DNA of 64,000 nt, taken from assembly GCA_965217095.1 (NCBI GenBank), contig OZ244235.1:3829319-3893318 (forward strand). The letters are read 5' to 3'. A model generated the notes under the pieces. It was given only the letters and a program-made list of their open reading frames with translations. It was not told where the DNA came from and made no database searches. The stretch is from Candidatus Latescibacterota bacterium. Lineage in GTDB: Bacteria > Latescibacterota > UBA2968 > UBA8231. Below are positions 1 through 64,000 of this stretch, piece by piece. The position numbers and the translations under genes are program-made. Every line of letters begins with the position of its first letter. Position 1 is the first letter of the stretch.

Positions 1-323
1 CAACGGCAGTCCATGTGCGCCAGGTCGGCGAACAATTCTTCCCGCGATTGATCGTTTACGTTCTTGTGATGGCGTGTGTGGTTGCCTATCTCAAAGCCTT
101 CCTCATGGAGTTTCTGTACCTCCTCCCACGTCATGTAATGTTTCTTGTTCTTGAGGAAGTTCAAGCCTTCGGTGATGAAAAACGTCGCTTTGAAGCCATA
201 GTCCTTTAGCAGCGGTGCCACAAAAGTTACGTCCGGCTTGTTGCCGTCGTCGAAGGTCAGGACCACAAGCTTGTCCGGGATGGGCTGAACCCCAAGCGCA
301 TCCTGGTTAACGCGATTTTTCAT
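1..323 (-). CDS. polysaccharide deacetylase (CE4/NodB), partial, runs off window edge
   Basis: Manual translation from ATG 323: MKNRVNQ...VVLTFDDG...ATFFITEG...YMTWEEV...FEIGNHTRHH; TFDDG and GNHT.H are CE4 motifs. Confidence 0.85.
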   Translation of the reverse strand, partial: MKNRVNQDALGVQPIPDKLVVLTFDDGNKPDVTFVAPLLKDYGFKATFFITEGLNFLKNKKHYMTWEEVQKLHEEGFEIGNHTRHHKNVNDQSREELFADLAHMDCR

Positions 324-372
324 GATCGTATCATCGAGCTGGCTTTTTGTCTTTCGCAGCCACCTAGGTGGA

Positions 373-387
373 ATATACTATGTATAT
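373..387. promoter_or_regulatory. palindromic operator upstream of MazE-like remnant
   Basis: ATATAC-TAT-GTATAT inverted repeat about 20 nt before AGGAG-ATG(407). Confidence 0.55.
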
Positions 388-406
388 CCATGAAAGTAGA
401 AGGAGC

Positions 407-500
407 ATGATAACCAAGGTGCAGAAATGGGGAATAGTCAGGACTGCGGCTTCCCAAGGGTATTCTCGAAGAAGCCCACATAGAGGTGGGAGAAGGTGGA
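407..500 (+). pseudogene. AbrB/MazE-type antitoxin remnant
   Basis: Restoring two single-base homopolymer deletions gives MITKVQKWGNSQGLRLPKGILEEAHIEVGE (KWGNS.G.R.PK signature); truncated, no toxin follows. Confidence 0.75.
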
Positions 501-555
501 CGATGCCCGGCCGCACACTCGCACCGCAGACTGTTTCGGGAAAGGGGTGAATTCC

Positions 556-1410
556 ATGCCAGGTCAGACTCTCACCATCGACGTGCAAGTCCACGCGTAC
601 GAACGGGATCGCCCCGAGCGCCCCTGGAGCGGATCCCTCGCTGGTCCGGAGGAAGTCACCGGCGACGACATGGTCGCGGCAATGGACGCGGTCGGCGTCG
701 ATGGGGCCATTCTGGTGTCGCCGTTCAGCATGTACCGGTACGACGCCAGCTACGCACTCGAGGTCTACGCAAAACACCCGAGCCGCTTTGGCCTGGTCAA
801 GCCCTTCGATCCCGACGCGGAAACGGTCGCCGACGAGATCGCAGAATGGGCAGAGAAGCCCGGTGTCATCGGAGCCCGCCTCATGCTCGCAGCTGGATCA
901 CTCGAAGCGGACGACTCCGGTGTTCATCGAATTCTCACTGCCTGTGCGACCGCCGGTATTCCGTTGAACGTCCTCGCTTCGGGGAAGCTGCCGCTGCTGC
1001 TGGAGCTGGCTCGCCGCCATCCCGACACGCGGATCGTGGTCGATCACCTGGGTCTCCACCAGCCATTCGACCCGCCGGTGCCTCCCGACCCGTTTTCCGA
1101 TCTGGCCAACGTGCTGGCGCTCGCCGAATGCGACAACGTGGCCATCAAGGTTTCCGGCGCCTGCACGCTGTCGCACGACTCCTTCCCCTACACCGACATC
1201 TGGGATCCCCTGCAGCGGATATTCGAGGCGTTCGGGTTCGACCGCTGCATGTGGGGTACGGACTGGACCCGAGCGGTGAACCTGTTGACCTATGAGCAGG
1301 GCGTCGAGGCGTTTCGGGTGACCGGGCAGCTGTCTGAATCGGAGCGCTCCGCCCTCATGGGCGAAAGCCTGGCGAGGATCTACGACTGGTCCCCCGCGAC
1401 AGGAGGATAG
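556..1410 (+). CDS. amidohydrolase family 2 (lactonase-like)
   Basis: ID.QVH, VVDHLG, CMWGTDW motifs; SD-like AAAGGGG before ATG 556. Confidence 0.85.
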   Translation: MPGQTLTIDVQVHAYERDRPERPWSGSLAGPEEVTGDDMVAAMDAVGVDGAILVSPFSMYRYDASYALEVYAKHPSRFGLVKPFDPDAETVADEIAEWAEKPGVIGARLMLAAGSLEADDSGVHRILTACATAGIPLNVLASGKLPLLLELARRHPDTRIVVDHLGLHQPFDPPVPPDPFSDLANVLALAECDNVAIKVSGACTLSHDSFPYTDIWDPLQRIFEAFGFDRCMWGTDWTRAVNLLTYEQGVEAFRVTGQLSESERSALMGESLARIYDWSPATGG

Positions 1411-1457
1411 ACTAACCGAAAGTACTATGGCTGAAACAGGAAACGCACGACTACAAG

Positions 1458-2294
1458 ATGCTCATCGTTGACGCGCATCCGCACATCTACTCACCAGACA
1501 GGGTGAAGTACCCGACGATTCCCGAGCCGTGGGATCCCGGAGAGCCGGCCGCGGTCGAGGACCTGAAACGCCGGATGGACGACGCTGGCGTTGCACGGGC
1601 AGTGTTTATCCAGACCGGCACCTTCTACGCCCACGACAACCGCTACGTCATGGACTCGGCAAGCGCCCATCGGGAATGGGCCACCGGTGTCGTCACGCTG
1701 AGTCCCGATGACCCTTCGCAGCTGGACGTGCTGGAGGACGCCGTTGCCAACTACGGCATTCGCGGCCTGCGCGGATCAGCAGATGCGATCGGGCGTATTT
1801 CCTCTCCGGGCGTTTATCGGCTGTGGACAAAAGCGCGTGACCTGGGAATTGTCGTCAACTGCATGGTCCTGGACGATCTCGACCGTGTGCCCGAAATCGA
1901 GAAGATCGCTGCGGATCTGGACGACCTGCTCATCGTCATCGACCACTGCTTCATGCTGAACACGCGCCACAACACCGAGCCGACCCTCGCCGCGTTGAAA
2001 CGCCTGTCCGCCCGGCCGAACATCTACGCCAAGCTGACATCCGGCACTCACGGCTCGTATCGCGTCTATCCACATCCGGACATGCACGAGCCATTGAAGC
2101 GCGTCATCGAACATTTCGGTCCTGATCGATGCGTGTGGGGCTCCAATTTTCCCAACGCCCTGTGGTCCAAAGGCACCAGTTACGAACAGAACCTGACGTT
2201 GTTCACGGAGGAATTGGGCCTCTCGAAGGAAGAGCAGAACGCCATCCTCAGCGCCACCGCGTTGCGACTGTGGTTTCCGGAAGAGTCAGCGTAG
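1458..2294 (+). CDS. amidohydrolase family 2
   Basis: DAHPH, IDHC, RCVWGSNFP motifs. Confidence 0.85.
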   Translation: MLIVDAHPHIYSPDRVKYPTIPEPWDPGEPAAVEDLKRRMDDAGVARAVFIQTGTFYAHDNRYVMDSASAHREWATGVVTLSPDDPSQLDVLEDAVANYGIRGLRGSADAIGRISSPGVYRLWTKARDLGIVVNCMVLDDLDRVPEIEKIAADLDDLLIVIDHCFMLNTRHNTEPTLAALKRLSARPNIYAKLTSGTHGSYRVYPHPDMHEPLKRVIEHFGPDRCVWGSNFPNALWSKGTSYEQNLTLFTEELGLSKEEQNAILSATALRLWFPEESA

Positions 2295-2297
2295 CCA

Positions 2298-2366
2298 CAG
2301 GGCATCGAGAACCTCGCCTCCGACTGGCTCCACACCAAGGCCGGCCTCAAGCCGATCCGCACGGAA
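2298..2366 (+). repeat. deleted copy of the GNAT remnant at 5245-5389
   Basis: 2305-2366 matches 5328-5389 (57/62 identical); preceded by CAGGGCATCG, which also occurs at 5245-5254. Confidence 0.85.
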
Positions 2367-2413
2367 CCCTCCGCCTGTCGACGCTAGCGTCATGGTAAAC
2401 ACAAAGGAGAGTC

Positions 2414-3433
2414 ATGGATATTCTCGAACGATATGTGGCTATCGATAACAAATGTGCTTGGCCGAACCTTACGCTCATGCCGGACGGCAGCATCCTTGCA
2501 GCCGTCTTCGGCGAGCCCTGTCATCTGTCGTGGGAAGGAGCAGGGGAATGCTGGCGCAGCCGAGACGGTGGCAAAACCTGGTCGTTCGTGAGCGTGCCCG
2601 TCCCCAATCAACCGCTCACAAACCGCGGCAATATGGCCGCAGGGCTGACACCGAGCGGCGCGTATGTAGTACTGTGCGGTGGCTGGAGCAACGTCTGTCC
2701 AAAGGGAGAGCGGCCGTCGATGCCGATACCCCCGGGCGTCCGCAGCATAATGCCGCCCATCGTCGCCCGATCCGAGGACGGCGGCAACAGCTGGACCCAC
2801 GAAAGCCTCGAGTTTGCCCCGGAAACCAAAAATCTCTTCGCCTACGGCGATATCGTGACGCTACCTGGAAACCGTCTCGCTGCCGCATGTTACGTGCAAG
2901 GTGAAAACGGCAGCACTGCGTGGATCTACTTCAGCGACGATGACGGGCGAACATGGGAAGATGCCCGTGTGGTCGGCAACGACAGGTACAATGAGACGGC
3001 GCTGCTATCCCTTGGCGAAGGCAGGCTTCTTGCCGCCAGTCGTACCGAGATTACGGCAGAAACCGAGATCTTTGCCTCCGATGACGGTGGTCAATCTTGG
3101 ACCTGTCGCGGTGCGGTGACACCGTCGAGGCACATGCCCGCACATCTCACCCAGTTGCAGGACGCGTCGATCCTGCTCACCTATGGGGTGCGCCTGCGGG
3201 GTATGCTTGGAGTTTACGCCAGCATCAGTCTCGACGAGGGCATCACCTGGGACGATCCGCGGGTGTTATTCAATACTGCCGCTTACCAGTCCGACTCGAG
3301 CTCCAGGGGGACGGACGGCGGTTATCCCTCGAGCGTGCAGTTGGCAGACGGCAGGATCCTCACCGCCTACTATTGCCAACGGATCTCCATGCATCAACGT
3401 TATCACATGGGAGTCGTACTCTGGCGAGATTGA
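2414..3433 (+). CDS. BNR/Asp-box sialidase-fold protein
   Basis: Multiple S.D.G.TW Asp boxes; GGYPSSVQL near C-terminus. Confidence 0.85.
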   Translation: MDILERYVAIDNKCAWPNLTLMPDGSILAAVFGEPCHLSWEGAGECWRSRDGGKTWSFVSVPVPNQPLTNRGNMAAGLTPSGAYVVLCGGWSNVCPKGERPSMPIPPGVRSIMPPIVARSEDGGNSWTHESLEFAPETKNLFAYGDIVTLPGNRLAAACYVQGENGSTAWIYFSDDDGRTWEDARVVGNDRYNETALLSLGEGRLLAASRTEITAETEIFASDDGGQSWTCRGAVTPSRHMPAHLTQLQDASILLTYGVRLRGMLGVYASISLDEGITWDDPRVLFNTAAYQSDSSSRGTDGGYPSSVQLADGRILTAYYCQRISMHQRYHMGVVLWRD

Positions 3434-3529
3434 GATCACTGCTCGCCCCCGCGCGGACATTCGGGCGGGCGTCATCGCCGCGGAGACCTCATGGCCCCCC
3501 GGGGCCGCCGCCCGGTCCAGCTCGCCGTT

Positions 3530-5060
3530 TCAGCTGGCCGCGCAGCGCCTCTCCCACTTGTAGTACATCACTGCCATTTCCCTGACCCGGTCCGGGTACT
3601 GATCGGCTAGGTTGTTCTCTTCGGTCCGGTCGGCATCCATATCGTACAACTCCCACAGCCCATCCGGGTCCGGCTCCCGATTCGCTGGTGGCTTGTTCGC
3701 CTCATCCCGGCGCCAAGGGTTGTACGGCACCCAGTAGTCGGGGGATACGAGTTTCCACTTGCCCGCTCTGACGGCGCGCCAGAGGCCATCCTGGTTCCAG
3801 AAGAGCGCCTCGTGACCCTCGCGCTGCTCACCCTTGAAGACCGGCAGCAGGCTTTTTCCCTCCAGAGACGCGACCTCGCGACCGTTGTGGGTGGATGGGT
3901 AATCAGCCCCGGTAACATCCGCACACGTGGCCATCACATCGATGAGGTGACCCATCTGGTGCGTGATCGCACCCCGCTGAGGAATCACCCGCGGCCAGTA
4001 GGCGATCAGCGGCGTGGCGATGCCGCCTTCGTGGTTCCAGCGTTTGAATTTGCGGAACGGCGTGTTGCTGAGATTGCCCCAGGGCAGGTTCGCCGAATGG
4101 TACGAATCCACCGTTCCGGGCGGGATGTCGGGCGTGCTCGTCCTGTCTTCATCGCTGGCGCCATTGTCTGACAAGACCAGCACGAGCGTGTTCTTTTCTT
4201 CTCCGAGCTCGCGGATCTTGGCCATGAGACGGCCGATGTTCTGATCGAGGCTGTCCACCATGGCCGCGTAGACGGCCATTTTCAAATCCCAAGCATCTTT
4301 GTCCTCGATCTCATCCCACGGCAACGCGTCTGGATCGCGCGCCGACAGCGCCCAGCGCTCCTCGATCAAGCCCATTTCGACCATTCGCTCCGTGGTCCCA
4401 GCCGACCTTGTATCTGCCCTGGTATTTGGCGATGTCCCGCGGCCGGGCGTGGAGCGGCCAGTGAGGAGCGGTGTACGCCATGTAGAGGAAAAAGGGATCC
4501 TCCCCCGGGCCGTATTCGTCCAGGTATTCGAGAGCGCGATCGGTAAAAGCGTCGGTGGTATAGTAGTCGGGGTCTTCGGGGGTATAAGGCTGGATGAGCT
4601 GGTCGTCGATGGCGAAGACCTCGTAGCCGTGTGCGGGCGTTTTTCTCGCGGGTTCCGGCTCGCCGGGCCGTCGCAAGCCCGGGTTGAAATAATTGCAGCC
4701 TCCTCCGGTGGGTCCGTAGTTGCGATCGAAACCGCGTTCGAAGGGTAATCCCCCGAGCTCCATCTGTAAGTGCCACTTCCCCGTCATCAGGGTGTGGTAG
4801 CCGGCCGTCTTGAGCATCTCGGCCATCGTTACGTGGCCCATGGATCTCTCTGCACCCTCGACCTGCTGGGAATACAACCCGGTCAGCAGCGAAGCTCTCG
4901 TAGCGCAACAAACGGCGTTGTTATAGAAGTTGGTGAAGCGCAAGCCGTTCGCGGCCAGCCGATCCACGTTCGGGGTGGCAATCTCGCCGCCGTAGCAACC
5001 CAGATCGGAATAACCCATGTCATCGGCGACGATGAGGACGATATTCGGTCTCGAGTCCAT
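3530..5060 (-). pseudogene. arylsulfatase, frameshifted by a small deletion near 4390
   Basis: N-half (PNIVLIVADDMG, CCATRASLLTG, GKWHL) and C-half (SDNG, HEGGIATP) in different frames; colinear with paralog 11390-12904. Confidence 0.85.
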
Positions 5061-5229
5061 TACCCTGATTCTTCTTTAACCGCGGTTTCTGGCGCCAGCT
5101 GCTTAATCCGACAGCCGGCCAGGGCCGGTGCCCGATACAATACTGGATTGACCATGCTCGAACAAGCATCTGCTTTCGCGTACCTTTCTGCGTTCGTCAT
5201 CTTGCGGAGACCAACAACATCGCCTTGAG

Positions 5230-5437
5230 TGTTTCCCATCGCCGCAGGGCATCGGCACCGAGATCCTTGAGCATGTGGAAGCGCTGGCAAGGGAACACGG
5301 CGCCGATTGTTGCGCTCCGATACAGCGTCGAGAACCTCGCCTCGGACCGGCTCCACACCAAGGCCGGCTTCAAACCGATCCGCACCGAATACCTGAAGGT
5401 GCTGAAACCTTACCCAGGAGAGAGCCACCCATGCTGA
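5230..5437 (+). pseudogene. GNAT acetyltransferase remnant
   Basis: Across frameshifts reads HRRRGIGTEILEHVEALAREHGA...VENLASDRLHTKAGF (motif A and B). Confidence 0.7.
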
Positions 5438-5817
5438 AACGCATCCACCACATCGAACTAATCGTTCTGGACCTGGAACGCCAGGTTGACCTTTTCAAAC
5501 AGCTCGGTTTCGAGGAGCTGCGCCGCACGGACCACCACCAGGTGTCCGTCGAGATGAAACTGCCCGACGAGGCGATCATCTGGGAGCTGCACGAGCTCGA
5601 AAAGAACGAGGTCATCGGGCTCAACCACATCGGTTTTGAAGTGGATGACGCGCCGGCTGCATTCGAAGAGTTCAGCGCCAGGGGTGTGAAGTTCCAGAAT
5701 ACGCCATACCATCACGACGTTCCGGACATCGACGGCAAGACCTGGACCGTCGCCGACTTCCGCGATGCCAGCGGTTTCCGCTACCACATTCTCGATACGA
5801 AGGGTAGCGAGAAATAG
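5431..5817 (+). CDS. VOC/glyoxalase family protein
   Basis: RIHHIELIV...LNHIGFEVDD...FRDASG. Confidence 0.85.
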   Translation: MLKRIHHIELIVLDLERQVDLFKQLGFEELRRTDHHQVSVEMKLPDEAIIWELHELEKNEVIGLNHIGFEVDDAPAAFEEFSARGVKFQNTPYHHDVPDIDGKTWTVADFRDASGFRYHILDTKGSEK

Positions 5818-6630
5818 TCACTCGAACGGACTTCTTTTCAGTCCACGGTTGTGCGGGTCCTCGCCGCGGACAAGATAGTACTCACGATCGAATTTGCTCT
5901 TGTCCCGATAGCTGGTGTAGTGGCGCGACTCCATCCCGTCCGCTTCGGCGCGCATGAAGTGCATGGTCATGGCCCGCCGCCATTGGTCGGACGAATTGGG
6001 CGTCGACCGGTGGGGTGAACAGGAATTGTGTGCCGCCGCCTGTCCGGCCTTGAACCGGTACCGGACCTCCCGCTCATCGGCATCCGGCGGCAGGGCGTCC
6101 GCATCGATGGCGAGCCCGAAGAAATCTCCCATATCCGAATGCGGCCGGAGACCCTGCGTGTGTTCTCCCGGTAGGACAGACATGGCGCCATTGGTCTCGT
6201 CGACGTCGTCGAAGGCGATCCACATATTGGCAACCGGGGCAAAGACCTTTTGCTGGTCCCAATACACCTGGTCCTGGTGCCACGGGATATGGCGACCGGT
6301 CCTGGGTTCCTTGATCAGCAGATCGGCATGCCACAGGACGAGATTCGGCCCCAGCCGGCGTTCCGCATAGTCCAGCACCTTCGGATCGCTGGCGATCTCC
6401 CACATCCATTCTTCTCCAAGCTGGTGCGGCGACATCATCTCGGTGCCGCCCAGTCCCTCCGCCAACTCGGAGTACATGCGGTCGGCGTGGGACCGTGCTT
6501 CGGCGGCAGCTTCGTCGGTCAGGAAACGGTCGAAGATGAAGTAGCCCTCGCGCTCGAAGAATTCGTGCTCTTCCGCGCCGTACCGGAAATCGTCGTGAAT
6601 GATCTGCGTTGCTTTCATGCGGTGTGTCAT
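5818..6630 (-). CDS. phytanoyl-CoA dioxygenase (PhyH) family
   Basis: PWHQD, WIAFDD...NGAM..LPG.H, HRSTPN. Confidence 0.9.
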   Translation of the reverse strand: MTHRMKATQIIHDDFRYGAEEHEFFEREGYFIFDRFLTDEAAAEARSHADRMYSELAEGLGGTEMMSPHQLGEEWMWEIASDPKVLDYAERRLGPNLVLWHADLLIKEPRTGRHIPWHQDQVYWDQQKVFAPVANMWIAFDDVDETNGAMSVLPGEHTQGLRPHSDMGDFFGLAIDADALPPDADEREVRYRFKAGQAAAHNSCSPHRSTPNSSDQWRRAMTMHFMRAEADGMESRHYTSYRDKSKFDREYYLVRGEDPHNRGLKRSPFE

Positions 6631-6710
6631 GAGATCGTTTCCGTTTTGTTGGCCGCAGCAATGATCTGCGCGTGGATCCCTCAGATTGGAATAAGCCATC
6701 ACACCCAAAA

Positions 6711-7268
6711 TCAGTAGCCGCCGCCGTTTAGGTCGATCCGACCCTCGGGCCACGGGAACTCCGCCGGGTATATCATCACCTCTCCTACCCACCACGGATT
6801 TGCCTGGGGATCCTCCTCATTCTTTGAGTTCACGAATTCGTTGTCGACGATTCTCCCACCCAGTTTTTCATAAAAACCAGGTACCGGTGTTTGAAACACG
6901 GAAACCGGCCACTCCCCCTCGTCGACACGCCCGAATGCCGGGCGCATCACCCGGGCACCCAACCCCTCGCCGCGTCGGCTCTCAGCGACACAAACGGCAC
7001 CAAGCCCCATCTGTTTCAACGAGCCTCCAGTCGTGAAGATCTCGCGTTCGAAGGTGAGTGCGTGGGCGACGGCCTGGTCATCCTCCCACAGGACAAAACG
7101 TTTGCTATTCGAATCCGCGGCTTCGTCTACGCGGGCGCGGTCCATGCACTCGGCTGCAATTTCATCTACGGTCTTGTCCTTGCTTGGCCAGACGCTCTCG
7201 GTGAGACTGACGATGGACCGCACCTGACTTGCGGTCAGCTCTTTTTCGGTGTGTTCCGACAGCATCAT
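6711..7268 (-). CDS. GNAT N-acetyltransferase
   Basis: GAVCVAESRRGEGLG, FYEKLGG. Confidence 0.85.
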   Translation of the reverse strand: MMLSEHTEKELTASQVRSIVSLTESVWPSKDKTVDEIAAECMDRARVDEAADSNSKRFVLWEDDQAVAHALTFEREIFTTGGSLKQMGLGAVCVAESRRGEGLGARVMRPAFGRVDEGEWPVSVFQTPVPGFYEKLGGRIVDNEFVNSKNEEDPQANPWWVGEVMIYPAEFPWPEGRIDLNGGGY

Positions 7269-7304
7269 TGGATCAGTCGTCGGGATAGTTGGTGCATTTG
7301 GCGG

Positions 7305-7529
7305 TCAGGCGGCCGTCGATGAGCAGTTGAGGGCCTTGCCCAGAATGCGCTCGCTGGAGCGATAGCCCTGCGCCGTGTCGATCAAGGTGATACCCCGTTC
7401 GAAGGCGGTATGAACGGCGCGGATCGCCGTAGCTTTGTCGACCTCACCCATGCCGCCGGCTATGGGCCACGCCCCGAAGCCCAGCGCTGACACCTCGGGG
7501 CCGCTCTTACACAGCTGCCGCAGCTGCAC
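7305..7529 (-). pseudogene. aldo/keto reductase, N-terminal fragment
   Basis: VSALGFGAW...IDTAQGY.SSERILGKAL, then abrupt stop after about 70 aa. Confidence 0.85.
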
Positions 7530-7541
7530 GTGGAGCCTTTC

Positions 7542-7925
7542 TTAGTCGGCGAAGGTCCCGTCTTTGCGGCGGTGCAGCCAGACCGTATTGCCGTCAGGAT
7601 CCGAGACACAGGCGAAGTGGCAGACGGGCGATTCGTTGAGGGGCGCAACCACCGGAACCCCTTTGGCCTCGAGCTCTTTCATCGCGTCTTCCAGGTCGTC
7701 CACGGAGAAGGCCACCGCAGCGCCGCCCGATTGGGCTTTGAGATTCGGGTCGAAAACCGTGGGATCGTTGATCGCGAATGTGGCGTTGCCGGCGCTGAAC
7801 TCAGCCCACTTCATTTCCTCGTAGTAACCATGCATCTCCAGACCCAGGATGTCCCGGTAGAACTCGATCGATTTTTCGATATCGCTGGTCTGGTAATAGA
7901 CGAAGTCGGTTCCGCGGATCTTCAT
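7542..7925 (-). CDS. VOC/glyoxalase family protein
   Basis: SIEFYRDILGL...DPDGN. Confidence 0.9.
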   Translation of the reverse strand: MKIRGTDFVYYQTSDIEKSIEFYRDILGLEMHGYYEEMKWAEFSAGNATFAINDPTVFDPNLKAQSGGAAVAFSVDDLEDAMKELEAKGVPVVAPLNESPVCHFACVSDPDGNTVWLHRRKDGTFAD

Positions 7926-7956
7926 GGTTTTCCTCCTGTCAGTTTAGTCTCTGCTG

Positions 7957-8265
7957 TCATGCAGCGTGTGGGCGAACTTCCTTTTCCAACCGTTGTGCCA
8001 AATTGTTCTTGGCTTTCAGCAGGTCATAGCGGGCCTGCAGGTTCAGCCAAAACTGCGCCTCCATTCCGAAGAAGCGGCCCAGCCGAAGAGCCGTGTCCGC
8101 GGTAATTGCCCGCTTTCCGTGAACAATCTCCCCTATGCGGCGCTGGGGTACGCTGATATCCTTCGCCAGGCGATACTGTGAAATCTCCATAGGTTTCAAG
8201 AACTCCTCGAGTAAAATCTCACCGGGATGTATAGGGCCGAAATCTCTCTTGCTCATAGCAGTCAC
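7957..8265 (-). CDS. higA: HigA/VapI antitoxin (XRE HTH)
   Basis: PIHPGEILLEEFL...ITADTALRL...FWLNLQ. Confidence 0.92.
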   Translation of the reverse strand: MTAMSKRDFGPIHPGEILLEEFLKPMEISQYRLAKDISVPQRRIGEIVHGKRAITADTALRLGRFFGMEAQFWLNLQARYDLLKAKNNLAQRLEKEVRPHAA

Positions 8266-8550
8266 CTAGGAATGGTAGTCGACGATCTCCACATCGAATA
8301 CGTCACCGTTGCGCCAAACGAAACAGATTCGCCACTGGTCATTGATTCGGATACTGTACTGGCCTGCGCGATCACCCTTCAGTTTCTCGAGTCGGTTTGA
8401 TGGCGGAATCCGAAGGGAATTGATCTGCGAAGCGGCGGAAATCATTTCAAGCTTCCTGGCGGCGATGCGCTGAATATCTCTGGGAAGGCGCCGTGAGTAC
8501 GTTCCTTGAAATATTCTCTCTGCTTCGCGTGCCTTGAATGACCTGATCAC
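8266..8550 (-). CDS. higB: HigB (RelE/ParE-fold) toxin
   Basis: PPSNRLEKLKGDRAGQYSIRINDQWRICF...VEIVDYH; toxin-first order. Confidence 0.92.
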   Translation of the reverse strand: MIRSFKAREAERIFQGTYSRRLPRDIQRIAARKLEMISAASQINSLRIPPSNRLEKLKGDRAGQYSIRINDQWRICFVWRNGDVFDVEIVDYHS

Positions 8551-8556
8551 AGAGTG

Positions 8557-8585
8557 ATACTAACGTAGCTCGATAGTATTGTCAA
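8557..8585 (-). promoter_or_regulatory. sigma70 promoter and overlapping operator of higBA
   Basis: TTGACA-17-TAGTAT on minus strand, 6 nt before GTG start; imperfect palindrome ATACTAACG/CGATAGTAT at 8557-8579. Confidence 0.75.
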
Positions 8586-8686
8586 ACGATAGTATGTTTC
8601 CAGCCAGCGACTTCGCGCCGGTTGACCTCCCCATTCGAGTGTGCTTTCGACACGAAGTCGCAGGTAGGTATGGGTGACCGCTACTC

Positions 8687-8984
8687 CTACCAGGAAATCG
8701 CCACCATGACCCCATCTCCATCGTAGGAGGGATTCATAGGATGGCCGAACCCCTTTCCGTTGGAATAGTGGACATGGCGATAGGCGACGACGAGGTTGAG
8801 CCGCGCCGAGATCTGCATGTCGACTCCGAACCCGTACCTCGGGCTGAAATTCCAAACTGTTCCACGCGGCGGAAACTCCTCCGTTGTGAACAGGTTTCGG
8901 AACCTGCTCGGCAGCTCTGGAGGGAGACGAGAGTAGAAGGAGCCCCAGGGCGATCAGCGTCAGCGGCATCCGCTTGCTACTCAC
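8687..8984 (-). pseudogene. PagL-like acyloxyacyl hydrolase (lipid A deacylase), internally deleted
   Basis: Signal peptide (MPLTLIALGLLLL..SRA) joined out of frame to FPPRGTVWNFSPRYGFG...YRHVHYSNG...NPSYDG...ISW*. Confidence 0.65.
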
Positions 8985-8988
8985 CTTG

Positions 8989-9483
8989 TCACAACCACCG
9001 TCGTACTCGGGCACAAAACTCTTCGTATTCACTCCCAAAAGCTGCTGAGAGGTAGCGCTCCTCACGGCGAACTACGAGGAGGGATAGCAAGGTTATCACG
9101 ACCGGGAAGAAGACCACGGGCCAGATAGTGTTGACCAGGACGGAGACGCCAAGATAGAGCGCGGAAAGGGCAAGATACATCGGGTTTCGGCTGATTCGGT
9201 ATGGGCCCCAGGTGACCAGACACGTCGCCGGGTGGTGAGGGATGATCGCCGTACGTTGTCGCCTGAAGGTAACGATCGCCCAGCCAGAGAGACCGCCCCA
9301 GACTCCGATCAGAAGCCATCCGACGATGACGCCGAAAACCCTCCACTGAGCATCAACCAGGTGCAGCGGTAGCCACTGGTGAAGCAGGATCCCTGCACCC
9401 AAGGGGAGCACGAAGAGCAGAGGCGGTGGAAAGCGCACCCCAGGGTGACGCGAAGAGTCGTCATCTTTTGGCAACTCATTCAT
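8989..9483 (-). CDS. isoprenylcysteine carboxyl methyltransferase family membrane protein
   Basis: LVTWGPYRISRNPMY...REERYL...FG.EY. Confidence 0.9.
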   Translation of the reverse strand: MNELPKDDDSSRHPGVRFPPPLLFVLPLGAGILLHQWLPLHLVDAQWRVFGVIVGWLLIGVWGGLSGWAIVTFRRQRTAIIPHHPATCLVTWGPYRISRNPMYLALSALYLGVSVLVNTIWPVVFFPVVITLLSLLVVRREERYLSAAFGSEYEEFCARVRRWL

Positions 9484-9532
9484 GCACGCTGCCTCTCACC
9501 AGGATGCCACGGCCGCATCGCGCTCCAGCCTT

Positions 9533-9892
9533 CTACCTCCACTTCTCGAGAATGAAATCCCAGCCGAAACCGTAGGTTCGTTTCTCGTCGAGCAGTAGCG
9601 CCATCTCCGGAAACTTGATGATTCGCCAGCCGTCCTCGATCGCGTCCGCGACCGATTTGTAGGGCCAGTCCTCTTCACCGGGTGGATCGTGAAATTCACC
9701 CTCCTCGAACAGGCTCATGCCGATCACATCACTGGTGAGCGACGCTCGCCGGACCTGCAGATAGAGGATGCTCTGGCGTTTCGAGGTGTCGTCGGCCAGC
9801 TCTTCGATTCGCCGCAGATTTTCCTCGGTCAGCGAACCCTGCTTGAACGCCTCGATACAGAACTGGACCTGTTGTTGAATCGGATTTGCCAT
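9533..9892 (-). CDS. hypothetical protein coupled to PhyH gene
   Basis: Start overlaps upstream PhyH stop; WPYKSVADAIEDGWRIIKFP segment looks protein-like. Confidence 0.7.
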   Translation of the reverse strand: MANPIQQQVQFCIEAFKQGSLTEENLRRIEELADDTSKRQSILYLQVRRASLTSDVIGMSLFEEGEFHDPPGEEDWPYKSVADAIEDGWRIIKFPEMALLLDEKRTYGFGWDFILEKWR

Positions 9893-10722
9893 CAGCGCCC
9901 GGGCACGATGTTGTTGCACTGGGGACAGCTCTCATCCGATTCGTAATAGTAGACCGGAAGGTTATTGCTCCAGGCACGGCACTTCTCGTGCTCACCGCTC
10001 AGCCAGTAGAACATCTCCGCCGAGTCATCCATGGCGCGATGGGCGTCCCGCTGGTCGATGTTGAAATCGGTGCAGTGGTAGACGTGGGCCATTTCGAGCT
10101 CCGGGTCCGATATCCAGTCCCGCTGCGGTGCCACCGTTCGCGTGTACCAGTATTTGAGCAGATTGCGTCGTGCTTTCACCGTCGACTTACCGCGTCGATG
10201 CCAGACCGGGTAGGCGGTCAGGAAAATCGAGCCCGCTGGTGACGCCGAGGAGACGACCCCTTTGAAGTTGCGGTAGTGTTCCATGTGTGAAAAACCGCCG
10301 AACAGGAAGTGGGATCCCGGTAGAATTTCGGTGGGTCCAAGCTCTTTCGGCGTGTCTTGCGGATAGTAGAACACCTGCAGTGAGTCGAGCTCGGGACCGT
10401 AGTGCGAGGAACCGTCGCGATGCCACCCTTGTGCTTCGGCGAGCTCCTCGCCGAGGTGATTGAAGATGAAAGGCATCGTCAGTTTGAAGTTGCTGCCCAG
10501 GAGCGAGCGGACCGCCCCGGCCGCCTGCGGATTGAGTAGCACGTTGTCGACGAACCAGTCCTCCTCGAGCAGCTTTTCCGTCAGATCATCGTGCAGCAGA
10601 AATTCACAGGTGCGTTTGTTGATCTCGTCCGGCACTACCGCTTCTAGGACGATGTACCCCTCGCGGCAGAAGTTCATCACCTCTGAATCAGTGAGTGTCG
10701 GTTCGCAGTCGTGTGTTCTCAT
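9892..10722 (-). CDS. PhyH family dioxygenase
   Basis: WHRDG, YYPQDTP..LGPTEILPGSH, WHRR. Confidence 0.88.
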   Translation of the reverse strand: MRTHDCEPTLTDSEVMNFCREGYIVLEAVVPDEINKRTCEFLLHDDLTEKLLEEDWFVDNVLLNPQAAGAVRSLLGSNFKLTMPFIFNHLGEELAEAQGWHRDGSSHYGPELDSLQVFYYPQDTPKELGPTEILPGSHFLFGGFSHMEHYRNFKGVVSSASPAGSIFLTAYPVWHRRGKSTVKARRNLLKYWYTRTVAPQRDWISDPELEMAHVYHCTDFNIDQRDAHRAMDDSAEMFYWLSGEHEKCRAWSNNLPVYYYESDESCPQCNNIVPGR

Positions 10723-10776
10723 TTTCTCTTGCCCAATCTAAGGGAGTGGAACGGCTTCAATGCAATCGGCCCGTTG

Positions 10777-11151
10777 TCAGCGTGAATGGGGAAACTGGGC
10801 GGCAAGTTGAAGACTTTCAGCCATGGCTCGCAAAGCCTTGTCCAGGGTCCAGAGAGGACATGGCATCAGACGTGCGGAAGCAAGGAGGTGTATGGCATTC
10901 CAGCCGACCCCGCGCCCGTGGAGTTCCTCATCCTCGAGGAAACGGAGAGCTTCGTCGTCCTCCGCGACAGGAGCTGACGCCAGGGCTCCCAGGAGCCCGA
11001 GAATCTCATCCCGATTGTGCAGATTCCCACAGGACAATTCGCCAATGACCAACGGGTGGCAGGCGACACTTCCTTCTTCCAGCAATTCGACCAGCGCCGA
11101 ATTGACCCGTCGAAAATGATCGACCCAAACGGAAGTATCAACCAGAACCAT
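10777..11151 (-). CDS. vapC: VapC PIN-domain toxin
   Basis: VLVDTSVWVDH...GEL...LWTLDK. Confidence 0.9.
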   Translation of the reverse strand: MVLVDTSVWVDHFRRVNSALVELLEEGSVACHPLVIGELSCGNLHNRDEILGLLGALASAPVAEDDEALRFLEDEELHGRGVGWNAIHLLASARLMPCPLWTLDKALRAMAESLQLAAQFPHSR

Positions 11152-11345
11152 CAGGCGGCTGGACGCCGACGTTTGGTCTTGCGGAGCTGCTTTTCAGTCC
11201 CGCCTAGTTTGGCAAGACGGCGCGCGCTGGCCAGGGCGATGAGCGCTTCGAGACCCAGGCGAACCAGAGACGTCTTCTCCTTGACGCCGGTCAGCTTCGA
11301 GGCCCTTCCCAGGAGCTCGTCATCTATATTGAGTGTCGTTCTCAT
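11151..11345 (-). CDS. vapB: VapB antitoxin
   Basis: MRTTLNIDDELL.RA..LTG..EKT.LV. Confidence 0.9.
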   Translation of the reverse strand: MRTTLNIDDELLGRASKLTGVKEKTSLVRLGLEALIALASARRLAKLGGTEKQLRKTKRRRPAA

Positions 11346-11352
11346 ATGCATG

Positions 11353-11381
11353 AATATGCATATTTTGAGCATACAAGTCAA
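11353..11381 (-). promoter_or_regulatory. vapBC promoter (probably leaderless)
   Basis: TTGACT-17-CATATT ending 7 nt before ATG; ATGCAT palindromes overlap it. Confidence 0.6.
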
Positions 11382-11389
11382 AGCTTCGA

Positions 11390-12904
11390 TCAGCTTTCCG
11401 CGCAGTGTTGCTCCCAGATGTTATACATCCGGATCATCTCCCGCACCCGGTCGGGGTACTGGTCGGCGAGGTTGTGCTCCTCGGTGCGGTCGGCCTCCAT
11501 ATCGTATAGCTCCCAAGGGACATCCATATCGAGCGGCGGTATCTGTGCCTCGGCATCCCGGCGCCACGGCTTGTAGGCCACCGTATAGTCGGGGGAAACC
11601 AGCTTCCACTTGCCGGCGCGTACAGCGCGCCAGTCGCCATCCTGATTCCAGTAGATCGCCTCGTGACCGTCGCGCTGCTCACCCTGGAAGATCGGCAACA
11701 GGCTTTTGCCTTCTAGCGGAATGGTTGGACGACCCCCGTATCTGGAGGGATACTCGGCCCCGGCGACGTCGGCGCAGGTGGCCATCACGTCGATCAGGTG
11801 TCCCAGCTGAGAGGTGATCTCGCCACCCGAAATTACCTGCGGCCAGTAGGCAATCAGTGGGGTGGCGATCCCGCCTTCATGGTTCCAGCGTTTGAACTTG
11901 CGGAACGGCGTGTTGCTGAGATTCGCCCACGGCAGGTCGACCGAATGGTAAGAATCCAGCGGTCCGGGCGGAATGTCGGGGGTGCTGGTACGCTCCTCAT
12001 CGCTGGCGCCGTTGTCCGACAGAAAGAGCACCAGGGTGTTCTCCTCTTCACCGAGCTCGCGGATTTTCGCGAGCAGCCGGCCGATGTTCTGATCCAGTCG
12101 GTCGACCATGGCGGCATAGACCGCCATCTTCAGATCCCAGGCATCCTTGTTTTCGATCTCGTCCCACGGCAGCGAGTCCGGATCCCGCGCCGACAGCCCC
12201 CAACGTTTGTCGAGCATGCGCGCCATGCGCTGCTCGCGGAGGGTGTCCCAGCCGACCTTGTACTTCCCACGGTATTTGGCGATGTCATCCGGCCGGGCCT
12301 GCAGCGGATAGTGCGGCGCCGTATAGGCCATATAAAGGAAGAAGGGGGTCTCTCCACCGCTCTGTTCATCCAGGTAATTCAAAGCGTTGTCGGTGAAGGC
12401 GTCGGTGGAGTAGAATTGTTTGTCGGGGGTGTAGGGTTGTACGAGCTTGTCGTCGATGGCAAAGGTTTCCAGGCCATGTTTCGGGCTCTTTCTCGAGGGC
12501 CGCGGTTCTCCCGGGCGTTGTTCACCGGGGTTGAAATAATTGCAGCCCCCGCCGGTGGGGCCGTAGTTGCGGTCGAAACCATGCTCGAACGGCAGTCCGG
12601 TGAGGTATTCTTGCAGATGCCACTTGCCGGCCATGGAGGTGCGGTAGCCGGCGGGCTTGAGCAGCTCGGCGATGGTGACGCTGCCGTGCGGTTTCTCCGG
12701 GGCAACCTGTTCGGCGTAGAGACCGGTCAGAAGGCAGGCCCTGGTGGCGCTGCAGATCGCGTTGTTGTGAAACTGGGTGAAGCGGAGGCCGTGGGCGGCG
12801 AGGCGATCGAGGTTGGGGGTGGCGATCTCACCGCCGTAGCAGCCCAGATCGGAGAAACCCATGTCGTCTGCTACTATGAGGACGATGTTCGGTTTCGAGT
12901 TCAT
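11390..12904 (-). CDS. arylsulfatase (formylglycine-dependent)
   Basis: DDMG, CSATRACLLTG, GKWHL, SDNG motifs. Confidence 0.9.
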   Translation of the reverse strand: MNSKPNIVLIVADDMGFSDLGCYGGEIATPNLDRLAAHGLRFTQFHNNAICSATRACLLTGLYAEQVAPEKPHGSVTIAELLKPAGYRTSMAGKWHLQEYLTGLPFEHGFDRNYGPTGGGCNYFNPGEQRPGEPRPSRKSPKHGLETFAIDDKLVQPYTPDKQFYSTDAFTDNALNYLDEQSGGETPFFLYMAYTAPHYPLQARPDDIAKYRGKYKVGWDTLREQRMARMLDKRWGLSARDPDSLPWDEIENKDAWDLKMAVYAAMVDRLDQNIGRLLAKIRELGEEENTLVLFLSDNGASDEERTSTPDIPPGPLDSYHSVDLPWANLSNTPFRKFKRWNHEGGIATPLIAYWPQVISGGEITSQLGHLIDVMATCADVAGAEYPSRYGGRPTIPLEGKSLLPIFQGEQRDGHEAIYWNQDGDWRAVRAGKWKLVSPDYTVAYKPWRRDAEAQIPPLDMDVPWELYDMEADRTEEHNLADQYPDRVREMIRMYNIWEQHCAES

Positions 12905-12914
12905 TCCGCTGACG

Positions 12915-13817
12915 TTACCGCCTCAACTCTTGCGCTTCTATTAGTTTGATAATCCCGGCGTAGTCCAATTCGGCGTTGCCGGCCTCGACAAAGTCGCTAT
13001 AGAGTTCGGCAGCCCTGGCGCCCATGGGCGTGCAAGCGCCGAAATGCTCGGCCGCGTTTTGACTGAGCAGCAGGTCCTTGAGCATCAGCGAGCTGCTGAA
13101 ACCGGGGCGGTAGTTGTTATTCGCGGCCGAAATCGGGGACATCTCGGGAACCGGATGGTTGGTGTTGATCACCCAGCAGTTGCCGGAGGAGTTTTTGACG
13201 ATCTCGTTGAAGGTTTTGGCGTCGAGCCCTAGCTTGTCGGCCAATCGAAACGCTTCGGCCACGGCGATCGTCGAGATGCCCAGGATCATGTTGTTGCAGA
13301 TCTTGGCGGCCTGGCCTGCCCCGGCCGCTCCCACGTGTACGATGGAGCGACCCATCGCTTCGAGGATCGGTGTTGCTCGGCCGACGACACCCTCCTCGCC
13401 CCCGACCATGAATGTGAGCGTGGCCGCTTCGGCTCCCGCCACGCCGCCGGAGACTGGAGCGTCAACCATCGCCATGCCGGCAGCGATAGCCTCAGCGGAC
13501 AGAACGCGCGCGGTGTTGACGTCGATGGTTGAGGACTCGATGAAGAGCGTATCTGTTGTGGCGCGTGCCAGCAGGCCTGTGGAACCGGATAACACTTCGG
13601 TGACGACATCGCCCGTGCGCAGCATGGTGATGACCACTTCGACGTCGCGGGCAACGCTGTCTTGAGTGGCGGGTTGGGCACCAGCCGCAACGAGTGTGTC
13701 GACAGCGGCTTCGGCTTTATCGTACACCTTGAGGTCATGTCCCGCCTTCAGGAGATTTCGACCCATAGGGCCGCCCATGACGCCGAGCCCGACCATGCCG
13801 ATGGTTGCCATCTTCAT
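12915..13817 (-). CDS. mmsB: 3-hydroxyisobutyrate dehydrogenase
   Basis: GLGVMG, DAPVSGG, AKICNNM, GFSSSLMLKDL. Confidence 0.85.
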   Translation of the reverse strand: MKMATIGMVGLGVMGGPMGRNLLKAGHDLKVYDKAEAAVDTLVAAGAQPATQDSVARDVEVVITMLRTGDVVTEVLSGSTGLLARATTDTLFIESSTIDVNTARVLSAEAIAAGMAMVDAPVSGGVAGAEAATLTFMVGGEEGVVGRATPILEAMGRSIVHVGAAGAGQAAKICNNMILGISTIAVAEAFRLADKLGLDAKTFNEIVKNSSGNCWVINTNHPVPEMSPISAANNNYRPGFSSSLMLKDLLLSQNAAEHFGACTPMGARAAELYSDFVEAGNAELDYAGIIKLIEAQELRR

Positions 13818-13838
13818 CTCCTTCCGCCCGCGACGGGC

Positions 13839-14720
13839 TTATGGGACCGACGTTGAATCTTCAGCGAACTGATCATCCTGGGCCAGCCATTTGGAAAACC
13901 CCGCCATCTCGAAACATTCCATCAGACCTACCATGTCCCCTGTCAGTTCGGCGGTCGTACCCTTTTCCTGCAACTGCCGCATCAGATCGCCAACGGTTTT
14001 CGCGACCGTCAGCAGCGCGCTGACCGGAAATATCACCAACTTGAAACCGAGGCGCTCCAACTCGGACGCCGGAATCAAGGGAGACTTGCCCATCTCCACG
14101 AAGTTGTAGAGGAGGGGCAGGTCGAAGGTGCGTGTAACCCGCTCCGCTTCTTCTGCCGAGCGCAGCGCTTCCACAAAGAGCACATCCGCGCCGGCCTGGA
14201 TGTACGCCTCGCAGCGGCGCATGGTGTCGTCCCAGCCGGTAACCGCCAGCGCGTCCGTGCGTACGATGATGGTGAAGTCGTCGTCGGTGCGGGCGTCGGT
14301 AGCAGCGCGGATCTTGCCCACCATCTCTTCCTGCGGAACCACACGCTTGTCGTCGAGGTGGCCGCAGCGCTTGGGGGATTCCTGATCTTCGATGTGGACA
14401 GCCGCCACTCCTGCATACTGGTACTCACGGATGGTACGCTGCACATTGAGGATACCACCGTAACCGGTGTCGGCATCGGCGATAACCGGAAGACCGACCG
14501 CGCCAACCAGGTCGGTGGCACTGGCGACCATCTCGCTCATGGTGGCCAAGCCCAAATCGGGGTAACCCAGACGCGCAACGGAAGTTCCGGCGCCGGTCAT
14601 GTAGACGGCCGGGAACCTGGCTTGCTCAATGATCCTGGCGGTGAGGCAATCGTAGGCACCCGGTGCCACAATGATGCCGGGCTGGCTCAACAGCTGGCGG
14701 AATCTGGTGGTTGCTTTCAT
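13839..14720 (-). CDS. isocitrate lyase/PEP mutase family (methylisocitrate lyase-like)
   Basis: DADTGYG, IEDQ..PKRCGH. Confidence 0.88.
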   Translation of the reverse strand: MKATTRFRQLLSQPGIIVAPGAYDCLTARIIEQARFPAVYMTGAGTSVARLGYPDLGLATMSEMVASATDLVGAVGLPVIADADTGYGGILNVQRTIREYQYAGVAAVHIEDQESPKRCGHLDDKRVVPQEEMVGKIRAATDARTDDDFTIIVRTDALAVTGWDDTMRRCEAYIQAGADVLFVEALRSAEEAERVTRTFDLPLLYNFVEMGKSPLIPASELERLGFKLVIFPVSALLTVAKTVGDLMRQLQEKGTTAELTGDMVGLMECFEMAGFSKWLAQDDQFAEDSTSVP

Positions 14721-14926
14721 AGTGCGATTGCAGCCTGTTGGATTTGGAGCGTAGTCCAACTCGTCAGATTGGGTGTTCCCCAAGCAGGATTTCGGGACCA
14801 ATATAGAAGGATGCCGAAAGGACTCCAACCGCATAGGGCGGAAGTTTACGCACCTCTTCTCGGAGCGTATCTTCGTCCTGTTTTGTAATCACGGCAACCT
14901 GAAGACCATCCGAAAGGGCACGGGCG

Positions 14927-15361
14927 ATGGAAAGCGAAACGACCACCAAAGCCAACGTAAAAGAGGCGGTGCCGTTTTTCTCAGTTTCGAACATGGAAGA
15001 ATCGCTGCGGTTTTACGTCGACGGTCTCGGCTTCGAGATGAAAGACAAATGGGTGGACGGTGGACAACTGCGTTGGTGCAGGCTTCGCAAGGGAAGCGTG
15101 AATCTGATGCTGCAGGAGTTCCCAACGGAAGGACACGATTCCTGGGTCCCTGAGGGCAAGGTGGGCGAGGGCGTCTCGATCTACTTCATGTGTGAAGACG
15201 CCCTGGAGATCTACCGTGACATCAGATCGCGAGGAATCGAAACCTCGAAACCCACTGTCAGCAACGGGTGTTGGCACACGTGTCTCTCCGATACCGACGG
15301 GTATCGCGTCCATTTCGAGAGCAACACCGATGAACGTGAGGATTTGGAATACGCGGGATAG
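14927..15361 (+). CDS. VOC/glyoxalase family protein
   Basis: SLRFYVDGLGF...DTDGY. Confidence 0.85.
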   Translation: MESETTTKANVKEAVPFFSVSNMEESLRFYVDGLGFEMKDKWVDGGQLRWCRLRKGSVNLMLQEFPTEGHDSWVPEGKVGEGVSIYFMCEDALEIYRDIRSRGIETSKPTVSNGCWHTCLSDTDGYRVHFESNTDEREDLEYAG

Positions 15362-15404
15362 GAAGCGCCGGCACCTCTACTACCCATCGAAGGCATGACC
15401 GCGT

Positions 15405-16280
15405 TTACCCGTCCCAGCGCTTGGGATCAATGGCCGGCGCGTCCGTTTTCATGCCCTTGGGTTTGTGGGACTGTTCCCACTGGAGGCCGGTCGTATTCGG
15501 ACTCTGCAGAAAACGCCTGGCTTCCGGCCCGGCGGCGGCCACCAGGTCCGGGTCCCATTCCTCCATCGGATTGATCGGGCCCGCCCAGGCTGGGCGGTAG
15601 CCAAACTGCACGAGGGTCCGCTGGGAGGTTGCCCGGTTCGGATGGCTGCCGTGGAACAGGTTGATAGGAACTATCACTGCCGTCCCGGCTCCTGCACAAA
15701 GAGTGATCTCACCTGGATGCCACTTATAGCGCACGTACGGATTGGCCTCGGCGTGAAACGAGAGGTGCGATCGAGGCACCAGACGAAACGGGGCTCGCTC
15801 AGGTGTGAGGTCGTCGAGATAATAGAGGACGCGAAGCAGGCGCGGCGAACTGCCCTCGTAACCAAAGATCGAAGAGCCGAACGGTTGGCCGTCCGTATGC
15901 AATGAGATCGGCGGCGAACTCGACAGGGTGCGGGTGAAAAGTCCTTTGGTAAACACGATGTCGGTCCCCAAAAGAGCCTCCAGAAACTCGATTACGGGAG
16001 GGTGTGCGATCAGCTTCGCCACGCTCGGACTGCGCCACTGCGGTTCCAAGAAAAAGGTCTGCGCGTCGCTGTAATCTTTGGTTTGCATCGGCGCATCCGC
16101 CATCTCCGCTTTGATCTGCTCCATCAGCTGCGCATCGAGCACGTCGGGTAATACCGCGAAACCCTCGACTTCGAGATGGCGGATTCGTTGTCCCAGCGTG
16201 AATCTGCTGAAATCGGTTTCGTCGACATTCATGAAATCGATCTCTTGCTCCGGATCGATGTGCACGTTGGTTGCTTCCAT
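15405..16280 (-). CDS. PhyH family dioxygenase
   Basis: LHTDGQPFGS, YYLDDLT, PRSHLS, FHGSHPN. Confidence 0.88.
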   Translation of the reverse strand: MEATNVHIDPEQEIDFMNVDETDFSRFTLGQRIRHLEVEGFAVLPDVLDAQLMEQIKAEMADAPMQTKDYSDAQTFFLEPQWRSPSVAKLIAHPPVIEFLEALLGTDIVFTKGLFTRTLSSSPPISLHTDGQPFGSSIFGYEGSSPRLLRVLYYLDDLTPERAPFRLVPRSHLSFHAEANPYVRYKWHPGEITLCAGAGTAVIVPINLFHGSHPNRATSQRTLVQFGYRPAWAGPINPMEEWDPDLVAAAGPEARRFLQSPNTTGLQWEQSHKPKGMKTDAPAIDPKRWDG

Positions 16281-16343
16281 GACCTTCTCCATGTATTGTA
16301 GGCGCACCTGAGCTATGCCGTGGTGCTGTCAAAGGGTACAACC

Positions 16344-17981
16344 ATGTCGTCACCCCATCAAATAACCTATCCCGCCTTCCGCCAGAACGTCATGGGATTA
16401 AACGGCGCCGTGACCTCCGGCCATCCGCTCGCTTCGCAGGCTGGCATCCGCATTCTTCAGGCCGGCGGCAATGCGGTGGACGCCACCATCGCCACGGCGG
16501 CGGCATTGGGAGTGGTTGAGCTGCCCAGCTCCGGTGTCGGCGGCGACGGTTTTATCATGCTCTACGACCGGCAATCCCGAAAGGTCCACGGGATCAATGG
16601 GACCGGGCCGGCGCCGGCAGCGGCTACTCGTGACTTTTATGTCGAGCGCGGCGGCATTCCGATGAAGGGCAGCCTGAGCGTGTCGGTACCAGGATTGGTC
16701 GACGGTTGGATGATGGCGCATCGGCGCTTTGGTAAACTCGGCTTGCTTGAGGTGCTGACACCGGCGATCGAGCTCTGCGAGCAGGGGTTCCCTATCAGTC
16801 ACAAGCTCTCCGCCACGCTGCACACCGAACACGAGCAGTTCTCCAGCGATCCGTACACCAGCGCCATCTTTGAGCCCGATGGCAGACCGCTCGATCCAGG
16901 TGAGCTACTTTTTCAACGCGACCTGGGACAAACCCTCAGAACCATCGCCGGTGGCGGCCGCGATGTTTTCTACCAAGGTGAGATCGCTCGCGAAATTGTT
17001 CGTTTCATGGAAGCGTACGACGGGCTGATTACCTACGACGACCTGTCCGGCTTCAACGCACGGTGGGACGAGCCGATCTACGTCGACTATTGCGGTCATC
17101 GGGTTTACGAGATGCCACCTAACTCCAGCGGTCATATCCTGCTGCAGGAGCTGAATCTCATCGAGCAGTTCGACATTCCTGCCATGGGCTGCCTGACCGC
17201 GGAAAGCGTGCACATCATGGTGGAGGCGAAGAAGCTCGCTTTCGCCGACCGCGAAACCCACATGGCCGACCCGGATTTCCGCGATGTGCCCATCGAACGC
17301 TTGCTGTCGAAAGAGTACGCCGCCAAGCGCGCCGCGTTGATCGATCCGACGCGTGCCAGCACCGAGGTAACCACCGGCATACCCGAGGCGAAGGAGGACA
17401 CGACCTGCTTCACCGTTGCCGACGGCGAGGGGAACGTAGTCTGCATGTTGCAGAGCATTCAATCCAGCCTGGGGTCAAGCATGATCGCCGGCAATACCGG
17501 CATCCTGCTGAACAACCGCATGACCTACTGGCACCTGGACGAAGGTCATCCGAACTGTCTCGTTCCAGGAAGACGGGTACGTCACACCATGAATCCCGTC
17601 ATCGCCATGAAGCTGGGCAAGCCCGTCATCATCTGTGGAACGCCCGGAGCCGACACGCAGGTGCAGACCAACCTGCAGCTGTTGACCCACGCGATCCACT
17701 TCGGCATGACGCCACAGGAGGCCGTGGAAGCGCCGCGCTGGCGCAACCAGCAAAACCCGATGGAATCAACGGTGCCTCACACCTGCGAGGATTCGCTGCA
17801 GCTGGAGGCACGCTTCGGCAACGAGGTGCGCAAAGGTCTGGAGAAACGGGGACATACACTGGAGATCCTGGGCGATTGGGGCGGCCCCGGAAACGCACAG
17901 TTCATCCGGCGCGAACCGGAGAGCGGCGCGCTGCTCGCAGGCGTCGATCCACGGCAGGATGGCTACGCGATCGCGTATTAG
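16344..17981 (+). CDS. ggt: gamma-glutamyltransferase (Ntn hydrolase)
   Basis: GGNAVDA, PPNSSG, DTTCFTVADGEGN (catalytic Thr), GTPGAD. Confidence 0.92.
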   Translation: MSSPHQITYPAFRQNVMGLNGAVTSGHPLASQAGIRILQAGGNAVDATIATAAALGVVELPSSGVGGDGFIMLYDRQSRKVHGINGTGPAPAAATRDFYVERGGIPMKGSLSVSVPGLVDGWMMAHRRFGKLGLLEVLTPAIELCEQGFPISHKLSATLHTEHEQFSSDPYTSAIFEPDGRPLDPGELLFQRDLGQTLRTIAGGGRDVFYQGEIAREIVRFMEAYDGLITYDDLSGFNARWDEPIYVDYCGHRVYEMPPNSSGHILLQELNLIEQFDIPAMGCLTAESVHIMVEAKKLAFADRETHMADPDFRDVPIERLLSKEYAAKRAALIDPTRASTEVTTGIPEAKEDTTCFTVADGEGNVVCMLQSIQSSLGSSMIAGNTGILLNNRMTYWHLDEGHPNCLVPGRRVRHTMNPVIAMKLGKPVIICGTPGADTQVQTNLQLLTHAIHFGMTPQEAVEAPRWRNQQNPMESTVPHTCEDSLQLEARFGNEVRKGLEKRGHTLEILGDWGGPGNAQFIRREPESGALLAGVDPRQDGYAIAY

Positions 17982-18056
17982 CAGATGCAAACGTTATTAG
18001 ACGTGACCACGCGGCCGGCGCTTGACTCGGCCGCATAACAGGACAAATTCTGAGAT

Positions 18057-18935
18057 ATGGATACCTCATTTACCAACAGCAAAGAGCAGATTGCCATCGC
18101 TCCCCGGGACGAGACGGACTGGTCGAGCCTGACCCGCGCTGAGCAGATCCGCAACATCGAGCTGGAAGGGTATGTCGTCCTGCCCGACCTGCTCTCACCG
18201 GAGACGTTGGAGACGATCCGGGAGGAGCTGCGCCGGCTGCCCATGCGGAGCACCGACTACAGCCCGCACCAGCAGGGCTCCGGGAATGTTCAATGGACCG
18301 ATTCGCCGACCGCCACCGACGTCATCGCCCACGCACCCATGATCCAGTTCTTAAAGGACCTCTTCGGCGATGAGGTGATCTGCACCTCCTGCGGCTACGG
18401 CTGCTCGGAGCCGGGTCATCCGGGTATCGCCATACACACCGACGCACAGCCGTACGGCTCCAAGATCTTCGGCTTGCAGTCGAGCTCGCCGGTGTTGGCG
18501 CGCGCCCTGTATTACCTCGACGACCAGACCCCGGACTGCTCGCCGTTCAAGGTTATACCCCGCTCCCATCTGTCGATGCATATTCACGGCAATCCGTACA
18601 ACCGCTTTCTGAGCCATACCGAAGAAATGATGGTGTGTTGCAAGGCGGGCTCGGCGGTGGTGATCAACCAGAATGTGTTCCATGGCAATTTTCCGAATCA
18701 CAGCGAGCGCGACCGGCGCATGCTGGCCATCGCGTACCGTCCAAACTGGGCCGGTCCTATCGGTGACGTCGAAGAAGACTGGGAGCCGGAGAAGGTGGCT
18801 ACGCTTCCGGAGCACATAAAACCGTTCTTCCGCAGCCTCAATACGCGCAGCATCGATTTCGATGTGCCCAACCGTCCGGATGGCATGGCTCGGGATGCCG
18901 GCGGGATCGGTCCCAGCCGCTGGGGATCGTCCTAG
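18057..18935 (+). CDS. PhyH family dioxygenase (paralog of 15405-16280)
   Basis: IHTDAQPYGS, YYLDD, PRSHLS, FHGNFPN. Confidence 0.88.
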   Translation: MDTSFTNSKEQIAIAPRDETDWSSLTRAEQIRNIELEGYVVLPDLLSPETLETIREELRRLPMRSTDYSPHQQGSGNVQWTDSPTATDVIAHAPMIQFLKDLFGDEVICTSCGYGCSEPGHPGIAIHTDAQPYGSKIFGLQSSSPVLARALYYLDDQTPDCSPFKVIPRSHLSMHIHGNPYNRFLSHTEEMMVCCKAGSAVVINQNVFHGNFPNHSERDRRMLAIAYRPNWAGPIGDVEEDWEPEKVATLPEHIKPFFRSLNTRSIDFDVPNRPDGMARDAGGIGPSRWGSS

Positions 18936-18962
18936 CCTCCGCCTGAGACCAAACTGCCGCCC

Positions 18963-20102
18963 GTGGGATACGACGCCATTGTCATAGGTGGCGGCATTGT
19001 TGGTAGCGCCGCAGCCTATCATCTAACATCCAGTGGGGCGCAGACTCTATTGCTCGATCGCAAGGACGTCGGTCGGGCAACGGACGCTGGCGCCGGCATC
19101 CTCTCCGCGGCCACCGCCACTAGAGAATCGGATCGTTTCGACTTCGGGCTTCGCGCCTTCGATTATTTCCCAGGATTGATCGCGCGCTTGAACGCCGAAC
19201 AAGACGGCGACACGGGCTACGCGGTCTGTGGCAAACTAATCGTCGCCATCAGCGAGGATGAAGAAGCGGCCTACCAACACGCCAGGTCGCTGATATTCGA
19301 TCGCCAGCGAGAAACCGGTCGGCCGGATGCTACCCAGATGCGCGAGGTATCTGCGGCCGAAGCGAGTGCGCTTTTTCCACCGTTAGCACCCACCCTCGGT
19401 GCGATCCATTACACCGAGGGGACGCGGGTCGACGGCCGCTTGCTACACCGAGCGCTGCAAAAAGCGGCGCTGTCTCATGGACTCGCAGTGGAAGAAGCCT
19501 CCGTTGACGAGCTTGTCCGCGACGGCAACCGAATCACCGGCGTCATGGTCGAGACACGGAAGCTCGAGGCGAAAAACGTGATCATCGCCGGCGGCGCCTG
19601 GTCCAGCCAGTTCGGTCGTCAGCTCGGAATCCAGATTCCAGTGCATCCTCAACGTGGGCAGATCATCCACCTTGGACTGCCCGGCGTCGACACCTCCAAC
19701 TGGGCGATCGTGAGCGGCTTTCGGGGTCATTACATGGTCCCCTGGGATGACAGCCGCGTCGTGGTCGGCGCCACCCGGGAAACTGGATCGGGCTTCGAGC
19801 CGCGGACGACGGCTGCCGGCGTCGAGGAGGTCTTGGACGAAGCCTGCCGCGTCGCGCCGGGACTCGAGGATGCCGAGATCCGCGAGATCCGCGTTGGGCT
19901 GAGACCCCTGGTGCCCGATGGCGTGCCCGTCCTCGGTCGCGTTCCTGGAATCGAAGGTATCCTCCTGGCGACAGGACATGGACCGTCGGGCTTGCAGCTG
20001 GGGCCGTACAGCGGCAAGCTCGTTGGCGACCTTGCCATGGGGCTCGACCTGGAAACGGACCTCGAGCCCTTCAGCATCTCACGGTTCGACGGCATCGCCT
20101 AG
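18963..20102 (+). CDS. FAD-dependent D-amino acid/glycine oxidase family
   Basis: GGGIVG, ATDAGAGI, GLRP, TGHGPSG. Confidence 0.88.
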   Translation: MGYDAIVIGGGIVGSAAAYHLTSSGAQTLLLDRKDVGRATDAGAGILSAATATRESDRFDFGLRAFDYFPGLIARLNAEQDGDTGYAVCGKLIVAISEDEEAAYQHARSLIFDRQRETGRPDATQMREVSAAEASALFPPLAPTLGAIHYTEGTRVDGRLLHRALQKAALSHGLAVEEASVDELVRDGNRITGVMVETRKLEAKNVIIAGGAWSSQFGRQLGIQIPVHPQRGQIIHLGLPGVDTSNWAIVSGFRGHYMVPWDDSRVVVGATRETGSGFEPRTTAAGVEEVLDEACRVAPGLEDAEIREIRVGLRPLVPDGVPVLGRVPGIEGILLATGHGPSGLQLGPYSGKLVGDLAMGLDLETDLEPFSISRFDGIA

Positions 20103-20230
20103 CGCTAAGCCGATACGGCCTGGACCTGAACTGGTTGTTTCCCCTCGATGGTTTGGTTTTAATCTGGCGGGTCAAGAGCGACTCGCCGGATTAGACTGAA
20201 TCTCAACATCCCTGACTAACGGAGATCGAA

Positions 20231-21844
20231 ATGGCTGACCAACGGCAGGAAATCCTCGAACGCGGCAGTTACTTTCCCGGCGACTGGGTGCGTCCACGGT
20301 ACAACCCCGGCACCTGGATGGCGATGGTGGATGTGGCGGAGATCTTTACCGGCCACCGCAGCATGACCAGCGATGGTCGCTACGAGATGTTCGACGGGCC
20401 GCTCGGCGTGCAGTTGCGCATAGAAGCGGCAAACCAATCGGAAACTTTTCTGAAACCTGAAAGAGAGTGGGAAACCGGCTACTTCGGTCCGTCCCACATC
20501 TGGAACGAGGACGGACGCCTCCACATGTTCTACAGCGCTGGGGGCGACAGGTCCTGCTATGCGGTCAGCGATGACGGCTATAACTGGGAGCGGCCGGTGC
20601 TTGGCCACACCGAGTTCAACGGCTCCACCGAAAACAACATCCTCAAGACCCCGATACCAGGCAGCATCTTCGAAGATCCCTCGGCACCAGCGGCGGAACG
20701 CTACAAAATGCTGGAAGCCCAGGGCTACTGGAAGGATCGCGATACCGGCGAGGAGGTGGGTGGCAGCGAGGAGTTGGATGGCGGCGAGGCGGATACGTGC
20801 TGGCGCGCCGAACAGTATGAGGGTGCTGCGTACACCGGACGAAAGGTGGTTCTCAAAGGCCGCTTGATGGGCTGGTACTCGCCGGACCGCTTCACCTGGA
20901 CCAAGATCGACGAACCTCTCGCCCACTATTCGGTGAACGGCGGCATCTGCCCAGGTTACGACGAGCACAACAACGACTACTTCGCTTTCATTCAGCCGCA
21001 GGGATGCGCCCCCGTCGAACCGCAAAGCCTGGGTACCAGCATCCCCGAAACGGAGGTGGTGCGCCGCGCGGTGGGGATAACCCGCACCAAAGACTTCCGG
21101 ACATGGCCCGCGGCCAAACTATTGATCCATCCCGATGCCCAGGACCCATTGGACATTTCCTATTACGGCGCGTGTTATTTTGCCTATCCGGGCCGCCAGG
21201 ATCTTCACGCCATGTTTCTTCCCGTGTTCCACCAGATCACCGACACCGTCGATACGCAGGTCGCCTTCAGCCGCGATGGCATCGTGTGGACGCGGCCGGA
21301 ACGCCGGCCCATAATGAATTTGGGCGCGCACGGCAGCGGCGAGGAGGCGCAGATGCACATCTGGCGCAACGGCTTGGTAGAGCTTCCCGATGGTAACTGG
21401 GCGGTGCCCTACCAGGGCAACTCAAGGCTGCACACCGTGGATGGGGATGAAGAATACCAACGTGCTCTTTTCCCTGACGCACAACCCATCCAAAACCGTT
21501 GGGCGCGCTGGCGCCCCCACCGCCTGTGCGGAGTAGAGGCGGAAAACGAAGGATCCTTCACCATACCCACCGTGTTTCGCCGCGAAAACGAACTGCGCCT
21601 CAACTATCGCTGCGCCCCGGGAGGTTGGATCAAGATCGAGCTGCTGCCGTTGATCCCGACGATGATGTGCCCGGACGCCAACCCGCTCAAAGGCTACTCC
21701 TTCGAGGAGTGCGACCGCCTGGTGGGAGACGAAGAAGACCAGGTCGTCACCTGGAAAGGCAGTAGCGATATCACCGGGGTCGGCGAGATGGCGGCTATTC
21801 GGGTGCAGATGTTTCAGTCGAAGCTGTTCGCGTACCGGCTCTAG
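20231..21844 (+). CDS. hypothetical five-bladed beta-propeller (GH32/43-like) protein
   Basis: YAVSDDGYNWERP, SPDRFTW, SRDGIVW repeats; C-terminal beta-sandwich. Confidence 0.6.
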   Translation: MADQRQEILERGSYFPGDWVRPRYNPGTWMAMVDVAEIFTGHRSMTSDGRYEMFDGPLGVQLRIEAANQSETFLKPEREWETGYFGPSHIWNEDGRLHMFYSAGGDRSCYAVSDDGYNWERPVLGHTEFNGSTENNILKTPIPGSIFEDPSAPAAERYKMLEAQGYWKDRDTGEEVGGSEELDGGEADTCWRAEQYEGAAYTGRKVVLKGRLMGWYSPDRFTWTKIDEPLAHYSVNGGICPGYDEHNNDYFAFIQPQGCAPVEPQSLGTSIPETEVVRRAVGITRTKDFRTWPAAKLLIHPDAQDPLDISYYGACYFAYPGRQDLHAMFLPVFHQITDTVDTQVAFSRDGIVWTRPERRPIMNLGAHGSGEEAQMHIWRNGLVELPDGNWAVPYQGNSRLHTVDGDEEYQRALFPDAQPIQNRWARWRPHRLCGVEAENEGSFTIPTVFRRENELRLNYRCAPGGWIKIELLPLIPTMMCPDANPLKGYSFEECDRLVGDEEDQVVTWKGSSDITGVGEMAAIRVQMFQSKLFAYRL

Positions 21845-21949
21845 CAGTCTGCACGGGTCGTGGACCGCATTCCAGGAACTCGGATTCCTTGCTTTTTGCG
21901 CTGGATGGTCAAGAATCGTGTAGAACCGCTCCCAACTCTGCAGGATGGA

Positions 21950-23140
21950 TCAAGACATCGGGAGTCCCTCGGGCAGATCCTGATTCTCGCCGAGAATCCA
22001 CAGTGGCTGACAGAAAGCCCACTGAAGTAGCTCTGGTTGCTCGGCCGGCCAGCGGAGCTCGTTGCTCGCGCACTCGACGCGGACGTACCCCTCATCACCC
22101 ACGACGCGATACTCCGCTGACGACGATTCTGCCTCCAGCAAGGTCGTTCCGCCCCGTCCGACGAACCGAACGCGCGACCCGTTCTCCGTTGCGACGCAGA
22201 TCTTGCCATCCTCCAGCGTAAGCGACAACACCGAGACGCCGGTTGTAGCGTAAAAACATCCGCTGCGCAACGCCTGCAGCACATCCTCCCTGCTGAGCGC
22301 ATCAGCCCAGACCTGAGACCAGGCCGAGAACGGCCCCGCACCACCATCGCGACCGTCCGTGTGCATATCGTCGTTGCCGAACCCCCAACAGCTGACCCCG
22401 GCGCTGAGGATGCCGTCCCAGAGTCGGCGAGCAAACCCGCGTTTGCCGGCGGGACTCTCCTGCCCCCCGTGACGCATGAGGTACCCGTTGACCACTTCGA
22501 TGCCGTCGAATCGACGCCGTTCAGGGTGATCGAGGAAAAATTCCGGCTCGTCTTCCCATTCGTTCGGATGGGGCAGGTAGACCACGCCACCCGCTTCCTG
22601 CGTCACGGCGCGATAGTCAGTCGTTCCTCTGAACCTGGCGACGTCGCTTCCCGCAGTGTGGATGGGAAATCCGTTGACCACGATGTGGGGGCCGGTGAAG
22701 TGGTCCTCGAAACCGGGCAGCATCAGCAGCTTCCCTTCCCGGTCGATTTTCCAGTTATCGCCGACCCATGGCCGCGACTGCTCGGCGGCTGTCCGCGTGT
22801 AGTCGCGCAGGTAAGCCTCGCGGCCCGCATCTTCGTTGCACGGAAAGTGGGGTTTGGAGCCCTCGCCTCGGGGTCGGGCAAGGGACATGACCTGGCCGTC
22901 CAGGTTCCAGTCGTGAGCTCCGTCACCGTCTTGATCGCCGTAGGCGTCGTGGTCGGCGATGCAGAGAATCTGGTACCCCTCGGCGAAGTAGAGATCGGCG
23001 ATCTCTTGCGGTAACAGTTTGCCATCGCTGTGGGTGCTATGGCAATGAAGGTTCGCTTTGAAGACAGGGGTGGAAGCTTCGTGGAAGGATCCAACAACAA
23101 CTGCATCCGATGTGCCGGTGGTGATCTCGTGGCGTTCCAA
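21950..23140 (-). CDS. PHP-domain (CehA/McbA-like) metallohydrolase
   Basis: NLHCHSTHSDG, ADHD, PHP, NDDMH, YVRVE. Confidence 0.8.
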   Translation of the reverse strand: MERHEITTGTSDAVVVGSFHEASTPVFKANLHCHSTHSDGKLLPQEIADLYFAEGYQILCIADHDAYGDQDGDGAHDWNLDGQVMSLARPRGEGSKPHFPCNEDAGREAYLRDYTRTAAEQSRPWVGDNWKIDREGKLLMLPGFEDHFTGPHIVVNGFPIHTAGSDVARFRGTTDYRAVTQEAGGVVYLPHPNEWEDEPEFFLDHPERRRFDGIEVVNGYLMRHGGQESPAGKRGFARRLWDGILSAGVSCWGFGNDDMHTDGRDGGAGPFSAWSQVWADALSREDVLQALRSGCFYATTGVSVLSLTLEDGKICVATENGSRVRFVGRGGTTLLEAESSSAEYRVVGDEGYVRVECASNELRWPAEQPELLQWAFCQPLWILGENQDLPEGLPMS

Positions 23141-23170
23141 CTAGGCCTCCTTGCCGTAGAAAATCTTCGA

Positions 23171-24031
23171 TCAGCGTTGGCGCACGAACTTTTGCAGCCG
23201 CTGATCGGTCTGCACCTCGCCGACGTATAGATCGCCGGCGCTGTCGGTCCAGATGCCGTGAGGACAGCCGAGAAATTCTCCCGGTTCGTCCAACCGCTCT
23301 CCCTTGCCCCAGCGACACAACAGGTCACCCTCGAGATTCAGGATACTGACCCGCTGATCGAGCTCGGCGATGTAGACGATGTCGTCCTCGTCGATGTGGA
23401 TCGTATCGGGGCGATTGAGGTCGCCCCACTCCGTCAGGTACGCGCCTTCGGTATCGAAGATCTGCACGCGGCTGTTGGTGCGGTCGCAGACGAGGACGCG
23501 GTCGTTCCTGTCGACGCGAACACAATGAGGTAGATCGAATTCGCCCGGACCGTTGCCGGGACTGCCCCAGGATTTGATCAACTCTCCCGCCGCTGTGTAC
23601 TTGTGGATGCGGGCGTTGTCGTAGCCATCGGAGACATACATGTCGCCGGCGGAATCGAAGGCGATGTCGGTGGGCAGGCGGAACGGCTCACCTTCGGCCC
23701 CCTGCGCTCCCGGCGTGCCAAGGGTGGAGACCAGGTTTCCGTCGGTATCGAGTTGCCGCATGCAGTGGGCTTCCCGTTCGACGCAGAATATCTGATCCCG
23801 TTCGTCGATGAGGATCCCGTGGGCATCGACGAGAATCTCCTCTGCCAACGAGTCGATGAAGTTGCCGTCCCTGTCGAGGCGCACGAGAGGATGCTCACTG
23901 CGATTGTAAACGTAGACGCGGTCTTTAGAGTCAACACCGACGGCGGCTACCCAACCGAGCCTCCAGTCTGCAGGGTACGAGCCCCAGCCCTCAGCGACTT
24001 CGTACACAAAATCTCCTGAACCCACGATCAT
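23171..24031 (-). CDS. NHL-repeat protein (PAL-like)
   Basis: PTDIAFD...YVSDGY.N.RI, GEFDLPH, PHGIW. Confidence 0.88.
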   Translation of the reverse strand: MIVGSGDFVYEVAEGWGSYPADWRLGWVAAVGVDSKDRVYVYNRSEHPLVRLDRDGNFIDSLAEEILVDAHGILIDERDQIFCVEREAHCMRQLDTDGNLVSTLGTPGAQGAEGEPFRLPTDIAFDSAGDMYVSDGYDNARIHKYTAAGELIKSWGSPGNGPGEFDLPHCVRVDRNDRVLVCDRTNSRVQIFDTEGAYLTEWGDLNRPDTIHIDEDDIVYIAELDQRVSILNLEGDLLCRWGKGERLDEPGEFLGCPHGIWTDSAGDLYVGEVQTDQRLQKFVRQR

Positions 24032-24118
24032 AACATTTCTCCGAGCGGTTGAATTCTGGTTTTGCAGCGGCTTGGTCGGGCAGTCACGTCAAGGTATATT
24101 ATTCTGCGAGGCCAATCC

Positions 24119-24451
24119 ATGAGCGAAATTCCCGAACTCACTTCCCGCGAAGTACTCCAGCAGGTCGACCGTCGGCTCACCCTGATCGAAGAAGATCAGC
24201 GCCAGCTCCACAGCACGATGGAAAAGGGATTCGCGGAATTACGCGTCGAGCTAAAAGGCGACAATCTTCTATTACGACAGGAATTCAAGAACGAACTTGG
24301 TGCCACGAGACAAGAGTTTAAGAACGATATTGCTGGCACGAGACAGGAATTCGGCACGTTTCGCCAGGAGATGGACACACGCTTCCGCTGGCTATCTGGC
24401 ATCGTCCTGGCCAGTTGGCTTTCCATCATGAGTGCCCTGTTGCTGAAATAA
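24119..24451 (+). CDS. coiled-coil protein with C-terminal TM helix (DUF1640/CCDC90-like)
   Basis: 11-aa RQEFKN repeats, ending FRWLSGIVLASWLSIMSALLLK. Confidence 0.7.
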   Translation: MSEIPELTSREVLQQVDRRLTLIEEDQRQLHSTMEKGFAELRVELKGDNLLLRQEFKNELGATRQEFKNDIAGTRQEFGTFRQEMDTRFRWLSGIVLASWLSIMSALLLK

Positions 24452-24491
24452 TTCCCCTGTCGCGGGGGCGCAACTTCTCGTTTGGCCATAC

Positions 24492-25520
24492 CTACGGCTC
24501 CCTCGCCGCCGTCTGAATCAAAGCGCGCATATAACCCAGATCGAAAGCATTGCCCTGGCGAAAACCGTCGTCGCCGACGATGCGCGGCCAGTGCGCCGGC
24601 GCCAGATGGGCATCGGAGCCGGCCTTGTTCAGGGCACGGACCACGGCGAGGAAATCGCAGTCGCCAAGGTCGAGAAACGCTTCTTGGAACTTGGGAACCG
24701 TCCCATTGACCGCCTGCACATGCCCCATGAAGATCTTCTCGCCACCGAGGCTGTTGATGGCGTGATCCAGATCGATGCCCATCGCCTGCCAGTTCCCCAG
24801 ACACATATTGATTCCCCACACCGGGCTGTCGGCAATCTCCAGCGCCCGCAGGTGTCCTTCTAGGTTGTAGAACAACCGTGGCATGCCGCCCATGCTCTCC
24901 ACCGGCGGATCGTCGGGATGCACCGCCATGCGCACACCGGCATCCTCACACACCGGCAGGATCTTCTTCACGAAGTACTCATAGTTGTCCCACATCTCCT
25001 CGCGACTGTATTCGCGCCCGCGAAACAAAGGCAGCGGCTCCAGCTTCTTCATGTCGATCGCCGAAAGCAGCGAACCGCCGCGACCGGGAACCTCGTAGGA
25101 GTGGCGCCAGGACGCGTTCACCATGGTCTCCGGATTGCACATCCAGTGATACGCCATCAGGGTGACCCCCGCCTTGCCCGCCAACCGAATGTTGTGGATC
25201 AGGTTCTCGATCTGTCGGTCGCGCAGCTCACCCCCCAGCCAGATATGCTCCATGGCGGACGCTTCCGCCTGGGGGGTTAGCTCGAGTGTTCCCAGCTCCA
25301 TGCCTAGATCGCGGATCTCGTTCACCAGATTTACGATCCTGAGATAATCCCACTTCAGCCCCGGTTTTCTTCCCCCAACCTTGCCCCCCGGGGGGGTGAT
25401 GGCAGGATCGTTGCAGCCGACGATTACTTTTTCTACGCCCAACTGCGCCAGATAGCGCAGGTGGGTCTTGTCCTTCATGATCGGCTCGAAGTGCGAGTAT
25501 GCGCCCAGACAGACAGGCAT
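24492..25520 (-). CDS. uxuA: mannonate dehydratase family
   Basis: AYHWM, MAVHPDDPP, CLGN, F.EAFLD.G. Confidence 0.8.
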   Translation of the reverse strand: MPVCLGAYSHFEPIMKDKTHLRYLAQLGVEKVIVGCNDPAITPPGGKVGGRKPGLKWDYLRIVNLVNEIRDLGMELGTLELTPQAEASAMEHIWLGGELRDRQIENLIHNIRLAGKAGVTLMAYHWMCNPETMVNASWRHSYEVPGRGGSLLSAIDMKKLEPLPLFRGREYSREEMWDNYEYFVKKILPVCEDAGVRMAVHPDDPPVESMGGMPRLFYNLEGHLRALEIADSPVWGINMCLGNWQAMGIDLDHAINSLGGEKIFMGHVQAVNGTVPKFQEAFLDLGDCDFLAVVRALNKAGSDAHLAPAHWPRIVGDDGFRQGNAFDLGYMRALIQTAAREP

Positions 25521-25564
25521 TGGACTCTCCTTTTACCTTACATTATTTGGGTGTTGTTGGCCGA

Positions 25565-25589
25565 TGCGATAATATGCGCAATTATCGCA
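25565..25589. promoter_or_regulatory. palindromic operator (Fur-box-like) between divergent uxuA and PhyH genes
   Basis: TGCGATAAT-7nt-ATTATCGCA, perfect 9-bp inverted repeat. Confidence 0.65.
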
Positions 25590-25644
25590 CAAAGCGTTTG
25601 TCCTTATTTTCTTTTTTCTGACCAACCTTATCACGGGGGCAACG

Positions 25645-26496
25645 ATGGACTCGAGATATAGCGAGTATCTCCTGACGGCCGAGGAGTCGGAGCAATTCGA
25701 ACGGGACGGTTTCTTTTTCGTCGAAAACGCATTGTCCGAGGATATGGTGGGCACCTTTATCACCGTCGTCGACCGCATCGATGGAGAGGAACGGCGGCGA
25801 TTGCAGAGCGCCCCGGGCGACCGCTCCAGTGTCCGCGACTTCATCGGCAGAGACGACCACTTCCTGGAGTTGCTCGATTGGTACAAAACCTTTCCCAAGG
25901 TGTGGGGCATCCTCGGCTGGCACATCCAGCTGTACCACACCCACCTGAACGTCACGCCCGCTGTTTCAGGAAGTACCCTTGAAAGGGATGGTCTGGGATT
26001 GAATTGGCACCAGGACAGCGGCCGCATCAATCAGGACTGCGAAAGCAACCCCCGCCCGCGCGTCTCGCTCAAAGTGGGATTCTTTCTTACCGACATCACT
26101 GAATCAAACCGCGGCAATTTCTACATCGTACCCGGCAGCCACCTGCAAAACGACTTTCCGGGAGATGACCGCAATGGCCTTCTGGATGGCGCCATGCCAG
26201 TGTGCGTTCCCGCGGGGACCGCGGTTTTTTTCGATCGTCGCCTGTGGCATTCGGCAAGCAACAACTATTGGCATACGCCGCGACGGGTGCTCTTTTACGG
26301 CTACTCTTACCGCTGGTTGCGTCCGCGCGACAACATGACTGTCGATCACTACCTCGATCGCTGCGACCCGATTCGCAGACAACTCCTCGGCGTCAGCAAT
26401 ACGGGCGGTCTCGGGTATACCTCGCCCTCGGAGGAGGACGTTCCGCTGAAAGCGTGGCTCGAAGAACACCTGGGAGCGGAGGCAGTGATTCACTAA
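25645..26496 (+). CDS. PhyH family dioxygenase
   Basis: WHQDSG, VPGSH, FDRRLWHSA. Confidence 0.9.
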   Translation: MDSRYSEYLLTAEESEQFERDGFFFVENALSEDMVGTFITVVDRIDGEERRRLQSAPGDRSSVRDFIGRDDHFLELLDWYKTFPKVWGILGWHIQLYHTHLNVTPAVSGSTLERDGLGLNWHQDSGRINQDCESNPRPRVSLKVGFFLTDITESNRGNFYIVPGSHLQNDFPGDDRNGLLDGAMPVCVPAGTAVFFDRRLWHSASNNYWHTPRRVLFYGYSYRWLRPRDNMTVDHYLDRCDPIRRQLLGVSNTGGLGYTSPSEEDVPLKAWLEEHLGAEAVIH

Positions 26497-26533
26497 CGGG
26501 GGTCCCCATGCGCGCAGAGCCCACCCCTTTGGG

Positions 26534-28188
26534 TCAGTCCTGTGGAATAAGGGGCAGTAGCAGGTGTGATGGGAATATTGAAGTGTGGTGGACCGACTGG
26601 TTCGCCCTTCTCATGTTGGCGTCCCGCGCCGGGTCTCCACCGGTGTTCAAGTTGCGGTCGAATCGCGGGAAGTTCGACGACGAAACCTCCAATCGGATTT
26701 GGTGACCTTTCCGGAAGCAGTTCCCCGTAACCCCAACCTCGATCTCGTACTCGTACACCTTTCCAGCTTCCAGGAGTTTGGGTTCGGAGAAGCTCTCTCG
26801 ATAGCGCGCCCGCAAAATGCCGTCGCACAGGTTCATGGCATACCCGTCGGGCGAGACGTCAACGAGTTTGGCGGTCCAGTCCGAGTCGAGACCATCGGTG
26901 GCAGCGTAGAGCACCAGTTTGATCGGGCCGATGACCTCCACGTCGCTCGGCATCGGCTGGCTGGTGTAACATAAGACGTCGTTTCGCATCTCCACGGGAC
27001 GCTGGTCGTAGGGGCCCCAGGGCACGATGTGCGGTGAGCAGCAGTTGTTGCCGCCCATTGTCGGGACCGGAAATTCTGGATCGTAGACGAAGGTGTCGGC
27101 GTTCTCGTTTCGTGGTAGGTCGGTTGAAAGAACACCGTCGCCGATGACCGTATTCGCCTTTCCGTTCGAGTGCAGGTACCACCGCTCCCATTTCGTCCGC
27201 GCCAGCGGCCATTCGTGTTCATCCTGCCACCTGTTGCTTCCCATGATGAAGAGACGGAGCGGCGGTTCATCTACGATGCCGTTGTCTATGTCCCGCATCC
27301 AGTAGTCGAACCACCGCATCTCTTCGGCCTCGAGATCAACCAGCGAGTTTGCCCCGAAATCCACGTCTCCAGTGCGTGGGGCCACGGACCCACGATGAGC
27401 CGGCTGCGCCGGGCGTTCTTGCTCCCACCTTCAAGGCGCATGCCGTTCAAGTTGGTGAAGGTTTGGTTGGGGTAGAGATCGTACCACCCACCCATGATGT
27501 ATGCCGGGGCGAGCATGTCACCCCAACGCAGCTCGTCGTTGAACTCCTCCCAGTAGCTGTCATCGGTCGAATGGTCCATCCAGTCCTGCCAGAAGGCCAA
27601 GTCGCGACCCGCGCCCTTCGCTAAGTCACCCACGGGCAGCGTTCGAAACGCTTCCGTCCAGTTGTGAAAATCGATTGACTGGCCCGTTCGGCCGTTGGTG
27701 CGCATCCCCCATGTGGCTAGAACGTTCAGCTGAAAGGTCCCACCCGGCCATACGAGGCCGTTGTAATATTCTGCCGCCATTACGCGCGGGACCATGCAGG
27801 TCAGATGCGAACTTTGGAGTGGAGCGCTGGTCCACTGAACGCATCCTCCGTAAGAACTTCCGGACATCCCGATCTTGCCGTCGCTCCATTCCTGACGGCC
27901 GATCCACTCCTGGGTGTCGTAGCCATCTTCGGCCTCGCGGAATGGATAGTAGTCGCCATCGGAGTCCCAGCGTCCACGGCAATCCTGGATCACGCAGGCG
28001 TACCCGCAGTTGGCAAGCCGCCGGCCTTTCTCCACGCTCCCATCCATGTTGTTGCTGTACGGCGTGCGCATGAGAACTGTGGGAAAGGTGCCTCGCGTTT
28101 TCGGGAGATAGATGTCCGAAGAGAGCTCGACCCCGTCCCGAGCGGGAGTTTTGATATTCAGCTGCATCTCTACGGGGTAAGTTGCCAT
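26534..28188 (-). pseudogene. CocE/NonD family hydrolase, frameshifted near 27375
   Basis: RTPY, GSSYGG, GGWYD, GPWPH in one frame; GDVDFG...SSSNFPRFDRN in another. Confidence 0.88.
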
Positions 28189-28200
28189 GTCGCCGATTGC

Positions 28201-29280
28201 TTATTTGCTGGGTGCGAGACAGGCCCGCCTGAATTCTTCCAAGCTGTCTACCAGGGGACAAGATTGGCCGTCCAACATGCGTTCGATCGCGGCATCGTCT
28301 TTGAAGCCGCTTCCCGTGACCAGACAGACCACCACAGCATCCCGATCCAGCTCCCGGCGGGCGCAGGCGTCCAGCACACCTGCCAGGGGGATTGCTCCTG
28401 CCGGCTCGGAAAAGATACCCTCCTCGCGTGCCATCCTGGCCTGTGCTGAATAGATCTCTTCGTCGCTGACTAGATATCCCGTCCCACCCGAGGCGCGACA
28501 CGCTGCCAGGGTTTCATCCCCGTCGATGACGTTGGCAATTTGCAGCGCGCTGATGGTCGTGGCCCCCTCACTCGTCTGGGCCTGCTCCTTGCCCTCGCGC
28601 AGCGGTCCGGCAATGGTGTTGTTGCCCTGGGGCTGCACGCAGTTCACCGCCGCCGAACAACCCACACGCTCGAAACCGCGGGCCACCGCCAGGGACAATC
28701 CTCCGCCGGCAGTGGGCGAGAATACATGGTCGAGACCTGCGGACAGCTGCTCTGCCAGCTCGTAGCTGATGGTCTGCACCGCCTCCATGGCCAGTGGACA
28801 GTATTTGAACGCGCTGATTTCCTGCGCTGCCCCCATTTCTGCAGCTAGTGGTTCCAGCCCATCCATGATCTCGGTTGTAGCCACGGGATCAAAGCCAAAA
28901 CCGCGAATGCGCAACAGGGTTGCTCCGTAGGCCAGCATCTGGCGCAACTTGCCTTCCGCCGCCTTTTCCAGGATAGCAACGTAACAACGAACGTCCACGG
29001 CCGCACTATAAGCGGCGAGCGCTGCACCGGCATTGCCGCTGGACACGCCGAGAACCGTGTTTTTGCCTTCGGCAAGCAGCTGGGATATGGCAAACGCGGT
29101 AAAGCGGTCTTTGTAGGAGCCGGTGGGATTGCTGCCTTCGAGCTTGAAATAAAGGTTTTTCAGCCCTGCCGCCGGCCCGATCCGTCGAGATCGAACCAGT
29201 GGCGTCTGGCTTTCGCCTAGGCTGATGCGGTGTTCGGCCGCAACGGGCGGCAGCATATCGGCGTATCTCCAGATACTCAC
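28201..29280 (-). CDS. threonine synthase-like PLP enzyme (fold type II)
   Basis: NPTGSYKDR, SSGNAG, EGIFSEPAG, VTGSGFK. Confidence 0.85.
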   Translation of the reverse strand: MSIWRYADMLPPVAAEHRISLGESQTPLVRSRRIGPAAGLKNLYFKLEGSNPTGSYKDRFTAFAISQLLAEGKNTVLGVSSGNAGAALAAYSAAVDVRCYVAILEKAAEGKLRQMLAYGATLLRIRGFGFDPVATTEIMDGLEPLAAEMGAAQEISAFKYCPLAMEAVQTISYELAEQLSAGLDHVFSPTAGGGLSLAVARGFERVGCSAAVNCVQPQGNNTIAGPLREGKEQAQTSEGATTISALQIANVIDGDETLAACRASGGTGYLVSDEEIYSAQARMAREEGIFSEPAGAIPLAGVLDACARRELDRDAVVVCLVTGSGFKDDAAIERMLDGQSCPLVDSLEEFRRACLAPSK

Positions 29281-29337
29281 TCAAACCCCCACGTCATTGA
29301 AAGATTAGATCCTGATTTGCAAAGCTTTGTCCGATGC

Positions 29338-30800
29338 TCACTGGCACCACAGAGAGTAGAGTTGCGTTTCACCGGAAAGCTGAACCCGTAAGCGTATCTC
29401 GCGTCCACCGGCAACCTCACCCAGTCTGCGTCCTTGCCAAGAAACCGCACCACGAAGCTGGTTGCCGTTAAAACCGTCGAACGCCTCCACATCGCCCCCT
29501 TCCAAACAGCTCCCGCTTTCCGCATCCAGCACCTCGACCCCCAGGGCGCCACCGCTGGCGTCTGCGTTCATCAAAAGCTCCGAGCCACGCGGCTTGAGCG
29601 GCGGCGTAACGAGCTCACCGTTCGCTCCCTCCGCCTCGAGAGATACGAAACCGTCGCGGCGCAGCTTGGCCAACGCCAGCGCGCTTTCTGCCTTGAAGTA
29701 CGGGCGGTACTCTTCCGGGAACACCTCTTCGGGGCCACGGAAACGGGCGGCCATGTGGTAGATCCAGATTTCGTCGTCGCGCACGATAGGCGCGCCGCAG
29801 ACTAGCACCTCTTGATTGCCCCACGCCTTGCCGTCCCAGGGCTCGATCCCCAGAAATACCTGCCGATCGCACAAGCGACGCCAGTGACGCAGATCGCGGC
29901 TGGCCACCAGCTCCACCTGGTTCAAGCCGGTGTAGTTCATGTGCGGGGGGGGGATGGCGCCGGCGGGATTGAAGATCAGCACGAATCCGATGTACTGACC
30001 TTCGTAGGGCAACACTGCCATGTGGTAGGTCTCGGCGATGTAGTCGATCTCATCCACCAGGGGCGGACTGACATAAGCCGGATCTTCCACCGCGCGCCGG
30101 ATCCGCGGCAGCCGGTTGTCCCAATCAACCTGGTCGGCGTGCAGCACGCAGCCGTGGTCCTCCCAGGTCTCGAAGTCCTTGCTGGTAACCAGCCAGACCG
30201 ACCGCCCCCAAACGGTACTGCGTTTCACCGTGGCGACAAACTGCTCACCGAAGGGATCGTAGCAAAAGTGGGACTCGCCGCTGCTGGGAATTTCGTCGAT
30301 GTCGAGTACGGTCCACTGAAATCCGTCGGGAGAAACGGCGGCTTGCCGATTTTCGACCTTGAGCAGGGCTTTGTAGCGCCGCTGGGAATCGGGATCACGC
30401 TCGTCGCGGACGATGTGGTAGAGGGCACGGTTTCCCTGGTCCGGATCCATCACGATGTTGTTGTCCCTGGAGCCCTGCCATTCGTACAGACCCAACTGCG
30501 GTTGTTCCCAGTGTTCGCCATCCTCCGATACGGCGTAATGAGTGAGAACGAGGTACTGCCGTGCTTTCCGTACGGCTCGCAGCTCCAACTGCCCCAGTAC
30601 CACCACTCCCAGAGATTTTTCTCCGGGTTCCACTGCGGAGAGCTGCGGCTTTGCAGCGCGATCTGGCCTGCGTCCGAGTTCGGAGTCATTACCGGTCCGT
30701 AGCGATCCGGCGGATGCAGGCGGCGCTTGAGGCCGCGGTTCTCGGCGATGAGAAAGTCATCGAGGAACAGCTGCCGGCGCTTGTCCAGCTCTAGCGGAAT
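29338..30800 (-). pseudogene. beta-propeller (GH32/43-like) protein, frameshifted near 30540, 5' end lost
   Basis: RQLFLDDFLI...SPQW in one frame, HYAVSEDG..W...LRRDGFVSL in another; family resembles 20231-21844. Confidence 0.7.
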
Positions 30801-31060
30801 GTGGGAGCGATTCAGCATCTCGTAGACTCCGTGCACATACCGCTGGTGCAGCTGACGCCAGTCGGCACTGCTTGGCGGTCCGTGGTGGATCTCCTCCGGA
30901 TAGAAGTCCCGGTTCTGGGTCGAGTAATGCAGCGCCAGGTACTTGAGGCTTTCGCCTTCCAGGTACGCCACCCGCTTCTTCATCTCGCTGTACACCCGTT
31001 TGTGCGTTTCCTTGTTCGCGTAGGAAGTCCACAACCCCCTGCTGAAGTTGATCAACCACG
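30800..31060 (-). pseudogene. internal fragment of an unrelated gene fused to the propeller remnant
   Basis: ALHYSTQNRDFY...GVYEMLNRSHIP reads into PLELDKRRQLF; no credible start. Confidence 0.45.
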
Positions 31061-31075
31061 GTCTGATGCGCCCCC

Positions 31076-31267
31076 TTACGGCAAATGTGACAGCCGCGCC
31101 TCCAAAGCGGCTAGATGTTTCTGGAGGGCAGCGATCTGTTCTCGTTGCACCTCGGTCTGAGCTTCCTTCTTCTACACCTTCTCGTAGAGTCCTTAAATGG
31201 CTGCCAGCGCGATCCCTGGTGGATCAATCGTAAAAACCCTCGTGCCGCTTGCCCCTACTCCAAATAC
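31076..31267 (-). pseudogene. peptidase S74 (tail-fibre intramolecular chaperone) C-terminal remnant
   Basis: FGVG...TIDPPGIALAAI*GLYEKV*KKE...LAALEARL*: S74-like tail plus coiled coil, two in-frame stops. Confidence 0.65.
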
Positions 31268-31395
31268 ATGCAGGGTGGAGTTTCACGGATCGCCTAAAGA
31301 CGTACTGGAGTTGCTCAGGCCGGTCCTCGTGTTCTCCAAAAAACTCGTTTAGCGGATGACGTAAATGAGTCGCTAAGACTTTGTCCATGCGTGCG

Positions 31396-32177
31396 CTACT
31401 CGACCTGCGTACGGTCCGCGACTTCGCAGTGGAATATTTCCTCGTCGGATGGGATACCCATCCTACGCAAACTGCCCGGCCCCAAGATAGCTTCTGCAGA
31501 TACGACGCTGACTCGGAATCCAGCCTGCTCAATCCGATCGAGGAAGTCGCGGCCGTACAGGCGAACATGATCGTGTTGGCCATATAGCTTCTGCCGCTCC
31601 CTCGGATCGGTAACCGTCGGGTCTTCCTCCGTGGACCCTGTACTCCAGATAGGGACCTGAATCAAGCCCCATCCTCCCGGTCGAAGCACGCGCCGCAGTT
31701 CCCGCAATGCCAGCCGGTCGTCGCTAACGTGCTCCAGGACATGACTACAATGAACAATGTCGAAGGACCCATCGCGGAAGGGCAGCTGTAAAATGTCCGA
31801 CTTCACATCAACGTAGCGGCTTAGTAGATCCGACGAGACACGACGCAAGTGTGGGAGGCGTGAGAACCTCTCCTCGAGGCCCATTTCGGGGGCGAAGTGT
31901 AGCATGGAAAAAGCACTAGAAGTGAGTTTCGTTTTCTCTTTGTAGTACAGCCAGTACAGCCTGTGCCTCTCCATCGACTCGCAGATTGGACACATGGCGT
32001 CCTGGCGGACCTTCAATCCCGTCCGTGGGGCAGGAAGCGGCTGACGTGCGAATCGCAGACGGGGCAGTAGAACCGTTTCCCTCTGTATTTCCATCGCTTG
32101 GCACTCCATTTGAGGCATCGGTACAACGGGAACAGGAGGCGCCGCGCAAGGCGATTGTCAAGAATCCCGAAGATCAT
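31396..32177 (-). pseudogene. Zn-ribbon class I SAM methyltransferase, frameshifted near 32020
   Basis: MIFGIL...FYCPVC..RFLPHG shifts to CPICESMERHR...LHFAPE...HVLEHV. Confidence 0.8.
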
Positions 32178-32812
32178 CTCATGTTGGCGGTAGATCGTCC
32201 AGTTTTTTCAGGCACACGAAGAAAAGCCTGTCCGAATCTTCAAGAACAAAATCGAAAACCCAGGTCGATAATTCCATTTATGATAAGTAAAACAAAAGCC
32301 CAGTTCTTCAGCACAAGGACAAAGAAGATTCTTGACAAGGTATCGCCAAAGTGTCAACTGTTGATACCAACAGGCTAGCCACATCCCGCGCTTGCGGGCC
32401 ATATTCTGCGTAGCTTTCGGGCTTATCGCACACCAACGACCCCGTGGCAGCTTCTCCGAATACGATGAGGAGGAGATCCGAAGGTTGCGAAAAGATTTGG
32501 AACAATTGACAGGCGAGTCGCAGACTGAGTAACACCCAGGCGATAGCCGAAGGGAATCCTTCGCCAACTTTGCGAAGATGCCAGATGCGTTCAAAGGGCC
32601 TGTGTCCGCACCGTCCCTCTTCTCTATCCGACTTGAGATGCGCTTTCAAGGACAGGTGTGTTGTCATGGCACTGGTTTCTTCTACCAGCCTCCTCGGTGC
32701 ATGGTGTCGTCCCGACTGCCGCAGTGGCAGTTGGGTGAAGAACGGGTGAAAATGTTGCCCGACGAGACTTCGAATTGAGACTTATATAATCGGCATAAGT
32801 CTTTGTTTTGAT

Positions 32813-32901
32813 TGGTGCCGAGGGCCGGGCTCGAACCGGCACGACCGATAACGGCCAACGGATTTTAAGTCCGTCGCGTCTACCAATTCCGCCACCCCGG
32901 C
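32813..32901 (-). tRNA. tRNA-Leu(TAA)
   Basis: GCCGGGGTGGCGGAATTGGTAGACGC...CT-TAA-AA...long variable arm...GGTTCGAGCCC...CCA. Confidence 0.95.
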
Positions 32902-32922
32902 ACGATCATCAAGATATAAAAA

Positions 32923-32997
32923 TGGAGGCGACGCCCGGACTCGAACCGGGGAATAAGGGCTTTGCAGGCCCCTGCCTTACCACTTGGCCACGTCGCC
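32923..32997 (-). tRNA. tRNA-Cys(GCA)
   Basis: GGCGACGTGGCCAAGTGGTAAGGC...CT-GCA-AA...GGTTCGAGTCC...TCCA. Confidence 0.95.
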
Positions 32998-33031
32998 TCG
33001 TGCAAAAATTGCCTCGATTTTAGCGGAACCG

Positions 33032-33060
33032 AAAATAGCCGGCGCCCTGAAACATGTCAA
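33032..33060 (-). promoter_or_regulatory. tRNA operon promoter
   Basis: TTGACA-17-TATTTT followed by a GC-rich discriminator. Confidence 0.7.
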
Positions 33061-33139
33061 TCCCGCCACGGTGTCCGAAGTATTCCAATTTCCTATATTA
33101 GAGACGTCCTACCTCCAGATCTCCCGCAGGTGAGAAGCC

Positions 33140-33934
33140 ATGAAACAGTACCTCGATCTGGTCTCCAATATTCTCGAGAATGGCGCCGAGAAAACAGACC
33201 GCACCGGCGTCGGCACCCTGGCCGTATTCGGCCACCAAATGCGCTTCGATCTAGGGGATGGATTTCCTTGCGTGACCACCAAGAAACTGCACATGCGATC
33301 GATCATTCGCGAGTTGCTTTGGTTTTTGAGGGGCGACACCAACGTCGCCTACCTGCAGAAGAACAACGTCTCTATTTGGGACGAGTGGGCGGATGAAAAC
33401 GGCGACTTGGGCCCGGTCTACGGCAAGCAGTGGCGCGCCTGGGAGGCCGCCGACGGCAACCAGATCGATCAGATCCAGCGCGTTATAGACCTGATCCGTT
33501 TCGACCCCGATTCACGCCGCATGCTGGTAAGCGCCTGGAACGTGGGTGAGCTAGACCTCATGGCGCTCACACCGTGTCACTGTCTCTTTCAATTCTTCGT
33601 CGCCAATGGACGGCTCAGCTGCCAGCTCTATCAACGCAGCTGCGACGTGGGTCTGGGCGTGCCGTTCAACGTCGCCAGCTACAGTCTGCTCACCATGATG
33701 ATCGCCCAGGTGTGTGAGCTGAAACCGGGCGAGTTTGTATGGACCGGGGGCGATGCCCACATCTATCTAAACCACGTGGATGCTTTGCGGGTACAGCTGA
33801 CCCGTGAACCTCGGGAGCTTCCCCGCATGGCGATCGCCGCCCGTGGCCAGGATATCTCTCACTTTCGCTACGACGATTTCAAGCTTCTTCAGTACGACCC
33901 CCATCCGCCCATATCGATGGAAATTGCCGTCTGA
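33140..33934 (+). CDS. thyA: thymidylate synthase
   Basis: [26 protein letters not shown]...PFN. Confidence 0.97.
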
Positions 33935-34794
33935 GCTCCTCGTCTGAAACCACCGTTGCGGTTCAGGGTGAGCTGGGTTCTTTCAGCGAGCTGGCAGCGT
34001 TCGAGTTCTTTTCGCCGGACGTTCCGATTATTCCCTGCGAGACCTTTGCAGATCTGTTTGAAGCGGTAGGCAACGGCCGCGCTGCTTACGGCATGGCTCC
34101 CGTGGAAAACTCTCTGGCCGGCAGCATCGACCCCGTTTGGGATCTGCTGGTTTCGCGCCGACCCTTCGTTGCAGGAGAGCTCTACCTGCGTATCGAGCAC
34201 TGTCTCATTGGCCACCCGGGAACGGAGCTCGACGCCGTGCGCCGCATCTACTCCCACCAGCAGGCGTTAGCCCAGTGTCAGGAGTTCGTTCAGGGTCTTG
34301 CTGGTGTTGTTGAAGAGGAGTTCTACGACACTGCCGGCGCGGTGAAAATGATCAAGGAGCGCGGTAACGCCGAGGACGCGGCCATCGCTTCAGCCCAGGC
34401 TGCGACTGACTACGAGATGCAGATTCTGGCGGCAAACATTCAGACAAATCACCAGAACTTCACCCGCTTCCTGGTTATCACCGATCGTGCTGTTGAAGCT
34501 GACGCGAAACCGTCGAAGTCGACGGTCGTGCTAAAGGCCGACCTCTCCACCGTCTCCGCGTCGAAGCTGTTGGCGACGCTGTCGCGAAATGGCATCGCCG
34601 TGAGCAAGCTCGAAACCCGCAAGTGTCTGGGCGAACCCTGGCGGTATCTCGTCTATCTGGATATTGAGGGGGATGTTGTGGAGGGTCCGATCGATGCCAC
34701 CTTGGGGGAATTGAAATCGCTCGTCATGGATGTTCACGTGGTGGGCTCTTATCCCCCCGGAACGCAGAGCGAGGCGCGGTTGCACCGACAGTAG
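33931..34794 (+). CDS. pheA: prephenate dehydratase (PDT+ACT), probable CTG start
   Basis: [10 protein letters not shown] upstream in frame, [19 protein letters not shown]. Confidence 0.85.
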
Positions 34795-34810
34795 CAACCC
34801 GTGTTCGCGT

Positions 34811-35182
34811 TCAATCTTCAGTCACGTGGCGCACCCCGGGCGATTCGCTGTCGATACGCCAGACCCCTTTCGCACCATCCCCATCCAGATCGGCTCTCAC
34901 GCTTATCTCGAAGCGGTTCCAACCCGCCTCCACCTCCCAGCGGTAACTTTCGATCCACTTCCAGTCCAACCCGGTCGCCGGATCGGTGGGATCAAAGAAG
35001 TGTTTGTGTTCCCGCCGATGCGCCAGCTCCAGCTCGCGGAGTTGCTCGAGGCCGGCCTCCAGTTGAATCTGGCGCCGCTCCGCCGTATCGATGCCGGAGT
35101 GGGTGACAACACCGGCGGCGATCAGGATAGTCAGCAAGACCAGCGTTTCCAGCCGGTTGTACCATCGACCGGACATCGCCAT
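34811..35182 (-). CDS. small membrane-anchored pilin-like protein
   Basis: N-terminal hydrophobic helix, ADLDGDG..VW.ID tail; abuts upstream gene. Confidence 0.55.
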   Translation of the reverse strand: MAMSGRWYNRLETLVLLTILIAAGVVTHSGIDTAERRQIQLEAGLEQLRELELAHRREHKHFFDPTDPATGLDWKWIESYRWEVEAGWNRFEISVRADLDGDGAKGVWRIDSESPGVRHVTED

Positions 35183-36817
35183 CTATCTCAACTCCATATC
35201 CACATCCGACTCCAAGGCACCCCGGCCCAGAACTACCGGCGGCGAATAACGACCGTAGGGCTCCGACATCCGGTACGGTTTGGTAAGACCGCCGTCGTGT
35301 TTGCCATTCCCGTTGGTGTCGACAAAGCTGTACAAGACATAGTCGCACGGCAACAGGCCGACGAGCTCGTAGTTGCCATCCGCCGCTGCGGTCGTGGGGT
35401 GAGTACGATCGTTTTTCTGACAAATAGCTTCGACCAAAACGTCGGCATCGGTCGAGTTTTCGCCGCTTGCGTCGGCGTCCGAGTTCACAACCACGACCTT
35501 GCCCGTGATGCCGCCGAGGTCGGTCTCTTCCAGCGCCGAAAAGTTGTAGGTGTAAACGCTGTCTCGCGAACTGAGCCCCACCAGGTCCGCCAATAGTTTG
35601 GGGTTCACCTCGAGGCGATGGGTTCCGACGGCCCATGGGGCTGCGGGAGAGAAACGGAACGAGGTGGCTGAGTCTCGCTCCCATCGGCCCTCGACGACCT
35701 CCGTGGAATCGGAGTCGTTCCAGAGGTCGGCGAGGTTGTCCACTTCGACAGCCTCATTCATGACAAGATGCAGTGGCTGATCACCGACCACCTGACCCGG
35801 GGACAGGAACGAGCGCACAACCTCCGGAGATTTCCTGTCCTCGCGGGCGCTGCCGCGGATCGGCTCATCCCATTCAAGTTCCCGGGAATAAACGTGCAGT
35901 TTGATGCGGTACGACTTTCCGGCCACTTGCGCTGAGGTTGCGAGGTACACCTTGCGACGATCTGTTGGCGAGTTGTAGATGGAGAGAATCTCCAGATCGG
36001 GCAAAACCACTTCCACATGTCTGGCTTCGACCTCGCCGGAGAAAATTAACAGAAGCCGGTTTCGGTCTAGTGCCTGTACCTTCTGGAGCTTCGTTTCCGT
36101 CCTCTCTACCTGGTACAAAAGGAGATCCCCCGCACGGGTTTCCCCATCTTCGCCGACGTCGAGGTCCCGCGAAGGCAAGGCGGCCTGCTCGGTTTGATCG
36201 AGCTCGTCGTTGCGATTGTCATCTTTGAATGCGACGATGCGGTAGATCCCCGCCGAGAGACGAAGAAATTCGTAACCGCCACCTTGCCCGCTCTGAGTGC
36301 GATAGGCAGGAGACGCCCGTCCGACTTCACCTTCAACGTTCTCGATGTCGTACGCCCAGATCATGACGCCGCTTACTGGCAGGTGATCCTTGAATACGAA
36401 CCCGGAAACGCTTGCCTGATTCAACCGATCTCCAGTGCCGAAGGCAAAACTGTAGGACTCCGCCAGCGGGTTGTTGCGCAAGTCGCGCGCTCCGGTCCCG
36501 ACGGTGACGACGTAGGTGCGATCTGCTTGAAGGGGGCGCTTGAATCGCAGGACCAGCTGTCGTCCACCGAAACCGGACCACTGGAACTCGATCGGGGATT
36601 CGGGAGATACGAAGATGGCCTCGACCGTACGCAGGCGATCCATGCGCTCGCTGAAAAGGATCTCGACCCGTGCGTCGAAGGCAACGCGAATGGCATCAGC
36701 GGCGGGCGCATGGGAGACGATGGTAGGAGCGGCCTCGTCCACGGGGCCGCCCGGGGGTTTGCCTACCTTGGCGCAGGCTCCCAGAAAGGCCAGGCCGATG
36801 TAGGCAAGGAGACGCAT
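35183..36817 (-). CDS. Ig-like (Big_5) domain lipoprotein
   Basis: Lipobox LGAC, CA...PPGGPVD, FSERMD, DxNxN motifs. Confidence 0.8.
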   Translation of the reverse strand: MRLLAYIGLAFLGACAKVGKPPGGPVDEAAPTIVSHAPAADAIRVAFDARVEILFSERMDRLRTVEAIFVSPESPIEFQWSGFGGRQLVLRFKRPLQADRTYVVTVGTGARDLRNNPLAESYSFAFGTGDRLNQASVSGFVFKDHLPVSGVMIWAYDIENVEGEVGRASPAYRTQSGQGGGYEFLRLSAGIYRIVAFKDDNRNDELDQTEQAALPSRDLDVGEDGETRAGDLLLYQVERTETKLQKVQALDRNRLLLIFSGEVEARHVEVVLPDLEILSIYNSPTDRRKVYLATSAQVAGKSYRIKLHVYSRELEWDEPIRGSAREDRKSPEVVRSFLSPGQVVGDQPLHLVMNEAVEVDNLADLWNDSDSTEVVEGRWERDSATSFRFSPAAPWAVGTHRLEVNPKLLADLVGLSSRDSVYTYNFSALEETDLGGITGKVVVVNSDADASGENSTDADVLVEAICQKNDRTHPTTAAADGNYELVGLLPCDYVLYSFVDTNGNGKHDGGLTKPYRMSEPYGRYSPPVVLGRGALESDVDMELR

Positions 36818-36820
36818 GCG

Positions 36821-38131
36821 TCAGAGCACATAACGGCTAAGGTCGTCGTCTTCGAGGACATCTTTAAGTTTTTTCACCACGTACGATTTGGTAATTCGCA
36901 GCGTCTTTTTGCGCGCGCCTGGTGCATCGAAGAGGATCTGATCCAGCAGTGTGGACATGACCGTGTGCAGCCGGCGGGCCCCGATGTTTTCCATTTGCAG
37001 ATTTATCTCGAACGCAATGCGGGCGATCTCTCGCACCGCCGCCGCCTCGAAGGTCAGTCTAACCCCCTCCGTGGCCAGCAACGCGGTATACTGTTTGATC
37101 AAGGCATTCTTCGGTTTGTCCAGGATGCGGACGAAGTCCCCTTGCTCAAGCGCGTCGAGCTCGACTCGAATGGGAAAGCGGCCCTGAAGCTCGGGGATCA
37201 TGTCGGAAGGTTTCGAGGTGTGAAAGGCGCCGGCTGCCACAAAGAGGATGTGGTCGGTCCGAACCATGCCGTATTTTGTAGCCACGTTGCAACCCTCGAT
37301 GATCGGCAGCAGGTCCCGTTGCACCCCTTCCCTGGAAATGTCGGGGCCATTCTTGGCTGGCTCACCGGCGATCTTGTCGATCTCATCCAGAAAAACGATA
37401 CCCGCGTTGGTAACCCGCTCGATCGCCTCGGCCACCACCTGGTCGCGATCGATCCGTTTTTGAGTTTCCTCCTGGGTCAGAAGATGCCGGGCGTCGGCCA
37501 ATGAAACCTGCCGCTCCTTGCGTGCCGGGGGGGTCATCTCCGTCAGCATTTCCTGCAGGTTGATACTCATCTCTTCCAGGTTGCCCGCCGTCGAAAAAAC
37601 CTCCACCATCGGGGTGCGATCCTTCGGCACCTCGATCTGTAAGGACTGTTGGTCCAGCTTTCCAGAGCGCAGCTGTCGCCGCAGCTGGTCCCGGCGGCGT
37701 TTCGCCTTTCCTTTGGTCGCGTCCGACAGCAGGTCCAACAATCGCCCCTCCACCTTTACTGTAACCTCGGCCTCCACCGCGTCCACATATTCGGCGCGCA
37801 CCATGTTCACGCCCAGATCCACGAGGTCGCGAATGATCGATTCCACATCCCGACCTACGTAACCGACCTCCGTGAATTTCGAGGCCTCCACTTTGATAAA
37901 CGGCGCGTTGGTGAGCCCAGCCAGTCGCCGGGCGATCTCCGTCTTCCCGACACCGGTTTGACCGATCATGATGATGTTGTTGGGTACGATCTCCGTGCGC
38001 ATCTCCTCGCCGACGCGCTGCCGACGCCACCTGTTTCGCAGGGCGATGGCAACCGATCGTTTCGCTTTCTCCTGGCCGACGATGTATCGATCCAGCTCGG
38101 TGACGATCTGCTTTGGTGTCAGTTCCTTCAT
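36821..38131 (-). CDS. hslU: HslU ATPase
   Basis: GxTGVGKTEIARR, EASKFTEVGYVG, PELQGRFP. Confidence 0.97.
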   Translation of the reverse strand: MKELTPKQIVTELDRYIVGQEKAKRSVAIALRNRWRRQRVGEEMRTEIVPNNIIMIGQTGVGKTEIARRLAGLTNAPFIKVEASKFTEVGYVGRDVESIIRDLVDLGVNMVRAEYVDAVEAEVTVKVEGRLLDLLSDATKGKAKRRRDQLRRQLRSGKLDQQSLQIEVPKDRTPMVEVFSTAGNLEEMSINLQEMLTEMTPPARKERQVSLADARHLLTQEETQKRIDRDQVVAEAIERVTNAGIVFLDEIDKIAGEPAKNGPDISREGVQRDLLPIIEGCNVATKYGMVRTDHILFVAAGAFHTSKPSDMIPELQGRFPIRVELDALEQGDFVRILDKPKNALIKQYTALLATEGVRLTFEAAAVREIARIAFEINLQMENIGARRLHTVMSTLLDQILFDAPGARKKTLRITKSYVVKKLKDVLEDDDLSRYVL

Positions 38132-38667
38132 AGCTCGAGGATCTTGATCTGGCTGTTGGTATAGATGCAGAGATCCGCTGCCACCTTCAGCGAGCGGCGC
38201 ACGATCTCAGAGGCGGTGAGTTTTGTCGCGTCCACGTACGCCCGCGCCGCGGCCACCGCGTACGGTCCGCCCGATCCGATGCCGAGGATATCGTCGTCCG
38301 GGGCGAGCAGATCGCCTTCACCCGAGATCAACAGGGAGCGCTTCTTGTCCATGGCGACGATCATCGCTTCCAGCCGTCGGAGATAGCGATCGGTACGCCA
38401 TTCTCGCGCCAGCTCGTGGGCGGCACGCTCGAGATTTCCGTTGAACTCCTCCAGGCGCTGCTCGAGGAGATCCAGCAGGGTAAGGGCGTCGGAGGTGCCG
38501 CCGGCGAAACCGGTCAGGACAGAGTCATTGAACAGCTTGCGGATCTTCGACGTCTTGTGTTTCAGTACCACCTCGCCGTAGCTGACCTGGCCGTCGCCAC
38601 CCATAACCACCTTGCCCCTCAACCGCAGACCAAGCACGGTCGTGCCGTGAATCGCATCTTTCTTCAT
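38128..38667 (-). CDS. hslV: HslV protease
   Basis: HGTT, GDGQV, WRTDRYLRRLEA, GSGG. Confidence 0.95.
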   Translation of the reverse strand: MKKDAIHGTTVLGLRLRGKVVMGGDGQVSYGEVVLKHKTSKIRKLFNDSVLTGFAGGTSDALTLLDLLEQRLEEFNGNLERAAHELAREWRTDRYLRRLEAMIVAMDKKRSLLISGEGDLLAPDDDILGIGSGGPYAVAAARAYVDATKLTASEIVRRSLKVAADLCIYTNSQIKILEL

Positions 38668-38677
38668 CGGAGAATCC

Positions 38678-39613
38678 TCACGCCCTCGGATGGGCGTTGG
38701 CGTAGATTTCCTGCAGGCGGTCCGGATCGGGTCGAGCGTAGCGTTTCGTAGCTCCCAGCGTCCCGTGGCCCAGCAGTTCCTTCACCGACGTCAGATCGGC
38801 GCCGGCATCCAGCATGTGACGGGTGAAACTGTGGCGCAAAACCTGTGGGCTCAAGCCGTTGGCCTCCACCACCGCGCCCAGGTAGCGATTGACGATACGC
38901 TGCACGGTGCGTACGTGCAAGCGCTTGCCCGACGTATTCAGGAAGAGGGCACCAGCGTCCACCTGCGTGATCTCCAATCCCACTACGAGGTCGGTGCGCT
39001 GTAACAGGTAATGGCTCAGCGCTTTGTACGCTGGCTCGCCTACAGGCACGATGCGTTCGAACCGGTCCGTGCCGACGCGCACGGTACCTCCGCTCTCCTC
39101 CAGGGCCGACAGATTCAGTCCCACCAGCTCACGCAGCCGGATCCCGCCGCCGTAGAACATCTCCATGATCGCCCGGTCTCGCGCCCCGCGAAAATCGTCG
39201 CTGGGAGGGAGAAGGATCGCGCGCTCGAATTCCGCGAGTTTGATGGTGTTGGGCAGACTGAACGTCGTTTCCGGAGTCGGCAATCCCGCCGCCGGGTTGG
39301 CAGGCACGACCCCCTCGCGGCAAAGATACCGGAAGAGGGCACGAACGGCTGCCAATTTCCGCGCCTGCGTGGAGGTTTTGAGCCCGTTCGCCTGCAGCTC
39401 CGCCATGAACTCGCGAATCGTCTGGCGCTCCACGGACGCTACGGGAAGCCGGATGTCGGCTAGGCGCGGCAAGAGGTAGCGAGTGAACTGATGCAGATCG
39501 CAACGATACGCTGCCAGCGTATTGGCGGCAAAATTGCGGTCGGCGGCCAGGTAATCGAGAAAGCGGTCAGCCGCTTCTTCGATGCCCGATGAGGCAGTGA
39601 GCGTTGGGTGCAT
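38678..39613 (-). CDS. xerC: XerC-type tyrosine recombinase (divergent active site)
   Basis: RDRAI.E..Y..G.R, LRHSF, LLGH..Y; topA-xerC-hslVU synteny. Confidence 0.82.
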   Translation of the reverse strand: MHPTLTASSGIEEAADRFLDYLAADRNFAANTLAAYRCDLHQFTRYLLPRLADIRLPVASVERQTIREFMAELQANGLKTSTQARKLAAVRALFRYLCREGVVPANPAAGLPTPETTFSLPNTIKLAEFERAILLPPSDDFRGARDRAIMEMFYGGGIRLRELVGLNLSALEESGGTVRVGTDRFERIVPVGEPAYKALSHYLLQRTDLVVGLEITQVDAGALFLNTSGKRLHVRTVQRIVNRYLGAVVEANGLSPQVLRHSFTRHMLDAGADLTSVKELLGHGTLGATKRYARPDPDRLQEIYANAHPRA

Positions 39614-39645
39614 CCAGCGTGATCGCGGTATGGATCAAGGTGGCG

Positions 39646-41916
39646 TCAGGCCACCTGTTTTTCGGGTGCTTCGGGTGCTTCGGGCGCCTCGGAGGTTTCA
39701 GAACGGGTGTATTTGCAGATCCGGCAATGAAGCGACGACTGTTCGCCGCGGCTTGTGCGTTCGTAGAGGAGTGGCGCCTCGCATTGCGGACAGGTTTCGT
39801 CGACGGGTTTGTCCCAGCTGGCAAACTTGCAGTTGGGATAATTGTTGCAACCGTAGAACACCTTGCCGCGCCGAGATTGTTTCTCGACGATCTGCCCACC
39901 GCACTTGTCTTCGGGACAGCCGATACCCAGCAGGAACGGTTTGACCCCTTTGCATTCCGGATACCGGGTGCAGGCGATGAACCGACCGTAGCGGCCGGTC
40001 TTGACCACCATGGGAGCGCCGCATTCGTCGCAGATCTCGTCTGTGTCCGGCTGTTCCTGTTCCCCCTCCAGCGGTTTGGTATTCTTGCATTCGGGATAGC
40101 CGGGGCAGGCCAGGAAACGACCGTTGCGCCCCCACTTGATGACCATGTTCCGGCCGCACTCTTCACACACAATCGACGACTCTTCCTGCAGCGATTGTTT
40201 CAGTTCCCGTCGGCGTTCATTGGCATCTTTGAGAATATCCTTCCAGGAACCGTAGAACTCGCGCACCGAATCGACCCAGTCGGCTTTGCCGTCCTCGATC
40301 TGATCCAGCTTGTCCTCCATCTTCGCGGTAAACTCGACGTTGAATACCTCGGGAAACGTCTCCACCAGAAGTTTGTTCACGGTGTGGCCCCGCTCGGTGG
40401 CCATGAAGGCGCGGTTGTCGGTCTTCTCGACGTATTCGCGATCCTGAATCGTGGTGATGATCTGCGCATAGGTGGAGGGCCGACCGATGCCCTGAGCTTC
40501 GAGCTCCTTCACCAGCGACGCTTCGGTAAATCTGGGCGGCGGTTTGGTGAAGTGCTGCTCTGGGAACAGTTCTCCCAAGGTCAGCTTGTCCCCGTCGGCA
40601 ATGTCAGATGGAAGCTTGCTGACGTTTTCCTCCTCCTCATCCTCCTTGTCCTTGCTCTCGGTGTAGAGCAGAGTAAAGCCGGGAAACTTCACCGAGCTTC
40701 CGTTGGCACGCAGCAGGTGATCGCCGGCGTCGATGTCGACGGATATCAGATCCATGACCTGCGGTTGCATCTGCGAAGCGACGAACCGCTTCCAAATCAG
40801 GTCGTAAACGCGGGCTTGATCGTTGGTGAGCAGCTCCCTGATGTTCTGTGGCTCAATCGCCACGGAGGTGGGACGAATCGCCTCGTGGGCGTCCTGAGCG
40901 CCGCGCTTGGCGCGGTATCTGTTTGCTTCTTTTGGCAGATATTCAGCGCCGTACTTCTCGTCGATCCGCGTGCGCACCTCGTCAATCGCATCGTCTGAAA
41001 CGCGCGTCGAGTCGGTACGCATGTAGGTGATGAGGCCGCGCACCTCACCCTCCATCTCGATTCCCTCGTAGAGCTGCTGGGCCACCATGTCGGTGCGTTT
41101 GACCGAGAAGCGCAGACGACGGGCGCACTCCTGCTGCAGCGTGCTGGTGGTAAACGGAGGCGCCGGTTTGCGGCGTTGCTCCCGCTTTTTGACCGACTTT
41201 ACCGAGTAGCTCGACTTGCCCAAGGCCGCCACCAGCCGGTTCGATTGCTCTTCGTTGCCGATCTCGACCTTCTCGCCACCCGCCTGCAACAGGCGAGCTT
41301 TGAAAAACTCGCCCTCGGTTTTAGAAAGCGTGGCATCGATCGACCAGTACTCCACCGGGTCGAAGGCGGATATCTCGCTGTCCCGTTCGCAGATGAGACG
41401 CAACGCTACCGACTGGACGCGGCCGGCGGAAAGCCCAGAGTGAATTACCTTCCACAGGAGCGGGCTGATCTCGTACCCCACCAATCGATCCAACACCCGC
41501 CGGGCCTGCTGAGCATTCACCTTCTCCAAGTCGAGCTCCTTCGACTTGTCGATGGATTCACGCACCGCTCGCGGTGTGATTTCGTTGAAGAGAATCCGGC
41601 GCAGATTGTCTTCTTTTTTGGCGATCGCCTGACCGACGTGCCAGGCTATAGCTTCTCCCTCGCGGTCTGGGTCAGTCGCCAGATAAATGGTGTCGGCGGT
41701 GCTGGCCACTTTACGCAACTCTGCCAGAACCTTGCCCTTGCCCCGTATGGTGACGTAGCGCGGTTTGAAGTTGTCATCCAGATCGATGCCCAGTTCCTTC
41801 GGTGGCAGATCGCGCACGTGACCCATGCACGATTTCACCACGAAATCCGAGCCGAGGATCTTGTTGATGGTTTTTGCTTTAGCCGGTGATTCAACTACGA
41901 CCAGCGATTTACCCAT
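39646..41916 (-). CDS. topA: DNA topoisomerase I
   Basis: VESPAKAKTI, DPDREGE, SAGRVQS, ITYMRTDS, C-terminal Zn ribbons. Confidence 0.97.
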   Translation of the reverse strand: MGKSLVVVESPAKAKTINKILGSDFVVKSCMGHVRDLPPKELGIDLDDNFKPRYVTIRGKGKVLAELRKVASTADTIYLATDPDREGEAIAWHVGQAIAKKEDNLRRILFNEITPRAVRESIDKSKELDLEKVNAQQARRVLDRLVGYEISPLLWKVIHSGLSAGRVQSVALRLICERDSEISAFDPVEYWSIDATLSKTEGEFFKARLLQAGGEKVEIGNEEQSNRLVAALGKSSYSVKSVKKREQRRKPAPPFTTSTLQQECARRLRFSVKRTDMVAQQLYEGIEMEGEVRGLITYMRTDSTRVSDDAIDEVRTRIDEKYGAEYLPKEANRYRAKRGAQDAHEAIRPTSVAIEPQNIRELLTNDQARVYDLIWKRFVASQMQPQVMDLISVDIDAGDHLLRANGSSVKFPGFTLLYTESKDKEDEEEENVSKLPSDIADGDKLTLGELFPEQHFTKPPPRFTEASLVKELEAQGIGRPSTYAQIITTIQDREYVEKTDNRAFMATERGHTVNKLLVETFPEVFNVEFTAKMEDKLDQIEDGKADWVDSVREFYGSWKDILKDANERRRELKQSLQEESSIVCEECGRNMVIKWGRNGRFLACPGYPECKNTKPLEGEQEQPDTDEICDECGAPMVVKTGRYGRFIACTRYPECKGVKPFLLGIGCPEDKCGGQIVEKQSRRGKVFYGCNNYPNCKFASWDKPVDETCPQCEAPLLYERTSRGEQSSLHCRICKYTRSETSEAPEAPEAPEKQVA

Positions 41917-42079
41917 GGTTATTTACCTCAGTTCTCCTACCGCTTATAGGTCGAATATTTGTATTTACCTAATATAGATATATGTAGCGCTGTCAATTCG
42001 GCCAATATAGGGAAGCCATTTCAGGTTCGCAACAAGGGTTCTTGACACCAGGTTCTCGGAACCGATCTTGAGCGACGCC

Positions 42080-42856
42080 ATGATTCCGTCGAAAAACGCC
42101 AGAGAAATCGAGCTGATCCGGGGCAGCTGTCGCATCGTCGTCGAGGTGCAGCGGGCCCTAGAACAGGTTGTGGCACCAGGAGTTAGCACCGAGGAGTTGG
42201 ATGCGCTGGCGGAGAAAACGATTCGCCAGCACGGAGCGATTCCGGCCTTCAAAGGATATCACGGCTTCCCGGCGTCGATCTGCGCCTCCATAAACTCCGA
42301 AACCGTTCACGGCGTTCCCGGTGCCCGCAGATTGAGCGATAAGGATGTGCTGAGCATCGACGTTGGCGTCCAAAAAGATGGGTTCTTCGGCGATTCCGCC
42401 TTCACGCTTGGTGTAGGGTCTGTCCAGCCGGCCCACGAAATACTCATCGACGCCACCCGCCGTTGTCTTCAGGCGGGCATCGCCGCAGCCCGGTCCGGCA
42501 ACCGGGTCTCCGACATCTCACATGCTATTGAAAAACAGGCAGATGCCGACGGCCTGAAGCCGATTCGCGAGTTTGGAGGCCACGGTATCGGACGTGCCCT
42601 CCACGAAGATCCCAGCATTCTCAACCACGGCAAGCCGGGCCAAGGTCCCCTTCTGCGCCCCGGTTTGGTGGTGGCGATCGAACCTATCATGGTCCTGGGG
42701 GAACCGGAGCTCGAAACGGGCGCCGACGGTTGGACCGAGGTGACGTGCAGCGGCGACTACACGGCACATTTCGAGCATACGGTGGTCATCACCGAGGATG
42801 GGCCGGAGATCCTCACAGCGCAGACGGCGCGCTCGGAACCGATCCTGAGGAACTGA
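42080..42856 (+). CDS. map: methionine aminopeptidase type I
   Basis: FKGYHGFP, GDSA, GHGIG..LHE, AIEP, HFEHT. Confidence 0.95.
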   Translation: MIPSKNAREIELIRGSCRIVVEVQRALEQVVAPGVSTEELDALAEKTIRQHGAIPAFKGYHGFPASICASINSETVHGVPGARRLSDKDVLSIDVGVQKDGFFGDSAFTLGVGSVQPAHEILIDATRRCLQAGIAAARSGNRVSDISHAIEKQADADGLKPIREFGGHGIGRALHEDPSILNHGKPGQGPLLRPGLVVAIEPIMVLGEPELETGADGWTEVTCSGDYTAHFEHTVVITEDGPEILTAQTARSEPILRN

Positions 42857-42946
42857 CGGGCGCGACTCTCTCCTCCTGCACAGCGACTCGAACGCGGCGG
42901 TGAGGCACCCGTCCATCGGACACATGAACCGCCTACGAGATGTTGC

Positions 42947-43720
42947 ATGAGGGTCACTTTTCTTGGCACGGGGACGTCGGTAGGAGTTCCGCGTATCGCG
43001 TGCCGGTGTCCCGTTTGTCGGTCCGACAACCCCAAGAACAAGCGGCTACGGTGCTCGATCCTCCTGGAATATGGCGACCATGTGGTCTTGGTGGATACCG
43101 GACCCGACCTTCGCACCCAAGCGTTGCGGTACGAAATCGACCGCGTCGATGCAGTGCTCCTTACCCACAGTCACGCCGATCACCTCCACGGCCTGGACGA
43201 CATTCGCGGCTATTGCTTCTCGATGGAAGGACCGATGCCATGTTACGCCGACCGGACGACGATGGAGCGGATCAATCTGGTCTTCGGGTACGCCTTCGAT
43301 TCGCCGTACAAACACTCCCTGCCCCAGCTGGATCTAAGGTTGATCGACGGCCCGTTCGAGCTGTTTGGAAGCGAGGTGGAACCGGTTGAAGTGCTGCATG
43401 GCCGTCTGCCCGTGCTGGGCTTTCGTATGGGCTCTTTTGCCTACGTCACCGACTGCAGCCATATCCCCGACGCGTCGCTTGAGCAACTTGCCGGATTGGA
43501 TACCCTCGTCCTGGACGCCCTGCGTCACAAAGAGCATCCAACTCACTTTACGCTGCAGCAGGCCCTCGACGTGGTCGAAGATCTCCAGCCCCGCATGACC
43601 TACTTCACACATATGGCCCACGACCTAGATCACGACGCAACCAACCGAGCCCTGCCCGACCACGCGCAGCTGGCCTACGACGGACTCGTGCTCGAACTCT
43701 ACCCGTCGAGACCCTACTGA
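42947..43720 (+). CDS. MBL-fold hydrolase (PhnP-like)
   Basis: LGTGTSVGVP, THSHADHLHG, THMAH. Confidence 0.9.
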   Translation: MRVTFLGTGTSVGVPRIACRCPVCRSDNPKNKRLRCSILLEYGDHVVLVDTGPDLRTQALRYEIDRVDAVLLTHSHADHLHGLDDIRGYCFSMEGPMPCYADRTTMERINLVFGYAFDSPYKHSLPQLDLRLIDGPFELFGSEVEPVEVLHGRLPVLGFRMGSFAYVTDCSHIPDASLEQLAGLDTLVLDALRHKEHPTHFTLQQALDVVEDLQPRMTYFTHMAHDLDHDATNRALPDHAQLAYDGLVLELYPSRPY

Positions 43721-43738
43721 GCCCTACGGCGAGTCACG

Positions 43739-43771
43739 AAAAAACGGCGCAACCTATAAAGGTCGCGCCGT
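43739..43771 (-). terminator. intrinsic terminator of nrdJ
   Basis: ACGGCGCGACCT-TTAT-AGGTTGCGCCGT followed by T-run on minus strand. Confidence 0.75.
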
Positions 43772-43885
43772 AATTTCATCTCCGACTGATACCCTAGTAA
43801 GCAGTTAGTCTCGTATCATTTCGATGGCGGAGGGAGCTTGGCTGGCCAGCCGCACGACGCAGGGCGGGATGGATCGACGCCACAA

Positions 43886-46261
43886 TCAGCACTTGGACCA
43901 ACCGCAATGCTTACAGCTCAAACAACCGCTTTCGTGGATGGTGGTGGCACCGCACTCCGGACAGGTTCCAAGTAGCTTCGCATCCCCCCCTACAACCTCG
44001 CTCCCCGTTCGTTGGCCAAGGTCACGAGTCTCTACATACTCTCCCGTGCGCCGCTGTACGTAGCGCTCCAACGCCTTGCCGATGGCATCCGGGGTGGAGA
44101 GAATCAGCTCTCCGTTCTCCCAAACCGGCGTGGGCCCGGAAATGCCCTTGAGCTCAAGTATCACCTCCTGAGGATCGATTCCCGACCTCAGGACCAGAGA
44201 TATGAGCCGACTGATCGCCTCGGACTGGGCAGCGGCATTGCCTCCTGCCTTGCCGATGGTGCTGAACACCTCGCACAGCCCCTTGTCATCTTCGTTGATC
44301 GTAACGTAGATGTTTCCCTCGCCAGTGCGCACCCGCTCTGTGACCCCTCGGGTTACCGCCGGGCGTTGGCGCGGGTGAAACCCTGCTCGCGGACGTTCCT
44401 CTGTCTCCTCCTGCGGCTCGGTGGCCTGCTCGGAAGCAGTGGCGTCAGACCGCAAGATACCTTCGCGGCTCCCCTCCCTGTACACCGTTACTCCCTTCAA
44501 TCCTTCTTTGTATGCAGTGACGTAGATATTCGCGACGGTTTCTACGCTGGTATCTACCGGCAGGTTCAGGGTCGAGGAGATGCTGCTGTCGGTGTATTTC
44601 TGGATAATACCTTGCATTTTGACTCGAAAGAAAGGATCGATGCTGTGGGCCGTGACCACGTGCTCGGGCAGGTCTTCGTCGCCTCCGAACAATCTTTTCA
44701 CCAACGGATGATACACCTTGTATTCGCGAAAGCTCTCGCCGTCGGCCTGTTTCACGCGCCGGGTATAGCTGGTGCAGAAGATCGGCTCGATGCCAGAGGT
44801 GGTTTCCGCCACGATCGACCCGGTGCCAACGGGCGGTACCGTGATCAGCGTGCTGTTGCGCAATCCGAATCTCTCGATCTTGTCCCGGATGCGGGTGGGC
44901 AGACTCTGGAAGAACTTGCTCTTGGAAATCCCCTCGAAATCAAACAGCGGGAACGGTTTCTTTTCTTGTGCGAGATCGATGGAGGTCTCGTAGGAGTTGT
45001 AGCAGATCGTTTGCATGATCTTCTCGACCGCATCCAGCGCCTCGTCCGAATCGTAGCGCAGACCCATCGCCAACAAAGCGTCCGCCAACCCGGTGATGCC
45101 TAGACCGACCCGCCGGTCTGACGCCACCGCATCCATGATCTTGGGCAGCGCGTGACGTTTCATGTTGTACTCGATCACGTTGTCGAGAAAACGGGTGGCG
45201 ATGCGGGTGCTATCCGCCAAATCGTTGAGATTTAACGTACCATCGTCGCGGACGAACTTTACCAGGTTGAGATTGCCCAGATTACACGCCGTGTAAGAAG
45301 CCAGCGGCTGCTCGCCGCACGGATTGGTGCTGGTCAGAGGATTGGCATACTCCACGTTGTGATATTCGCGCATCGTGTCCCAGAAGATGATGCCGGGCTC
45401 GGCGCTGGCATGCGCATTGGTAATGATCTTGTTCCACAGCGCGCGCGCCTTGACGGTGCGGAATACCTCCCCCCCCCACTTGAGATCGAAGTCGCCGTCG
45501 CCGAGCACCGCCTCCATAAACTCGTGCGTGACGAGCACGCTAATATTGGCGTACTGCACCTTGGTGCGGGATGAATCGTTCTTAATGGTGATGAAATCCT
45601 CGATATCCGGATGATCTACTCGCAGTGTTAGCATCAGCGCGCCGCGACGGCCCGCCTGGGACACCGCATTCGTGCTCTCGCTCAACAGATTCATGAACGC
45701 CGTGCAGCCGGGAGATTGGTCTACCGTGGCGTTTACCGCAGCGCCCTTGGGCCGGAGAACCGACAGATCTGTGCCCACACCGCCACCAGTGCGATAGACC
45801 ATGGCGGACTCGGAGATACAACGATAGATGCATTCGAGGCTGTCTTCTTCGATGGGAATGACGTAGCAATTGGACAGGGTCGGTTTGCGGCGGGCTTCTT
45901 CGCGGCCGGCGCCATGCATGACCCGCCCACCTGGGATGAACTTGAAATCCATCAGCAGCGAGAAGAAGCGGTCGTACCACAACTCGTTGTCCGTCTCCAC
46001 CGAAGCCATGGCGCGCGCGATGCGATCCCACATCTGCAGCGGTCCGGTCTCGCCCGGAGCTAGATATTTGGATCGCAACACGTCGATCGCCAGCTCATTG
46101 TCCTGGTAATAAGTCTCAGCGTCGGCAGCCTTCTTAAGCAGGGCATCGTGCCCGTTGCGCTTGAGGCCGTTGTCCTCCAGCTGCGCCAGCAGATCCTCTA
46201 GGCGGTGGACGGCTTCCGGGGTCTCGGAGACGGTCGGCTTCTTCGGTCGATGTGACGGCAT
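43886..46261 (-). CDS. nrdJ: class II (B12-dependent) ribonucleotide reductase with TSCPD domain
   Basis: LSNCY, TNPCGEQPL, PPVGT, VYREGSR, C-terminal CPEC...C..CG. Confidence 0.93.
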   Translation of the reverse strand: MPSHRPKKPTVSETPEAVHRLEDLLAQLEDNGLKRNGHDALLKKAADAETYYQDNELAIDVLRSKYLAPGETGPLQMWDRIARAMASVETDNELWYDRFFSLLMDFKFIPGGRVMHGAGREEARRKPTLSNCYVIPIEEDSLECIYRCISESAMVYRTGGGVGTDLSVLRPKGAAVNATVDQSPGCTAFMNLLSESTNAVSQAGRRGALMLTLRVDHPDIEDFITIKNDSSRTKVQYANISVLVTHEFMEAVLGDGDFDLKWGGEVFRTVKARALWNKIITNAHASAEPGIIFWDTMREYHNVEYANPLTSTNPCGEQPLASYTACNLGNLNLVKFVRDDGTLNLNDLADSTRIATRFLDNVIEYNMKRHALPKIMDAVASDRRVGLGITGLADALLAMGLRYDSDEALDAVEKIMQTICYNSYETSIDLAQEKKPFPLFDFEGISKSKFFQSLPTRIRDKIERFGLRNSTLITVPPVGTGSIVAETTSGIEPIFCTSYTRRVKQADGESFREYKVYHPLVKRLFGGDEDLPEHVVTAHSIDPFFRVKMQGIIQKYTDSSISSTLNLPVDTSVETVANIYVTAYKEGLKGVTVYREGSREGILRSDATASEQATEPQEETEERPRAGFHPRQRPAVTRGVTERVRTGEGNIYVTINEDDKGLCEVFSTIGKAGGNAAAQSEAISRLISLVLRSGIDPQEVILELKGISGPTPVWENGELILSTPDAIGKALERYVQRRTGEYVETRDLGQRTGSEVVGGDAKLLGTCPECGATTIHESGCLSCKHCGWSKC

Positions 46262-46389
46262 TATCCCTTCCTCTACAGCGAAAACTCCCCGTTTCGGTAG
46301 CCCTTGAAATAGCCCGGATACCGGCGGAAATCAGGGAAAACTTGGGTTTAGAACGATAAACGGGGAGTCGTGCGTGGTCAACCGGAAAT

Positions 46390-46437
46390 ACACAGTATCT
46401 CAAGCTGCAGGCAGCTTCAGCACACAATATCTTGTGT
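46390..46437. promoter_or_regulatory. tandem NrdR boxes
   Basis: ACACAATATCTTGTGT (46422-46437) and weaker ACACAGTATCTCAAGC (46390-46405), 32 bp apart, just downstream of TTGACA-17-TATTTT (46450-46478). Confidence 0.85.
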
Positions 46438-46587
46438 TGAAGCTCTCCAAAAATATCGGCCTGAGACGACCTTGTCAAGCGGTTTTTTTGGAAGCCTTGT
46501 TTTAGCTGTTTCCACGCTCGAAGAGGCTAGAGATCGTGGTTGAAGACGGAGGACGGCGGGACGGTAGACTCCGGTTGAACATGGTGC

Positions 46588-47037
46588 TTAATTTGCCAGC
46601 TGCTCCAGCTCGCGAACAAAATCGCTGCGGTCTTTGAACTGGCGATAAACCGAGGCGAAGCGCACGTACGCGACCTCGTTGAGACCACGTAGATGCTCCA
46701 TCACCTGCTCGCCGATTTCGCTCGACGGGATCTCTTTTTCGTTCATGTTGCCTAGGGCCGTTTCGACGAGATCCACCAACTCTTCGATCTGGTCGATGGG
46801 AACGGTGGTTTTGTAACAAGCTAGCCGGATCTTCGCCAGCAATTTGCTGCGATCGAACGGTTCGCGACGGCCATCGGCTTTAATTACGGTGAGCGGAACG
46901 TTTTCGATGTATTCGTAGGTAGTGAAGCGGCGGTTGCAGTCGAGACATTCCCGACGCCGGCGAATCGCCATCCCTTCTCGGCAGGAACGCGAATCCACCA
47001 CCTTGTCATCTTCGTGATTGCAAAATGGGCACCGCAT
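46588..47037 (-). CDS. nrdR: NrdR repressor
   Basis: MRCPFC...RRRREC..C..RFTTYE, ATP cone, YVRFASVY. Confidence 0.97.
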   Translation of the reverse strand: MRCPFCNHEDDKVVDSRSCREGMAIRRRRECLDCNRRFTTYEYIENVPLTVIKADGRREPFDRSKLLAKIRLACYKTTVPIDQIEELVDLVETALGNMNEKEIPSSEIGEQVMEHLRGLNEVAYVRFASVYRQFKDRSDFVRELEQLAN

Positions 47038-47193
47038 GGAGGGACCTCCTGGTGACTGCCCTGAAACCGTCGGGCAGACGCGATGTGGCTAAACGGTCGT
47101 CCTGGGGAGGAGCATCGAGGCGGGGATCGTCCTGCGAACTACCTGCTTAGGATAATAAAAACAGCATGATATGGCAACTCTGCGGCGGGTGAA

Positions 47194-47844
47194 CTAGTGC
47201 AGCTGGAAAGAAATGGGAAGGGTGACTTCGACGGAAACGGGGCGATCGTTCTGCATGGCAGGGGAAAAAACCCACTGCCATATCACGTCGGTTGCGGCTT
47301 GATGGAAAACCTCGGGTCCGGTCACCGCCAGCACCTTCTTGACCCGACCATCCTTTCCCAGGAGCACGCGAACGAAGACCTTGCCTTCGATATTCGCCTT
47401 GCGCGCGATCTCCGGATATTTTGGATTGACCGCCTTGATAGCTTTGGGCTGGGCTTCGGCCATCCACAAAGGCACCACCTCATCCTCTTCCTCCAGGTCG
47501 AGATCAGCCGTGTCGTCCAAGGGCGGCGGTGGTAGCAGCCCCTCCAGGTCGAGATCCAGATCTGTCGTCTCTATAGTGGCGTCTTCTGGAATATCCAGAT
47601 CGTCGGAAGCCACAGGAACTACAGGGCGAGGCGGCGGCGGCGGCCGCCGTTGCTGTGCCGTTTCGGGAATCTGCTCCAGCTGAATGATGATCTGCTGCTG
47701 CGGTTTTGAATACGCCTTGAAGTCGAAACTCGGGAAAACCACAAACAGCATCGCGTGGAGCAAGACCGACACCCCCATCGAGGCCCACAACAGTTTTCGA
47801 TACCCGAGCTTCAGATCCGCTTCCGGTTGTTTGCCGCGGATCAT
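47194..47844 (-). CDS. tonB: TonB family energy transducer
   Basis: TM anchor with S..LH, Pro-rich linker, PKYPEIAR...G.V. Confidence 0.9.
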   Translation of the reverse strand: MIRGKQPEADLKLGYRKLLWASMGVSVLLHAMLFVVFPSFDFKAYSKPQQQIIIQLEQIPETAQQRRPPPPPRPVVPVASDDLDIPEDATIETTDLDLDLEGLLPPPPLDDTADLDLEEEDEVVPLWMAEAQPKAIKAVNPKYPEIARKANIEGKVFVRVLLGKDGRVKKVLAVTGPEVFHQAATDVIWQWVFSPAMQNDRPVSVEVTLPISFQLH

Positions 47845-48251
47845 TTGTCCTCGCGTCCGGTGGCAAAATTGACGCGCAGCGCCTCTACCTTGCGAAGCTC
47901 CTGCAGCACGTCTGAAATCAAACCGAATTCCGCGGCTCCGTCTCCCTTTATGGAGACCACAACCCGCGGATTTACCGTGAGTTTTTCGTGTATGCGCCGA
48001 CCCACCTGATCGAGCCCGATATTCTGATCATCGATGTTGATGACGCCGGTCGGTCCCACCCAGATGTTGGTCACGTCGCGCCGGCTCTCGAGCTTCTCGA
48101 CCTTTTCCGCTGTGGGCAGTTCGACCGGAATACCGCGAAAACGAACGAAGACGGTCGAAACCATAAAGAAGACCAGCAACAGGAAAGATATGTCCGCCAT
48201 CGATGCCGTGGGGATAGCGTTGGCAACTCGTGCCTTGCGTCGGAACCTCAT
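47841..48251 (-). CDS. exbD: ExbD/TolR
   Basis: IPTASMADISFLLLVFFMV. Confidence 0.92.
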   Translation of the reverse strand: MRFRRKARVANAIPTASMADISFLLLVFFMVSTVFVRFRGIPVELPTAEKVEKLESRRDVTNIWVGPTGVINIDDQNIGLDQVGRRIHEKLTVNPRVVVSIKGDGAAEFGLISDVLQELRKVEALRVNFATGREDK

Positions 48252-48254
48252 TGC

Positions 48255-48668
48255 TTACTCTTCCGGATTGGCTATGGAGATGCGGGTGGCCCCGGCCAGC
48301 TTCAGCTCGTCGAGGACGTCGACGAACATACGATAGCTGGCGCCCCGTTCAGCTTTGAGGGAAATGATCAGCTTCTCGTTCTCGCTCAGGCGGCGCTCGA
48401 TATCGGCCTTGAGGGCGCTAAACTCGATCGTGTTCAGGTTCTCGTTCTCGTAGTAGGCGATCTGGTCTCGGGCGTTGATCCAGACATTGCAGATGTTCTT
48501 CTTCCGCACCTCCTTGGTCTCGGCGACCGGAGGTAACTGCAACGACAGCCCTTTGTCCTGGTTCATGGTGGTCGTCACCAGAAAGAAAGCGATAAGCAGG
48601 AAGGCGATGTCCGCCATCGACGCTGTTGGAATTTCCGGTCCGACCCGCCGAACCCGTGGTCGCAGCAT
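48255..48668 (-). CDS. exbD: ExbD/TolR
   Basis: IPTASMADIAFLLIAFFLV. Confidence 0.92.
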   Translation of the reverse strand: MLRPRVRRVGPEIPTASMADIAFLLIAFFLVTTTMNQDKGLSLQLPPVAETKEVRKKNICNVWINARDQIAYYENENLNTIEFSALKADIERRLSENEKLIISLKAERGASYRMFVDVLDELKLAGATRISIANPEE

Positions 48669-48677
48669 GGTTGCGCC

Positions 48678-49301
48678 TCAGCCGCTGCTCTTCGAGCCGG
48701 CGATATCCGCGAGAATATCTACCAGGGCGGCGGTGTGCTCCTGCATGTCCGAGATGATTCGGTCGATGCGCGAGGCGAACAGGTTGTGGAAGAACTGAAT
48801 GATGATGCCAACGATGAGACCTGAAGCGGTGGTAATCAGCGCTTCGGAGATACCTCCTGCCACTTCGGCCGGAACCACATCGCCGCGCTGCTTGATCGCC
48901 TGAAACGCGTTGATCATTCCACTGACTGTACCCAGAAAACCAACCATGGGGGCGAGGTTGGCGACGGTGGACAACCACACCATGCCCCGCTCGAGGAACC
49001 CCATCTCCACGGCCCCCGAGTTTTCGATGGCCTTTTCCACGTGATCTATGCCGCGCTCCAGCCGCATCAAGCCCGCATGAATCACCGAAGCCACGGGTCC
49101 ACGGGTTTCCGAGCAGAGCTTGGCGGCGCTGTCGGGGCCCTCGGAACGCAACGCGTTTTCGAGCTTGCCGAAGAAATCTTCCGCGTCAATGGCGGCGCGA
49201 GAGAGGGTTGTCCACCGCTCTATGGTCACGGCGACACCAAAAATCAACAGAATGAGTAGCGGCCACATAGCCCAGCCGCCGTCTTGAAAAAGCTGAATCA
49301 T
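48678..49301 (-). CDS. exbB: ExbB/TolQ/MotA proton channel
   Basis: APMVGFLGTVSGMI, GISEALITTA.GL. Confidence 0.93.
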   Translation of the reverse strand: MIQLFQDGGWAMWPLLILLIFGVAVTIERWTTLSRAAIDAEDFFGKLENALRSEGPDSAAKLCSETRGPVASVIHAGLMRLERGIDHVEKAIENSGAVEMGFLERGMVWLSTVANLAPMVGFLGTVSGMINAFQAIKQRGDVVPAEVAGGISEALITTASGLIVGIIIQFFHNLFASRIDRIISDMQEHTAALVDILADIAGSKSSG

Positions 49302-49330
49302 CGTTCCTCCTTCAGGTTTCCGTCAACCCG

Positions 49331-50461
49331 CTATTTCGATTCGGTATTCTCTTCGGCCTCGCCACCACCGAAGAACGCGCGCTTGAGTTTCTCCTCCTCG
49401 GTTTCGGGCGGACGTAGATTCCAGATTCGCTGCTGGGCGACCTGTTCCCATGACGGGTCTTTCTTGGCGATCTCGAACGCTGCTATCGCTTCATCCTCCG
49501 CTCCTTCCAGGGCGAGCAGGTCACCATTCAACAGTTGCAGCCGGGAGTGTTTCGGATCGATGCCTAGCCCACCGTTCAACAAACGGCGCACCGCGACCCG
49601 GTCCCCACGCGTGAGGCGCATCTCCGCCAATAGCGCCACGCTGTCCAGGTCCTTCGGGTTGGCCTGGACCATGCCCTCGAGACCGCGTTGCCGCAGATCG
49701 TGTCTACCTGCCGTTTTCGCCATGGTGGCAATGCGGTTGTAGTAGGCGTAGCCGCTCACCGTATCCACCTGCGCCAGGCGCAGCAGCGTTTCGGCGGCCG
49801 CGTCCATGTCCCCCATCCGCTCCTGCAGCCGCGCCATCGCATCCAGCGATTCTCGCCGATCGGCCGCTGCGACGCCGGACGTATCCGCAAGCAGCTCTTG
49901 TCGCCATTTCAGCGCCAGGGCCGCCTGACCCGACCCTTCGTAGAGCACGGAGATAATCTCTGCCAGTTCGGAATCACCGGGCAAGCCGACGGCGAGCTGG
50001 GTGTAATGTGCGAGTGCCCGCTCGGTGCGGTTCCGGCGGCGGTAGAGGTCGGCAAGCAGACGCCGGTTGGCGTTATCTGCCGGCCTCATAACGAGAACGC
50101 GTTCGAGGCACGACGCCGCCGCGTCGGCCTCGCCTTGTTCACTCAGGACCCGGAACAAAACCAGGTTTGCATTGACGTGGGTAGAATCGAGCCTCAACGC
50201 TTCGGCGAGGGACGCGCGTGCCGCAATCATATCGCGACTCTCGTAGAAGACCCGCCCCAGCCGGTAGTGGGCTCGCTGATCGTCGGGCTTGAACTCGAGA
50301 AATCGCCGGTAATAGTCGATGGCGGCGGGATAATCCTTTCGATCGCCGGCGGTCTTTGCCAGGAAACGGTATTTCCGAATGGAATCGGCGAGCGTTTCCT
50401 CTGCCGCTTCTGCCCTCCAAACAAAGACGCATGTAACCGCGATAGCAGCGGCATTCAACAT
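49331..50461 (-). CDS. secreted TPR-repeat protein
   Basis: Signal-like N-terminus, multiple TPR helices; own TTGACA-18-TATATT near 50540-50568; start uncertain. Confidence 0.8.
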   Translation of the reverse strand: MLNAAAIAVTCVFVWRAEAAEETLADSIRKYRFLAKTAGDRKDYPAAIDYYRRFLEFKPDDQRAHYRLGRVFYESRDMIAARASLAEALRLDSTHVNANLVLFRVLSEQGEADAAASCLERVLVMRPADNANRRLLADLYRRRNRTERALAHYTQLAVGLPGDSELAEIISVLYEGSGQAALALKWRQELLADTSGVAAADRRESLDAMARLQERMGDMDAAAETLLRLAQVDTVSGYAYYNRIATMAKTAGRHDLRQRGLEGMVQANPKDLDSVALLAEMRLTRGDRVAVRRLLNGGLGIDPKHSRLQLLNGDLLALEGAEDEAIAAFEIAKKDPSWEQVAQQRIWNLRPPETEEEKLKRAFFGGGEAEENTESK

Positions 50462-50586
50462 GAGTCTTAAGAAAGTTTTTTGGGTGCGGAAACCGAGGTT
50501 TCTGGGCTGGGCAGGCATCGGCGAGTGCATTGGCCAAGAATATAGAACGGCGGAAAATCGGGTGTCAACGCAACGGCCTCTGTCTG

Positions 50587-50673
50587 TCACCACCAATCGT
50601 AGCCTCCGCCGGTTTCCCCGCGCAACGACAGCAGACCCCATAGAATCCGCGAGCCGAGCTCCCCAAAAATCAA
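50587..50673 (-). pseudogene. displaced 3' end of the DUF6785/6784-like gene
   Basis: Removing the IS and one TSD restores ...FMG-LIFGELGSRILWGLLSLRGETGGGYDWW*. Confidence 0.85.
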
Positions 50674-50693
50674 CGCAATCAGTGTTTTAGGGC

Positions 50694-50721
50694 TTGACAT
50701 TCGATTATTTATTGGTATAAT
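50694..50721 (+). promoter_or_regulatory. consensus sigma70 promoter at left IS end
   Basis: TTGACA-16-TATAAT; the -35 lies inside the TIR. Confidence 0.75.
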
Positions 50722-50871
50722 GAATTGACAGAGATTGACCTCCGCCAGCTGTCAGTAGGTTCTAGCATCATCTCATAAGCCCGACCGGGACATTACCCGG
50801 TCGGGCTCCATTCTTGCCATTTTGCGGCTCGAACCGCGAAACGGCTTAACATAGCAAGGAGATCACTCGCT

Positions 50872-51042
50872 ATGTCAAATCTTCCATTTCAATATAGCCG
50901 TATCCGGTCCGCTAGAACATCCCTTGCCAAGTTTTTTTTCAAGGTTTCCCTGGCGATAGTTCCCGAGGGGCATTTTCTCCTCTGGGCCGATCAGCTCCAG
51001 GATGAAACGTGGTTGAGGATCAAAAAACGCCCTGGCTTTTGA
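50872..51042 (+). CDS. 56-aa small ORF (IS passenger)
   Basis: AAGGAG SD; MSNLPFQYSRIRSARTSLAKFFFKVSLAIVPEGHFLLWADQLQDETWLRIKKRPGF. Confidence 0.45.
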   Translation: MSNLPFQYSRIRSARTSLAKFFFKVSLAIVPEGHFLLWADQLQDETWLRIKKRPGF

Positions 51043-51072
51043 CTGTCCCTACTGGGAAACCAGGCAGAGATC

Positions 51073-51378
51073 ATGATTATCCAATTGAATCATCCCCAAA
51101 CGACCGTGCAGAAGACCGCGAAGGTAGGCTTTTCATGGACTTCACTCTTCTTCGGTTTCCTCGTGCCCTTGGTGCGTGGAGACATGAAATGGATGGCAAT
51201 CCAACTCGTCGTAGTGACTCTCACTTTCGGGTTGGCCTACTTCGTTGTCCCTTTCGTCTACAATAAAATCTACATCCGGGAATTGCTGGAAAAGGGCTAT
51301 ACCCCCATTTCGGAAGAGGACCGGGACATTCTCGTCGCAAAGAATTTCCTTGTGGCCTCCGCGTTCGATGACGCCTAG
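51073..51378 (+). CDS. HrgC/DUF2628-like small membrane protein (IS passenger)
   Basis: KVGFSWT.LFFG..VPL.RGD...YNK.YI..LLEKGY. Confidence 0.75.
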   Translation: MIIQLNHPQTTVQKTAKVGFSWTSLFFGFLVPLVRGDMKWMAIQLVVVTLTFGLAYFVVPFVYNKIYIRELLEKGYTPISEEDRDILVAKNFLVASAFDDA

Positions 51379-51406
51379 CTGCGGATGTTTTTCCTACCAC
51401 CCCGCT

Positions 51407-51729
51407 TTATCCACACTCATCAAGAGCGGCCTGGGCTGATACGAGGTTGTCTTTTGCAGCTTGATACTCTTGCTTGAGTACGTTGAGGTCTTCAAAGGAG
51501 GGGTAACTGATTGAGTTCAAATCGGAAAAACCAGGATCGGATTTTGATGAATTAGGACTCTTCAAATGCAAGGAAGGAGCTTCATTGGGAGTAAGCATTT
51601 TTACGACTTGCAACAGGGACTTTGACATTTCCACAGACACTTCATGCGTATTATGGCAATTTCTTCTTTCGCTTCCCGTGCCTCCCTAAAGGCACGGCCT
51701 ACAATGGCGTCTTTCTCTTCTCGAGTCAT
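51407..51729 (-). pseudogene. helical passenger protein downstream of transposase, frameshifted near 51640
   Basis: AGGAG-ATG MTREEKDAIVGRAF...IRMK shifts to SVEMSKSLLQ...AALDECG*. Confidence 0.5.
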
Positions 51730-51767
51730 TTCGTTGTCTCCTGTCCCAAAAAGTTCCGTATTATTAC

Positions 51768-52649
51768 CTATGCAAAGCACCCGCTAATAAAAGAACCGAA
51801 GGCATTGTCGTCTTTCCGGTGGTTGTACTTGAAACAAGCCTCGGCCACGTAGAGCGGCGTGTAGTGTTTGGTGTAGTGGTGATGCGATCCATACCAGGCG
51901 CGCTTGAGCAGGGACCAGACGCCTTCTATCGTGTTGGTGTGAATCTCGCCATCGACATAGTGCTGAGAATGCTGAATCACGCAGTGATCCATGATCCTTC
52001 GCACCACGTTGTAGGCCCCGTATTCGTCCGTGACCAGCGTCGCGGCGTCAGGATCGATGGCGCGCTTGATAAAGGCGAGTACGCCCTTGCCGGAGAGATC
52101 GTCGGCGACTTCGGCCACAACCTTCCCTGAACGCTCCACAGCGCCGATAACAGCGGTCTTGCGCGTTCCTCGTCCTCTGGCGTTGGGCTTGTCGTCATCG
52201 CGCTTGTTGCGCTTCCTGGGGCGTCCGCCAACGTAGGTCTCGTCGGCTTCAATGAGGCCGCTTAACATGATTCTTCCCTGCTTGGTAGCCATTTCAGCCC
52301 GAATGCGCTGCTGCATGTACCAGGCGGCGCGCTGATTCAAATTCAAGTCACGACCAAGCTGGCAACTGGACAGGCTTTTCTTGGCGTTCACGATCAGGGC
52401 GATGGCGCAGAACCACTTCTGCAAGGGCAGGTGCGTTCCCTGAAACATCGTCTTGGACAAGACATTGAAGCTGGCCTTGCAAGCGTGACAGTTCCAGCGC
52501 CCGATTCTATTACCTTCCTTCTTGCGGGCGCACTCCCCGACCGTACCACACAAGGGGCAAAAGGGTTCATCACCGAAGCGAACCAGCTCCAAATGGGCGA
52601 TGCAGGCATCCTGCGTCGGAAACCTCTCTGTCACGGTTATCAAGTTCAT
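51768..52649 (-). CDS. IS1595 family DDE transposase
   Basis: Zn ribbon CPLC/CHAC, EADETYVGG, VTDE, HTNTIEGVWS. Confidence 0.95.
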   Translation of the reverse strand: MNLITVTERFPTQDACIAHLELVRFGDEPFCPLCGTVGECARKKEGNRIGRWNCHACKASFNVLSKTMFQGTHLPLQKWFCAIALIVNAKKSLSSCQLGRDLNLNQRAAWYMQQRIRAEMATKQGRIMLSGLIEADETYVGGRPRKRNKRDDDKPNARGRGTRKTAVIGAVERSGKVVAEVADDLSGKGVLAFIKRAIDPDAATLVTDEYGAYNVVRRIMDHCVIQHSQHYVDGEIHTNTIEGVWSLLKRAWYGSHHHYTKHYTPLYVAEACFKYNHRKDDNAFGSFISGCFA

Positions 52650-52733
52650 TCTCCGCTCCCTTATTGGTTGTTTTTCTTATACTTAAGATAACCAATAAGG
52701 GACTGAATGTCAAGCCCTAAAACACTGATTGCC

Positions 52734-54559
52734 AAAATCAAACCCATGAAGAACGGTCGTACCCGCTGGTAGGTGCCGGCGCCGCCGTAACGAACGACGA
52801 TCATCTTGACACTCCAGCCCACCAGGGCAGAACCCCACAACAAGGTGCCGAGACCGGTTCCATATACGAATCCGGCCGGGTGGAACGGAAACCGCACGAA
52901 AACGAGACGCAGGAAAGAAAGAACAGCCACCACTGCCCCTCCGAAACCGATGGCCGCCAATCGGTCCCAATCGGTGCCGGCCGCACGGGTGCCGACCTCG
53001 GCGTAGAGATAATGGTAGTAGCGGCCCAGGCGCGCGACCGAACGCCCGCCCCCTTGTTGGTCCAAGGTAAAAAGTCCGTGTTCGTACACGACGCTCAATA
53101 GCGACCACATTCCTGCCACCAACCCCAAAACGACGCCAAGACCGAGAACGGTGACGACCCCCTGGCGTCCGGTTTTCAACACCGACGCCATCTTGAACCC
53201 CTCGAACTGCAGCATGGCGATGGCCCCGATTCCGGTGTAATTGAGAGCGGTCAGGAAAGCCAGCGCAACATATTCCGAGCGGCTGAACACTCCCGGTCCG
53301 GAGCCGGCGAAAAAGAAGAAGAGGTTCCCGGTCACGAAATAGATGGCGGTAACCGGCAGGCCGGTGTCAAGACGGAGACGCATCATACCGACCGTCGTCA
53401 GCAGCAGCAGCGAGAAATAGAGCGCACTCAACCAGGCTGGCAGGCCGGCGGCGACACCCCAACAGACCATCAGCGCAAACCCGCCGAGCAGGAGCCAGGC
53501 GCCTTTCCCCTCGCGCGCTGCCGCTGCACAGGCGTGGCGGGCGCGCCAGAGATAGATGACCGCGAGGGTCAGCAGCGCCCCTCGAGCTTGCGCCTGCAGA
53601 TGGGGAAAGAAATTCGGCCACTCGCGCCACTGGGCGCCCAGACCGACGAAGGAGCCGTGGTCGTCGGCGCGCCCGATGAGCTCGGCATACAAGAGCTGCA
53701 CGCGGCTGCCGAGGAAAAAGAACCAGGTGCTGAAGGAGACCTCCACCGACAGCAGATAGCTCAAGCCGACCAACAGCGGCGAGAAATAGAAGACGAAGCG
53801 GGATTCGAACGGAGCCATCGCCTTCCACGGATCGTCGATCAGAACGGAACGCAGATCGAAGTAATGTGCGATCTCACCTGGGACGAGGAAGAAATGGTTG
53901 ATACCGTTGACTCCGAAGAGAATCACCGGCACCGAAACCCCGAGCCAGAATGCCCTGCCGCGGAGGAGTACGCCGCCGCGTTCGATCAGTTCCAGAGGGA
54001 TCTCGGTCAGGGGAAAGCGCAGGTGTTCCTCCTCGATCCAGCGTCGATGCAGGAGCATCACCAGACCCAGAAAAGCCGCGAAGAGACCGGCAACCAGGAC
54101 CGACCAGGCGAGAAGAGGAGCGATCCAGCTGTGCCAGGGTACGACGGCCGCCCCCTCGAAGAAACCATCGACGGCGAGCGAATCGGACGGGTCGGGCGTC
54201 ATCCAGCTCGGGATATGCTTCAAGAAGGGGTGGAATCGCTGGCTCTCGTCGGCGTAGGAATACGGTCCGGTCACCAATCCCGCCAGCAGGTATTGGGCCC
54301 AACCGGTCGACGCCAGAGGCAGGGCGACGGCGAGCAACAGATAGAGGGCAAGAAGCTCACGGCGGTCGAAGCTTAACCACCGCCCCAGGATCGCCGACGC
54401 CAAAAGAACCAGGGACATGAGGAGAAGCGGGAGGGGCGGCAACGGACCCGTCGCTAAGGAAGGTCCTCCGTAGACAAGCTCGACCCGCTGCAGCAGCCAG
54501 GAGCCGCCAACGGTGGCGAAAAGGGCGAGGACCAGCACCCGCATGCTGAGGTATCGCAT
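52734..54559 (-). pseudogene. DUF6785/DUF6784-like polytopic membrane protein, interrupted by IS
   Basis: W..PLLAW, RWIEEEHLRFPL, FPFHPAG, VRYGG..Y...PFFMGL; about 30 C-terminal aa displaced. Confidence 0.75.
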
Positions 54560-54571
54560 TGACTCACCGCA

Positions 54572-56539
54572 TCAAAAAGGGAACTGGGCCACCGACCTGG
54601 TTATGAGAACGATCGCAACGGAAGCCATTCCGGTTATTCCGTTGCCGCAGGCGAAACCGGCCAAGAGTACAGGGGCGTACTGGCGCCATTTGATGTCGCC
54701 AAAGCGCCGGGCGAAATAATAGCGTCCCAGGCAAGCCCCCAGCATCTCGGGAATCAGCAGATGCGGCAGACCTTGCAGTCCGCGAACGAAACCGTAGACC
54801 AAAGAGACCGGCAACCCCCAACCCGCCAGCACCCACAAGCCGGCAAGGGTCCCACCAAATCCTCCCAGCACCCAGGGCAGTTTCACCACCTCGACGAATT
54901 CCAGGTTGCCACCGGCGGTAAAGGAAAACCACATGAACTGTCGCAACGCGAGCAAATGCCAGTACTTCTGCGCGTATGGAAAGGCTATGGACGGTATGGG
55001 TCCCATATCCCAAATCAGCGACCAGAACAATAAGCCACACCCCAGCGCCAGTGGCAGAATGAGCAGTTCTGCTTTGGCGATACTGGTGAATCTAGTTCCG
55101 GTGAGCTCGACCTCGCGGAACAGCTGCGCCCGGCGACCATGGTCGTCGTACGGAATGGGTGCGAACCAGATGTCGACCCCGCGATAGCCGCTCAATAGAA
55201 AGGCCCCTTCGCGAACCAAGGGAATGCCCACGGTTTGTCCGGTGAGCCCCGACATTCGAGCGTTGGCATAGGAGAGCAGGGGCGTCATGACAAAGGCGAA
55301 CCCCAACAGAAAGACGAGGGGGAAGTGGTCGTCTTGCAATAGCCACAGACACATGGCTACGTAGCACGCAGCGGACCCGACATAGAGCAGAACCGCTATC
55401 CATATGGGAAAATCGCCGCGCCCTGGCGGGGTTTTCAACGCCTGGTGCCCACCGCCCCTGTACTCGTTCAACGCCCGAACGGCGTAGATGATACCAGTAA
55501 TACCCACCGCCCCGCCCGTGCCGATGTAGACACTCATCCAGACATCCAGATCGTTGCTAAAGTGGGTGAGCACCGTGTCCATCCCGGGACTCCACCGCGG
55601 CAGATGACCCAGATGAAAGAGCAATGGATTCGCCAGCATCTGCACCAGGGAGGCCGCGAAACCACCCACGACTACCCAGAACGGCAACACGAATCCCACC
55701 AGGACCAGACCGAGATCGGTGGAGATGCCGATCGGCGTGGCCGGCAGTAGATGCTCCAGCTCCCGGGTCAGATCTATCCACGGAATGGGAAGAAGAACGA
55801 TCGGCCGGCTGGCGATCAGACTGGTCAGCGCCGGCAACGCGATGAACAAGGCGCCAAACAGCAGGCCGATCCCCATGCCCACGGAGAAAACATGCCAGCG
55901 CCAGCTTTCGCGACCGGAACCGCTCTCCGCCAGGGCCGTGGCACCTTGTGCGGCGACCGGAGCTAGGGGAAAAGGCAACTTCTCCACGTCGGAGGTGAGG
56001 CGGAACAGCAGATAACCGAGCCCAAACCATTCGGCTCGCGCCAGCACCTGCCCCAGTACCAATAGCGCGATCGGCACCACCCAATCGCCATGGACAAACG
56101 TTCGCGCCGCCAGCGCCGCGGAATCAGCTCCGGGCACTACCCAGCTCGGGATCTGCGCGGCGATCCCGAGGGCCTGACCTACCTGGGACTGCACCAGATA
56201 CTGATACCATATCAACCCACCCAGGGGTCCGCCGGCGAGCATGACACCACCGAGGACATGAGTCAGTCCGCCGGCGATGTAGTAGATCAAGTAGATCTCT
56301 TGTCGACGCAACGGTGTGAACGCGCGTCGCGCCATCTCAGCGAATAGGATGACCGTTACCCATTCCGCCGCCGCCCCCATGCTGGTACCGGCGATGAGCC
56401 CCATGTAAATGGCACCGGGCATCATCAGGAAGCCGATGAAAAGCCCGCCCAGGGCGGTGCGCCACGTCATGCCCTCCTCGAATTCTTGAGGAGGCTGCAT
56501 CAGCTCCCGGTAGTCCTCGAAATCCTCAGTACGCTTCAC
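54572..56539 (-). CDS. OPT-like peptide transporter membrane protein
   Basis: GTG start overlaps upstream stop; AEWVTVILF.E, DVEKLPFPLAPV, IPS..FPY. Confidence 0.75.
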   Translation of the reverse strand: MKRTEDFEDYRELMQPPQEFEEGMTWRTALGGLFIGFLMMPGAIYMGLIAGTSMGAAAEWVTVILFAEMARRAFTPLRRQEIYLIYYIAGGLTHVLGGVMLAGGPLGGLIWYQYLVQSQVGQALGIAAQIPSWVVPGADSAALAARTFVHGDWVVPIALLVLGQVLARAEWFGLGYLLFRLTSDVEKLPFPLAPVAAQGATALAESGSGRESWRWHVFSVGMGIGLLFGALFIALPALTSLIASRPIVLLPIPWIDLTRELEHLLPATPIGISTDLGLVLVGFVLPFWVVVGGFAASLVQMLANPLLFHLGHLPRWSPGMDTVLTHFSNDLDVWMSVYIGTGGAVGITGIIYAVRALNEYRGGGHQALKTPPGRGDFPIWIAVLLYVGSAACYVAMCLWLLQDDHFPLVFLLGFAFVMTPLLSYANARMSGLTGQTVGIPLVREGAFLLSGYRGVDIWFAPIPYDDHGRRAQLFREVELTGTRFTSIAKAELLILPLALGCGLLFWSLIWDMGPIPSIAFPYAQKYWHLLALRQFMWFSFTAGGNLEFVEVVKLPWVLGGFGGTLAGLWVLAGWGLPVSLVYGFVRGLQGLPHLLIPEMLGACLGRYYFARRFGDIKWRQYAPVLLAGFACGNGITGMASVAIVLITRSVAQFPF

Positions 56540-59500
56540 GCCGGCCGGTCCATCTGGAGATATTGGGATCGGGTGGCGGGCGTCAGAGATCGCCACACCA
56601 GAAACTGTTTTCGCAGCTGATTCAGCAGCAGCTTGTTCGACCGCAGCCAGGCTGAGCGATCGCCGGAGCACCGTACGCTGACCGCCTCCAGGGCGAAGAA
56701 TCGCGCGCCCACTTCGGCTATCGCATGCAGCTCGAACTCCTGAGACAGTCCCTGGTCGAAGGGGGCCAGCCACATGCGTGCCCGCAGGATCGGCACTGGA
56801 TGGCGACCGGATGCGGATACGGTGCCGGATTCCAGTTCGGTTTCTTCGACATAGAAGAGGGCACCGATCGATTGTTCCGTATGTCCTTCGAGAAACTCCG
56901 AGACAAATACAACGAGACCCGCCGCCTCGTTTCGCGAAAGCGCGAACGGCATGGGCACAGACAGGGTATCTCCGTCCGCTTGGGGCAAGCGCCATGAGCG
57001 CTCGATGCCCGGCACGCATATGCGCGCGGCTTCACGAGCGGGATACAGGGTCGACAGCAGCACCACCGCCGCCACAGCGGCGGTGGTTGCCACCGCAGAG
57101 AGCGAGGAGTAGTTCACGGTGAGGCCGGGAAACATGCCGAAGAGCAAACCAAGCTTCGCTACGGACTGGCCCAGGAGATAACCCAGGGCGCTGCTGATTA
57201 CGGCGTAAACAACGGCCTCGGCGAGGAAGAGTCCCGCCACGTGCATCGGCGCGAGTCCAACGGCGTTCAAGGTGCCGATATCGCCGATCCGTTCGTGGAC
57301 CGAGCCCAGCATCGTGTTGAAGACGATCAGTGCCGCGACCAGAATTGGGACCCAGATACCCGGCCGACCGCTAAACGCCTGCACACCGGCGGTGTTTATG
57401 AGGTACCTAAAACCCCCGTTGATGGCGAACAGATTCAAGCTGATCTCTTGCGCCAGATCATGCGCCGCGCGGTTCCCGTTGCGCGTCGCAACAGCGACGG
57501 ATGTTAGGCGCGATTTCTCCCCCCAACGCCTCACCACGTCGAACGGTAGAATCAGCACCCGCGCGCTTTCCAGGTGCGCAAACGCCGAGTGAATCTCCGA
57601 CACGCCGCTGCCGATCGTCTTTTCGACCGGCTGGTGGGTTTCCTGGTCCAGGGGGGTGAGCGGTCCCCCGCCGATATCCCGCAGCTGATCAAAACTCGGG
57701 GGGTCGAAGAATCCGATCACTCTGAATTCCGCACCCAGAAAGCGAATCCATTCCTTGCCGACCGACCTGATGGTCAAACCCAGCTTGTCAGCCATCTCGG
57801 TGCTGAGGAGGCACACATCCACCTCTTCTTCGTAGAACCAGCGGCCGCCGACCAAGGTTTGGTCGACTGCTGTGATCAGCGGTTCATTTGGCATCAACCC
57901 CAGCGTCCCATTCACGCGCGCCGAGCGGACACCGGATTCCGCCGTTGCCGGCGCCACGTACCAGGCACGCGCCGCGGTGGACGCCGCACCGAAGCGCGAC
58001 CGCAACAGCTCTAAGACCCGGTGTTCCAGCGTCTCCCATCCCGGGTTCCGGACCAGCAGGGCGTCTCCATGCTCGGCCGGTCCAATCCGCGTTTCGTTGT
58101 AACGCACCGCCTCGCGGATGGAGGTGAACGAAAGCATTGAAAAGGTCAACAGTACGAGGGTGAGGGAGGTCAGCGCGGTGCGCATCGGGCGGCGTCGCAG
58201 CTGACCTATTCCCATGAGGAGTGCGCGGAATAGCAGGCCCGTGCGGTCGGTGTCGACACGGTGAGCCGCCCGGCGGTTAACGGAAGAGCGCAGTTGCGCG
58301 TTCAATCGAGAAATCCCCATGATCGCCACCACCAGGCTCAAGGCGAGGATGACGAAGCCCAGAAGAATCACCAGCGGATAGATGCTCAACTCAAAAGCCG
58401 GATGTACGTACCGAAGTAGAAAGAAGACGATCAGGAAGATCCCGAGGGACCCGAGCACCTGGCCGCGAAGATGGGCACTTTCGAGAACGAGACGCTCTCC
58501 GAAATAGGCAACCGGCAGCAGCAGGAACAGGAAAAACAGGACCCCGTGGACGACGTCCAACGTCAGACTCTGTACGCCGTTGTATGTCCGCGAGGCATAG
58601 CTTCGGGCTCTGTTGGTCAATGCGAAATAGTTTCGTAGTGCCTCGACGACAGCGCCCCTCTGGCCTGCGTTAGAAGCGATTCGGTGGTGGCGTGGGTACT
58701 CTCCAGAAGCGGACTGTTGATGCCATGCCTGCGCAGATTCCTCAGCCGTGATGCGTTTAGCTCGTAGGTGTCCGTCGCGATCTGCAAACCGGTTTGATTG
58801 AGACGGGGATACCGCGCCGCTGCGAAACCGGAACCGGTCGGGCGCGTCCCGTTGCCGTTGAGCAGAAGTAGCGCTCGACCTATTCGGAACCGCCCGCCGG
58901 TCATGGTAAACTTGGCGGCGACACCTGGTGGCAAAAACGCAACGGCCACTTGCTCCACGCCACTGCCGGTGCTGTTGAAATATCCTCGCGTTGCGATTTC
59001 GTCCGGCGTTGCCGTGGTCGAGAAGCCGAAGTTCACCGGTCGTGCATCGGAATCGGCGTCCAAGATTTCCAGATGTTCCAGCGTTTTCATGCTGAGCGGA
59101 TCGAACGTGTCGAACAGGGTGATCGGTTGACACCAGAACCCGACCAAGGGGGAGAGCTCCTTCTCCAGCTGGTCCATGCGGATCTCGTTGGGGTACTGCT
59201 GGACTCCGAACGGGCCGCGATCCAGTGCGAAGTTCAGCTCCCCCGTATGGTCGTCGGTGCGGAACATCTCCACCTGAATCGGTTTGAGGTACAGGGTGCG
59301 GGCTTCGACCCCTTCGAACGAGAAGCGGCCTTCCCCATCGCTCAGCGCCAGCGGATCCATGCGCACGCCCATAATGACATGATGTCGAGTGCGAACCCGC
59401 ACGAGTGCGCCTTCTATTGGGAGGTTCGGGCTATATGCTTGGACCCCCCAAGTAAGCACTCGACCTTCTACGGTGCCGAAGGAATCCTTGCGCGGGTCGA

Positions 59501-60985
59501 TCTGCGTTCCAGCGGTGGGATCGCTCAACAGCTCGATCAGGAGTGAGCCGAGGAAATTCGTCTGCTCTTCGAGCTGCTCCACATCGACCAGGTGCGGTAG
59601 ATCCAACGGCGAGTCGAAAGCATTCCTAATGTCTCCGGCAGTGACAAAGGTCAAGCCCAAAAAGCCGGCGAGGTTTGCCACCGCACCCTGCACCGGAATC
59701 TGTTCTGGTACGGCTCCAAGCAGCACCCGTTCACGGAGCGGTTTTAGCTCGCCGCCCAGGATCAACCGGCCCTGGCGCCGTTCGCGTTCGTAATGGTGGG
59801 CGAAGCGCTCGATGGCTTCGTAGATGGGCGGCCGGATCTTGCGCACCCTGTAGGGTGATCCGGCTTGTATCAGACCGATCCTACTGCCATGGCTGCTGAG
59901 ATCGAGGCCCACGTAATAAGCCAGCTCGAGGTCGTCGAACCCATCGCCGAGGGCGGACAATCCCCCGCGACGCACGGCGCCGACCAGATCGCGCATGCCC
60001 GCAAGGCTTTGAAAATGGCCTGGCGTGGCGGCGAGAATGACGGTGCGCGGCAGACGCTCGTCTTGCAGTAGCCTGGCGATCTCGAGCCATGCGGCCACCC
60101 CGGAAGCCTGTTCCGCGCCCGGAGAAATAGCCGGAATGGGGGAGATGGCGTCGTAATAGCAGCCCACCATCACCGCCTCGTGGCGCAGTTGCGGATCGGT
60201 GCCTGGAAGTACGGCGATCACCGTCGTCGCCGGGGTTTCCTGCCACGTCATCCTTCCCTGCAGCCGAGCCCGAGCAGCACCCTGTTTGGCCAGGTCTCGC
60301 AGTCGGATGGCCTCTTTTCCCGCCGCGTAGAATCGGGGCAGATCCGCGGGCGTGGTCAGAAACTTCAACGCCCCTTCCTTGCGGTGAGTGCGGGATGGCT
60401 GCAGGAAGATGACCGCCCGGGCGCCGAGATCGAAGACCGAGACCCAATTGGATCCACAGTTGTATTCGAGCACGAGAATCGCGTCGTCGATGGGCAAGCC
60501 GTCCAGCTCTCCCTGGCGGGCGTGACCGCCGTAGAGCAAGCGAGCTTCGATGCCGGTCGGCGGCAGGGTAGAGGTCCGGGCGATATTTGGCCAGACGTGG
60601 TAGAGCTGGATGCGGTTTGCCGTCCACTGACGATCCGCCGTGGAATCGTGTTTGCCGGAAGGAGATGCGAGCTCGAGATAAGCCCCTTGATCCACAGGCA
60701 CCGGGACCGTAAAGCTGCGGCGACGGATGTCGATTATGCCGGCGGCGGCCAACTGGTTTTCCAAGTATTCGGCAGCCCACACAGCGCCGGGATATCCGGT
60801 GGTTCTAGAGCCGTGGGTGGAGAGGGACCGGATGTGATCGCCAAGCGACCCACCCCATACCGGCGGCACGAAAGCGGCGGCCACTAACCCTGCAATAGCC
60901 GCCAGAAGGAACCCCAACTCTTGACAGTTTGGCCTGCCAAAGGCGAAGTGCCAAAGGCGAAGTTTTTATTCGACTTACAGCTCAT
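56536..60985 (-). pseudogene. PA/M28-peptidase-like + FtsX/MacB-type permease fusion (about 1480 aa), frameshifted
   Basis: M28-like N-part (SR.TGYPG, YYDA..PGAEQASG); FtsX parts (RRRPMRTALT, NTMLGSVHER..IG); 1-nt deletion at 58631-58633 and 14-bp duplication at 60935-60962. Confidence 0.8.
60935..60962. repeat. perfect 14-bp tandem duplication
   Basis: TGCCAAAGGCGAAG x2. Confidence 0.95.
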
Positions 60986-61034
60986 GCGAAGAAACCGCAG
61001 GCGTTTGGTGTCCTGTACAGTGTAGCAGTATCCT

Positions 61035-61622
61035 ATGAAGCTTCTCAGTTCTGGAGAAAACCAACGCATTCAGCGCATCGTCGACGGCGACGAACTGGCT
61101 TATCAGTCGCTTATCCGCGACTACTACTCGCTGGCCTACAACCTGGCGTGCAAGATGCTCAACAATCGTCAGGATGCCGAGGAAGTGGTCCAGGATGCGT
61201 TTGTCAAGATTCGCGAGGCCCTGGACAGCTTCCGGGGCGACGCGTCGCTGAAAACGTGGATCCTGCGCATTGTCATGCGGCTGAGCCTGAACCGCCGCCG
61301 CGATCGCTCCCGCAGCTCGTGGAACCGCATGGGTCTTCACAAAATGGCAGCGGTGGGGGAGGAGGAAGCAGCCGATTCGCCGATGGTGCAGCAGAGCCCC
61401 GAGGCGGAGTTGATTTCGCGGGAGACAGGAGGGCGCGTTCTGGCATTGATCGATGAGCTACCCGAGCCGTTGCGTCAGGCGCTTGTTCTAAACAGCATTG
61501 ACGAGTTGTCGTACGAAGAGATCGGCCGCATTTTGCGAATCCCGCTGGGAACTGTCAGCTCGCGCATCTACGCGGGCCGCAAAAAACTGGCTAAGAAACT
61601 GCAGGAACATGATCTACTCTAA
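61035..61622 (+). CDS. ECF sigma factor
   Basis: DAEEVVQDAF, FRGDASLKTW, SYEEI...GTVSSRI. Confidence 0.93.
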   Translation: MKLLSSGENQRIQRIVDGDELAYQSLIRDYYSLAYNLACKMLNNRQDAEEVVQDAFVKIREALDSFRGDASLKTWILRIVMRLSLNRRRDRSRSSWNRMGLHKMAAVGEEEAADSPMVQQSPEAELISRETGGRVLALIDELPEPLRQALVLNSIDELSYEEIGRILRIPLGTVSSRIYAGRKKLAKKLQEHDLL

Positions 61623-61715
61623 CGATTTTTGCGTTGGGTCGCGAGTTGAGGCGGAGCGATTGCTCACCCGAGGAGCACCCGGCAGCACACTTGCAAGGAC
61701 ACCCGGAGGGAATCG

Positions 61716-62072
61716 ATGAAACTGCCGTGGCGAAGAGATGCGGATGGGCACAGAATCTCCGCTTATTTGGACGGCGAGCTAGACCAGACGGAAGAGCTCG
61801 AACTTGCGGATCGGTTGGTATTCGACCAGAACCTGCGAGAGAGAATGGCTGACGTCAGACAGGTGGACGCGATGGCGATCGCGGCCCTTTCCGTCGATCC
61901 AGTACCTGACCCAGCAGCGACAGCCGAGAGACTGGTAGCGGAGATCGACACGTCGCCGGTGACACCTTCGGCGTCGGCCCGCAACCTCAAACCTGCCCTT
62001 TACGCCTCCGTCGGCATTTTGCTCACGGTAGGAATCACCTTCGTCGGCTTGAGGCGACGGGGATTGGTTTGA
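61716..62072 (+). CDS. putative anti-sigma factor
   Basis: ISAYLDGEL N-terminus, C-terminal TM helix, follows ECF gene. Confidence 0.75.
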   Translation: MKLPWRRDADGHRISAYLDGELDQTEELELADRLVFDQNLRERMADVRQVDAMAIAALSVDPVPDPAATAERLVAEIDTSPVTPSASARNLKPALYASVGILLTVGITFVGLRRRGLV

Positions 62073-62085
62073 TCGGACGATTGCC

Positions 62086-62976
62086 ATGAGCTGGTTCGAA
62101 CGTATGAAGAAGGGATTCCAGACGCGGATCCGACGCGATTTGTCGGAGAGCATCTGGAGCAAATGTCCCGACTGTGGTCACGCCACCTACAACTACGCTC
62201 TGGAGCGCGGTTTTTGGATCTGTCCTGATTGCGGCCACCATATGCACATCGGGCACCAGGAGTACACCGAGATCCTGGTGGACGACGGCAGCTTCGCAGA
62301 ACTCGATGCGGAGATAACCGCGGCGGATCCCCTCAAATTCAAAGACGACAAGCGTTACGTCGACAAGCTAAAGGCGAGCAGAAAAGCAAGCGAACTGAAC
62401 GAGGCAATCTATACGGGGACCGCGCGGATCGGAGGGCACCCGGTCGCCCTGGGCGTAATGGACACCCGTTTTATCATGGGCAGCTTGGGGGGAGCAACCG
62501 GTGAAAAGATCGCCCGCTTGATCGACCGCGCCATCGCCGACCGTCGGACCCTGATTCTGATCTGCCAATCCGGCGGCGCACGAATGCAGGAAAGCGCGTA
62601 TTCCCTGATGCAGATGGCGAAGGTGAGCGCCAAACTCAATCAGCTTTCGCAAGCGGGGCTTCTCTACATCGCCCTGCTGACCGATCCCACCTATGGAGGA
62701 GTCAGCGCCAGCTTCGGCATGCTCGGCGACCTGATCATCGCCGAGCCTCGTGCGCGTGTCGGTTTCGCCGGCCAATCGGTGATCAAACAGTTCCTGGCCA
62801 CCGACGAACTGCCCAACGGATTCCAGATGGCGGAAACCGTACTGGAACACGGTTTCGTCGACTGCATTGTGTCTCGCGAGGAGATGGCCGCCACCTTGAC
62901 GCGGTTGATCGCGATGCTTGCCCCCGCTGCAGACCTCCGCGCCCAAAAGGATTTTGAGACGGCGCTGGCGGTGTAG
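62086..62976 (+). CDS. accD: acetyl-CoA carboxylase carboxyltransferase beta
   Basis: C4 Zn finger, SGGARMQE, PTYGGVSAS, GFAG. Confidence 0.95.
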   Translation: MSWFERMKKGFQTRIRRDLSESIWSKCPDCGHATYNYALERGFWICPDCGHHMHIGHQEYTEILVDDGSFAELDAEITAADPLKFKDDKRYVDKLKASRKASELNEAIYTGTARIGGHPVALGVMDTRFIMGSLGGATGEKIARLIDRAIADRRTLILICQSGGARMQESAYSLMQMAKVSAKLNQLSQAGLLYIALLTDPTYGGVSASFGMLGDLIIAEPRARVGFAGQSVIKQFLATDELPNGFQMAETVLEHGFVDCIVSREEMAATLTRLIAMLAPAADLRAQKDFETALAV

Positions 62977-63015
62977 GCCCGCGTTCAAGAAAAAGGAAAC
63001 TTCTCACTCTTTCGA

Positions 63016-64000
63016 TCAAAAGACGTTGCGGTACTTCAATCCGAAGTAGCGCTGCTCCCTTGAGCTGCCGAAGTCTACCCTGACGACAAAATCGGAGTTC
63101 CAGTAAAGCCGCAAGCCCGCTCCCGCGGTTGCGTGAAATCCCGACAGACCGAACTGGTCCAGATTGCGCCACACCCTACCGGTGTCAAAAAACGATGCTA
63201 CGTGCCACTCCAGGTACTGTTTCAAGACCCGGTAGGTTGAGATGTGGTAGCGGAACTCGGTGTTCGTAAAGAAGCGGACGTCGTCGGTAAATCTTTGCCG
63301 GTCAAACCCGCGGAGAGAATCGCTACCCCCCAGGCCCTTGATCCGTCGACTACCGCCGATCTGACCATAGGCGTAGAGCGGGACCGAACCATCCAGGGCC
63401 TCGAACACGGTCCGGTGTGCCAGGTTGACCCGGCTAGTGAGCCGTCTGTAACGGGCATCGGTGAAAGTGTAGCGCCGAAAATCGATGTCCTCGAAGCTGG
63501 GGTGGAGCGCCAGGAGAGAATTCTTGGAGGTTTCATACGACCATTCGTGAAACGTGCCAGAGCGCGCGATCACCACATCATCCCTGCTATCCCATTGCAA
63601 GGTGAAGCTCACGAATCCGGTCCACCCGTCTGTCACGTCGTCCGGGAACCCTTCGTCAACCAGGATGGATCGATCCCCGCGCGTGGCGACACTGGTGTTT
63701 TCCAACCCGAAACCGACCAACATGGAGACCGGACCTTCGATTTCGCGTAAGAGACTGAATATGAAACGCGGCGTTTCGAGGACATAATAGTAATAGTTCT
63801 CATCACGATATTCGGGATTGTCCTCGTCCTCGGTATACGCTTTCACGAATTTGCTGTTGTTGCCCAGACCGTAATATCGAGTGCGAATATCCTTTCGGGT
63901 ACCGGCAAGAAGCCGCACGCCGAACCCGGTGCCTTTGATGCGCGGCACCTTTAGCCGCACCGAGTATCTGGCACCTCCTTCGTCGGAGCGCAATGTGTTG
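63016..64000 (-). CDS. Omp85/BamA-TamA family outer membrane protein, partial
   Basis: LRGFDRQRF, FFDTGRVW, GAGLR, terminal Phe. Confidence 0.85.
   Translation of the reverse strand, partial: NTLRSDEGGARYSVRLKVPRIKGTGFGVRLLAGTRKDIRTRYYGLGNNSKFVKAYTEDEDNPEYRDENYYYYVLETPRFIFSLLREIEGPVSMLVGFGLENTSVATRGDRSILVDEGFPDDVTDGWTGFVSFTLQWDSRDDVVIARSGTFHEWSYETSKNSLLALHPSFEDIDFRRYTFTDARYRRLTSRVNLAHRTVFEALDGSVPLYAYGQIGGSRRIKGLGGSDSLRGFDRQRFTDDVRFFTNTEFRYHISTYRVLKQYLEWHVASFFDTGRVWRNLDQFGLSGFHATAGAGLRLYWNSDFVVRVDFGSSREQRYFGLKYRNVF

Follow-up and report, generated by a model that had tools for sequence, protein, structure and literature searches.

Several proteins of membrane complexes, namely Nicalin, the transferrin receptor and a GPI-transamidase subunit, possess ectodomains that adopt the fold of M28 peptidases but are non-catalytic. 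Among the ABC systems, those of type VII that have been described all act on the periplasmic side of the membrane or outward, and none of them imports; in the MacB-type units, the loop between TM2 and TM3 is the coupling loop, and ATP is not spent on moving the substrate across the membrane (PMC5985334). Barley YS1, a member of the OPT family, is a proton-coupled importer and a homodimer (PMC9691689). When examining a 64,000-nucleotide stretch of a Latescibacterota genome (hereinafter, the window), we observed three co-oriented genes, transcribed in the order P1, P2, P3, that bring these elements together (Table 1). A literature search yielded no paper on a machine of the P1-P2 type. Such a machine would be widespread and unstudied, and the trio would be one of its paralogous copies, the machine itself being conserved, located in the envelope and so far undescribed; we put forward this view as plausible but tentative.

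Table 1. Features of the locus (positions in the window)
Feature	Position	Strand	Description and basis
TonB	47194..47844	-	Pfam TonB_C; synteny
Second ExbD	47841..48251	-	Pfam ExbD; synteny
ExbD	48255..48668	-	Pfam ExbD; synteny
ExbB	48678..49301	-	Pfam MotA_ExbB; synteny
TPR protein	49331..50641	-	Pfam TPR families; kept after P3 in relatives
IS1595-family element	50674-52733	-	2,060 bp; transposase 51768..52649; 18-bp terminal inverted repeats
IS1595 passenger part	51073..51378	+	~1 kb; position and strand are those of its 101-aa membrane ORF
P3	52661..54559	-	632 aa as present; DUF6785+DUF6784, OPT fold; native codons 1-608 only (down to 52734)
P2	54572..56500	-	642 aa; divergent OPT-superfamily polytopic protein; constant neighbour of P1
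P1, C-terminal part	56536..58629	-	697 codons and stop; three TM helices, MacB/FtsX unit (TM1, ~250-aa periplasmic domain, TM2-TM4), ~157-aa cytoplasmic domain of unknown fold; Pfam FtsX, MacB profile match, hydropathy
Frameshift site	58630..58631	-	one base missing relative to close relative L009 and contigs of two public runs
P1, N-terminal part	58632..60917	-	762 native codons; signal-anchor helix (residues 2-20), PA+M28-fold head (~15-470), beta-rich domains (~480-700), two long helices (709-757); ORF, Pfam M28, AF2, Foldseek, VIA, hydropathy
ECF sigma factor	61035..61622	+	divergent; Pfam Sigma70_r2/r4; synteny
Candidate anti-sigma factor	61716..62072	+	118 aa, one C-terminal TM helix; weak NCBIfam match
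AccD	62086..62976		next gene after the candidate anti-sigma factor

P1 is a protein of approximately 1,460 aa in which a PA/M28-fold head is joined to a MacB/FtsX-type membrane part. Pfam Peptidase_M28 (PF04389) scores 29.4 bits, above its cut-off of 21.3, with an alignment restricted to positions 2-70 of the 193 in the profile; the AF2 model of the N-terminal part (pLDDT 89.6) contains the M28 alpha/beta fold with an inserted PA domain (Foldseek match to 2ek8, E 5.2e-23), and in VIA the head model superposes on 1rtq along 261 residues (Z 28.2, rmsd 2.5) and on 2ek8 along 384 (Z 27.6). The original prediction that this peptidase domain is inactive is borne out by profile alignments with 2ek8, 6hc6 and 1amp, in which the His ligand is replaced with Tyr, the bridging Asp with Glu, and the Glu-Glu pair with His-Phe; the motif strings GCYYD, EQASG and GHF on which the prediction was based are all present in P1. 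Of the M28 pattern (Aeromonas aminopeptidase numbering), the head lacks the catalytic Glu151 as well as His97, Asp117 and Glu152, which bind zinc. Beyond the end of the HMM alignments, GLDLSS (D339) may, as we presume from inspection by eye, retain ligand Asp179, and the His of the SDH type (His256) seems to be absent. The ligand replacements are conserved throughout the P1 family, in which Y255, D256 and H301 are invariant; judged from the sequence, the head is a non-catalytic pseudo-peptidase with an invariant pocket of its own.

The membrane part of P1 matches FtsX (PF02687) with 50.1 bits against a cut-off of 25.5, the P1 family profile finds MacB (5lil) with E 3.4e-13, and MacB_PCD (PF12704; cut-off 27 bits) scores 33.4 bits in a paralogue of P1. 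Hydropathy yields a 1+3+4 arrangement of TM helices with a loop of approximately 250 aa after TM1, that is, the type VII permease layout in which the FtsX domain comprises TM1, a periplasmic domain and TM2-TM4. The TM2-TM3 loop of the P1 family harbors the motif NTMlGsVYER..EIg; none of the 37 sequences, those of the window's clade included, deviates at E446 or R447, so by this sequence evidence the loop that docks the nucleotide-binding domain (NBD) is retained in P1.

The claim that both polytopic proteins encoded next to P1 belong to the OPT superfamily is supported as well, although the profile searches, which recovered Peptidase_M28 and FtsX in P1 and DUF6785 (304.3 bits, E 1.8e-90) and DUF6784 (69.7 bits, E 2.6e-19) in P3, produced no direct match to OPT (PF03169) in either P2 or P3. 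P2 matches nothing in Pfam and NCBIfam, even at E 10, the DUF6785 and DUF6784 models included. The assignment of P2 comes from its relatives (941 cluster representatives), in that 9 of 18 match PF03169, 8 of them along the full length and above the 25.8-bit cut-off, and from its homology to the P3 (DUF6785/6784) families (hhalign 98.3%, E 1.5e-14, 562 columns). For P3, on which alone the fold was examined, the AF2 model (pLDDT 82.8) has the OPT/YS1 fold: the only transporter that it matches is barley YS1 (HvYS1, 7wsr; Foldseek E 2.4e-9, TM 0.70-0.73), on which VIA superposes it with Z 24.2 and rmsd 3.7 over 546 residues, the next best Z being 7.1. The expected strings DVEKLPFPL and EEEHLRFPL are found in P2 and P3, respectively. 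Given that YS1 is a homodimer, a P2/P3 pair is conceivable.

The three genes are closely packed, as predicted: the P1 stop codon (56536-56538) is separated from the P2 ATG (56500) by 35 nt, and the P2 stop codon (54572-54574) from the P3 ATG (54559) by 12 nt. The P1-P2-P3 order is found again in related genomes, so this arrangement is not due to chance. Moreover, a P2-family or DUF6785 gene adjoins P1 in 78 of 79 P1 loci, and in the sole exception (1/79) the sequence ends 231 bp after P1. Downstream, the predicted genes for TPR, ExbB, two ExbD and TonB proteins follow on the same strand (Pfam); the exbB-exbD-exbD-tonB set is co-directional in 6 complete and 3 contig-cut loci of 15, and TPR-exbBD(-tonB) adjoins P1/P2 in two different paralogous contexts. 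Of the divergent ECF sigma/anti-sigma pair, the sigma factor is confirmed, and the anti-sigma factor is a candidate whose NCBIfam match (E 1.6e-4, 21.7 bits) lies below the cut-off of 100.

In this strain, the copy of the trio is probably crippled. The single gene of about 1480 aa that had been proposed for P1 is interrupted: a base missing at 58630/58631 divides it into two ORFs that overlap, 58617..60917 (766 aa) and 56536..59133. Behind 58630, contigs from public runs X5 (depth 6.3) and X7 (depth 2.5) have an additional base, and those from X1 and X2 are identical to the window; the 1-nt deletion is real. The C-terminus of P3 is lost to an element with the hallmarks of the IS1595 family, namely, a DDE transposase (PF12762, E 4.6e-38; NF033547, 178 bits against a cut-off of 75), terminal inverted repeats and target duplication (8 bp, AAAATCAA, at 50666-50673 and 52734-52741). 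This insertion removed the last 25 native codons of P3, the present last 24 being supplied by the end of the element, and separated the trio from TPR-exbBD-tonB; the corresponding site in L009 is empty, and a 99.9% copy of the transposase part is present elsewhere in the same genome. The interval of the original prediction (50587..60985) also contains this element.

No ABC ATPase is encoded with the trio, as had been noted: none of the 57 ATPase-like ORFs of the genome lies inside the window, and the closest is separated from the trio by 60 kb. Among the 79 loci, an orthologous LolD/MacB-type ATPase is encoded within 9 kb of P1 in 15 and a mini-FtsX protein in 10; the 79 loci also include 29 with a gene for a PqqD-like protein and 26 with one for a protein denoted x336, both of which lack TM helices by hydropathy. 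One such locus (L074) has the order P1, P2, PqqD-like, mini-FtsX, ATPase, the genes lying 0-62 nt apart; the operon P1-P2-x336-PqqD-miniFtsX-ATPase occurs in three genomes from basal families of the same phylum (G003, G005, G016), and P1-P2 operons in other phyla encode two soluble proteins (one PqqD-like), mini-FtsX (220 aa here and in the basal families) and the LolD/MacB-type ATPase. The mini-FtsX carries a motif matching the TM2-TM3 loop of P1. In the window's genome, single-copy orthologues of mini-FtsX (E 2.3e-65, next best FtsX 1.8e-8) and, directly after it, of the ATPase (E 4.2e-119, next best 7.7e-81) are found at contig positions 4716229-4717760, approximately 830 kb from the trio. 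Co-occurrence with an ABC ATPase, which the original prediction had named as evidence against itself, is therefore seen in part, that is, in these 15 loci and through the trans-encoded pair.

Searches of the same 121 genomes of the phylum (52 of them of high quality) detected P1 in 107 and P2 in 107, with an identical set of 14 misses, 13 of which fall in family f10; mini-FtsX was detected in 101, in none of the 13 genomes of f10, and its other 7 misses are genomes that are 60-89% complete. Each of the searches was positive in 44 of the 52 high-quality genomes. This agreement is statistically weak because it comes mostly from one event, the joint loss of P1, P2 and mini-FtsX in f10, and from related genomes. 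There are 1-9 P1 matches per genome and always one mini-FtsX. In the 9 cases in which the mini-FtsX/ATPase pair is separated, an S41 protease gene adjoins it in 5 and a GT2 gene in 5, and it may have another job. A complex prediction for the C-terminal half of P1 with mini-FtsX gave weak support, with a score of 0.36 (runs 0.36, 0.32 and 0.36) against 0.00 for the best of three controls, although this pass may reflect mere likeness because solved LolCE and MacB dimers exist; at least 73% of the contacts agree between runs, and the partner pLDDT is at least 64. By benchmark counts that are rough only, because we used our own alignments, the mark is reached by 116 out of 157 complexes of solved structure and by 2 out of 215 mismatches; those that reach it with 0.60 or less include both mismatches and only 18 of the 157.

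What has been observed comprises the folds, the loss of the M28 ligands, the linkage of the genes, the orthologues encoded in trans and the agreement in presence and absence. Given the OPT-superfamily neighbour in 78 of 79 loci, the P1 unit is, most likely, a machine of ABC type VII that has an OPT-fold protein as its partner; the full proposal, a MacB/LolCDE-like unit coupled to an OPT-fold membrane protein and leaning toward uptake, is our preferred reading, one that may well be right but that we do not press. P1 would be the large permease half, a MacB-type four-helix unit with its periplasmic domain and the PA/M28-fold head on top, a 245-aa mini-FtsX without a periplasmic domain the small half and the LolD/MacB-type ATPase the motor, with the trans-encoded pair probably common to the P1 paralogues; P2, here together with P3, would provide the membrane pathway that MacB-type units lack. 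We infer that these proteins physically assemble. The head would bind a periplasmic peptide or glycopeptide, perhaps after TonB-dependent uptake through the outer membrane; ATP-driven movement, if the window's clade indeed uses ATP, would reach the periplasmic domains by way of the TM2-TM3 coupling loop, and the OPT-fold partner would then receive the ligand for import. As to substrate and direction, we favour the uptake of a peptide or glycopeptide; the catabolic setting of DUF6785 paralogues in the window's genome, which adjoin glycosidases, a sulfatase and sugar-acid enzymes, the importer function of YS1, and the adjacency of TPR-exbBD(-tonB) all lean this way. The original prediction, in which an inactive peptidase domain captures peptides for an OPT-like channel without an ATPase, is thus partly confirmed in its observations and partly supported in its interpretation.

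With no type VII ABC importer described, import by such a unit would be unprecedented, and the soluble PqqD-like protein and x336 of the ancestral operon fit export of a cytoplasmic peptide at least as well. The same ABC-plus-OPT machine might therefore work outward, with a PqqD-presented cytoplasmic peptide or another envelope building block leaving via the OPT-fold protein and the periplasmic domains and head of P1 taking over for release, processing or outer-membrane delivery. This direction would agree with all described type VII systems (PMC5985334), and it is further suggested by the NCBIfam names of the PqqD-like proteins (peptide chaperones), their operonic genes in 29 of 79 loci, the GT2 genes beside the mini-FtsX/ATPase pair in 5 of 9 cases in which it is separated (with an RmlD gene also close by in the window's genome), and the envelope proteins (SlpA-like barrel, PpiC, DUF4350, DUF4159) encoded next to P1 in one locus (L023). 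Nevertheless, we consider export rather unlikely: an unsystematic look at the loci examined revealed no membrane-fusion or TolC-like gene adjoining P1, the window-type operon lacks PqqD and x336, and the catabolic setting of the DUF6785 paralogues and the YS1 precedent (PMC9691689) point inward.

Two further readings dispense with ATP-driven transport. If, as originally concluded from the missing ATPase, the system were a secondary, ATP-independent one for transport or sensing, the FtsX part of P1 would be a mere membrane anchor and the OPT-fold proteins would run on the proton gradient, as YS1 does (PMC9691689), perhaps aided by ExbBD, whose genes are co-directional in the loci counted above. 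No locus of the window's own P1 clade (7 rows of the 37-row tree) has an ATPase or mini-FtsX within 9 kb, and this clade and its sister (6 rows) group together on long branches, away from the types with the full operon, so the energy source could have changed. However, the docking loop is invariant within this very clade, full operons exist in basal families of the phylum, and the trans-encoded, single-copy orthologues track P1 across the 121 genomes (101 positive), all of which speak against the conclusion and make it quite improbable. Still less probable, in our estimate a marginal case, is a BceAB-like sensory module, in which the P1/ATPase unit would signal periplasmic ligand load to the ECF sigma/anti-sigma pair via intramembrane contacts, with no nutrient transport. 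The candidate anti-sigma factor, with its one TM helix, has almost no periplasmic part and so would need a partner for sensing; the pair is divergent from P1 in L009, L011, L013 and L016-L019, and in L074, L078 and L079 the gene after the ATPase encodes a GGDEF protein. By contrast, the pair is absent beside P1 in L069, L070 and all other P1 contexts, and the constant partner of P1 is an OPT-fold gene, not a regulator.

Returning to the ABC-plus-OPT machine oriented toward uptake, we would venture, as a doubtful but not far-fetched generalization, a class of hybrid transporters in which a MacB-type mechanotransmission unit drives or gates an OPT-fold, elevator-type protein, the ligand-binding pseudo-peptidase head stands in for the binding protein of classical ABC importers, and several substrate-specific P1-OPT modules per cell share one mini-FtsX/ATPase motor. 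If so, a MacB-type unit that is itself unable to pass substrate through the membrane would power a separate OPT-fold pathway.

Comparison with the known systems delineates what is shared and what is distinct. The P1 family profile matches Nicalin (E 1.3e-7) and the transferrin receptor (E 1.5e-4), and in VIA the head model aligns with the transferrin receptor (Z 24.6) and the GPI-transamidase chain 7w72_A (Z 19.4); these proteins are, however, eukaryotic and unfused to a transporter, and the likeness seen is that of the shared M28 fold. As in MacB of MacAB-TolC, P1 contains a four-helix FtsX unit whose TM1 and TM2 flank a periplasmic domain and whose TM2 and TM3 are joined by the ER..EIG coupling loop (PMC5985334), but it lacks a fused NBD and possesses three additional TM helices, the N-terminal ectodomain of approximately 760 aa and the C-terminal cytoplasmic domain of approximately 157 aa; no MacA- or TolC-type gene was seen adjacent to it, the constant neighbour being the OPT-fold protein. 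LolCDE illustrates that the superfamily accommodates two unlike FtsX-type halves served by a LolD-type ATPase from a gene of its own (PMC5985334), and LolD is the best-scoring model for the trans-encoded ATPase (225.5 bits, under the cut-off of 307.75); here, though, the small half has no periplasmic domain, mini-FtsX and the ATPase fall below every Lol equivalog cut-off, and Lol could be represented by other FtsX/ATPase sets of the window's genome. YbbAP-TesA (PMC12646458) and FtsEX-EnvC likewise join a type VII ABC unit to a hydrolase-fold periplasmic module, which in P1 is fused and devoid of catalytic residues, with an OPT-fold protein in the unit. Finally, P2 and P3 resemble the OPT/YSL transporters (PF03169; barley YS1, PDB 7wsr) in that relatives of P2 reach the family cut-off and the P3 model superposes on YS1 along 546 residues despite 14% identity, but they differ from these in being genetically tied to an ABC-type permease.

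P1 (a pseudo-M28 head joined to a MacB/FtsX-type permease), P2 (a divergent OPT protein) and P3 (a DUF6785+DUF6784 protein) are encoded in one direction with the transposase, TPR and Exb/TonB genes that follow them, and every motif string quoted in the original prediction was found in the translated open reading frames. As that prediction had it, profile searches matched P1 to FtsX and, partially, to Peptidase_M28; P3 matched DUF6785 and DUF6784, Pfam yielded no match to P2 up to E 10, and NCBIfam none to the N-terminal part of P1, to P2 or to P3. The gene after the 118-aa frame, considered as a second anti-sigma gene, was rejected as such, being AccD. The nearest relatives of the window are MAGs labelled Candidatus Latescibacterota.

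Genes in and around the P1-P2-P3 cluster
Feature	Position	Strand	Size, match or placement
P1	58617..60917 (766 aa) and 56536..59133	-	two overlapping ORFs; M28 (partial) and FtsX (Pfam)
P2	54572..56500	-	ORF, 642 aa
P3	52661..54559	-	632 aa; DUF6785 and DUF6784 (Pfam)
IS1595 transposase	51768..52649	-	Pfam/NCBIfam
TPR protein	49331..50641	-	TPR domain match
ExbB, ExbD, ExbD, TonB	47194..49301	-	MotA_ExbB, ExbD (twice), TonB_C
NrdR and class II-type ribonucleotide reductase	43886..47037		after tonB
ECF sigma factor	61035..61622	divergent from P1	Pfam/NCBIfam
118-aa ORF	after ECF sigma factor	divergent from P1	
AccD	62086..62976		gene after 118-aa ORF

In the AF2 model of the N-terminal part of P1 (pLDDT 89.6, pTM 0.90), residues 15-470 have the fold of PA-containing M28 aminopeptidases (Foldseek match to 2ek8, E 5.2e-23; VIA superposed 261 residues on 1rtq, with Z 28.2 and rmsd 2.5, and 384 on 2ek8, with Z 27.6), the next-ranked structures being transferrin receptor, GCPII, glutaminyl cyclases and a GPI-transamidase chain; among PDB sequences, the same part retrieved nothing but the PA domain of ZNRF3, at E 0.49. 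In profile alignments with 2ek8, YwaD and the Aeromonas enzyme, the last two metal ligands lying outside the alignable part, the M28 ligands are replaced, namely, His by Tyr, the bridging Asp by Glu and the Glu-Glu pair by His-Phe. With an intact relative as the query, 460 of the 8,000 candidates scored reached E 0.001 or better; the 120 listed are mostly 1,400-1,500 aa long, all save P0152 contain FtsX, most contain M28 too, and their source names go no further than 'FtsX-like permease' or 'M28 family peptidase'. The replacements hold throughout the family, which possesses invariant residues of its own (Y255, D256, H301, D429, R431, D435 and D439, with D339 nearly invariant), and this argues that the head, probably inactive as originally predicted, is a conserved, apparently non-peptidase pocket and no decayed domain. 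The C-terminal part of P1 consists of three TM helices, then TM1, a loop of ~250 aa, TM2-TM4 and a soluble tail of ~157 aa; it matches MacB at E 3.4e-13 and has a conserved ER..EIG-type motif in the TM2-TM3 loop. An ESM Atlas search with the C-terminal cytoplasmic domain gave no usable match.

The only kind of significant PDB structure match for the P3 model (pLDDT 82.8, pTM 0.87) is to barley YS1, an OPT-family protein (Foldseek E 2.4e-9, TM 0.70-0.74; VIA Z 24.2 and rmsd 3.7 across 546 residues, against Z 7.1 for the runner-up), and the P3 sequence retrieved nothing from PDB sequences up to E 10. With a threshold of E 0.001, the P2 family counts 941 cluster representatives, and Pfam OPT matches were obtained in 9 of 18 tested relatives, eight of them above the cut-off and mostly full-length. 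The P2-family and DUF6785/6784 alignments match each other over 562 columns (98.3% probability, E 1.5e-14; an earlier, shallow hhalign comparison of P2 with P3, at 49.5% and E 1.7e-4, is superseded) and have the E-K-L-x-F-P motif in common. P2 and P3 are therefore OPT-superfamily proteins, and the initial guess of an OPT relationship was right. The single PDB-sequence match of the P2-family profile, galactocerebrosidase (E 0.23), is regarded as chance. YS1 is described as a homodimeric, proton-coupled importer of the elevator type (PMC9691689). Four long P2 relatives (P0001, P0005, P0019 and P0015; 860-1,080 aa) contain an inserted Reg_prop beta-propeller repeat or PDZ domain, and these insertions may be alternative extracytoplasmic heads.

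In the close relative L009 (DNA identity 86% across P1), P1 is a single frame of 1,491 codons, and compared with it the window is one base short near 58633. Contigs from two public sequencing runs of two studies (X1 and X2, possibly including the window's own source sample) are identical to the window across 58300-59000, and contigs from two further studies (X5, depth 6.3, and X7, depth 2.5) agree with it there apart from an extra base behind 58630 that restores the frame. The deletion is hence a genuine allele, and an intact one exists as well. A mere long-read assembly error was rejected as the explanation because the same deletion is found in X1 and X2. The broken frames of another Latescibacterota chromosome, L013 (3-6 each in P1, P2 and P3), look like long-read indel error, not biology.

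The homology with L009 also stops at 52734 and restarts at 50673, the intervening 2,060-bp IS1595-family element, which ends in 18-bp inverted repeats and is flanked by the duplicated 8 bp AAAATCAA, being located between the trio and the TPR-exbBD-tonB genes. In P3, 24 residues coded by the element stand in for the native last 25, and the P3 model is therefore non-native from about residue 609 onward. The passenger part of the element (window 50674-51702; ~1 kb, GC 0.49, which is low) is single-copy in the genome and contains a plus-strand frame (51073..51378) for a 101-aa product resembling a small membrane protein; the other genome copies comprise the transposase part only, one at 99.9% (contig 1433778-1434735) and five at about 90%.

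Among the 15 loci collected with P2, six (L009, L011, L013, L017, L018 and L019) have the sigma, anti-sigma and AccD genes and then, divergently, P1-P2-P3-TPR-ExbB-ExbD-ExbD-TonB, and three (L014, L016 and L020) fit this order of the window up to their contig ends; the other six have P1-P2 (L010, L022), a P3-like gene and then P2 (L012), P2 only (L015, L021) or ExbB-ExbD-ExbD ... P2 ... P1 (L023). Since the cluster is flanked by housekeeping genes, part of this conserved order may be plain chromosomal synteny. The second context of P1 and P2, in another Latescibacterota genome (L023:84-20759), runs from an SlpA-like barrel, a 1,088-aa TPR protein, ExbB, two ExbD and a 256-aa protein through a PpiC-type rotamase, P2, an FGE/SUMF1-like protein and P1 to DUF4350-like and DUF4159 genes.

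Of 597 stretches that a P1 alignment matched in species-representative genomes, 591 are relatives, a lower bound for the family; their records carry the labels Latescibacterota, Armatimonadota, Omnitrophota and Gemmatimonadota, among others. An OPT-superfamily gene adjoins P1 in 78 of the best 79 of these loci, the lone exception ending 231 bp past P1 (P2-family genes in 68, DUF6785 in 47, both in 37, DUF6785 only in 10). Genes for a PqqD-like protein and for x336, a soluble protein of ~330 aa, are present in 29 and 26 of the 79, respectively, and a mini-FtsX (~220 aa, without a periplasmic domain) in 10; x336 has no family match in Pfam or NCBIfam and matches only unnamed clusters in the ESM Atlas. 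An orthologous ABC ATPase is encoded within 9 kb of P1 in 15 of the 79. In L074, the genes for P1, P2, the PqqD-like protein, mini-FtsX and the ATPase are separated by 0-62 nt. Loci with the full operon carry the labels Armatimonadota, Nitrospirota or 'Hebobacteria', or are unclassified; as MAG labels, these may be wrong.

The window's own genome encodes orthologs of both putative motor proteins elsewhere, namely, mini-FtsX at contig 4716229-4716966 (matching the L074 protein at E 2.3e-65, against 1.8e-8 for the runner-up FtsX) and, directly after it, the ATPase at 4716999-4717760 (E 4.2e-119; runner-up 7.7e-81), which is of the LolD/MacB/FtsE kind and scores below every equivalog cut-off. Identification of the pair as FtsEX was rejected (FtsX_Gneg at 30.7 bits versus a cut-off of 255). 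When one set of 121 genomes of the phylum was searched, P2 and the C-terminal half of P1 were each found in 107, with the identical 14 misses, that is, all 13 genomes of family f10 and G031 (57% complete); mini-FtsX was found in 101, in none of the 13 f10 genomes but in G031, its seven misses outside f10 being genomes 60-89% complete. Each of the three queries was positive in 44 of the 52 high-quality genomes, with one to nine P1 matches per genome and always one mini-FtsX. With the genomes being kin and the absences falling largely in one family, this is a consistent pattern and no statistical proof.

Three genomes of families f7 and f9 (G003, G005 and G016) contain the full operon P1-P2-x336-PqqD-miniFtsX-ATPase, G010 contains PqqD-miniFtsX-ATPase, and in eight genomes of f1, f2, f3 and f6 the mini-FtsX/ATPase pair lies away from P1. 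In a FastTree of 37 P1 C-terminal halves, which has long branches and only a midpoint root, the window groups with Exb-linked loci in a clade of 7 rows, whose neighbour is a P1-DUF6785-P2 clade of 6 rows; the two are set apart from the full-operon types and from a paralogous type, DUF6785-P1'-P2'-x336-PqqD, that is also present in the window's genome. An intact P1 paralog is encoded there at contig 2014025-2018782. The simplest history would be an ancestral six-gene operon from which the P1-OPT modules multiplied in some Latescibacterota families, the motor genes perhaps staying single and relocating away from P1. Among nine genomes in which the pair is separated from P1, the gene immediately before it encodes a PDZ-containing S41 C-terminal processing protease in five (L128:7393-9201, L149, L153, L154 and L156), and a GT2 glycosyltransferase adjoins it in five.

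A complex prediction for the P1 C-terminal half and mini-FtsX, with alignments as the input, scored 0.36 (runs 0.36, 0.32 and 0.36; contact agreement at least 73%, partner pLDDT at least 64), rated 'weak support', with 0.00 as the best of three controls. The mark of this test is reached by 116 of the 157 solved complexes and by 2 of the 215 mismatches in its calibration, and those that reach it with scores of 0.60 or under are only 18 of the 157 and both mismatches, counts that hold only roughly here because our own alignments were used. Given that LolCE and MacB dimers have been solved, the pass may be explained by likeness to these.

The DUF6785/6784 family is hugely expanded in the window's 6.7-Mb genome (37 Pfam matches, 27 in frames of at least 600 aa). 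Most copies are solitary and lie beside carbohydrate-use genes (e.g. L024-L048), their neighbours including GH78 rhamnosidase, GH42-like and GH63-like enzymes, sulfatase, UxuA, enolase-superfamily dehydratases, GFO/IDH/MocA, PhyH and FG-GAP/ASPIC proteins and a TonB-dependent receptor; ABC ATPase motifs were found in 0 of 316 neighbouring frames. They appear to serve PUL-like loci of Latescibacterota as the principal inner-membrane carriers. A ~990-aa family, 'c2', has 14 copies near DUF6785 genes (e.g. L031:7394-10402 and L040:6081-9035) and may be an outer-membrane partner; its sole match, to the SlpA beta-barrel domain, is weak and falls below the threshold. Many IS copies lie near DUF6785 genes. 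Several DUF6785 copies are fragmented, one with an internal TGA, and a 395-aa fragment resembling the P1 head adjoins such genes (C1:5290342-5292388, 5670050-5674603, 5704273-5706233 and 2725043-2726230 for this group of fragments); gene decay and assembly indels are both possible causes.

The original prediction saw in the trio an ATPase-free system for secondary transport or sensing. The orthologous ATPase and mini-FtsX encoded in trans, the presence/absence pattern and the gene linkage speak against this. In our preferred reading, the trio would form a single module of a type VII ABC machine partnered by an OPT-fold protein, in which the parts assemble and the window's clade uses ATP through a probably shared motor. 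For annotation, this is a warning against equating 'no ATPase in the operon' with 'no ATPase'. With regard to direction, we lean toward uptake, perhaps of peptides or glycopeptides, because the P1 head has an aminopeptidase-like pocket, YS1, the one OPT protein considered here, is reported in PMC9691689 to be an importer, DUF6785 paralogs occur in catabolic clusters, and P1 and P2 adjoin exbBD-tonB in two separate contexts. Export by the same machine is a strong rival, which suits the cytoplasmic PqqD-like protein and all that is known of type VII systems.

In the literature covered, which excludes subscription journals, there was no mention of DUF6785 or DUF6784, no relevant link between FtsX, M28 and OPT and, for Latescibacteria, nothing relevant to such a system. 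The P1 system is common, judging by the numbers of P1 stretches and P2-family representatives, and, should the parts assemble, it would provide the first functional context for bacterial OPT-fold proteins and DUF6785/6784 and help explain peptide or glycan uptake or output by these uncultured degraders. Each part has a known fold, and what does not appear in the literature searched is their joint occurrence, in which a MacB-type unit and a dead M28 head go with an OPT-fold partner, a PqqD-like protein and a shared motor encoded in trans. Such an assembly, if it forms, would extend the range of functions known for type VII ABC systems.
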